A stretch of DNA of 60,611 nt, filler included, from Perkinsus olseni (lineage: Eukaryota), in assembly GCA_013115125.1 (NCBI GenBank). It is 7 parts of 7 records of this genome, joined end to end, with 100 filler letters (N's around TTAATTAATTAA, not from the genome) between each part and the next. Parts side by side here need not be neighbours in the genome. Positions count along the whole stretch, not along the records: positions 1 to 8,594 come from JABANN010000958.1; 6 more parts are not named here. The stretch is one strand, 5' to 3'. A program made the translations under genes and the position numbers. Positions 1 to 60,611 of the stretch are shown here, in pieces (within the stretch, counting starts at the first letter, position 1; every line of letters begins with the position of its first letter). The notes under the pieces were generated by a model, which saw nothing but the letters and a program-made list of their open reading frames with translations, was not told the origin of the DNA and ran no database searches.

Positions 1-527
1 AAGCACGATCCAGATCGCAAAAATAATTCAAGATTCAAGAGAATCTCAAGCGGTCGTTCGTCTTGCTTGGTCGACTGGTCTGTCTAATTCGATGCCTCCT
101 GACGGAATCCTCTCATTTCTATGTATTCCCCCGTTATTATTCCGCGGCATTATTTCCGTATCCCCTGCGTCTGATGCTGATCATGTTATTCTCAATCTGA
201 CTCGACCCATCGTTGCTTTGCATACCATGATCGTTCTGCAATTCTCGCTATTGCAGGTATTCTGAGTTATACGACGACGATTGCGATCGAAGCCAGCCTG
301 GCTTGGCCAGGCGAGGTCGAATCAGGGGGCGAACGCTGCCGAGGCAGCCTTCCGTAGCATTAGCAATAGCCCTGTAACCGTAACACTTGACTCAAACAAT
401 TGATGCAACCGGCACGTGTAGTGTATTGAAATAGTAACTTGCGGAAGGGATTCCCTCTTGAATAGCGAATCATGCAACAACGTACGGAAAAAGTTGTTGA
501 TGACATCGGAAGAAAAAGGTAGTGAGG

Positions 528-1076
528 CTAAGATGAGGCTAGAAAGACCTCTACACCGCGGAGGAGGACTCGCTCGCCACCAACGTTAGCCGGAGGACTG
601 GCTGATTCATCAGCAGTGCTCGAGTGCGAATCATGCTCAGGTAGCCGAGCAGGGTCAGAAGGCGGACCAGGATCCGATGACGGATCAGAGTCGGGTGGTG
701 TTGGTGGACGATAGTCGTCAGGCCAACCGGGACCCGATGACGAAGGAGAGTTGGGTGGTGTTGGTGGACGATAGTCGTCAGGCGAACCGGGACCCGAAGA
801 CGAAGGAGAGTCGGGTGGTGTTGGTGGACGATAGTCGTCAGGCGAACCAGGACCCGATGACGAAGCAGAGTCGGGTGGTGCTGGCGGACGATGGTCGTCA
901 GGCGAATCGGGATCCGATGACGAAGCAGAGTCGGGTGGTGCTGGCGGAAGATAGTCAGAAGCCGGACCAGAATCAGCTGTCGGAGTATGGTCAGACGGCG
1001 AGCCACCAGGCTCACCAACAGCGTTACAATATTCCTTGAACACCAGAAAGCAGAGCAAGTGCAGCGAAAGGTTCAT
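528..1076 (-). CDS. Secreted Pro/Asp/Ser-rich repeat protein, paralog D (first exon; downstream exons unresolved)
   Basis: Hydrophobic N-terminus MNLSLHLLCFLVFKEYCNA, about five 60-bp/20-aa repeats (DDYRPPTPPDSPSSSGPGSP), ends in RVLLRG motif shared with paralogs. Confidence 0.65.
   Translation of the reverse strand: MNLSLHLLCFLVFKEYCNAVGEPGGSPSDHTPTADSGPASDYLPPAPPDSASSSDPDSPDDHRPPAPPDSASSSGPGSPDDYRPPTPPDSPSSSGPGSPDDYRPPTPPNSPSSSGPGWPDDYRPPTPPDSDPSSDPGPPSDPARLPEHDSHSSTADESASPPANVGGERVLLRGVEVFLASS
665..970. repeat. 60-bp coding tandem repeat, about 5 copies
   Basis: Near-identical units visible on successive 60-nt lines 661-960. Confidence 0.9.
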
Positions 1077-1199
1077 GACGCGAGTCACTCAGAAACGGCG
1101 GATGAACAGAGAGCGGGCGGTTGGCAATTTTGTGCGTATGCACACGGCGAAATGATCGATTCCACACATGCGTGGACTTTGAGCATCGAAGGGTGACCT

Positions 1200-1660
1200 C
1201 TGCAATCAAAACGGCATTTCGTATCAATGTTAGCTGAATTTGAACGGTGTCGGTGTGGGTATACAGTGTAGCACGAAAGCCACTGCCTCAGTAGCGACCT
1301 GTATTGGTTGCATCTCCTCCCCTCCGTCAGCCTGATAAGAAGCTTTGTCGTAGACAAGAACACGCTTTGAAATTGGTAAGGGCACTACACGATGATTGGA
1401 CCGCAAGAGCAGCTATTCCGCAGTCATCGGGGATAAAGGGCTTTGCTGTTTTCGATAAGATACTCCATTTTACTGGAGTGTCACACAGCACCGTGTACAA
1501 AGTCACCTTCAAGATCGGATACTTCTTCACCTAGGAAAAACGACTCGGCTGCAGAAATCGTCGCGGGGGAAATAAGCCTTGTCATGAAAGGCAACAGATC
1601 AGCACATGTCCCTTTGACTATCGGCACAGATATTGCGATGGCCCCAGAAAGATAGTCGGC
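1200..1660 (-). pseudogene. Degenerate block homologous to 7150-7620; probable 3' part of paralog C separated by insertions
   Basis: VAFHDKAYFPRDDF vs VAYHNKAY.PHDDY and RVLVYDKASYQADG vs RVLVYYEASYPADG; frameshifts present. Confidence 0.45.
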
Positions 1661-2329
1661 ACCTTATCGGCTAGGAACGTACCCCCAAAGGAGTGCTTCT
1701 ACGTCTGATGTAGGGCGGCGTCGCCGCCGCGGGGAGGCAGGTGGTGGATATGTAACTAAATATACCTCTCTCCTGAATTGCAGGTGAACATACAGGAATG
1801 AATACAACGTGTGCAAAACGATCCTGGAAGCGCTCTCGTCGAACCTCAGGAGACACTGTTTACTGAACACCCAGGGTGACTGTTCTAGTCCTCTATTCGT
1901 GCCTTCCTCGAGACGGACTGGAGCTTTGCAGTGAACTCTCTCCTATTCTTGCGTAGCTCTTTGAGCTAGCCTGTGCCCTTTCGTCCTTCCGCGCTAGGCG
2001 ACGATATTTTAATGTATTATGGTACCATGGTGAATATTCGAGCGTCAGACCAGTATCTCTTCCTGCATCCCCGTAACTGAGTGAAGCATGGCTTTGCTGA
2101 GTCAAGATGGAAATAACAACACCCTTCTGAGGAAGACCGAGAGATGAACAAGATAAAGAATATCACTGGAGGAGCCTGTAGAGCAGAAGGCTGAAAAAGT
2201 TCTACGAAGAGTGGCGAATCAGCAGCTGAGGCAGAGGCTAGACCGGTGATGGTGCCGTGAAGCTATCATAGCGAGGCCACACTCAGGTCACAGACCGCGC
2301 CGTGAACGCGTGCCGGGCACTCCAACCCC

Positions 2330-4750
2330 AGATACGCCCTAGTAGGATGAACCTCCTCTCTGGATAGCCCCTCCTGAAAGCTCATGCACCCGACACAGGA
2401 AAAGATCATCGGATTTCATATTTACATCCAATAGAACCAAACACATCGTCGCTTGACGTGTGGCAATTAGTTCATCACTCGCTGTACTGGAGGTCTTCTG
2501 AATCACATCAGTCGATAAAACCATACAAGCAGCGATCAGAGCACTCTCTACATCCGACGTGATAATACTACTCGAGTAACCAGCATCGACTCTAACAAAG
2601 AAATCAGACAACTGCGGCACATTAAGTGTAGTAATCTCTGACACATCATCGCTACAGTACTTAGCAGTAGAAGAAACCTGTTTAGAGCCGACCTTTCCAT
2701 TAGTCGTCGCAGTTAACGGGGAATCCAGCAGTAAAAGCAGTAGCAGTTGTCGTATTGGTAGTAACAGCGGGTGAGTGACAACTGGTACAATGACAACTGG
2801 TACACCCCCGGGCTCGTACAGGCTTTATTCGGTATTCCTTTCATTCATACAGGAGTATCTCGTGCACTTTCAGGCCGTACAGTGATAAGTCGTGCAGCGA
2901 CAGTTTGTACAGTTGCCAGTAATACAGTGTCGTTCAGTACAGTGCCCACAGATACAGCGAAAAGTCGTACACTATCCAGCCGTATACTGACCATTCATAC
3001 AGTATTCAGCGGTAAAAGCTTTATTCGTACAGTGTTATTCGGTACAGCTGCCTCCTTACGCAAAATTTGTGGAGGAGTTATTTAGATAGCTAAAACTCTT
3101 TCAGGGAGATTAGAACTTAGGCCACTTACGTAAGAAACCACTGTCTTATCCAACTCGCCTGAAAACCCATTTCCAATCCAGAAGGCAGAAGGGTTCAATG
3201 CCCACGGGTAGATATTAGTGCCCAGGGTATCCCCGGCGGGGAAACCTCCAGCTCGTGACATCTATCGATGAGAAGGGCTAACACTCAAGGCCACAGACCT
3301 AGAGGACCCAGAGGATGATGCACTGCACACCTGGTAACTGACAAAAATTAGTCGGTTCAATGGATTCTAATGCTTCGCGGACGCGAAATTGGCGTAGTGG
3401 TAGGAGCGCCTGTCATCAAGCGGATGACCCGGAATTGATCCCAATAGTATCTAGCAGGGGAGGAGTGGCCAGAGTCGCCAATCAGGAGAGAGTCGCGCGC
3501 GGAGCGCGCGGGCAATTTTTCACTCGTTATTCTTGCGCGGCGCAAAAATAATGAGTAAAAAATTGCCCAGCTGTACGAAAATTCGATGTACGAAATAATA
3601 CTGTACGAGTTTCAACTGTATGAGTCGGAACCGTACGACTTGTCACTGTACGTACTGGAAGTGTACCACTGGATACTGTACGGATCGTCAGTATACGGGT
3701 TATCAGTGTATGGGCTGAAACTGTACGGCTGGATACTGTACGAGACTCGTACTACGAGTCGTCAGTGTATGGCCCAAGACTGTACGTCTGGAAACTGTAC
3801 GGATCAGGCTTGTACGAAGGAAATTTCTACGAGTCGTCACTGTACTGAACGATCCTAACCGGTAACAGCACCTACAACGTTTTTCTTAGAACACATTCAA
3901 TCCCTCACATCCTTAATGGGAGCATGGGTAGAATGATACAATTGAGGGCGAGTATTTTCGATACTGTCCATGTAATCGCACCAGGCCAATATATCAGCAC
4001 AAGATTTCTTCTTATCAGTGAGCATCTCTTCGCATTTTTCAGCAAATTCTCCGTCAGTAACATATGTATCGTAGAAGGTAAACGTTCTCTACACCAAAAG
4101 CTTGAGCAATCTCTAAGCCGACAGGGTTCACCGAGGGGTCGAGAGACGGGTTCTCCACCATGTTAACCATTAGGGAACTCAAGTCAATGGTTCCGTGGAA
4201 TCCTGAGATTCTGTCTTCCATACTTGAACTACAGTAATAGCATTATCTACTAGCGTCGGCTAAGCTAAGGCTCCATAGTTGTGCACTTGCGCAACTACAG
4301 CGATCCGGGTCCAGAATACCATCGTGTTCATCATCAATCGCGGTCGTGGCCCCTTGACATGGTCGAGTACGCTCAAAGCTTGCCAGTACCAGACCATCGG
4401 GGCTCCCGGGTGTCGATCATTCGGCACAGAATGACATGTGCTCACTCAGTAAAGCTTGTATGGTTCGCCCGACGGCATATCAGTGAGAGACTCCCGTTAA
4501 TTGATCCAACACAACTGAATACATTCCTTATCTCAGTCAACTCTAACGTATAATCTGTGTCTCCAGCAGGCTGGCTACTTCCAGCCTCTGGGATCTGCAT
4601 CATCTGCTATAGACGATCTGTCCCATTATCGTTGAGCTTGTAGCTCAATATATCGATCACGCTTCAGCGCAATGTCTGCTCGTGTCCACGCAGACAGCGC
4701 TTGTGTGACGACCGATGCGCTCCAGCCAACAAGCTTTCGGATAATCTTGA
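2330..4750 (-). mobile_element. Decayed LTR-retrotransposon gag-protease remnant (split by the DNA element at 2769-3861)
   Basis: Retropepsin-like FFVRVDAGYSSSII...ILLG at ~2330-2600; coding-like frame continues across the TSD; many stops and frameshifts. Confidence 0.45.
2769..3861. mobile_element. Non-autonomous DNA transposon (MITE/MULE-like) with inverted 15-bp-period subterminal arrays
   Basis: 8-bp direct repeat GTAACAGC at 2761-2768 and 3862-3869; imperfect termini GGGTGAG.. / ..CTAACCG; about 18 CTGTAC-core units on - (2777-3047) and 19 on + (3571-3854). Confidence 0.8.
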
Positions 4751-5157
4751 TAATATCAAGATTACACGAAGCTTTGCTGAATTAGTATCAAGTTGATATA
4801 TAATATAGCAAAATACTATTATGAATAATAATATTTTAATATTTCATATATTCTCATCCCATTAATGACTTGAACACGAAAAGTTGATAGCACTGCCACG
4901 TGTAGCCTGTTGCAAATACTAATGGACCGCTTAAAATAAGTCTAGCTCGAGCAAAAAAAATTTTAATACCTACTAGGGGGAAGAACCATGCAACAACGTA
5001 CGGAAAATGTTGTTGATGTCTCGAGAGAGGTACGACCAATACACTCGTGAGGCCGATACTAACAAAACTTCAACACCCGGGAATCGGGTTAGGAAAAAGC
5101 ATCGATCCAATACTCAATAACATTGGACTGTCTCTGGGCGTTCTACGTCGGGCACAA

Positions 5158-5613
5158 TCAACAGTCAAGATTGGTTACCTTCGCACGGCGAAGGAGGACC
5201 CGCCCGCTATCGTGATAAGCCTGCTCCTCGGGCACCGTTGACAGACCGGAATCTAATGGCTGAGCAGAATCAGGTGGTGGACCAGAGTCAGATGGCTGAT
5301 CAGATTGAGGTGGCGGACCAGAGCCAGATGGCTGATCAGATTGAGGTGGTGGACCAGAGTCAGATGGCAGACCGGAATCGGGTGGTGGAATGGCGTCAAA
5401 TGGACCAGGCGAATCATCAGAGTCTTCTGAGTCAGACGAGTGAGCAGAGTTTGGCGGCGGAGCAGGGCCATCCGGCGGCTGATCAGGGTCAGATGGTCGC
5501 TTGCGCACAAGGATGAGGAAAACACCATCATCTGGCCCACCGCGGGCGGTACAATACTTAATAGCGACCAGCAAGCAACACAAGGGAAGGTAAAGGGTCA
5601 TGACGCGGACCAT
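5158..5613 (-). CDS. Secreted Pro/Asp/Ser-rich repeat protein, paralog C (first exon)
   Basis: Signal-like MTLYLPLCCLLVAIKYCTA; 36-bp repeats (PPQSDQPSDSGP); RVLLRRAK followed by AG|GTAACC donor. Confidence 0.65.
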   Translation of the reverse strand: MVRVMTLYLPLCCLLVAIKYCTARGGPDDGVFLILVRKRPSDPDQPPDGPAPPPNSAHSSDSEDSDDSPGPFDAIPPPDSGLPSDSGPPPQSDQPSGSGPPPQSDQPSDSGPPPDSAQPLDSGLSTVPEEQAYHDSGRVLLRRAKVTNLDC

Positions 5614-6392
5614 TCGATAAGGTGGAAAATTAACGGAGAATGAACAGTTGATAATCTCGCACACAAACTGTAGCTTTGCCTGACACACAGAAATCATCGA
5701 TATCATTCAGGCATGCGCGCCACGACGAGCTACGGGTGGCATCTAGTTTCTGCGTTTGTGCGCTTCGACTTCCCACGTTTCTCCATCGGAGGGGTAATCT
5801 GACTCACGTGGTAGTGGTACACGCTTACGGACTCGAAGAGGATCGCTGAAGGGCGGACACGACAGCAGCGCTGTCGTGAGGGACGGGTGGGTCAAAACAT
5901 CGACAGGACACCCGGCACTACCGTGCCAGACGCTGACCTCTCACGATGAACGGCTCGGTGACGTACACCGCCCCGCACGCGTACACACAATTGTCTCCTC
6001 CGGCGGACTACCGTGGATTTTCCTTCGACACACGGAGTGTATCGATTACTATAATTATTGCTCTGTGCAAAATTGTATGAAGCTAGTAACTGCATCCCGA
6101 CTTGAACTCAAGCAATTGATGCAGCCGGCACATGTAGTGTATTAACATTTGAAAAAGTCGAGCCCAGGTGAGGAATACCCTCGATACCCAAAGAGCGAGC
6201 CATGCAACAACGTACGGAAAAGTTGCTGATGACTTTGAAAAAGAGGGAATCGAGCTGAGCAATACACCACTGAAACAGTCGAAAGGGGGCCCCATTACTC
6301 TCACGACTCCACGACCGACCAGAGTCAGGCATGCGCTTTCGATACAACACTCAATCACACTGGACTGCCTTTCGTCACTTCACCTTGGGCGT

Positions 6393-7025
6393 TCAATAAT
6401 CAAGATCAGGTACCTCCGCACGACGGAGGAGCACTCGCCCGTCATCAGAATCAGAATCAGACTCAGAATCGGATGACGGGCCACGCTCAAGTGGCTGAAC
6501 AGGGTCCGATGACGAACCCGAGTCAGCTGCCGGACCAGACTCAGGTGGTGCATCAGAGTCAGATGGCGGACCAGACTCGGGTGGCGGACCAGACTCAGGT
6601 GGCGGGCCCGACTCAGGTGGCTGTACAGGGTCAGATAGCATGCCTGGCTCAGGTGGCGGGCCCGCCTCAGGTGGCTGTACAAACTCAGATGGCGGACCAG
6701 GCTCAGGTGGCTGCACAGGGTCAGATGGCGGACCAGGCTCAGGTGGCTGTACAGGGTCAGATGATATACCAGACTCGGGTGGCGGACCAGACTCAGGTGG
6801 CGGACCAGACTCAGATGGTATACCAGACTCGGGTGGCGGACCAGACTCAGATGGCATACCAGACTCGGGTGGCTGTACAGCGTCAGATGGCGGACCAGAG
6901 TCAGTTGGTGGGCCAGGGTCAGATGTCGGAGGAAGGTCAGACGGCGAGCCATCGGGCTCATCACCAACAGCGTTACAATACTCAATAGTTACCAGCAAGC
7001 AGAACAAACGCAGTAGAAGGTTCAT
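6393..7025 (-). CDS. Secreted Pro/Glu/Ser-rich repeat protein, paralog B (first exon)
   Basis: Signal-like MNLLLRLFCLLVTIEYCNA; many 18-bp PPESGP/SDPVQP units; RVLLRRAE|GTACCT. Confidence 0.7.
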   Translation of the reverse strand: MNLLLRLFCLLVTIEYCNAVGDEPDGSPSDLPPTSDPGPPTDSGPPSDAVQPPESGMPSESGPPPESGIPSESGPPPESGPPPESGISSDPVQPPEPGPPSDPVQPPEPGPPSEFVQPPEAGPPPEPGMLSDPVQPPESGPPPESGPPPESGPPSDSDAPPESGPAADSGSSSDPVQPLERGPSSDSESDSDSDDGRVLLRRAEVPDLDY

Positions 7026-7149
7026 GACGCCGGTCACCTATTACAGCAGATGAACAGAGAGCGGGCGGTTGGCAATTCCGCACGCACGCCCATGGCGAAA
7101 TGAGCGATCTGCTTCACGCATGCGTGCAATGTGATAATCAAGGTTTCAT

Positions 7150-8444
7150 CTCTGCGATCAATTCTTTGCTCTGTATCGATTTAGGCTGAAGTTCTCCTGC
7201 TCTGAAGCCGCTGAGGATATACCGCGTAGCGCGGAAGCCGTCCACTCGGTAGAGCCCTGCATTGGTTTCATTGCTACCTCTCCGTCCGCCGGATAAGAAG
7301 CTTCGTAGTAGACGAGAACACGCTGTAATTTTTGTGAAGGCAGCACACGACGAGTGTACCGAAAGAGCTACTATCCAGAGAATTCGTACTTTTCGCTACG
7401 ATACTTCATTCGACCGAAGCGTCACAAAGTATCATGTGACATGCCACTTTCAGCATGTCAACTTCGAGATCGCATATTCTTGCTCCACGGAGAATCGCTC
7501 GCTCACGATAGTCGTCGTGAGGAAGAGTAGGCCTTGTTATGATAGGCAACGGATTAAGTCTTGTCTCTTGGGCTATTGTCATGAGTATTGCATTGACCCT
7601 GAAACGATCTTCGCATCTTTTTCGCTAGTAGGGTACCCCGGAGGGGTACCGAGGGGCGCTCGGACGCCCGCGTAGGGAAAGGATCCATAAAAAATGAGAA
7701 TCCATAAAAATCCATTAAATGGATTGCTTGAGATAAGTCTAGTCCGGACAAGAGATGCCGGTGAGAAAGCGAACAAGGGAACGTACGGAAAAGTTGTTGA
7801 TCCTGAAAGAACGGAGTTGACCAGAGAAAATACGGCCAATACGTCTCAGAGTGTCCTATCCGCCAGAACTCGAGCTCTGACGCATGGAATAAGACAGTCG
7901 AGCAAGACTAGTTAATACAATAGTCAATAACACTGGCCGGTCTATTGGCGCTTCAAGTTGGGCGCATTCAACAGTCGGGGTCGGATACCTTCGCACGTCG
8001 GAGGAAAGCTCGCCCGCTGTCGTCAGGAGCCGGAAGATTCTGGTCCATCTCAGGTAGCGGACCAGAGTTAGACGGCAGACCAAAATCAGGTGGCGGACCA
8101 AAGTCAGATGCCAGACCAGAGTCAGGTGGTGGCGGACCAGAGTCAGACGGCAGGCCAGAGTCAGGTGGAGGCAGATCAGAGTCAGGTAGCGGCAGCTCAG
8201 AGTCAGATGACAGACCATAATCGGGTGGCAGTTCAGAGTCAGACGAATCATCAGAGTCAGACGAATGACCAGATTCAGGTGGCGGAGCAGGTTCATCTGG
8301 CTGCTGATCAGGGTTAGATGGCCGCTTGGGCACAATGATGAGGACGACACGGGCATTATCATCTGGCCCACCGGCGGCGGTACAACCCTCAATAGCGGCC
8401 AGCAAGCAAGACACGCGAAGGAAAAGGTTCATGACGCGGACCAT
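7150..8444 (-). CDS. Secreted Pro/Asp/Ser-rich repeat protein, paralog A (first exon 7989-8444 plus degenerate downstream exons)
   Basis: Signal-like MNLFLRVSCLLAAIEGCTA; PPDSGL repeats; RAFLRRAK|GTATCC; upstream region homologous to that of paralog C. Confidence 0.6.
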
Positions 8445-8594
8445 TTTATAAGGTGTAAAATGAACGGAGAATGAACGGTAGACAATCTCGCACGCATGCT
8501 GTAGTTTTGCCTGTCACGCAGAAGTTGAGCTCTGCGAAGCAGAAGTGATGTTTAAACGAGCCAAGCGGCACGTTAGACAAAACACACAATAAGA

Positions 8595-8694
8595 NNNNNN
8601 NNNNNNNNNNNNNNNNNNNNNNNNNNNNNNNNNNNNNNTTAATTAATTAANNNNNNNNNNNNNNNNNNNNNNNNNNNNNNNNNNNNNNNNNNNN
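8595..8694. other. Artificial contig linker (N44-TTAATTAATTAA-N44)
   Basis: Identical 100-bp linker with six-frame stops; also at 17282-17381, 25968-26067, 34648-34747, 43324-43423 and 51985-52084. Contigs between linkers decrease in length (8587, 8586, 8580, 8576, 8561). Confidence 0.97.
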
Positions 8695-8970
8695 AAACAC
8701 GTAGTATGTGCTGAATTAGACTGATTTTTGTGATTTGCATATCGAATTGGAACACCCTGTATATGAACTGAGTTGCTCCTGTATCGACCTATTCTGTATC
8801 CTTCGTTAGTGGACCTAAGATGCGCTGGAATAACTGAACTGCTATCCACCATTTGAAGTGATAGGGAGATGATTCGCTTTTAAAAACCTGCTTTGTGCAC
8901 TGCGTGCGTCCTCCGGATCAATATCGCTCGTAGGTTCGACCCATTTTGTACCTTACATGCTCAACCTCAG

Positions 8971-9623
8971 GATGCTCATGTCTCGCGACGCCGCCAACCT
9001 GATAGACGTAGCAACTGATTGCTCTCACGGCAATGTTATCGAATTTCTCAAGAATTTCAAGGAATCTTGCTCGATGCGTGAAATTGTCAGGTAAAAAGAT
9101 ACCCTGCTCTCTCAGATATTTTCCGGAAATTTCCCGTAATTTTCCGGTTTTTCCAGATTCACCCGCATGGCGACCATCGCTTTTGGCGTAGTAATTATTT
9201 TACTTGCCTGGACGGCTTTTGGCTGTACGACAGGATACAGGAAAAAGGTAGTGGGGAGCATAATCGATCACCCGGGCGAGCGCTTTTTACGAGGATATGT
9301 TTCCTTAGTTGCGACGTGATGCTAAATTGAGTAGGCAAAGACTGGAGGCTTTGAGGGTAATAATTGATTTTCCTTTAGCGGAGCGAAGTGATTATTTTTG
9401 CCATTTTTGCTTCAGGCGAACATGCCTGCAAAAGTTGAAGCTGGAGAAGCAACCTGTAAGGCTGGAGGGTAATTTCGTGGCGCGCGACAAATTTTTTGGT
9501 GCAGCGCCCCAGGGGAGTGATCGGCGGTCGGGCGGTGATGGTGTGGACGGCGGTGGTGCGGCGGAAGGGACTTCGGAGGAGGAGGAATCTTCGGAGTATG
9601 ACAGTGATGAAGACTACAGGTGA
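8971..9623 (+). CDS. 3' exons of a hypothetical single-pass membrane protein with acidic tail
   Basis: In-frame splicing across three short GT-AG introns gives ...FTRMATIAFGVVIILLAWTAFGCTTGYRKK|LRRDAKLSRQRLEALR|ANMPAK...EEEESSEYDSDEDYR*. Confidence 0.55.
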
Positions 9624-10411
9624 TATCTGGGGGGAGTGCGGGAAGGTGTGGTACGATTATTTTTTTGAGAGAAGCAAAAATGTGGAAAAACTTGAGCATG
9701 AGCAGTAACTCCGGCAGCAGGGAAGTACAGCTGAATATAAAGATACTCGGAAGGATCGCATCTGTTGTTTCGCTGCGGCACACATGAAGTCAGCGGTGCA
9801 ACAGCAATGATTATTTTGTGTCTATTTTCTGCTTTGGGCTTTTATTTTAGAAGCCGAAAAACCTATTTTTGCTTAGAAATTTTATGCTTTTGATATATAT
9901 TAAGGGGCATTGTTAACAGATATCCATGAAAAAATATAATATTAGTATAAATACAATTAGTATACGGAAAGTCATGCAATATCATAATAAAGGACCATAC
10001 ATAATATCATAATTTAAATCATAGTAAACCTTAGGGGAAGTTCATATTCACGATTTGGTTAGCTCCAGTGTTAGCGTATATCGGAATCGGATTCGTGAAA
10101 TTTTCTGCGTTCGCAGTTTTGATGTTATCGAATTAACAAGATAGGGCCGAATTGTATTTTTAGCGATATTTTTTACGGAAAAGTGGAAAATTTTGGCGAT
10201 TTTTTCTCCGCCGGGAGTAGTTTTGTTGATTTGGATATAAATCCGTACTATCCGTATGAATGTATGTGCTTGAATCATGCAGTTGTTCGTATCTGTTGGT
10301 CCCGGGTTCAATTCTGAGCGGTTGCATTTTTAGTGATTATTCGAGCGAGGAGGAGAGTGAAGAAGAGGAGGACGGGTCAGAAGAAGGAGAGTCTGGAGGG
10401 CAGTAATAATA

Positions 10412-10570
10412 TTCAAATCGATCAACCGTTTCGTGATTGTCCTGAGTGATAGTATCCAAATCGCTCAACCGTTTCATACTTGCATATCGTGGTTACATCC
10501 GGATTGATCAACCTTTTCATACGCGTAAATAGTGATAAAATCCGAATGGATCAGCCGTTTTATTAATGCA
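10412..10570. repeat. Degenerate 43-bp tandem repeat, about 4 copies
   Basis: Core ATCAACCGTTTC recurs at 10421, 10464, 10507 and 10550. Confidence 0.7.
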
Positions 10571-10989
10571 GTGCACATCATATGACTATGAAGTGTACAA
10601 ACGGATATCTAATATTCAAGCCTATAACCTATCCGTACGATTGGCATATCTTTCCAGGAGTTCGAAGTCGTCGTCTGCAGCCGAGGAAGCTGAGTGATTG
10701 TGATGATGGTATCTTTCCGACATGCTGGCATTTGGCGAGGAGGTTGTGGATCCGCTGCGACTTGTGTTGCGGAGTATGGCGATGAAAGGGATGGGAGTCC
10801 ACCACGAATTCGAGAGCGCAAAATAGAAAAATATCAGAATAAGAAAATCGGGAAATATTTTTCCCGATTTTTCCGAAAACCCGAATTCGAAATAGAATTT
10901 TATGCTGCGTTCTCTTCGCAGATCTTGACGCAAAAGTTATAGTGAGGCCGCTATGCCACCACAGCAGACCCGGAGCATCTCAGGTTGAC

Positions 10990-11810
10990 GCTAGTACGAT
11001 GCAAAACTGGTCAATGTGATGATCAAGTTGGGATCATCGGGTCTGCTTAATGGCCAGCGAAGCTCGCTCATCGAATATGTTCCTAGTATGGGAGTTCTTC
11101 GCCAACCATCGATTGACTTTGTTGGGCCTTCGCGAGCGTTTACTCGGAGCAAATATTTATAATGCCGACAATGAGTTTCCCAATGACTCCGCACGGCTCG
11201 AGTAACCAACTTTTTGGAGAACACGCTGCCGGTAGCGGAGTAGCTAGCGGCCTCAGATTCTTGATTGATTAAGCGGAAGTCGTGAACCTGTGTCTCCTGA
11301 GCATCTGTCATTCTGCTCAAGGTCCGATATCTTTCTCAACTTCCTCCACTTCACCTCTCTTCCCTCGGCGTTCTCAGCGTCCTCTTTCTGGCAGAGAGCT
11401 TTCTTGGAGCGATGATTGATCCACCGCTCGCCAAGCACCAGCGGGCTCAGCAACGCTTTGGCCCGTCTGTGCAAGTCTCGAAAACACTAGCGGCCATAAA
11501 GATGAAACTCACATCTGCTACTGACAGAGTTCAAGCTCCATTCGCAAACGTCGCCTGTCAAGACTAATCTCGGGAGGAATTGTTGCCCCGACCCTTGATC
11601 ACCAACTGCGAGCACTGCACAGCGGTACCCATTGGGTACTAGCCAACACCAACTCCACCTGGCATCATAAGAGAGCTTCGATTGGACATTGCTAACCGTG
11701 AGAATTGTTCCTGGAGACTGCTGGCGTTGGAGTGTAGCCCTCCATATACGCCGAAAGTTGGCTCCGACTGGCGCGAGCCATTGGGAAATTAGTGGCTCCG
11801 AGTTACGACT
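10990..11810 (-). mobile_element. Possible decayed non-LTR retroelement fragment
   Basis: Intronless, frameshifted coding-like sequence with weak APE-like and pre-RT-like motifs; no RT core seen. Confidence 0.2.
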
Positions 11811-12433
11811 TAGTGACTCCTATGTAACGGTTTATGGAAGATATTATATATGAGAGGGTTCATGAAAGATATGTTTTGATTCTTTCCACCTTCCCTCCGA
11901 TGAGTCAACTCGACAAACTTCCGCCCACCCCTCCTGATGAGAAGGTCGCCGAGTTGATGAGCGTTTTCGTGAAAAATTCCGGCACTTTGCGAAGATGCCG
12001 AAGTGGGATAAAAATGGGAGTGACAGAAGGAAAGAAGGGAGCCGATAACGGTAGTAGTCGTGAGGAATAGAGTATGAATCCAAGGTTGATCAGCGTCAAT
12101 CACGGGAAGAAAGATTCTTGTCGAGCTGGAATATAGACAACATGCGTTAGGCGTTGTATACAACATGCAACATCTTCAAGTCGCACTTGATTCCATAGTG
12201 TTGAGTGGTTTCCCGCGCGCCACGAAATTATGTCGAGTGCTGTTACTTTCAGCCCTGGCTTACGCCCAGCAGGTGACGTTAAAAGCGCTCGCCCGAGACG
12301 GAGTATCTTGTTGTCGACGAGAGGGAGTTGAAGGGAAGGTTGATAATGGTAGGGGGAATCGCGAATAGTCGTAAGATGGTCACTTGAATGGAAGAATCAT
12401 TATGCAGGTTGTCGCTTTCGCGGTGTTATCGTA

Positions 12434-12505
12434 GATCTCGTGGCGCAATGGAAGCGCGTCGGTTTCCGGAGCCGAAGGTTGCGGGTTCAAGTCCCGCCGG
12501 GGTTA
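12434..12505 (+). tRNA. tRNA-Arg (anticodon CCG)
   Basis: Cloverleaf: acceptor GATCTCG/CGGGGTT, D arm GCGC-AATGGAA-GCGC, anticodon arm TCGGT-TTCCGGA-GCCGA, T arm GCGGG-TTCAAGT-CCCGC. Confidence 0.92.
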
Positions 12506-12534
12506 TTTACTTACATATCGAAATTCATGTCGTC

Positions 12535-12570
12535 CATGCAGGAGGTCCCTGGTTCGATTCCCACGCTCGT
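12535..12570 (+). pseudogene. Truncated tRNA 3' half (B-box relic)
   Basis: CATGCAGGAGGTCCCTGGTTCGATTCCCAC; no D arm or complete acceptor stem. Confidence 0.45.
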
Positions 12571-12580
12571 TTCTTTGCAG

Positions 12581-15101
12581 GGTTCTCGACATGGACCGCT
12601 GACAGTCCACCAGACGATGTGAGCTTGGATACCCAAGCATACTGGGAAGCAATGCGGACGGACGGTGAGCGAATCTCTCATTCATCTTCGTTATTCTCGA
12701 ATTATGGGATTTATCACTGCACAAAATATCAATTTGTTGATAAACCTTCGCGAGCAAGTCGATCGAACAGTACTTCACTGCTGAGGAGAAACAGCGGGAG
12801 AAGGCTTCCCGAAAAAAACAGAAAATTCCTGACCAATTCAGTTTTTCTCTTTTCCCTTCAGGCGCGTCATCAGAAGAAGCCCCGGCAGACCTCTCGTGGG
12901 CCGAGGTGGACTCAAGTCTCCGATCGACTTTTCGCGGAGTTGATTTGGCCGAACTTCATCGCGGGGAGCCGGCTGGGGAGGACAACATATACACGAACAA
13001 CGTAAGAAATTTTTTTTAGAAGTTTTTTGAGTTTTCGGGAAATTTCGGGAAATTTTCCGCCGCGCAGTCAGAAAAGATTGATGTATGTTGATGCATATTT
13101 TTCACATGTCTGAATTTTTTCCCCACGCCGAAAGTTTTTCTGGGAAAACTTGTTCGTTCATGAGTCGAGTGACCTCGCTCATTCTCTCTGATGCACACCC
13201 CTGTGCTGATGTCGTAACTTCACGTCGGGGCGATCAGGGCTCACCACAATTTGCAACTTGTCGTGCGTGACGGCGGAATTTTTCACCCATTTTCGGTAGG
13301 TACTCTGGCAAAGCTCCGACGATACACTCGACCACGAAGTTGAGAATTTTGATGGTACGATGAGCTGTGCGAAAAAACGGTATTCGTGAATTGCTTCGCT
13401 CCGCTCAGAAGTTGTCTCCAGCGATGAAGACGTCGAGAATCTCAGCAAGAGGTTCACTGACACTACTGCCAAGTATGGCGTGTGGAAAGATCCCGAGGTT
13501 GAACAGTGAGTTTCATGGGAAGCAAGATACCCTTTCGAGTACCCTGTATGCCGTACCGGAATTTTGGATATTCATTTCCGAAAAATTTTCCATGGTTTTT
13601 TCGTTTTTTTCAGTTCATTCACGCAGCAGTCGCCGTTGACTCCTATTTTTTCCCTGACCGAAGATTACGCAGTCCCCCCCAATTTTCGAGGGCGGCGAGT
13701 CGAAGTGGTAGAGAATTCGGTTAGGAGGGATTCCCAGCCCGCTCGACTGAGCGTTGAAGAACCGTATCTTTGCCGGTGAGTATCTTTGCGCACGCGAAAG
13801 ATTTTCGGTCGCATCTTGTGGCTTGTAGATGCTCGGGTGCGATGCGGAGCTCGGAGGAGAATGCTCGGGGGAGAAGCACGGGAAGTCTTAACTCATCAGA
13901 GAAGGTGAAAACTTTATTCTCTTTGAGCCGGAATTATTTACCCAGTTTTGTCTGATGTTTTACTATTTTCGCGATGTATGCGCGAAACGGCTACTAACTC
14001 CTGTAGAATTTATTTTTCACGGAAATTCGCGGAGTTTTTTGGAACCGCCGCTACCATTTTTCCCTTCGGAAAAATTTTCCGAAATTTCCCTTTTTCCCTT
14101 CCGAAAAATTTTCCCTTCCCATTCTCCCCTTTCTCCCTTCGGGTCCCGAAGTTCGGGAAAATACAGATTGATGTGTAACAATGTTTTTAAATACCCAGCT
14201 TCGTGCTAGGATACGCGGTAACGAGATGAGGAGTGCTTCCGGTGTATTGGGAGAGGGAAAAGCCGTCACATTGCAAGCCGTGAAAAATTACAAAAAATTA
14301 GATCACATTGGGAAAAATTTTACTGAAATTTCAGAATAAATGAGAATTTCCCTGGCAGGTTTCCCTGCAATGGTGTGATCGGGAGAGATGCGCTCCGCCA
14401 AGAGTGCGGTGCCTGAGAGGAGGTATCAGACCTTACTGTTATATCGAGGTAATTTTTTTTCGCTTCGCTCCGCCATTTTCTGGAATTTTTCCGTTTTCAG
14501 GTCTGGGGAATTACCCGAGAGTTTCGTGGCGACAGGCAATTACCGCTGGAAAATTATATTGACCCGCCGAAAAATGAAATCGGAAGTCTCGAAGGCGTTC
14601 GGGAAAGATTATTGTGAGGCCCTCAGGGGAAAAGCGCTCGCCCTGCTGATCGATTCTCTTCCACGGGTTTGGTGAATGATTTGTGATAATTTCCGCTCTT
14701 CGGAGTATCTTACGTGGACCTTTGTCGGTGTCGGAAAGGTCGTGATACAGGATTTTGACTTTGGCTTCAGAGACGTTTTGATTGGCGATAAATCCGAGAA
14801 ATCTTTCATGGAAGATATCCCTATAATGTGGGGCTGCTGGAAGGAGAGCATCATATTCGTTCTACCAACGGAAGAAGCATGTACATTAAATCTTCCTTAT
14901 CGATCGAAATGGCGAGCGCTTCTTACATCAGGTGAGACTCTGTTGAAGGCTCTGGCGAGATGCGGTTACAATGAAGATCGTGTCGTTCGAGTGGAGCCCA
15001 CCAGTGAGTGCGATGGTCCAGTGCGGCAGGGGGTTGAATTGAAGTGTCCGGCGAACTTCGCTCGGAAGATCAACTTCGGTTTGCTCATTGATGGTTTCTA
15101 G
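12581..15101 (+). CDS. Multi-exon hypothetical protein (about 11 exons; start unresolved)
   Basis: Series of GT-AG-bounded exons separated by TTTTCCGAAAA-rich introns; ends GETLLKALARCGYNEDRVV...LLIDGF*. Confidence 0.5.
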
Positions 15102-15504
15102 TAGTCCTCAGAGTCGTTTCATTGATTCTTCCCTCATTATTTCGATACTCCATTTGTGTAGGAGAAGCTCCATCAGAGGGTGGCGGGCTGCCTCCTGCGT
15201 GGTCGAGTCAGGAGCGATGGAAGGCCCCTGAGCGGAAACCACGTAGTCGGCAGGACCCTCGTGAGCAGCAGCAACAACAGAAGAAAAACAGACGGGAGGA
15301 GGACTTGAACCCGGGTCATGTGAAGCGGAAGGAACGGTCGGAAGAGCCGACTGGTATACCATGCCTCCTGTGCAAGGGAGACCACAAAAATGAGTCTTGC
15401 CCGTAATGGTCAATTTACATTTATGTTTCACAAATCTTTCGCAGTTACTTTCGACAGTCTGTAGTGCTCCGATCTTCTTCTGAGGTCTTCAACAAAACTA
15501 AATG

Positions 15505-16088
15505 GGGTAATCAACGCTGGTTGGACTCCACCCTCTCCAAGGCGGGTTATGGCGCTACATTCAAGGTAAGGCGATCAGATTTGCTCCAGTTTTCACTGAA
15601 ATTGTCGCGAAAAAATAATAATTTCGATGAGATGAGATGAGACTTTTGGTAAGTGCGTGGAAGTTCAATAGCGGCATTCCTGAGCTGCTTAACGGGGAAG
15701 GGTTTTCAAGCCTCGGAAGTACTTGCTGGTTGACTCAAGGATGGTGAATCGTGCTCAGTGAGCTGACGACGTATAGCTATGTAGAACTCTCGAACGTACA
15801 TTGTGCGTTCGTACAACCATTCTTCATTTATCAGGTTGCGTGGTGGGAGAATTTCGGGGCGTCGAAAGTGGCCGCTGTTGCGTGCCTGAATCATGCCAAT
15901 GCTGAGAAGATGCTCGGGTTGAAGAAGTTGGAGTTGCCGGGCGAGGTGAGGTCTTGTCTCGGTTCGTTTCCGGTTTGATTGTCATTTGCAGGTACTGGTT
16001 GAGGTCGAGGCGGTTCCACACGGAAAAGATGATCCTCGGCGACAGTCGACGAAAAGACAAAGATTGGAGCATTCGAAGCTTGGATGAC
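15505..16088 (+). CDS. Small multi-exon hypothetical protein
   Basis: Exons NQRWLDSTLSKAGYGATFK | VAWWENFGASKVAAVACLNHANAEKMLGLKKLELPGE | VLVEVEAVPHG...HSKLG*. Confidence 0.4.
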
Positions 16089-16597
16089 TAAGTTTCCAAT
16101 GCCGATGTTGTTGTGTTGGTGAAGGTGTGGTATGGCGGAGGATACCGGCCGTGGATCGGCGTTAGACGACAGCTTGAAAATACTCTGTTTGGAATGGGTG
16201 TCGCGCAGTTTCAAAGTAACAATGACGAAGTTGTTAAGCGCATAGTTACCCTTAGATGGCATCTTGCGGTGGAAAGATAACACAGTTCATGGTAGGGCGC
16301 ACAACATTGAAAAAATGATTTCTCAGAAATCGAAAGGCAGCAGCAAGATCATAATTCTATAATCGCGTTGTTGGTTGATAGCGTTCGATGCTGAGCGCCG
16401 GTAATAGTCGTTAGGAGCAGCAGTGAAATCTGCCTCTTGACCAGGAAGGGCCTTGCAGGCCCTGGTCTGCTCCCAATCCTGTCCCACCCACACTCTCGGT
16501 TGTGCTCGCTTCATGAGGAGGGAGTGGATGAAACTGAGAACGGGTACTCGACAGCGCAGCCCACGCGTCTCGGCGGGTACGCAGCTGTCTCTCCCGA

Positions 16598-16861
16598 ATG
16601 CAGATGAGCCAAATCCGTGGCAGTGAACGACTGCGGCTGATCGATGAGAATGAAATTCCGGTCCCTCCAGTAGAAGAAGATATCTGGTTGTGTGATGAGC
16701 TGCTGATATTGAGTAATCGAACCATCTTCCGCACAACTGAAGCTAGTGTAGATATCGAAGCGATAGCACTCACCACACTTTGCTTGGAGCTTCCGCCCTT
16801 CCCAACCCAATCCCTCGATTTGGAGGTAGGACTTGAGTTTGTCGTCAACGATGTTTCGAGG
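16598..16861 (+). CDS. Exon of a hypothetical protein (partial)
   Basis: 88-aa ORF of protein-like composition ending at a GAG|GTAAG donor. Confidence 0.3.
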
Positions 16862-17699
16862 TAAGTTCGCAGAGGGGAGTGGATTGCACTCGTTGTTGAA
16901 CACTCTGAGACCCAAAGGAAGACCACCGATGAAGTGGTGTGAGCTCTAATTCGTGGTAGCGATCCGCCGAGAGAAGGATCAGCGGGAGTGAAATTCCTCC
17001 CGCAGAGGTCTAGCCTGCGCACAGGTGTGCGTGGGGGTGGAGCCCATGTGATAAGGGTGTTTCAAGCTATAGCTAGTTGTTCTCACCCTGAAGAGAAGAA
17101 GTTGATACTACAATAAGTGTAATATAACTGGTGGATGGACGCTCGACCCAGCCCTCCGCTCCCTGGAGGTGGAGGTAGGGTACCACAATTTACTGACTCG
17201 GTCCTAACTGGATATGGAGTCCGGTAATTCATGTGGTATCCTACTGAATATTGACTGACAGGTTCTCATCACCTGTTCGAGNNNNNNNNNNNNNNNNNNN
17301 NNNNNNNNNNNNNNNNNNNNNNNNNTTAATTAATTAANNNNNNNNNNNNNNNNNNNNNNNNNNNNNNNNNNNNNNNNNNNNGTAGACATTTAAAGTGATG
17401 CCCTTCAATGGCTTTTTCTCTCGGGGCACTTTGAATTTTGGTACCACCGTGCGACGTCAGTGTCGCTGAGTCATTGGTGGCCAACAAGCAGACCCTTCAC
17501 GGTCACATGTGCCCCATCGATAATATCATGTTCGTTGTGACGAGCCCTGAGGCGCCTCCAGAGCAACCGCACGCTGAAGACCGTCAGGCTATCCATGAGT
17601 GAGCTCTGTTCTGGTCTTTTCTGACTGTTACAGTTTGAAACGCCGGCCGATCCTTTGGACCAATAGCTAATTGACAATTAGACGGCTAGTGTCTTTAGG

Positions 17700-20053
17700 A
17701 TGGTCCACGGTACTCCAGTGATGCCCACTGGTACCGGCCGTCGTCTGCTCAACCCTCGGATGTTGGCTCAACAGGCTGAGGAGGCCAGGGCAGAGCTTCC
17801 TGCGCTTTGTCTCCTCACATGCAGCAGCAGGGATAACCAAGTAGCGCTGCTCCACACGCCAGGGAGTTTCAGTGCTGAGTGCCCGCAGGTACTGTGCTTC
17901 GATCCTTCCACCCACAGTAGGATCCCGCAGACACTCAAGGCAGGCGAATGGTTGTGCCGTCTCTTCTCACTTACTCACAGGTGCTTGAGCTCGGAAGGGC
18001 AATGAGTATGCCTTGCAATCGCTGGAGACTGCCTTCTAAATCCTCACAAGTCTGTGCAGAGTTGAACGTCTTGACTGGTTTCAAAGGTGGCCTCTATCCT
18101 GGGCGGTCGGCTAGACATGCAATACTCACCTCAGGTGGCCGGTCTAGCAGTGCCCCGGGCAGCACTATCCATTCCGTAGGCTCCACAGGCTCCACAGGCT
18201 ACAGACAGGTACTCCCTGTCCCGTCTGTTCCAGTAGCTCCGTCAATCCTGAGCTCCTCAGGTCAGAGCATCGCCCGACGGCCGCTTACTATGCCTCTGCG
18301 ATAGAGCAGCAGGTATTGTAGAGGTTGCCGTTGCATGCAGTGGTGAGCGTATCGCCCATAGAAAAACCCACGGTAGTTTTAATGCCTTGGTCACCCGTGC
18401 TACAACTCCGTGCCGTTGCTACAACTCATCCAGGCTCGGCGTCTCCTAGCGGTATCGCCTGGATCGACAACGGGACGGTCGCTGCCGTCGCTATCGACGG
18501 CACGGTCTCCCTTTGGCGAGTCCCTGGGAGCGCGCCTGAGGATCAGGTACTGCTACGCTGTGTGTGGTCGCTTCGAGTTCCGCAACTTCAGAGCCCCGTT
18601 CCATCTTTACCGGGGAAGGTCGCGAAGGGAGTTCCCGAAATAACCGAGGCGGAGCTACGCGAAATCCTGGCCTGCAACGGTGGAACAGATGACGGGGACC
18701 TCGATGGACCTCCCGAGATCGAAGATAAAGAGAATCAGGTGAGTTACGGAATCAGTTCGTAACTCACCTAATTCGTACTCTGATATCGTAACTTCCGATG
18801 CTCATTGAACGATGGCGACAGCAGCGTTAGCAGGCACCCTCCCCTGATGCGGAAGCGATGCCAGAGGAGGCTTCAGATGGAGAAGCTGAACTTCGTAAGC
18901 TCAACCGTCGTCCACTCTGCTGCCAGTTTTCCACACTGTGACCGCTGAGTTCCGAAATGCCCCTCTCGAGCCATGAGCATTGAGTTCTATGCGAAGTTTC
19001 GGGACGCCACTGAGGGTCGTCTTGGTCTCTGTCTTAGCATCTACACAGCATTATCAATGGGAGGCTGAGGTCGACCCGGATAAAGACTACGGCTGTTATA
19101 CGTGGGAGTCACCACAGAGAGGGATGGAGAGAAAAGCGTATTAGAGTCTCTGCGGCGTGCGCGGAGTTCGTGTGCTCATGTCAGAGTGTTTGAGGCGCGG
19201 AGAGCTCGACGGGTGACGGTAGCCGGGAAGGTTGGCGAGAATCAGAGAGGCCCCAGCCAGTTTCCCTGGAAGGAAGAAGGCTTCGTCGCTGGTACAATCT
19301 AAGTCCGCCGGGAGAAGCCATTGTGATCGAGGCTCAGGCACCCCATCATCACGCTTCAATCCTAGTGCGACGACTACGGGCGTATCAGAACTCCTCTCCG
19401 CTGACTGCGACCTCGACGATCGTTTCGGCCGCCATTTTGCTGCTACCGTGAGTTGCTTCATGGAAGTAGTCTTCTCGGCTCACTCCTGAACAGGCTCCTG
19501 CCCAGACGAAGCTCTCCCGTGGCTCTCTCGTGAAAGTGAAGACATCTGTTGAGCCTGGTGCATACGTCATCAGAATCAGTGGCCCAAGCTGTGCTGAGCA
19601 ACGTATTCGCAGAGTAGGCTCAACATCCTGACACTATTTCGACGACTATTCGAACTTGTCTCAGGTCGTAGCTGACCTCGGGGCTCAGATAATCCGCATC
19701 GAGTCCCCAGTCGACTCCAACTCGGTGAAAGTCCCCATCGGCTTCGATTTATCAGCACGGCTGAAAATCGATGTTCGTGGAATCCAGCAGCATGGGTCTA
19801 TCAAGATAATGGTAGCCACACCATTGTCTTCACAAATAGCTTGTGGGCTTGCGGTTATCCCGCCGAGAACCCGCTACGTCGTGGTCGATGGCCCTGTGCT
19901 CTGGAGATCTCGGCATCCTCCGCTCATGCTTGCATTCACGGTTTATCGTGGTCGTTGCACAGGTTCCTCGACGGAGAGCAGGAACAGTATGTGGTTACGG
20001 AGATAAGTTGCTGATTGATACAGCTGGGCTTCCAGCTACCAAGCCGATAACTT
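17700..20053 (+). CDS. Multi-exon hypothetical protein with at least one WD40-like repeat
   Basis: HPGSASPSGIAWIDNGTVAAVAIDGTVSLWRV in 18325-18740; further GT-AG exons to ~20050. Could be two genes. Confidence 0.45.
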
Positions 20054-20549
20054 AAGTCTGCCGCCTTATTGATTGTACCGTATAAATGTAGCCGCAATTA
20101 AGAGTGGTTATGAGCATGTTGGAATAGCTTTTTGGTCGCGCACGATGCTCTTGGGTTGTTCCAATGACCTGCTCGACGTAGGAGAGCGGCTCTGAAGCAT
20201 GTCGTGAGTTGTCGAAACCCTCTCCCGCGAATGGCTCACGCTCGCTCTTTGTTGTGTGATTCGCGAGATGATTCCCTCGCCCGGCTCTAACTATTCCTTT
20301 GAGATGCTCATCAGCGAAAGAGAGATCGCTTCTTAAAGGTAAAACACTACTTGGCGGGTATCTTGCCCGGGATATTGAGCGAAACCGGTGTGATATTCCG
20401 CCGCCGAGGTGCCGACTAGTTCAGGTGACCATATTAGACTAAAACTAACACTATGAGTCTGCACCAGTGAGTCTCTTGTCTTGGTGAGTGACTTGAACAA
20501 ATCAACACTAGGAGTAGTGGATTCAAGGACAGCAGCAAACACAAGTGAG

Positions 20550-21515
20550 TCACACGGCCGCAGTAGATGTCCCGACGACGTCACGAGGAGGGAACTTGTA
20601 GAAGAGATAATAGTTCCCATCCTTTTCTGGCATAAACATGAAGTCGGAGTGGCAATAGCAGCGGATGTAGTGCATTGGCGACTGTGAATTGCAAGTACTC
20701 GAACGACCAGGCGTAGGAGGGTCGAGACCATAGCGTTCTCACCAGTGACGAAGGTGAAGTTCAGCCTCTTATATAACCGTAAAGCGCCTTCATTGTACGG
20801 ATTTACCCTGAGGTAAGCCTCGGTTACTCTTGGCCACTTGATGCGTATCTATAGGTGTTATAGACATCTATAGGTGGCATGTAGTGGAGATGTCGGTCGA
20901 ACTGGGGTTGTGATTCACAGTTACATCTTCGAGGGCCTTTCGAAGCATCATCTCTCCTATCCCCTTGCGGCGCTCATTGGAAACCACATACACTATGGAG
21001 ATATAAACGACCGTATCACGCTCCTTCGCTGGCCTGACACCGAGGAGTTCTGCTCGCACATCCTGACGGTGTGACGACTCTGCAGAAGCTGCCCCGAGCG
21101 GCAGACTGAGATTAAAGGTCAAAGTTCAGGCTCTACAGTCTTACAGTTTGAGCATATGAGCGAGGAAATGACTGACCTCCTGCGATTCGACGTACCCGAC
21201 GATGGACTGAGAGAAGAGCATTCCCTGCAGTATTCTGCGAGCACTGAGCCCTGGTCGGGAGCTCACTAGGAGACTTGCCTTTACGTGGTCAGCCTCCGGC
21301 TTGAACGCAACAAACCTGCGACCACCCATGACTTCTTGCATTTCCGATCTGAGCATCATATCGCCAGGCTTCCATGGTCTGTATTGGAGCTGGGAAGAAA
21401 GACCATCATGTGATTCCTCCTTTTTGAGTGAGCCGGCGAGATGGCTCTCAGGATCTCCTCGCGTCGCTGTGCTCCCAACCGCGATCTGTATCCAACAGAT
21501 GTAGGCGACTATCAT
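20550..21515 (-). CDS. GNAT N-acetyltransferase with probable signal peptide, copy 1
   Basis: Motif A VYISIVYVVSNERRKGIGEMMLRKAL; motif B VNPYNEGALRLYKRLNF; hydrophobic N-terminus; final exon LFYKFPP. Confidence 0.8.
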
Positions 21516-22494
21516 GGTGATTTCAATCCCACACAGAGGAAGTAGCTGGCACGATGAGCCGGTAATTCCTCTGGAGTACACCCCTCAATTAGAGACGTCC
21601 GAATCGAACGTCATTACACGGTCGAGCTCGTATCGGTCGCGTACAGGTCAGCCGACCAGAAGATCTGTCAGCATCGCTATCTGACTTTCGAAGGGTACTA
21701 CGAGGTTAAGAAATCAGCGTACCCAACTTGAGCGAAAAACGATCGTTAGTCACACTTGGAGCTGTAGACACTACTTTTTTGAGCACAGTGAAACCCCATT
21801 CCGGGATTTGGAATGATTTTTTTGATTCCCATTCGGGGATTGCGTGCCCGGAGACGAAGTGCCTACCGAGCCGATGATGTAAAAACCGAACGTATCTCTT
21901 AAAGTAGAAGCTCAGAGCTCAACGAGACGGGAATCTCGTCTCGTTTTGTGTATTGTTATGCAGCCCGGCGAGACGGCTGTGATCCACACGGGCAGAAAAC
22001 CTGTCCTGTCTCCTCCTGCAGACGGCACACGGTTTTGCTGACTGCGTCCGTTCCTTCCCCGCTGGAGGAAATGGCGTCGGTTCCCGAACGTTCGACTGTG
22101 ATCTGACAGATCACTTGCTGAGGACCTCTGAGAGCAGTGAGTTTGACTATGAATGCGCTTGCAATTGCTGCTGGTCGTCGCGTAGGTTACTCGTAGGAGA
22201 GCAGCAACACCTTATGATCACGGGTGTAAGGTTGCAATCCACCGACCAAAAGTAGAAGTATTCGATTGACGGCAGCGTGAATTTTCCTTCAAGTACCGAC
22301 TAGGGCGGCTGACAGCTGCAGCCCTTCTCAATGCATCCGAGGCAGCGGCATTGGAGAGCCTCTGCTACCGGATTATGGGATGCTAGTGGCATGATATCAC
22401 CGTCTTATCATTGACATGACTGGCAAATCCACTCAAGGAATGACCAAGCAGTGCTACATCACAACAATTTGTGACAAGTGGCGTGGGTTTGTTG

Positions 22495-22500
22495 ATGATG

Positions 22501-22540
<40 letters not shown>
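22495..22540. repeat. (CAT)n/(GAT)n microsatellite
   Basis: Direct observation. Confidence 0.95.
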
Positions 22541-22541
22541 G

Positions 22542-23470
22542 TCACCGACTAGCATTGTGCGGAGGGTACTTGTAGAGTAGAAAGAGGTTCTGGCGGCTCT
22601 CTGAGAGAGGAGACCAAGTTGACCACAACTTTTGGACTGCGACGGATAATCAATGGGCAACAAACGAAAACCCGCCCGGAAAGGAAGAAGGGAGCGTACT
22701 GAGGAAGCCCTACAAGACCCTTGATGTTAACTGTGACTGCAGATCAGGGAACTATTCTTACGGTCAACGACTGTAAAGTTGAGTCTGCTGTAGAGCCTCG
22801 TGACGGCAGGGTTCGTGCGATCCGCAACGAGGTGCGTCGCGATTACTGTTGGCCATCTTACACGTATCTATGAACGATCCAGTATTGTTGACCAGCAACT
22901 GAACCACTTCCCGCCGTGGCGTCTCGATAGGGGAAGCACTCACGTCATCGAGGGCCTTTGGTAGCATCGTCGATGCTATTCGCTTGTTCTGCACATAGGA
23001 GTGCACGATAACGCACGAAATGTAAACGACGGTGTCACGTTCCGTCATTCCTTGCCTAAGAATCAGCAGCCCCATTTGATTGTTCGGTTTGGGGCCTTTC
23101 ATTGACTTACAGTTCGTCCCAGAGGTACGCCGGAGCTGGTTTGTCTTCCTCCGACTCCACGTATCCCAACACATACTGAGAGGTGAGCAGTATCTCAACA
23201 TCTGTTAGCTTCCAAGCCGCTTCACCAAGTTACCTCAGAGTTGGGAACCGCGGCAACGAACCTCCGACCATAAGTCATCGGCAGTTGCTCCCCACCAAAT
23301 AAATCTCCGTGCCGCCAAGGTCTATATTCCAACCCGGGTAGGAAGCCACTATATGCTCCCTCTTCGATAGGGTAACCTGGAGCTCGTGTAGGAGCTCGGG
23401 CTGCCGCGCCCCCCATAGCGGTGTGCACCGATGGAATGTGTAGGGCGAGTATAATAAGAGCAGCGAACAT
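22542..23470 (-). CDS. GNAT N-acetyltransferase with signal peptide, copy 2
   Basis: MFAALIILALHIPSVHTA; LEYRPWRHGD; VYISCVIVHSYVQNKRIASTMLPKAL; THLVADRTNPAVTRLYSRLNF; LYKYPP. Confidence 0.78.
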
Positions 23471-24493
23471 CAACAACTGGTTATAGAGTAGGTGGCAAGT
23501 TTGCGTTAGGTTCACAAAACAGCTACGAAGGATAGAGTCGTTCTCTCAACGCGTTCGGCCAATGCACTCCCTTTCTCGAGGCAAAACCCGAATGCATTCC
23601 AATAGAGTTAGCCGAGGAAGCCAGACCACGTTGAGTTCTGCTCCGGCAACGCCTCACAAGTTCGAGGAAGTATCGCCTAGGCGCCGTTGCTGAGCGGGCT
23701 ATGCCACTGTCGAATTCATAGCTGCTATCAGCAGAGTTCAGTTGCAAAGGACGATTTTCATGAAAACGTGGCCTGTTCAGTGGCCACTGGATATCCGCCT
23801 TCGCGCGTCTTTTCGAGTTGGAAATACCCCGGAATATAGCTCTCGAGCCTTGAGCCGGGTTCCCGTCTCGTCCTGCAGGTGCCGTCGGCAACTTGCGGAC
23901 CCGCAACGCTCCATGAAGAGCGTTGTTAAGAAAGGCTGGCTCTTTCCCTTCTGGGTCTTGCAAATGACACCGCTTCATGTAAGTTGCCAACACAGCGACG
24001 TCGTGAGACACAGCGCACGTCATGAGTGGCTGGATGCTGTCGGGGATTGAGAACACGGTTGCCCTTGAGACTTGTATTTTCCACTTCTTGTGATTCACGT
24101 TTTTTCACGGCAACCATGGGAAGCAATAGTCGATACCGCGCATTATGCCAGGCTGCGCGGTTCTTGTGAGCAGCCTACTCGGGTGTGATCTTTGAAATTT
24201 CTCGATCCATCCCGGAGTCCTCTGGTGTGTCTTTTCCTGCTCCGCTGCGCTGAGTGTCATCCCACCTACACCCTCAAGCTCTCAACACGAAGGTGGCACC
24301 TTCAAGGTGCTTTAACAACGACAGTAAATCCGACGCTGTGTTTGCTTCCCTTGAGATTTTTCCCACTCAGGGCAGGCGGCCAAAGGTGGAAAATCCACGC
24401 GAGGAGAGGAACAAACAACTCCAGATCGTAGAAAAGCCGAACAAGTAGCAGTTAGAACATTGGTCACCTAAGTAATTAACTCCATGACGAGGG

Positions 24494-25390
24494 CTACCCT
24501 TTCCATGAATTCCTGCCGCTGGCCCTCGGAGGGTACTTGTACAGTAGTATATCATCCTCTTCTGACAACTTGAAGCGATGACGACGGAGTGAGGGCGATG
24601 ACGGCTCCCAGATAAATGAGAGCGCGACGAGAGAGAAGCTGCGCGATGACAGTCCCAGTGCGAGCCTCAGACGGTAAGGCTTGTTACAGATTGCGTAGCT
24701 GTAACAGAGGTGAAGTTGAGTTTTTTGTAGAGCTTCATGGCAACGTTTTTATCGGGATTCACAAAGAGGTATGCCGCGATTACTGTGGGCGACTTAACGC
24801 GTATCTTTGAAGGACCAAGCTTATTCATGTTGTAGTTTTATTCTTCCCGCTGGCGGCGTGCACTAGACGGCGAAGTGACACTCACATCATGGAGGGCTTT
24901 TGATAGCGTCGTCGTCCCTATCTTCTTATTTCGCATTTCCGGTACTACGTATACATTCGCGATATGAACGACGGTATCAGTAGATCTCTTTCCAGGCCTG
25001 ACTATCAAGAACTAAACTATATCGTAGAATAGTATTGGACCAGTCCTACACCTGTGACGAGATATAAAATGGAGGTACGTCTCACGGCCGGAACGTCTCA
25101 CGGCACCGCATCTTGGCGAATCTCCGCCGTAACTTACTCTCTCGCAAGCAGCACCCTGAGCCACCGCAACAAACATTTGGTCGATTTTGACCTTCGGCAG
25201 GACGCTTCCAGACATCATATCGCCGGGTTCCCAGAATCTGTACTCGACCTCGGAGGCAATGAGGCAGAGTACTTCCTCGATCGGACGGTCGTAAGGATAG
25301 CTTCCTTGATTGGCTTCCATTGCCATGCTTCCGATCACGCTATGAAGCCAATGGATCCAGACGAGTCTCGTCTGACGAGAATAATCATAC
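24494..25390 (-). CDS. GNAT N-acetyltransferase, copy 3 (start uncertain, possible 5' frameshift)
   Basis: VEYRFWEPGD; VHIANVYVVPEMRNKKIGTTTLSKAL; AYLFVNPDKNVAMKLYKKLNF; LYKYPP. Confidence 0.72.
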
Positions 25391-26489
25391 TCTATTGCAC
25401 AGAACAGCGAAAACTGGTAATACAACGTCAGTGTGCGAGGAGCCTCCAGAACCAATGGATTGGCCTTTCGGGCGTAACTTTCGTCTCGCGCTATATTCGC
25501 TCATTCTAGGCAAAATCGATCAACGTTATCAGAGTAATTAGACCCTCTAGCTTCTCTACGATTTCGCGGAGAGCGGCCTTTCCACCGTGACCAGTTGAAT
25601 ACTGGCCCCCACAGTAATCAAGTGGAAGGTGAAAACGCCAATTATCTGGGCGTGGCTGGTGGTGTTGATAACGTAACGTTGATAGCCAGAATGAAGACAT
25701 CGAGCCCGGGTCTGATGATCATGCTCCAGGACCGACCACGAGTCCCGCACAGTAGGTATACAACCGGCTCCGTCGGTCATTGGTGACAATACACAGAAAC
25801 TCTATTTGTAAAGTTTTCGCACCTAGAAGGCAGTTTAGAACGAACGTCTTTCCGCGACCCAATCGACACGTCCACCTCGCACGGGGTGGGGTCGATCTTC
25901 AAGCACCGCTCGGGAGTATCCGGAGGGTTGTATCCCGAGCGATGAAGCCAAATTGAAAACCAGCAGCNNNNNNNNNNNNNNNNNNNNNNNNNNNNNNNNN
26001 NNNNNNNNNNNTTAATTAATTAANNNNNNNNNNNNNNNNNNNNNNNNNNNNNNNNNNNNNNNNNNNNGAAAATTTTGGGCGGGAGAGAAGAAAAGTTTGG
26101 GCAAGACGGAAGGAAAAATTGGGCAAGCGGGAAGCAAACCGAGAAGCAAAGAAGAGATGGTGGTTTCGCTCACAAGGCGTCCGCTTGATGAGTTTCTTAT
26201 AATTTTGAGTAACCTCAACGAACGAATGACTTGTACCCTAACTTAGGGGTCCTAAGTCTCTTGCAGTACCGCGACAGCCGGACACACTTTTGTCGGGTCC
26301 GCTGTCGATTTTTTAAGCCCGCCCATTCCTCCCTCTCGACGAGGGTGGCCAGGCAGGAATTCCTACGCAACTTTCGCTTGGATGCGAGTGCAACACATGA
26401 GTATCGTAGAGTAGTGGTCGGACCGTTCCCACAGGACTTTTCCTCTACGATGAAAGGCGAGCTCGAAGCAAGGCCTTTACTCTATGCCG

Positions 26490-26877
26490 CAGACATGGTC
26501 GTGAACCCTCAGGGTTGTTCGGACTACCGAGGCGTTGCTAACATCGTCATGACGGCTGCTTCACCCAACGGCTCGGTCTCGCCCTTACTAATTTTATGAA
26601 TAGTTTTACCTGCGCTCCGGTCATCCAAGTACCGGGTTTTGGTTCTCTGTTTAACCTCGTGGGATCAACAATCGTAATGTTTTTGCAAATTCTTTTTCCG
26701 AGCTCATTTTTCCTGAGATTGTTATATCTTGGTTCGAAGAAAGGCATACCTCTGCCGTTTAGGTCAAACTTGCAATATAAGATTCATGTAACGGTAGTCA
26801 CATTATGTATTCTCCTAGGTCTCTTCGGGTTAGTCCTGGGGACCTATCAAGCGATCGATGCTTTGGCATCTCAGTAG
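26490..26877 (+). pseudogene. Internally deleted amino-acid transporter paralog
   Basis: Three segments matching the N-terminal (GCSDYRGVANIVMTA), middle (NFMNSFTCAPVI) and C-terminal (VPGFGSLFNLVGST) parts of the neighbouring transporter, joined by deletions. Confidence 0.85.
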
Positions 26878-27195
26878 TAGCGGGAAGGGGGTCCGTTAGG
26901 AGTCCCTTACTGTTTGGTCGTGGCTCAATCGATTTCGCGCCCGGCCAATTTCTGGGTAACCATGCTTCTCCCGATCGCTGCCTTGAGTTCATTGCTACAG
27001 CAAATAGCGCGGAGATCACAACACCGACGAAGGAACGGAGTTCTACCTTATCAATAGCTAAAAATGAGGATGCTGTGGTAGTGTTTGACTTCGCGGTGTA
27101 AGTTGTTTTCGGCCGAATGCTGCCTTTACGATGGATTCTAGTTTTTTTTCTCAAGAAAGTAATTTTAATTCTCAGTGTTCCATCATTATCATATT

Positions 27196-28494
27196 ATGAC
27201 ATTTCTTATTGATAACGACGACGACCTGCCAACCAAGTTTGTCATCAACAAAGATGGCTGTTCAACCCTGCGAGCCACAGCGAATCTGGTCATGACAGCA
27301 GTCGGCGTTGGCGTCCTCGCCTTGCCCAACGCTGTTGCCTTGGCAGGCTGGGTGGTCGGCCCCCTTCTGCTGCTTTTGGCCTGGATTTTGACGCATTTTA
27401 TGATGTGCTTGCTGTGGCGGTGTATGTACATGAATCCCGATGGCACGAGGTTCGAGTCCTACGAGGCGATCGGACGACGGTGCTTCGGCATTCCTGGTCA
27501 AGTTGCAGTGGCCGTCTGTCTGTACGGTGGAATCTTCTGTATCTGTTCTTTGATGATCATTCTCATGGGAGATACCATGACCAATCTCGTACCATCCCTG
27601 GGTCGAATCCCTTGGATTCTAATATTTGTAGGTGTTATCGCGCCCCTCTCCTGGTTGCCTAGTATGAGCCAGATCGGAGTCGTGTCGGCCATTGGCGTTG
27701 CTGCTACTATCCTGGCCACGATATTTGTCATCGTCGCGGGCGTTCGAGAGGCGGCAAGCGACGACACCCACGTCCACTCCCTGGTCCCTCACAGCGTCAG
27801 TGGACTTGGCCTGGCCTTCACCAATTTCATGAACAGTTTCACCTGCGCGCCGGTGATCCCCGAGCTCATCGACGAGATGAAAGACCCACGGAAGTTCCCC
27901 AAAGTGGCTATGTGGGCGTTTACTATTATCTCCGTTTTATTCGGTAGTATCGGTTTCGCCGGCTACGCTGGTTGGGGTGTCGATATGCTGGGCTATGGTT
28001 CCATCGTCGATGCGGTTGCAGCGTCGGCAGGGCCAGATGATGCTGTTAACTATGTTGTACAGATCGCGATCGCAGTCGTCTCAGCGGCCCATTTACTAGT
28101 CCTGTTCACGCCTTTGGGTCGAGGGGCGGAAGCCTACGCCGAAGTCCTTGCTAAGAGGAGTTTGCCAAGGATAATTCGACTTGCCTGCCGGACCTTGGTC
28201 CTCGCGGGTTGTACATGTCTTGCTATCTTCGTACCGGGCTTCGGCACTCTGTTCAATCTGGTTGGCTCGACTGTTGTTATGTTCCTGCAGATCATCTTCC
28301 CCGTCACTTTCTTCTTCTGGTTGTCTCATATTAGTGTTGCCAAGGGTAAAGGTAATGACAGTGGCTCCTTGGTACCATCACAAACGCTATCGCAAAGGTT
28401 CCTATTCTACGTATTACTACCAGCGTGTTTCTGCCTAGGATTGTTCGGGCTAATCCTAGGCACTTATCAGGGCATTGAACCCTTGGTTGAATAA
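27196..28494 (+). CDS. Amino-acid transporter, Aa_trans/AAAP family (intronless)
   Basis: NLVMTAVGVGVLALPNAVALAGW motif; about 11 hydrophobic segments; 432 aa from the first ATG. Confidence 0.95.
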   Translation: MTFLIDNDDDLPTKFVINKDGCSTLRATANLVMTAVGVGVLALPNAVALAGWVVGPLLLLLAWILTHFMMCLLWRCMYMNPDGTRFESYEAIGRRCFGIPGQVAVAVCLYGGIFCICSLMIILMGDTMTNLVPSLGRIPWILIFVGVIAPLSWLPSMSQIGVVSAIGVAATILATIFVIVAGVREAASDDTHVHSLVPHSVSGLGLAFTNFMNSFTCAPVIPELIDEMKDPRKFPKVAMWAFTIISVLFGSIGFAGYAGWGVDMLGYGSIVDAVAASAGPDDAVNYVVQIAIAVVSAAHLLVLFTPLGRGAEAYAEVLAKRSLPRIIRLACRTLVLAGCTCLAIFVPGFGTLFNLVGSTVVMFLQIIFPVTFFFWLSHISVAKGKGNDSGSLVPSQTLSQRFLFYVLLPACFCLGLFGLILGTYQGIEPLVE

Positions 28495-29659
28495 AGGTTG
28501 TTATTAATACTACTATCTCTTCGTCTACCCATTTCTGGCTATGTAGTTGCCATGAGGAGTTTAGTTTACCAGTGTTATAATCATCATGGGTAACATCTCT
28601 GGCCAGGATTGCCTCCTTTGGCCGCAGGCCGATGATACGGGTTTGCTCAGATTTTATGTGATAGTCGTGGTGACTTATGATTTTTGTGATCGTATTGAGA
28701 GCCTTTCAGTGTGCTGTTGGGCATAGTAACGTTCGGTATCGTCGAGTTGGTTGTGGGGGTGGTGCGGGAGTGTGCCGTGGTTGTGTTAGCTCACTAATGG
28801 ACACGTCACCGGGACATCGACAGACAGAAGACAAGTCGCCGCAAGAGGATGAGGGAGAGGTAGTGCTGCTGCTGGTCAGCTCAACTGGGATCGGGGGTGG
28901 GGTGACTTCTGCGGGGTTTGCTGTTCTCACCAAACTTCTCGCTGACTCCTTTGAGGAAGAGCTGCTGGGTTGAACTCGATGGGGCCCTGCTTGTCCTCTT
29001 GACGAGATATCTATCTTTGGCCTGGTACAGCGTCGTTTTCCGGCGTAGTCCAATTGCGGTTGGTGGATTTTGCGCGATCTCTGTCTCATGCGGCTTCCGG
29101 TGGACACACGCGGATGCTACTGAGGCGAGAGAGCAGCTTCCTTGTATTCTCATCAATTCGTCTTTCGGTCGAGCATTTGTAGTTAAAGGGAGATTCGCCT
29201 CAAAATTTCTTCCGGCAGACTCACCGTGTGTGACTGAAGGGTTCAAGAAGGAGCGCTTGGAGGGCTCGAGTGGAAGTGGTGTAGTTCGCGAGCCTCGTCC
29301 ACCTCCGGAAGTGTATAGTCACAATTGACGCAACTGATGGCCATATTTGAAGGAATCTTAGGTCGATAAGGGCCGAAAGTAGATCGATGATGGAATACTC
29401 TCTCCGCTGTCCCCGAAGACTCGAAGAAGGTTTTCATTTAGATCTCCTGTCTATAACTGTTTTTACCTGAGCTTCCGTACGTAAGCTTCTTCTTCTAAGG
29501 AAGATATTTCCGTGGACTTTTTTTCAAACGTTTTGGTTTTTTTTCATGTTTTTGCGTATGGATGGATATTTTCTTCATTTTCGTGGGGCGTGGTTGCACA
29601 TTTCTCAACTCAAAGACGTCGGGTCGATTTCCTAAGTATATGCAGTGATCTGTATTCAG

Positions 29660-32600
29660 GCGGGAGCGTCGGACCAGCCAGGAGATATTGAGCTGGGAGA
29701 AATCAATTCCGAGACTGTGGCGACGCCACAGCGGCCCTCGGTAATAAGGAGGGAAGGGCATCATGTGTATGACAACGTAATGCGAGACGAGGTGAGCGGA
29801 GATGAGGAAAACCCTCTACGTTTAAATTACGACCTGCGTCTGTTTTGCCGCTGCGGGTCGCCCAGTCTTGCGCGCAGAAAGCTTCCGTACTGAATATTTT
29901 TTGATTGAAAATAATTTTTTCGGCTTACCAGTACAGCAAGTACTATGGATATGTCGTCTTAGTATCAATGTTGTTCGTAGTGACGGAAATGATTCCCATT
30001 TTTCGTGGGAAAACTGAGCGTCGGTGGAAATGCGATACACTGGGCGACATCGTTCGTGAAGAATTCGGGTTATAATGATTATCTTGCATTTCGTGGGTTC
30101 TCATGATTCTTTTGAAACTTCAGCTGTTTCAGTTAGTGGGGATCAGATCGCATGCGTCGTTTTGTGTTCAGAAGCGGGGTACGGAAGAGTCCGACGGTCC
30201 GGAGGTATCGACCCCCTCACCACAGGAAGGGGAGCAGACCCTGTTCGAACGAGTGTAATAATCTACTCACGTTTGTGGTCCCTCAATAGTTCAGCTATGC
30301 CACGCGGGTTTTTGAGAAATGGAAATTCTGAAGTTTTGGTTGATGCCATCATCTTCATGTGTTGTAGTCAAAGCAAGAGAAACGTGAACAGAACTGCGCC
30401 GGTGGATTGGGAAGTGTTTTCCGCATTTTGGCACTGTTGGACTTGTTACCATTACGGCCTTTGCAACTGCGCTGAGTCAACATTGCGACGGGGTTGTTGC
30501 GGAAGTTTTTTATTGTGATTGGTACGCTAGGCCTCGTAGAGTAGTCCAGTTCTATGGGAATAAAAACGCATTCTGCCGGGATAGAACCGGGGTCTTTTTG
30601 TTAGATACAATTTGCTCAATTTCGCAATAGGCCGAGGAAGCCCAACCACTCCGCCAGAAGGGAGTCAGCAGGAGGAGGCAAGTACTGATACAGACGATGA
30701 TGACGAAGAAGAAGAGGAGGGCGATGAGAATGAGCAGGTAGTAAGTGATGGGAATCGTTCGAAATGTGGTACTGATTTTCGAAGCTGCATTCATTTCGGG
30801 CTCTCACTATCGTTGTGTTTCGCGTGAAATCAACGGCGTTGTCTGAGGAAAATTATGATTTTCTGCTCTCGTCACTTACTGTCTTTTCCGGAAAATTGTG
30901 GCTTTCTCCCAAAGGAAATTATTTTATTCTGCATCCCCAGTCTTCGCAGATGAGTCTGAGTTCGAGATTCGCTACCGAGGGAAGAAGCCGTTTTCTATTT
31001 TGACAATTCTCGTCGTTCTTGATAGGCGGATCCAAACCGTGTGGTGAAAGGCGGTGGTTGGGGACAAGGCTCGAGTGCGGTCGTCAGTAAACAACAAGGA
31101 GTAGTAGGGGCTGTTTTCGCCCTGGTAAAATCGTTCATTGGGATTGGTAATAAATGGGTGAAGGATGGGCGACTGTTTATGTCTGTTGGAATTGATCTTC
31201 GATCGAAGACCATTTTTTATATATGCTCGACGCGTGTAAAGATTCTGGTTAATATTTTGGGTGCGTTCGTTTGCGATTTGTCAAGAAATTTCGAACTGAC
31301 GTTGTGCGTCCCGGATGTGTGGGTATTGAGAGCACGTTCAGGTGTATTGTCGTTGCCGTTCGCCATGATGAAAGGAGGGTATGTGGGCGGTCCTGTGGGA
31401 CTGGCCATAATAGCGATCATCGCTCATCATTGTATGCAGCTCCTCTTGGAGACTAGTCGACTGGTAAGCGGAAGGTCCTGGGTTCGATACCTGGCGTCGT
31501 CTTTTGAACTAGATCATGTTAAGCGTGTGAATATCTTGCTACTCGCGAGAACGCTCAGCCCCGATGTATTACATAAACTTACCTGTCGGCGAGTACTACA
31601 TTTTTCGTGAATCGTCCTGAAATCGAATTTCGATGGTGTTCTTCAGTCAGTACGATATGAGGCAGACTTGGATTTCATGCCTGTCGCTGTAATGGTTCAC
31701 GTATCACCAAGTCCATACCATAAAAATCGCAACTTTTGGGGTAGCCATCGCTGAATGGATGACTATCACACTAGTATTCTTCAATTTCCCCCACCCGCTT
31801 TTGTACCTCTGTCGAGGCCTCGGTGTCTTTGCAGGTTGCAGTTGCACAGGAGTCTTCCGCTGGAGGAAAAACGACCGCACCGCAAAGGCTGTCATTTGGT
31901 ATGCTTGGAAAATACGTAAGGCCTGTTGATGCCGGTGTTTGCCAATTTTGCATCGCTCCGCTGTTTTTTTCGGCAGGTTATTGGACGATGGGGTAAAGTG
32001 GTCGTCGATTACTCACTGTTGGCGTCACAGATGGGATTCTGCGTGGCTTATATAATTTTCATCGCCGCCAATTTGTCTGATGTCATCAAACATGAAACGG
32101 GCAGTGGCTTTGTATCACAACGAGCAGTAGCCGTATGTGAGCTTGACGGGGCGCTGGGAGGTGGCCTGAATTTTGCGGTCTGTTGAGAGAAGCGATGGTC
32201 GATTTTTCTCGCGGTTTTCAGAAGAAGAAATTTTGATCGTGCTTAGAATTTTGCATTGTTTTCGTTTTTGTGGAGAAAATTCTGTTGGTTTTTTTACGAG
32301 GAGGTGGATGAAAGTGGGAATCGTAAAAAACGGTGGTAACGGTGAATATTTTCGAAGAGTTTGTTGGCTGCTGGTGATCAACTAAAGGATGCTGGTTTCC
32401 TGCGCTTCTGCGATGTTTTTTCTTGGGTAAAAACGTCCTGTTTGAGTCAGGTTGCGTGCTGTTGTTGATACCGATAGCGTGGCTGAGGAATCTGAAGGCA
32501 TTGAAGATTCCAACACTGATGGCGAACTTAGCGCTTATCGTAAGTTCCCTTCCCGACAGGGGGACGATATTTTTCACTGCGCCGCGAAATTTCCTCTTTT

Positions 32601-34086
32601 TTCGTTCTCTTCAGGCTGGAATCTTGTGGGTGTTTTACTGCGCAGTTGCCCACTTGCCCTTCGCCGACTTCACAAAACTACACGCCGTCAACTTGCCAGA
32701 GTAAGCGATTCGGTTGCTCTTCACATGTGGGTAAAAACTTCCCGGAACGGAATTTTTCACTCGTTTTTACTCTTGCCTCAATGACCTTCATAGGGATGTG
32801 GTAATGTTCAGTGCGCCACGAAATTGCCTTTTTCAGGTACCCCGTATTTTTCGGCCTGGCGGTTTTCTCGTTCGAAGGCATTGGATTGGTACTCCCAATA
32901 CAGCAGAGCATGAAGGAGCCTGATAAACTACCGCATCTTCTCAAGATCATCATGATTTGTATCACCAGTAAGCGCGGGAATCTTGAAATCTTGCTCTCTC
33001 TTGCATTTTTCAGGTGGTTTTATCATATTTGGCGTTACCTGTTATATATCCTATGGCCCCGATACCAAGTCCATGATCACTTTCAATCTTCCTGTGCATA
33101 AACTAACTTCTGTAAGTTTCCGGAATTTTCCGTTTTTTTCGGAAAATTTTTGCGAAATACGGGAATTTTGTCGACACCGCGATATGCAGCGAGCTAATTT
33201 AATGATTTGCAGTGAGTGATTCGATCCGTTATCATTGCGAGAAAAGAGAGTAAACGCAAAGTTCGCGGAACTTTTGTTTAAGGCTGACATTTTTTTCTCG
33301 CGATTTCTAGTAAAATTGAGAAAATTTCCTGGTTAGAGTTTCAAATTCTATTCTGGTTTTGTCGTTTTTTTTCAGTTTCTGCGATTGTTCTACTGTCTGG
33401 GTATCTTTTTTACATATCCGATTATGATGTTCCCGGTGTTCCAACTTGTCGAGCACAAATGGCAGCGGTTCTTCGCGGCCCAGGAGGAGGGAGGTCGACG
33501 CCATCAGATGGTCTTCCGAGCGTGTTTGGTAGTTGTCACTGGTCTTATAGCGTTGATGGGTATGAACGTGCCCAACTTCGGACTCTATTTGTCCCTTATT
33601 GGAAGTGTTTGCTGTAAGGGGAGGTCGTGGGTTCGATTCCTGGCGAGTGCATTCCTATACACTATGTAACGAGAGAGTAAAAGATGCGGAAATTGTCCAG
33701 ACTCGGGAACTCTAGCATCGGATAATCGCCAGTCTCACTGGCACATCTCAACTCAAAGGGCCCCTATCTCCCATCGGGTCTTGTTGAATTCGCTTTCGCA
33801 CAGATGCCAGCTACGGGAAGCGATTGCACGCCTCCGACTTGGAGGTGCACTTCATCAACAAGCATTCCCGTCCGCAGGTACACTACTGGCATTCATTCTG
33901 CCGGCCCTGTTCCACCTCAATCGACCCGGCAAGAGGATGGAAGATGACAAGGAGAGGATTCGTGCGGATCGCCTGGATAAGATCATCATCGCCTTCGGCG
34001 TCGTCGCAGGGCTGGTCAGCTTCTCCTTCACACTCAAAGGCTTCTTTACGGAAGAGCAAGAGGCCACAGCCAAGGCCGCCGCGTGA
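29660..34086 (+). CDS. Amino-acid transporter, SLC36/AVT3-like, multi-exon (start unresolved)
   Basis: Exons ALVKSFIGIG|VLSLPFAMMKGG, SQMGFCVAYIIFIAANL, FFGLAVFSFEGIGLVLPIQQSMKEP, LGIFFTYPIMMFP, LSLIGSVCC|TLLAFILPALFHL. Confidence 0.9.
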
Positions 34087-34577
34087 AAGATACGCCGCTG
34101 CTGCGCACAGGGAAGGTTTTTTGATTCGCTGCTCTGTAGCTTGACTGTACCATTTCAGTGGAGTTTGTCCGCGAGATATTTGACGCTTGTGTTGATCTAT
34201 AAATTGGTGGCGAGTTTTCAGCGATAGTTTTGTGGCGCGTGAATGTTGTCATCAGCATCATCGATATCGACCGTGCCAGGATCGCTCGGACGAGGGTGTC
34301 TGTTGGTTCAGTGGAGGGGGCCTAAAGTAGCACAGCAGAAGTAAGCTCCTGCCATTACCAACACTTGCCCGGTCTGATCGCGTTTTTTGGCGTTGCGTGT
34401 TCCACGTTTTCGGATGGATCAGTCCGGTGAAAGTCGGAGTGGGATGAGAGTTACGAAGTTCGGATAGGGATGTTGTTATCTATTAGCTTCACTCACTTCC
34501 TCTTATTGGATGGAAACTGAGAGAGGCGCTTAACTCGTGTGAGATAATGACGGCGTGCAGCGGAAGAAATTACAGTC

Positions 34578-34578
34578 G

Positions 34579-34646
<68 letters not shown>

Positions 34647-34647
34647 G
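34578..34647. repeat. (GTT)n microsatellite at contig end
   Basis: Direct observation; also (ATT)n 34748-34820 and (GTT)n 43252-43323 at contig ends. Confidence 0.95.
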
Positions 34648-34747
34648 NNNNNNNNNNNNNNNNNNNNNNNNNNNNNNNNNNNNNNNNNNNNTTAATTAAT
34701 TAANNNNNNNNNNNNNNNNNNNNNNNNNNNNNNNNNNNNNNNNNNNN

Positions 34748-34821
<74 letters not shown>

Positions 34822-34835
34822 AGAGCTCTATTCAG

Positions 34836-37440
34836 GATAACTTCGATCAATTTGATGAGGATGCAATCGGTGATGTTGTACGAGCATTCCTGTCGATGCG
34901 TTATGGAAACGAACAATTCTTTGAAGTCCTGGGTAATGATCTTCACCCTGTCATCATTATCCATCATCATCATAATACTAATTATATATCAGGTCGTGAG
35001 CTGCCCCACAGGATACATGAATATCGATGGTGGAATCTCGTCGATATCGCTGAACTGTAATAATAATCATAGTGACGACGACCATGGTAGCATTACTGAC
35101 GTAGATACATGAAGTTGAAATGGCCAGCTGAAAAGGATCCTGATATGATATTAAGGTTTGGAAATGAAGTATGGAAATATCATAGAGTCATGAATGGCAA
35201 GTAATAATAATACTACAGACGTCGATTAGAGTATACTAGTAATAGTAGTGCTGCTCATTACTCATCTTGTTGATTATGATGAGTATTACAATAATCAGGT
35301 ATGTTGTTCGAGCACTACGTGTACTAGCCTATCTCGAGACGTCGGACAGGAGTAGTCCATCATCATCATCATCACTGCTATCATAATACTTATTCCGTTC
35401 AGGGACATTCCGTTCCCTTATACGCCGTATACCGCATCATATAATCAATTTATCACCAACATTACTTGCACAAACAATAACAGCAGCAGCTATAGTTGGC
35501 CATAATCCAACCAAAGTACGAGTCTTCTTACCCACAACAACAGTAGTGATGGTGAGCTCTTGATGAGCTTCTCCTCGTAGATGTACTGTAGAGTAAGAGG
35601 GTCGGTATTATATCAAAGATTGTGTAGGAGACTGAGTAGGAAAGTACATGAAGTTGGACCGCATGACTTGGCTCAAGCAGTGTACTCTCTTATGATGGTA
35701 GTAATAACAGCCCTATCTACTCTCTAGTAATAATCATGATCATCAGGTTGGCTCTCGGCAAGAGTACTTCTTCGAACAGATAGTACTGTGTATTATGGAT
35801 GATCCATTACGATTTCATCTTCAACAATTGGCAGCATTTGCTCGTGCATTCAAGTAGTAGTCGCTAATTAACAACAACAGAACTTGACCACCACCACCAG
35901 CATCATCATCATCATCATCATTATTATTTTGCCTTCTATCCTTTAGGACACTCAATTTCGTACCGAGTGTTGATATATTATCTTTATTTGCTGATAAAAC
36001 CCAGCTTCGGGGATGTTCAATTGACGCTCTTGCCACTGTTGCTGCTCTAGGTGAGCCACATCATCATCATTAGGATTATCATTGTCCATCATTCAACTCA
36101 TAGGTCTCGGTGACCTACAGAATGCGGCCTTGGATATACTCACAAGTGGGGTTGATGATAACATATATACGAACCCGGAAGGCTGGTATGATGATGATGC
36201 CTCGTCTGCTGCTGCTGCTATTAAGGAATGCAGTTGTGATGATATTATGTTGATACTAAGAGGAGTACGTAATAATGAAGAACAGGTAAGAGTAGTAATG
36301 CTACGCCTCTTCCGCCATCATGTACTTTATCATCATCAGGTTCATAGAGTTCGCGTAGCACTCGAAAGGTATTGGTTACCACTGCATTATGACACTATCA
36401 CTGCTGAAGAGTTCTCATGGTTGATATGGGATATGGCCAGTATAACATCATCAAATAATAGTATGAAGAACATACCAACAAGTGGTATAGTAGATGGTGT
36501 TGATGTTGATGATGTTACTACACACACTCGTACAACGGCGGGAACGGTGGTGAAGGATAACAACAAGGCAGATATATTACTTGAATCACTTCTGAATCGC
36601 GTGATTGATGACTTAACAACTGAGCAATGCATACGTGTATTAGCGGCTATGATATGGTTACAAGTAGTTAGAAGAAGAGGAGAAGGAGAAGGAGAACGCT
36701 ATTGGCAAAAACTATTGCCGAGGATTACACACAGTTTATTGCCTAATCAGAATCAGTCGACATCGCGAACGTTAATTCTAATACTAAGTGTATATCTCAG
36801 GCTTCTACCTTTACATCAATTACCATCATCACATGGTCGTGTATCAAATGATGTTATAGAATTCTGTAAATGGGTTGATGACACTCAGGGATCATATTTT
36901 ATTGAAGATGATGTTGATGATAGTGTTGTACATTTAAATGATGATGATACTATCATCAATAGTGACTATACTCAATCATCATTTAACGGAATGGACTGGT
37001 CACCATCACCATCTGGGGCTATGCGCTTTTTAAGATGTTATCCTTTCATTCTGCCTCTAGCTCTTGTTAATACTGCCATCATCGATATACAAAAGCTACA
37101 TCGAGCTAGATCATTCCCTCAAGTTCGTCGCATTCTACTATGTAACACATATCATCACAATGATGCTGAAGACATTGATAATAATAATAATGATGATAGT
37201 AACAGCAGGTCTTCATCATTCTCGTCTGGTATCTGTCTTATACCCCATACGATGGTTCCTCCTGATGTTAAGGGCCGTTTAACTTTGGAATGTCTTAGAC
37301 TATTACGATGGGATGTACGTATAATGAGTTCGGATCATGAAGCAAGAGATGCTACTGCTGTACAAGAGGCTCTTCAACAATACTCTACTGCTACTCCAGT
37401 GAACCCATCATCAAACGTTTCTGTTACATGCCGATCATAG
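34836..37440 (+). CDS. Helical-repeat (HPR/OPR/FASTK-like) protein with RAP-like C-terminus, 5' partial
   Basis: Spliced repeats such as LSPTLLAQTITAAA, VGPHDLAQAVYSLM, FHLQQLAAFARAF; C-terminal KGRLTLECLRLLRWDVRIM resembles the end of a RAP domain. Confidence 0.55.
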
Positions 37441-37558
37441 AGATGTTTCTGCAATATTCGAGCAGTGTACGTGAGAGGATGATGATGGTTAATGCTGCTC
37501 GCTAGCCTTAGCATTGAGGAAACTCAAGTGGGTGTAAGAGAGCAAGTGAAGCTGAAGA

Positions 37559-50600: not shown

Positions 50601-52156
50601 TTGGCTGGAATGATATTCAACAGGTGTAATGAACGATGTGAGTTGTCCCTCTCAGTGAAGTGCCTCGGTGTTTTTCTAGTAAGACGGAGAATCGGTGGTG
50701 GATCGATTTCAACCAGGCATTCCACGAACGCAACAGCATCATAGGCTTACTCGTCCCCGGCAAGCTGCAATAAGTGACAGGATCTGCGTCACATCTGATA
50801 GTCACATCTGAGAGCCTCGCATACTATCTGATACGCTCCACGCCTCTCTGACGTGTCATAATCCAACTTCACGGCCCCGGATAGTATCATTCACGTAGCA
50901 GTCGACTACTTATGAAGGGGGCTGGCCAACATAAGCAGAGGCGACCGTTGCTTTCAGTGAGGTATAGTGATCGTCCAAAGCCTTCCATTAAGGTGAAATC
51001 TCATGTGTGATGCCAGACTCAAATCCAATATGATAACGGAGTTGGGATGCTATGACATCCTCCTGTCTGCTACATTGAATACGAAGTTCCTCGTGATTCC
51101 CGACGGATAAACCCGCACCATGTAGATGCTACATTGTAACACCATCACCGCTATTATGAACGGAGAGACGAGCATGTTAGGGATCGATCCGTGAAACCTA
51201 GCGAAGTTCTTTCTTTGTGAGATCTGCCAGCAAAAGATGAAGGGGCCACATGTGACACGTATCGGAGGAATAGAGTGGGAGGGCGATCGAAGGGTGGGAG
51301 GGCGAGCGAAGAGTGATCGAGCACAAATTCGGAATTCCACCCAAACCTACCCCAACTTAAGCCTACTAATGCGAGCTCTCATCGTCCTCGCCGTTGGGCT
51401 AGGACGCAGCGTGTGTACCGGTAGGGCAGCGTACGCCTGGGGGAAAGTCAAATCTCTGCTCGGATATATGCGGGTGAGAAACGGGAATGGGGAAAAGCGG
51501 AAGTAAACGATAAGTCCCCGCGAAATTGGCATGCCCATGATGCACCAGGGTGTTATGGAGCTGCTTAATGTACACATGAGAGTGCTCGGAGGGTCGAGCT
51601 AGGTGCCAGATAAACGTATTGTCTTCTCAGGGCGGGGAAGCTACTTCACGAGCACAACTGGAGCAAGCAGGGGATGTGGTAGGGCGTGCCAAACCTCTGG
51701 CTGTTCGTATATCCTCATCCTTTCGGGAAGATTGCTACCTCAAGTACACCTGCCCGTTAGGCTCGCCGAATGAGAATGCTGACCATGTAGGCACTGTCTC
51801 ATCGGTCTCTTTTCTCTATCCCGCCAAACATTTCAGGGCGGTATCGTCGCTCATGCCAAGGCCCTGGTCAACCGTGAAGACCTTTCTATGGTTGAATATT
51901 CTCTGGATTACATCTACAGGGTGTTCCAATTCGATATGCAAATCACAAAAATCAGTCTAATTCAGCACATACTACGTGTTTGAGNNNNNNNNNNNNNNNN
52001 NNNNNNNNNNNNNNNNNNNNNNNNNNNNTTAATTAATTAANNNNNNNNNNNNNNNNNNNNNNNNNNNNNNNNNNNNNNNNNNNNTAGATCACTTAAGCCT
52101 AGCAGTAGACAATATCACAATACATTGCGTGGCGAGCGACAGCCGACACGACAACA

Positions 52157-53905
52157 CACACAATCCCTGCTCTTAAGCTTGATGTTCAGCTAGCTGTTAA
52201 ACTTTGCTGTGTTTTTTGGTTGTATTAAATTACTGATAAACTATCTACTGTTGTGTTAACTATGGCTCCTAAGACCAAGGCCAATCATGGTGCATCATCC
52301 GTCTCTACTGCGAATGCTACGGTTGTATTACAAGCAAATCCAGCTAAACGAGTTCGTGATGCTTTATCCTCTATCCAGGAAAATGGTCCAACAGACTTGG
52401 ATAGCCAGTGGGGGCATCTGCAGAGTGAGTCTACATATAGACAGTTGCTCGCAGTTGTAGGAATTGCGTCGAGTTCCTCAGCCATATGTTTTCAGAAGGG
52501 GAATGGGACGTTTCAGTAATATACAGTTAGATTTTACTTGATCGATGGAGGCTTATTATAAACCTACGGATACCCATTGCCCGGGTGGTATGAAGCATCT
52601 TTTGGTTATAATAGATGAGGGATCGAGAGCTATGTTGGTTCTGCCTACATGCAGCACATCAGCCTTAGACGTGATAATGGGATTGCTGGTCTGGTTCCAA
52701 GTTTATGGTATCCCTCATAGGATACAACTTGATCAAGCAGGAGCTCATGTCAGTGAAGAGTTATCTACGTTTGCTGCAACTTGGGGGATTATTCTATCAT
52801 ACGGAATACCCCGGCGGCCCGAAACGCAGGGACTTGTAGAAGTGCAATACGTGCCATGAAAGAGACTGTTACCGCTAATCTTGCCACTTCGATTTCAAGT
52901 CCCTGGTATATATCTGGTTTGTTGAGCGGCCTAGTTCATAATCAATCAACTCTGATTGGGAGTCGTTTCTCGCCACATACTCTTACCATGGGGTTGGATT
53001 TGGACATGGACGTGCCTCCACTAGTGGTTGGTGAAGCATTGAAGCAAAGGTATCTGGAGTACAGGCAAAGGCGGGATGAGAGAGCAGCAAATGCAGAGAT
53101 CCGAGATGTCCTTCAAAAAGCCCCTAGGTTTCAATTTCATCCTGATGATGAAGTCCGCCTTGTTCGGCGTATAGATAATAAACGCGTCATTCAGGGCCCG
53201 TTTACTATAGAAGCAGTTCACCCTGATAATAGATACTTGTATAAGCTTTATGGTAAGCCTAACTATGTATCCGTTGGTCAGCTCCTGCCATTTCGTGAAG
53301 ATGTGTTCATGAAAGAGTTTGATTATGCGGTGCAACCTCACCAAGCCTTATTGGCAAGGATTACTACATCCAAAGTAACTGGCGGGGTCCCTTTTCCAGA
53401 AATAAGACCCGGCCAGTGGATCTTTGTGATACGGGAAGCGGCAGATTTTGATAAGCTGGCTCCTTCACATCAATTGTCATTAAGCCTTGTTGAAAAGGTC
53501 GAAGGCAATAGCCTTACAGTCCTTGGTTTGGATAGGTGTAGGGATGGTTCGTGGAAACCACCAAAGACTGCAGCTGAGAGGAACTCTGCTAGGTTTTCTA
53601 TAGGTCCTGACGACATCTTTGGAGATGCTTTCACGTGCACTGCACATAAGAGGATTCCAAAGCGTGTGAAGGACTGGCTCGAATCTACAGGTGTTTCGTC
53701 GCCTTGATACTGTTTGAGGTGTGCATGTGTATACTCCTGGGGGGGGGGCGTGTACGCGTTTACCGGAGACACCTGCACACAATCCCTGCTCTTAAGCTTG
53801 ATGTTTAGCTAGCTGTTGAACTTTGCTGTGTTTTTTGTTGTATTAAATTACTGATAAACTATCTACTGTTGTGTTAACTATGGCTCCTAAGACCAAGGCC
53901 AATCA
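52157..53905 (+). mobile_element. Internally deleted Ty3/Gypsy LTR retrotransposon (gag start plus integrase only)
   Basis: Direct repeats 52157-52287 and 53776-53905; 3' LTR TG..CA at 53751-53905; PBS TGGTGCATC at 52288; G10 polypurine tract at 53739-53748; integrase YGIPHRIQLDQ...GLVE and GPF motif; frameshifts. Confidence 0.88.
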
Positions 53906-54300
53906 CTCGGGCATTAGTGTAGGTGATGGACACTAAGTCGTTGTAGTCTTCAAGCGTGTGTCTAGTCTCGAGTCGGGAGCTAGAGTCGGGCTGCTAGAGT
54001 GGACTCGGTCTTACGTTATTGATATTGTTGGTGTCATCAGAGTGGCTTTGACTCTTCTGCGGTATCTATCTTATCATTCATCATTTCTACCCTCAGCATA
54101 GAGGGTACCCTCAGCAGTAGGGTATCAATCATACCCTACTCGTACCTCGTCAGAAAAGAGTCTTCAGTTGTCGCAAGTCCCGTCGTAGGTGGTCAATTGA
54201 GTGTTCCTCCAACGCGACATGAAGGGATACACCAGTAACATCAAACATGCAACAATAACATCTTTGACAGCGGTTCGAGTGGAAAAAGGATCCACAGAGC

Positions 54301-55629
54301 TCAGTCGTGTTCTGATCCGATGCAACGCCCAAAAACCTCAGCGACTCCCCTTGAGCGATGAACCCTCTTCTTGCAGCGGGGTGCTCGATGTCTCTTCCAC
54401 GACTCGTCAGAGACAGCTTCCTCAACAACAGTTTTTCTAAGAGTCGTAAGACCTATAGCTCTAGCGCCGAAATCGACGTGCAGACGATACTGTACGAAGA
54501 AGGGTCTGCCGGGGACGAAGTCGTTCTGAGACTTACCTGCGTCGATAACCATAAGTCTACACCAGCCACCCGTACATACCCGTACGTGTCTGGTCAAGGG
54601 AACCTCAAAGGTAAATGCATCGTCAACTTTAATCACTATCACCGGCAGGTGTCTGATAACCCTTTTGCGCGACCAAATCCGACCATTAGCGTCGGCAAAC
54701 GCAGTCAATCTTTTATCCTTTTTGGAGTTGAACCTGAGCATTTTGCTACCATCGACGCGGTCCAGACCAAACTCCGCTTCAATAGCCTCCCATATCATCG
54801 AGAATACTGGTCGGGGTAGGGTGGTAAGATCATCGCCGCTATCGAAGGCCAGAGGAAGTTCCCCTTTGGCATTTCCGGGGGGGAACGAATTTTGCTCGAG
54901 CGTCGGTCCCATCAGTCGACTCTTGGTTGAAGAACCCCTCACCCAGACCGCTGATGCAAGTATCGCTACCATTTGTTCGGCCCACACCGGTTTCACGAGA
55001 GGGAACAGAGTGGTACCTTCTGTCCGCTCCAAGGGTTGGCCAAGCACTAAGCGTCCATTCATACCGACGGAAAACTTGAACACGTGGATGGAGACAGTAG
55101 GCTGAGGGATCTCTCCGGCATCCACAAGCTGTTTGATGAACGAAGGGGTCTTAACTTGAGCATGGGGTTCCTGCGGTAGAGAGAAGCTGAGGCCTAGCAG
55201 AGCGTAGGGTTGTATGTCTTTGTCTACGCGTGAGCAGCCGACCATCAGGCCGATTTGGAATTTGCTGATCTTGCGCTCACCGAAGTTGATCGTCACGTTC
55301 CGATTCACGTAGCTCACGACATCCCCGTCAATGTACTCGAGCTTCTCTACCCTCTGAGCAAGCAACCCGTCAAGGTCACACGGGTCGGTTGGAGGGCAGA
55401 AGTAGCAACCCGAGATGAGGTACTTGCAGGAGCCACGGCCGTAGAGACTTTCATACCAACCACCGTATACTAGGTACGTTATATGACTACCAGTGTCGAC
55501 ATTTCAATTGATCAGGTGCCCATCGAAGCTCATTTTCACTCTGTTGCCCTTCATTGGCAACGACAGTGGCACAGAAGAGGAAGCCAACTCCCACAGTACA
55601 GCCGAGTGGATGAGAACCGTTATGAGCAT
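54301..55629 (-). pseudogene. Secreted pepsin-like (A1) aspartic protease with a premature TGA
   Basis: Signal peptide MLITVLIHSAVLWELASS; VDTGS and FDSGD catalytic motifs; GRPFFVQY..HVDF; TGA at 55504-55506. Confidence 0.85.
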
Positions 55630-58600
55630 TGAAAGTGGGGAAAACCGGAGGTAACTCAACTGTAGAGCCTATAGTGTATGCTGCTACGCCTGTCGTACCC
55701 ACTATATTCGACTGCACCTTCCCTACTTGTGGGAAGATCTCTGACAATTGCTCGAGCGCGCCACTCAACTCCAGACGGATCCGCTAACTCATCAACAGCA
55801 AGTTGATACTTTTTTTGCTAACTGTCGATTTCAGCAGTCTGCTGACAGCAGAATAATTTTACCCCCCATTAACCTCTCTCCAGTCAGTACAAACTCACTT
55901 TTTGATAGCGACGTCATTCTTCTTGCATGGAGATTCTTCAATAAAGAATCTTCATGCTCTTGAAGGTCGCATCTTCCCCAATGGGGGAGATGCGGCCTTT
56001 ATCGATCTTCAACAGACAACCCAGTCGTATCGCTCGCTTCGATCCTGAAATTGGATCAGAAGGGACCGTAGTGAGTGGATGGCTTGATTGATCAATGAAA
56101 AATGTGATTTAGTATGTTACACGAACACGAACATCACTATGGGTCGAAGGAGACTGCAGTCTTACACTTCCAGAAGGGGAAGTGCCTCCATCTCTTGAAC
56201 TCGTCAGTACGTCTCGAGGTGGATAGGGGTTCCAACTTAGAACTTTCAAGGAAAGCGAAAGCCCTGAGCTTGCAGGGCGATTGCTCAAAGGACCCACGGA
56301 GATTAGCGTTTTGGCTGAAATCTTCAAAGCTGCTTCGTGACGTCGGTGGTGGTTCTTCGGGGTCATCCGGTCGACGTCTGTTGGCGACTGCGTGCCCTGG
56401 TTCATCGTACGGTACGATTCGTACCTGCACGTCAGGCATTAACGCAGGTTGCGTTACACAGTGGAGAGGCGCCGGCTTATGGTGGAGGGTCGCCAACTGG
56501 ATAGTCACGAGGGTTAGCGGCGGCCACGGGAGGGGAGGCCCTAGCAAGGTTACATCGCAGCGTATGTAGCAAGAATGGAAGGTCTCTTCTGAAGAGACTC
56601 TTCATCGCTCACCTAAATTCCTCCAATGTGCTGGGTCGAATGCGTGTGTCGGAGAGCATGATCTGTTGCCGTTGTGATTTACCCTATCTCCGTAGATTGG
56701 CACTCTTCCACATGGAAGTTTGAAGAATGACCTCGACTTCCTCCAAGATTTCATTGGTCTTCAGTTATATGATGCCATCGATTATATTTCCTACTAGGAA
56801 ATATTGAAGGAAATACTAGGAAATTCCTAGAGCTTTGTTGAACACGTGGGCCTGATGTTTCCTCTCAAACGTCACTTTCAATTCAACCAGCACAACCGCT
56901 GTGTACTTCAATCAAGACCGCCTTCCAGTACGGCGCATGCCTTTCGAAGGTCGCCACAACTCCTCCTCCTGGTGGACCGCGTTGGCTGAGGTCACTCAAT
57001 GCGACAGGCTCTAGCTTACCAAAGCGGTAATCTCCGGCCAATGGCTTATCGAATCGGAAAGTTTCCGACGGAAACCTTCCGCCGGCGTATCGGGCTGGGA
57101 GCGTCGCGGTGGCTCTGGGTAAGTCAAGGTGTACTACACCTTGACAAGCCTAGTAGACCTACACGGTCTACTAGACCGTAGACCCTGCATCGCTCCCTGT
57201 CCGACAGGGCCTGTCGTATTGTTGTAGGCGCCTCACGTACGCTTCACGTTCAAATGTCTGCCTGGCGCCACTCAGCAACCTTGCGTAAGTCTGGACTACG
57301 AGCGAGTCTAGGCCGGTCTCCAATTCCGGTCCAGACTGGGCGACCACGCACGGTGTACCGGGTCGTTGCACGAAGAAGCAACACCACAACCGCTAGCCCG
57401 TGTTCTAACCCGGACTTCGAATACTGAGGAGGTGCCCCGTCGGCATTACGAGCCTATTGTCGCCTTCAGTGTGTGGCTTAGATGGCCTCCGAAGGAGGTC
57501 GTCGTAGCACCTAAGCCAGCTTGCCCAACCAGATGGGCTCCTGGTGACGGTGACGTAAGCCCAGACTCCCTCAGCACATTGCGGTTAGGTACGAGTGCTT
57601 CGGCGTCCCCATCCCGCTGCTTGCTCACCGACTGAGCAAGCAGCTTATCGGAGTAATGACAGTAATACTCGTGCTTCCCAAAGAATTAAGCTTCTACCAG
57701 CGGTTGGTTGAGCCAACCAGAGTCTGGCTACCAGACAAGTGATATGTCAATCACCAGGAAGTTGTTGGTCATCCGGGAAGGGCGGTACCAACTTGCCTAT
57801 TGTGAAAAGACAGGCTGAATAGGAACATAACACACGGTTTCTGCCATCTGTAATCCCATCTTTGACCTATGGTCTTTGCATCATAAACGATTTAGCTTAG
57901 CTTCAGCGTAGCTTCTCATCGGAGCAAAGATAGGATCAGCGTCGCTGATTCAGTGATATGAACACTAAAGTGTCCTTGAAGGGCACGCCACCGTATGTCC
58001 TCGAGAAGCATTCTTATCAGAGGCAGTCCCCCATCCAGGATGGGCCATCCTGGTCATAGAAGAACATCGAGTGAGCGGGGATTCACAACTGTCGATCACG
58101 AAAACTCAATTACGCCCCGCTCAAGTTCTAGATTATCAGTCAAATGGCCAACCCTCACTGAGGTTACCTGAGGCATGAGACTTTCCCAAGTTGTTTAAGT
58201 CCACAAAGTTCTCGTAGACCTGCGGCTTACGTCCACGCCGAGCACTCAGTCACTCGGTGATGGAATAGTACTCAACGAATACCGGTGTCTGCTTGACGGG
58301 GAAGCGATGGCGGGGTTTCTCTACTCTCGCTCTCGTACTATGCTGAACAGCCTGTCCTCGTTTGGAACGAGAGAGGTCCGGGGATTAATGACAACGTCTG
58401 AGGACACTCGCATAGTGTGGGCTCATCGACACTTCAACAGGAGTAGTGTAGATGGAAGCTCCGAACTTATTCGAGTCGAATAAGTGACGGAATTGATATT
58501 CTCGAGCGCTCAATAGGCGACGCCCATAAATCGGAAAGAGAGACAGCCACTCCGCGCGGGGAGCATATGGCCGACACAGATGAACTCAAGAATCTTGACT

Positions 58601-58746
58601 AAGGTCTTATCGGGCAGAATAATGGTCGCGATCGCAATATAGTGTCCTCCTCGTTCAGGCATTGTGTCTGTCCGAGGCCTTCTATCTTCGCATAAATGTT
58701 GCAACAGCTAGAGCTGCGTGCCAGTGGGATGCTCACGACTCACAAA

Positions 58747-59340
58747 CGGTTCATGATAAACCGAGTTCTCGTACATTTTCGAATACTCGTATACCTTGGC
58801 CTCGTACACGGAATGCCCGTACACCGAATACTCGTACACGAAATACTCATACACCGGAAACTTGTACATGTAACACTCGTCCACCGGACCATAATAATCC
58901 ACGCGCATAATACTCGTGCACTCTCAGCTCGTACACCGGCATTCCGTACACTCTCCTCCCGTACACTGTGTACGGTACACACATTAGCACGAATTCTCCA
59001 CAAACGATACTGCCTCTTTCGCTTCGCCATTCCTCGCAGCGAACGGCTCAAGAATGCTACTCGGCCGCATTGTATGCGTGAATTACTTGTGTACGGATTG
59101 ATAGGGTACCAGGTCGATGTGAATGACTCGCACGGGTATTATGTATACAAGTAATACTCGTATACATAATACTGAGTTATTAACAATACTCGTCGAGTAT
59201 TGTCCGTCAGGTATCATGTGTACGAGCCTCAAGTGTACGAAATGACGATGTGTGGATCCCAGAGGAGTACAACTACTCGTATTCAGACTGGATAATTCAG
59301 TCTAAGAATCATGTACGAGTTTTCGATATACCATGTTCAT
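58747..59340. mobile_element. Second element with inverted 15-bp-period TGTACG arrays
   Basis: CTCGTACAC units on + at 58765-58980 and TGTACGAG units at 59070-59330; ends are imperfect 30-bp inverted repeats; left end CGGTT matches the terminus of the contig-1 element; no TSD found. Confidence 0.6.
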
Positions 59341-59577
59341 ACTGCTGATGCTGCTACCAGCATCTACAAGGCCGTGATGATCACGGCGTGATCGACATAA
59401 AGCTGTCGGAGCTTTATTCTGTGTCTCAACAAGTGTGCTTTGATATCTTCTGGCATGAAGCTAATGGTCCACCATTACGTGTTACTGAGGTAACCTCAGT
59501 AACACGAGTGAGGTAACCTCAGTGAGGTTGTTAGCGTAATTATACTTCCTTTGACTCTTATGTAGTATTCACCTTTA

Positions 59578-60611
59578 TTACCACTTTGAGCTTCTGCGGC
59601 AGGCAGAAGTTCTGCCTGCCTCGACGACAAAGAGTGATGAGTTGCCCACAAAGGTTCTGCCATAGGTTCTGCTTGATTCCTCAAACGCGACATGCAGAGA
59701 TACACCAACATCATCTGGTATGCAGCATGAACACATCGACAGTAGTACAGAGTGGAAGAAGCAGCCACAGAGCTCAGTCGTGTTCTGGTCTCCCGATGCA
59801 ACGCCCGAAAACCCAAGCAACTCCCCTTGAGCGTTGAACCCTTCTCTTGCAGCGAGGTGCTCGATTTTTTTGCCATGACTCGTGAGACACAAATTTCTTA
59901 ACAGCAGTTCCTTCAGTCTGAAGGCTTCAGATGTTGTAAGAGTCTTACAGTATCGGTCTGTCGGTCTGACCGACAACTCTAGTGCGAAAATCGACGTGCA
60001 GACGATACTGTGCGAAGAAGGGTCTGCCGAGAACGAATGCGTTCGGATACTTACTTGCTTCAACGACCCAGAGTCTACACCAGCTACCCTCACATACTCG
60101 CACATGTCTGGTCAAGGGCACCTCTAAGTTGAATGCATCGTCAACTTTAATGACTATGACACGCAGGTGTCGGATGGCCCTTTTTCGCTACCAAATCCAA
60201 CCCTTAGCGTCGATATACGCAGTCAATCTCCGATCCTTTTCAGAGTGAACCCTGAGCGTCCTGCTACCATCGACGTGGTCCGGACCGAACTCGACTTCAA
60301 TAGCCTCCCATACCATCGAAAATACTGCTTGAGGTAGGGTGGTAACATCAGCACCGCTATCGAAGGCTATAGGAAATCCCCCTGTGGCATTCCCCGGCGG
60401 GAAAGAACTTCTCTCCAGCGTAGCTTTCACGGCTCGACTGTTGGCTGAAGAACCCCTAATGGAGACAACGGGTTCCCGTGAATGGAGACAGTGAGCTGAG
60501 GGATCTCTCCGGCCTCCACGAGCTGTTTGAGGAACGAGGGGGTCTTAACTTGAGCATGGGGTTCCTGCGGTAGAGAGAAGCTGAGGCCTAGCAGAGCGTA
60601 GGGTTGTATGT
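59578..60611 (-). pseudogene. Second pepsin-like aspartic protease copy, partial, with deletion and frameshifts
   Basis: Colinear with 54200-55215 (IAFDSGADVTTLP); internal deletion near 60470-60480; runs off the window end. Confidence 0.85.

What the first reader, a model, noticed from the sequence alone, without database searches (positions are those of the whole stretch)
2761..3869. DNA element whose arms are inverted arrays of a fixed 6-7-mer plus unique 8-9-nt spacers on a strict 15-bp period
Seen: 19 units on + starting at 3571, 3586, 3601 ... 3840 (one 14-nt unit) and about 18 on -, with core (C/G)TGTAC(G) and nearly all spacers different. Both arrays start from CAGCTGTAC and read outward, and an 8-bp duplication GTAACAGC flanks the whole. 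The two arms share only motif and phase, not sequence, so this is not an ordinary TIR or minisatellite. Stops in the L-Y frame of the left arm argue for DNA-level constraint. Inference: phased transposase-binding sites (about 1.5 helical turns apart) of a non-autonomous MULE- or hAT-like family, possibly undescribed in perkinsids.
Basis: partly seen in the sequence, partly recalled or inferred. Interest (0 to 1): 0.75.

Follow-up and report, generated by a model that had tools for sequence, protein, structure and literature searches.

The report
Perkinsus transposon with phased TGTAC arms
This is a 1.1-kb non-coding, multi-copy jumping-gene derivative whose two ends are mirror-image arrays of a short TGTAC motif spaced every 15 bases, a layout already known from mosquito Mutator-like transposons, so it is a clean example and not a new kind of element.

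Summary
Element 2769-3861 (1093 bp) is flanked by an exact 8-bp duplication, GTAACAGC. Each arm has a 15-nt terminal segment and then 18 units of a 15-bp repeat with core CTGTACG, inverted between the arms.

The single "14-nt unit" is a 22-bp 7+8+7 excision scar at 3738-3759. Without it, the right arm keeps a strict 15-bp period.

The arms share only motif and phase. In-register spacer identity is 0.38, the same as off register.

Contigs of three DNA runs pile up on 2736-3879 at about 14-87 times the flank depth and return to flank level at 3880. They also show many internal-deletion variants. At all six shown arm sites where other copies differ from this one, they carry the unit's commonest letter; four of the six restore the core.

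No ORF is consistent between the arms, and there is no Pfam, Rfam or protein homologue.

A second, shorter element (58755-59332) has the same core and terminus geometry, with 6 of 8 flank bases matching.

Best reading: a non-autonomous cut-and-paste transposon whose arms are arrays of transposase-binding sites. The closest known are the Aedes MULEs Muta1 and Muta5. Superfamily (MULE, hAT or Merlin) and binding are inferred; no genome was available.

The scan had noted the scars on other pieces of this genome, but not this element.

The parts
2761..2768 (.). Left copy of the 8-bp target-site duplication GTAACAGC
   Evidence: It is the only 8-mer shared between 2700-2800 and 3830-3930. It lies directly outside both termini.
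2769..2783 (+). Left terminal 15-nt segment (GGGTGAGTGACAACT), without a TGTAC core
   Evidence: In register with the right terminus: both read xGGTxAG, and the first GTAC is 16 nt from each end.
2784..3047 (-). Left arm: 18 units, core CGTACAG on the + strand (CTGTACG on the - strand). Period 15 bp with two 16-nt steps.
3048..3570 (.). Internal non-coding region, also multi-copy. Includes a 59-nt palindrome at 3510-3568 with a 1-nt centre, abutting the right arm.
   Evidence: No ORF of 85 aa or more. No Rfam or tRNA match. Summed contig depth is 1300-4400 against about 90-100 in the flanks. Palindrome I1: 29-nt arms, 90% complementary.
3571..3846 (+). Right arm: 18 original units with core CTGTACG and a strict 15-bp period, interrupted by one scar
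3738..3759 (.). 22-bp 7+8+7 excision-type scar built on the 8-mer GTACGAGT. It adds 14 nt and creates the apparent '14-nt unit'.
   Evidence: Exact match to the scar rule. There are 13 such scars in the window against 0 in 20 shuffles. Collapsing it restores a 277-nt arm of 15-nt units.
3847..3861 (+). Right terminal 15-nt segment (GAACGATCCTAACCG; its reverse complement begins CGGTTAG)
3862..3869 (.). Right copy of the 8-bp duplication GTAACAGC
58755..59332 (.). Second, shorter and more decayed element of a related family. The left arm has about 13 CTCGTACA units at 15 bp. The right arm has scattered TGTACGAG cores. A scar sits at 58960-58981. The flanks are CGGTTCAT (58747-58754) and ATGTTCAT (59333-59340).
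   Evidence: The first GTAC is 16 nt from each proposed terminus, as in element 1. 6 of 8 flank bases are identical.

Best explanation
Positions 2769-3861 are one copy of a multi-copy, non-autonomous cut-and-paste DNA transposon. It inserted at GTAACAGC and duplicated those 8 bp.

Each end is a 15-nt terminal segment followed by about 18 head-to-tail 15-bp units. The only strongly conserved part of a unit is the oriented core (C)TGTAC(G). I read each core as one binding site for the DNA-binding domain of a transposase supplied in trans. Many protomers would load side by side at a fixed 15-bp register on both ends, giving specificity that a 5-7-bp site alone cannot give, and would pair the ends for cleavage at the xGGTxAG termini.

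The most likely superfamily is Mutator-like (Muta1/Muta5 or 'type 2 Foldback' architecture), with hAT second.

Shown: the anatomy, the 8-bp duplication, multi-copy status with ends at the arrays, internal-deletion relatives, core-restoring differences in other copies, and the absence of coding signal.

Inferred: mobility by a DDE transposase, binding to the cores, cooperative loading, and the superfamily.

The confidence given is for the non-autonomous transposon with binding-site arrays. For the Mutator-like assignment alone I would give about 0.45.
For: 1. Anatomy and statistics.

2. Symmetry. The first GTAC is 16 nt from each terminus as defined by the exact 8-bp duplication. The termini align as xGGTxAG.

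3. Family status. Summed contig depth in bins 2736-3879 is 1318-5774 (X1), 1444-8955 (X2) and 690-3370 (X8). The unique flanks are at 88, 104 and about 49. Depth falls to 92, 127 and 135 in bin 3880-3983. Single-copy contigs run 1800-2820 and 3758-4098 with 0 differences in X1 and X2, which come from two studies. 13 of the 15 listed joints lie inside the element and are internal deletions or rearrangements. Loose ends begin before 2766.

4. Core constraint. All 6 arm positions shown, table 3 (2835, 2898, 2906, 2945, 3632, 3693), where all or nearly all other contigs differ from this copy, change it to the commonest letter of the unit. 4 of the 6 restore the 7-bp core.

5. The arms share only core and phase. 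Core identity is 0.73 and spacer identity 0.38, the same in register and off register.

6. A second element has the same core, the same 16-nt terminus geometry and 6 of 8 flank matches.

7. This window holds 13 exact 22-bp scars built on 8-mers, against 0 in 20 shuffles. So elements that duplicate 8 bp have moved in this DNA, and 2 of the 13 scars lie inside the arrays.

8. Published analogues. Muta1 has a 145-bp TIR made of a 10-bp terminal motif plus 9 copies of a 12-bp repeat with 3-4-bp spacers. Muta5 has a 151-bp TIR made of an 8-bp terminal motif plus 9 copies of a 15-bp repeat. Both have 8-9-bp TSDs and hundreds of non-autonomous derivatives (PMC5225508, passages). Multiple THAP-binding sites lie in the repetitive TIRs of Galileo (PMC3688188, abstract). 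A subterminal motif is sufficient for Herves transposase binding (PMC3143072, passages).
Against: - TSDs of other copies could not be seen. Only this copy (8 of 8) and element 2 (6 of 8) were tested.
- No empty site or joint across the element appeared in any of the 4 runs laid.
- No transposase was found among the window ORFs scanned, and no genome was held. There is therefore no autonomous partner and no superfamily assignment.
- The loose ends start at 2766, 3 nt outside the proposed terminus.
- Summed contig depth is not a copy number.
- The 15-bp period is not universal. Most other copies have an 18-nt unit after 3584, and the left arm has two 16-nt steps.
- The right arm of element 2 is barely periodic (lag-15 match 0.36).
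- The arms are not true inverted repeats in sequence, unlike the TIRs described for Muta1 and Muta5.
- Binding of any protein to TGTAC is untested.
Confidence: 0.75

Rival explanations
1. Same mechanism, but the family belongs to hAT and not to Mutator. The TGTAC cores would be subterminal motifs for a BED-type domain, as with the AAACGG motifs of Ac or the subterminal repeats of Hermes (both recalled).
For: The flanking duplication is exactly 8 bp. The window holds 22-bp scars built on 8-mers, which earlier notes of this scan read as hAT-type flank-hairpin footprints (unchecked AI notes). The hAT element Herves uses a short subterminal motif (PMC3143072). In hAT elements the two subterminal regions share motifs and not sequence (recalled), as they do here.
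Against: The termini GGGTGAG and CGGTTAG do not fit the hAT terminal consensus YARNG (recalled, not from a call). Long, regularly spaced 15-bp arrays with 8-9-bp TSDs are documented for MULEs. No hAT transposase was seen in the window.
Confidence: 0.25
2. Same mechanism, but a Merlin (IS1595-like) or other superfamily with 8-bp TSDs (P, Zisupton, Novosib), or an undescribed one.
For: Merlin elements have 8-9-bp TSDs and TIRs that begin with GG. Merlin-related ORFs occur in Perkinsidae, where no ends have been identified for them (PMC8101967, passages). The left terminus begins with GG. The right terminus does too if the duplication is read as 9 bp with one mismatch (flank print).
Against: Reading a 9-bp duplication breaks the 16/16-nt symmetry of the termini. 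The Merlin passages read describe no arrays of phased subterminal repeats. No transposase is linked to the element.
Confidence: 0.12
3. The arrays are coding: 15-bp units translated as five-residue (L-Y-x-x-x) repeats of a protein.
For: The period is a multiple of 3. One frame is open through each arm on the + strand (2765-3085, 106 aa; 3559-3858, 99 aa).
Against: The L-Y frame has 4 stops in the left arm. The frames that are open in the two arms are not equivalent. The scar shifts the repeat frame inside the right-arm ORF. No Pfam family matches either ORF. No protein of 54-174 aa in 5.8 billion clusters shares three 5-residue words with the right-arm ORF, although the family is multi-copy. 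The core contains no stop in any frame, so open frames are expected by chance in such arrays (inference).
Confidence: 0.03
4. It is an intron-generating transposon (introner-like). The termini read GGTGAGT ... CTAAC, followed by an AG inside the duplicated target on the + strand, so a copy inserted in a gene could be spliced out.
For: The sequence shows GTGAGT at 2771-2776, CTAAC at 3855-3859 and AG at 3867-3868. Removing 2771-3868 would leave 3 extra bases (arithmetic). Introner elements with inverted and direct repeats are described in the related Amoebophrya (PMC7789003, passages).
Against: The plausible coding frames next to this copy are on the - strand. In that orientation no AG follows for about 75 nt. 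No joint 2770>3869 appeared in any run laid. The termini of element 2 lack these signals. GTRAG and CTYAC are reverse complements of each other, so any TIR that has one also has the other (inference). The key introner paper was not held.
Confidence: 0.05
5. It is not mobile: a local inverted duplication of a minisatellite, with the 8-bp flank match arising by chance.
For: Only one exact TSD was seen. An 8-mer match somewhere between two 100-bp zones has a chance of about 0.15 (arithmetic).
Against: The match sits exactly at positions symmetric to both arrays. The whole 1.1 kb, and only it, is multi-copy in three runs, with divergent flanks at its left edge. Internal-deletion relatives exist. 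A second element has the same geometry.
Confidence: 0.04

Closest known systems
Muta1 and Muta5, Mutator-like elements of Aedes aegypti ('type 2 Foldback' structure; PMC5225508, passages read)
   Same: 8-9-bp TSDs. Each end is a short terminal motif followed by head-to-tail subterminal repeats with a period of about 15 bp (a 12-bp repeat plus 3-4-bp spacer, or a 15-bp repeat). Hundreds of non-autonomous derivatives keep the ends and vary inside.
   Different: This element has about 18 units per arm (about 277 bp), not 9 (about 150 bp). Only a 5-7-bp core is conserved and the spacers differ from unit to unit. The two arms share no register-specific sequence. No transposase is known. The host is a perkinsid, not an insect.
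Ac/Ds and other hAT elements with subterminal motif clusters (Ac AAACGG and Hermes subterminal repeats recalled; Herves CGATTCAT from PMC3143072)
   Same: 8-bp TSD. Many copies of a short oriented motif lie in a few hundred bp at each end. The two ends share motifs and not sequence. Flank-hairpin-type scars are present in the same genome.
   Different: hAT motif clusters are irregularly spaced (recalled), whereas here the register is 15 bp. The termini do not fit YARNG (recalled).
Galileo (P superfamily) and Drosophila Foldback or Tetris elements (PMC3688188 abstract; PMC4079207 search listing only)
   Same: Long, internally repetitive inverted ends that carry multiple binding sites for the transposase's DNA-binding domain. 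Galileo's authors proposed that many weak sites give specificity.
   Different: Their arms are near-identical long TIRs with longer repeat units. Their TSDs are 7 bp (Galileo) and 9 bp (FB), both recalled. Here the arms are only about half identical and would not fold back well.
En/Spm (CACTA) subterminal 12-bp TnpA motifs, and Tn7 and Mu multi-site ends (all recalled)
   Same: Several transposase-binding or accessory-protein-binding sites per end.
   Different: Other TSD lengths (3 bp; 5 bp), other motifs and irregular spacing.

Membership tests
MULE with Muta-type (type 2 Foldback) ends | Target-site duplication of 8-10 bp | tested here: met
   Exact 8-bp GTAACAGC on both sides. Element 2 matches at 6 of 8. 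Other copies were not visible.
MULE with Muta-type (type 2 Foldback) ends | Ends made of a terminal motif plus short (9-15 bp) subterminal tandem repeats, in inverted orientation | tested here: met
   A 15-nt terminal segment plus 18 units of 15 bp per arm.
MULE with Muta-type (type 2 Foldback) ends | The two arms are long terminal inverted repeats of each other in sequence | tested here: not met
   In-register spacer identity is 0.38, equal to the off-register control. Only the outer 30 nt or so and the cores align.
MULE with Muta-type (type 2 Foldback) ends | An autonomous member encodes a MURA-type DDE transposase | not testable with these tools
   No genome is held. No transposase domain was found among the 73 window ORFs scanned. 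An earlier unchecked note reports a MULE transposase elsewhere in this genome.
hAT | 8-bp TSD | tested here: met
hAT | Short TIRs with the terminal consensus YARNG (recalled) | tested here: not met
   The termini read GGGTGAG and CGGTTAG.
hAT | Transposase with a hAT dimerisation domain | not testable with these tools
   No autonomous copy is available.
Merlin | 8-9-bp TSD and TIRs beginning with 5'-GG (PMC8101967) | tested here: inconclusive
   The left end begins with GG. The right end begins with CGG, or with GG only if the duplication is read as 9 bp with one mismatch.
Drosophila Foldback / Galileo-type elements | Near-identical long arms able to fold back | tested here: not met
   The arms share the core (0.73) but not the spacers (0.38). 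Inverted-repeat pairs between the arms are short and out of register.
Five-residue repeat protein | One conserved open frame and a protein-family match | tested here: not met

The most novel reading that the evidence does not exclude
End recognition in this family is coded by spacing and not by sequence. The transposase reads only a 5-bp TGTAC core and polymerises as a continuous filament at a 15-bp register over about 270 bp of each end, which is why phase and unit number are kept while spacers drift freely. The same family (or its autonomous partner) would be the agent of the 22-bp scars that litter this genome, and it would tend to act on or reinsert into its own arrays (2 of 13 scars lie in about 1.5% of the window). 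It may also belong to a superfamily not yet described for perkinsids.
Probability: 0.15. Interest if true: 0.7.

Novelty: new member of a known kind. Interest (0 to 1): 0.4.

Why it matters
It gives a concrete candidate for the mobile elements behind the dense 8-bp-based excision scars that this scan keeps finding in the same genome.

It is also a natural example in which selection on transposon ends can be read directly. Cores, phase and unit number are kept, while spacers and arm-to-arm homology are lost.

If autonomous partners are found, the family would help annotate perkinsid genomes and could be compared with Muta-type MULEs to ask why regularly spaced multi-site ends recur. In itself, a non-autonomous DNA transposon with subterminal repeat arrays is not surprising.

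Tried and rejected
- **Whole genome:** none is held for this window. Genome-wide copy, TSD and autonomous-copy searches were therefore impossible.
I summarised motif chains for all 117 and read the arrays of 16. All were ordinary minisatellites or coding repeats. None had varied spacers together with an inverted partner array.
- **tRNA and Rfam:** nothing in or near the element. A tRNA-like look at 3390-3440 was not supported.
- **Pfam:** I scanned 70 of the 94 stop-to-stop ORFs of at least 110 aa, leaving out 24 overlapping alternative-frame ORFs, plus 3 shorter ORFs in or beside the element. The only hits were amino-acid-transporter matches at about 26.5-31.6 kb. No transposase was found.
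- **Protein search with the right-arm ORF:** no candidate. Only lengths of 54-174 aa were searched.
- **Sequencing runs:** no RNA holder was listed. X7 is only guessed to be RNA. Its contigs cover parts of the element with 8-18 differences, so they come from other copies. This says nothing about expression.
- **Empty site or excision joint:** none was seen across 2768/3862 in X1, X2, X8 or X7. X8 has no cover at 2632-2735, and its flanks are too diverged to tell.
- **Earlier notes of this scan:** nothing on this element by place, by sequence (internal region only) or by words.
- **Literature:** Perkinsus + Foldback gave 0 papers. Perkinsus + Mutator gave 7 and Perkinsus + DNA transposon + target site duplication gave 7; none describes such arrays by title or abstract. 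Perkinsus + transposable elements + hAT matched 20 papers, of which I saw 15; none of those describes such arrays either. Repbase, Dfam and the papers' supplements were not consulted. The Huff et al. 2016 introner paper was not held.
- **Higher-order repeat structure in the arms:** only weak. Spacer identity is 0.45 at a unit lag of 4, against a baseline of about 0.37.
Full report
**What is there**

The window is seven pieces of about 8.6 kb joined by runs of N. The finding lies in the first piece.

- **Right arm.** On the + strand, cores CTGTACG start at 3571 and recur every 15 bp to 3736, and then from 3765 to 3840. Of the 19 units so counted, 8 are exact, 5 have one mismatch, 5 have two and 1 has three.
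- **Left arm.** The reverse-complement core CGTACAG recurs 18 times between 2784 and 3047, with 15-bp steps apart from two 16-nt steps near the outer end. 3 are exact, 7 have one mismatch, 6 have two, 1 has three and 1 has four.
- **Periodicity.** The match fraction at lag 15 is 0.47 and 0.52, against about 0.2 at neighbouring lags. The window-wide mean is 0.27, sd 0.06.
- **Shuffle control.** In-phase cores with at most one mismatch number 9 in each arm. 1000 shuffles per arm gave a mean of 0.5 and a maximum of 2.
- **Unit consensus.** Over 36 units it is C-T-G-T-A-C-G-R-N-T-N-G-N-N-A. Columns 2-6 (TGTAC) carry nearly all the information.

**Ends and duplication**

GTAACAGC occurs at 2761-2768 and 3862-3869. 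It is the only 8-mer shared between the two 100-bp flank zones.

With the element defined as 2769-3861 (1093 bp), the first GTAC is 16 nt from each terminus. The two termini align as xGGTxAG, followed by a well-matched second unit. Both arrays end internally at CAGCTGTAC.

**The "14-nt unit" is a scar**

Earlier notes of this scan on other pieces of the same genome describe stereotyped 22-bp scars: the first 7 letters of an 8-mer, then its 8-letter reverse complement, then its last 7 letters. The notes read these as footprints of transposons with 8-bp duplications (unchecked AI notes, which also name the organism as Perkinsus olseni).

I tested the rule here. The window has 13 exact scars, against 0 in each of 20 block shuffles. 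One is at 3738-3759, built on GTACGAGT. It adds 14 nt exactly where the right arm loses phase. Collapsing it leaves a 277-nt arm: 18 units of 15 nt plus a 7-nt end. The left arm is 279 nt, that is 277 plus the two 1-nt steps.

In this copy, then, both arms have a 15-nt terminal segment plus 18 core units. Another scar (58960) lies inside the second element's array.

**The arms share motif and phase only**

I compared unit i of one arm with unit i of the other. Core identity is 0.73 and spacer identity is 0.38. The values are identical when units are compared off register. 17 of 18 spacers are distinct in each arm. Mean spacer identity within an arm is about 0.37, so the spacers are weakly related but not positionally homologous. 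Inverted-repeat pairs between the arms are short and out of register.

**It is a multi-copy family whose limits are the arrays**

No genome is held. One run search and one read-laying run were available. Contigs of three DNA runs from two studies, plus one possible RNA run, were laid on 1800-4900.

| Run | Flank depth | Depth, bins 2736-3879 | Depth, bin 3880-3983 |
|---|---|---|---|
| X1 | 88 | 1318-5774 | 92 |
| X2 | 104 | 1444-8955 | 127 |
| X8 | about 49 | 690-3370 | 135 |

- Summed contig depth is not a copy number, but it shows many related copies.
- Single-copy contigs run from the flanks into the arms (1800-2820 and 3758-4098) with no differences in X1 and X2. The insertion is therefore present in both.
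- 13 of the 15 listed joints lie inside the element and are internal deletions or rearrangements, for example 2795>3238, 3111>3527 and 3357>3611. This is what families of non-autonomous DNA transposons look like.
- Two X1 contigs have unrelated letters before 2766, 3 nt outside the proposed end.
- No joint across the whole element (an empty site) was seen.

**Cores are the constrained part**

Table 3 shows six arm positions where all or nearly all other contigs differ from this copy. At 2835, 2906, 3632 and 3693 the others carry the consensus core letter where this copy deviates. At 2898 and 2945 they carry the commonest letter of unit columns 15 and 13. Only the best-supported 41 of 332 differences were shown, so this is a sample.

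Against strictness: most other copies have an extra 18-nt unit after 3584 (tables 4 and 5c).

**Not coding, not an RNA family**

- The L-Y frame is open in the right arm but has 4 stops in the left arm. The frames that are open are not equivalent between the arms, and the scar shifts the repeat frame.
- Pfam finds nothing in either arm ORF, and no transposase in 73 ORFs of the window.
- No protein of 54-174 aa shares words with the right-arm ORF.
- No tRNA or Rfam match.
- The internal 523 bp has no long ORF. It does have a 59-nt palindrome with a 1-nt centre at 3510-3568, directly against the right arm.

**A second element**

The only other 15-bp TGTAC array in the window is at 58755-59332.

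- Its left arm has about 13 CTCGTACA units, and TGTACGAG cores are scattered on the right.
- The first GTAC is again 16 nt from each proposed terminus.
- Its flanks are CGGTTCAT and ATGTTCAT, 6 of 8 identical.

It is older or more decayed, and its right arm is barely periodic (0.36 at lag 15).

**Mechanism**

The best-supported reading is a non-autonomous cut-and-paste transposon. Each 15-bp unit offers one oriented binding site (the TGTAC core) for a transposase made elsewhere. Many protomers would bind side by side on both ends, which would give the specificity that so short a site lacks, and would bring the xGGTxAG termini together for cleavage. Insertion duplicates 8 bp.

A 15-bp step is about 1.4 helical turns (arithmetic), so neighbouring sites face roughly opposite sides of the DNA. 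That fits a protein array wrapping the DNA better than one-sided binding (inference). Binding, cooperativity and the enzyme are all inferred.

**Comparison with what is known**

The closest published layout is that of the Aedes aegypti MULEs (PMC5225508, passages):

- All 14 families have 8-9-bp TSDs.
- Muta1 has a 10-bp terminal motif plus nine 12-bp repeats with 3-4-bp spacers.
- Muta5 has an 8-bp terminal motif plus nine 15-bp repeats.
- Both have hundreds of non-autonomous derivatives.

Galileo's repetitive TIRs hold multiple THAP-binding sites, and its authors propose that many short sites give specificity (PMC3688188, abstract). The hAT element Herves uses a short subterminal motif (PMC3143072).

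The present element differs in having twice as many units, in conserving only the core, and in arms that are not sequence repeats of each other. In that last respect it resembles hAT subterminal regions (recalled).

hAT remains a live alternative: it has an 8-bp TSD, and the scars are of the flank-hairpin type. Its terminal consensus (recalled) is not met, however. Merlin (8-9-bp TSD, GG termini, present in Perkinsidae without known ends; PMC8101967) cannot be excluded.

**Novelty**

My searches of the held literature found no description of such arrays in Perkinsus. Repbase and Dfam could not be checked.

I rate it a new member of a known kind. It is a clean, well-delimited example with a useful link to the scars, and it is not a surprise to a transposon specialist.

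Noticed in passing
window 3738, 14137, 24289, 25359, 55831, 56404, 56583, 57054, 57195, 58030, 58960, 59372, 59910 (start positions): 13 exact 22-bp 7+8+7 scars built on different 8-mers, against 0 in 20 shuffles. 8 of the 13 are in the last piece (52085-60611). 2 of the 13 lie inside TGTAC arrays, which occupy about 1.5% of the window.
   Followed up: partly
window 4088-4295 and 4400-4815: Two further multi-copy stretches just right of the element. Summed contig depth is up to about 5300 in X8, and many divergent loose ends sit at 4161 (before) and 4212-4213 (behind). They are probably other short mobile elements.
   Followed up: no
window 3510-3568: A 59-nt palindrome with a 1-nt centre (29-nt arms, 90% complementary) directly abuts the inner end of the right arm. 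Contigs of X1 and X8 join 3431 or 3449 to 3568 on opposite strands. It may be a long-hairpin repair scar of the kind earlier notes describe.
   Followed up: partly
window 2771-2776, 3855-3859, 3867-3868: The element's termini read like splice signals on the + strand: GTGAGT near the left end, and CTAAC followed by an AG inside the duplicated target at the right end. The neighbouring coding frames appear to be on the - strand, so this is probably a by-product of the inverted termini.
   Followed up: partly
window 531-1088, 5161-5706, 6396-7037, 7971-8513 (- strand): Four paralogous ORFs, each with a signal-peptide-like start and long proline/serine/aspartate-rich 18-bp-unit repeats (P-P-D-S-G type). 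None has a Pfam match. They look like a tandem family of secreted repeat proteins.
   Followed up: no
window 2424-2631: The - strand ORF left of the element (2342-2824) has a diverged paralogue: a second contig with 21 or more differences in X1, X8 and X7.
   Followed up: no
window 8595-8694, 17282-17381, 25968-26067, 34648-34747, 43324-43423, 51985-52084: Paired 44-N runs with 12 bases between them, about every 8.7 kb. The window is a concatenation of seven pieces, so distances across these points mean nothing.
   Followed up: yes
window 26542-31607: Amino-acid transporter (Aa_trans) gene 27169-28491 (E 3e-56), with weaker fragments of the same family on either side. tRNA-Arg(CCG) lies at 12434-12505.
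   Followed up: no
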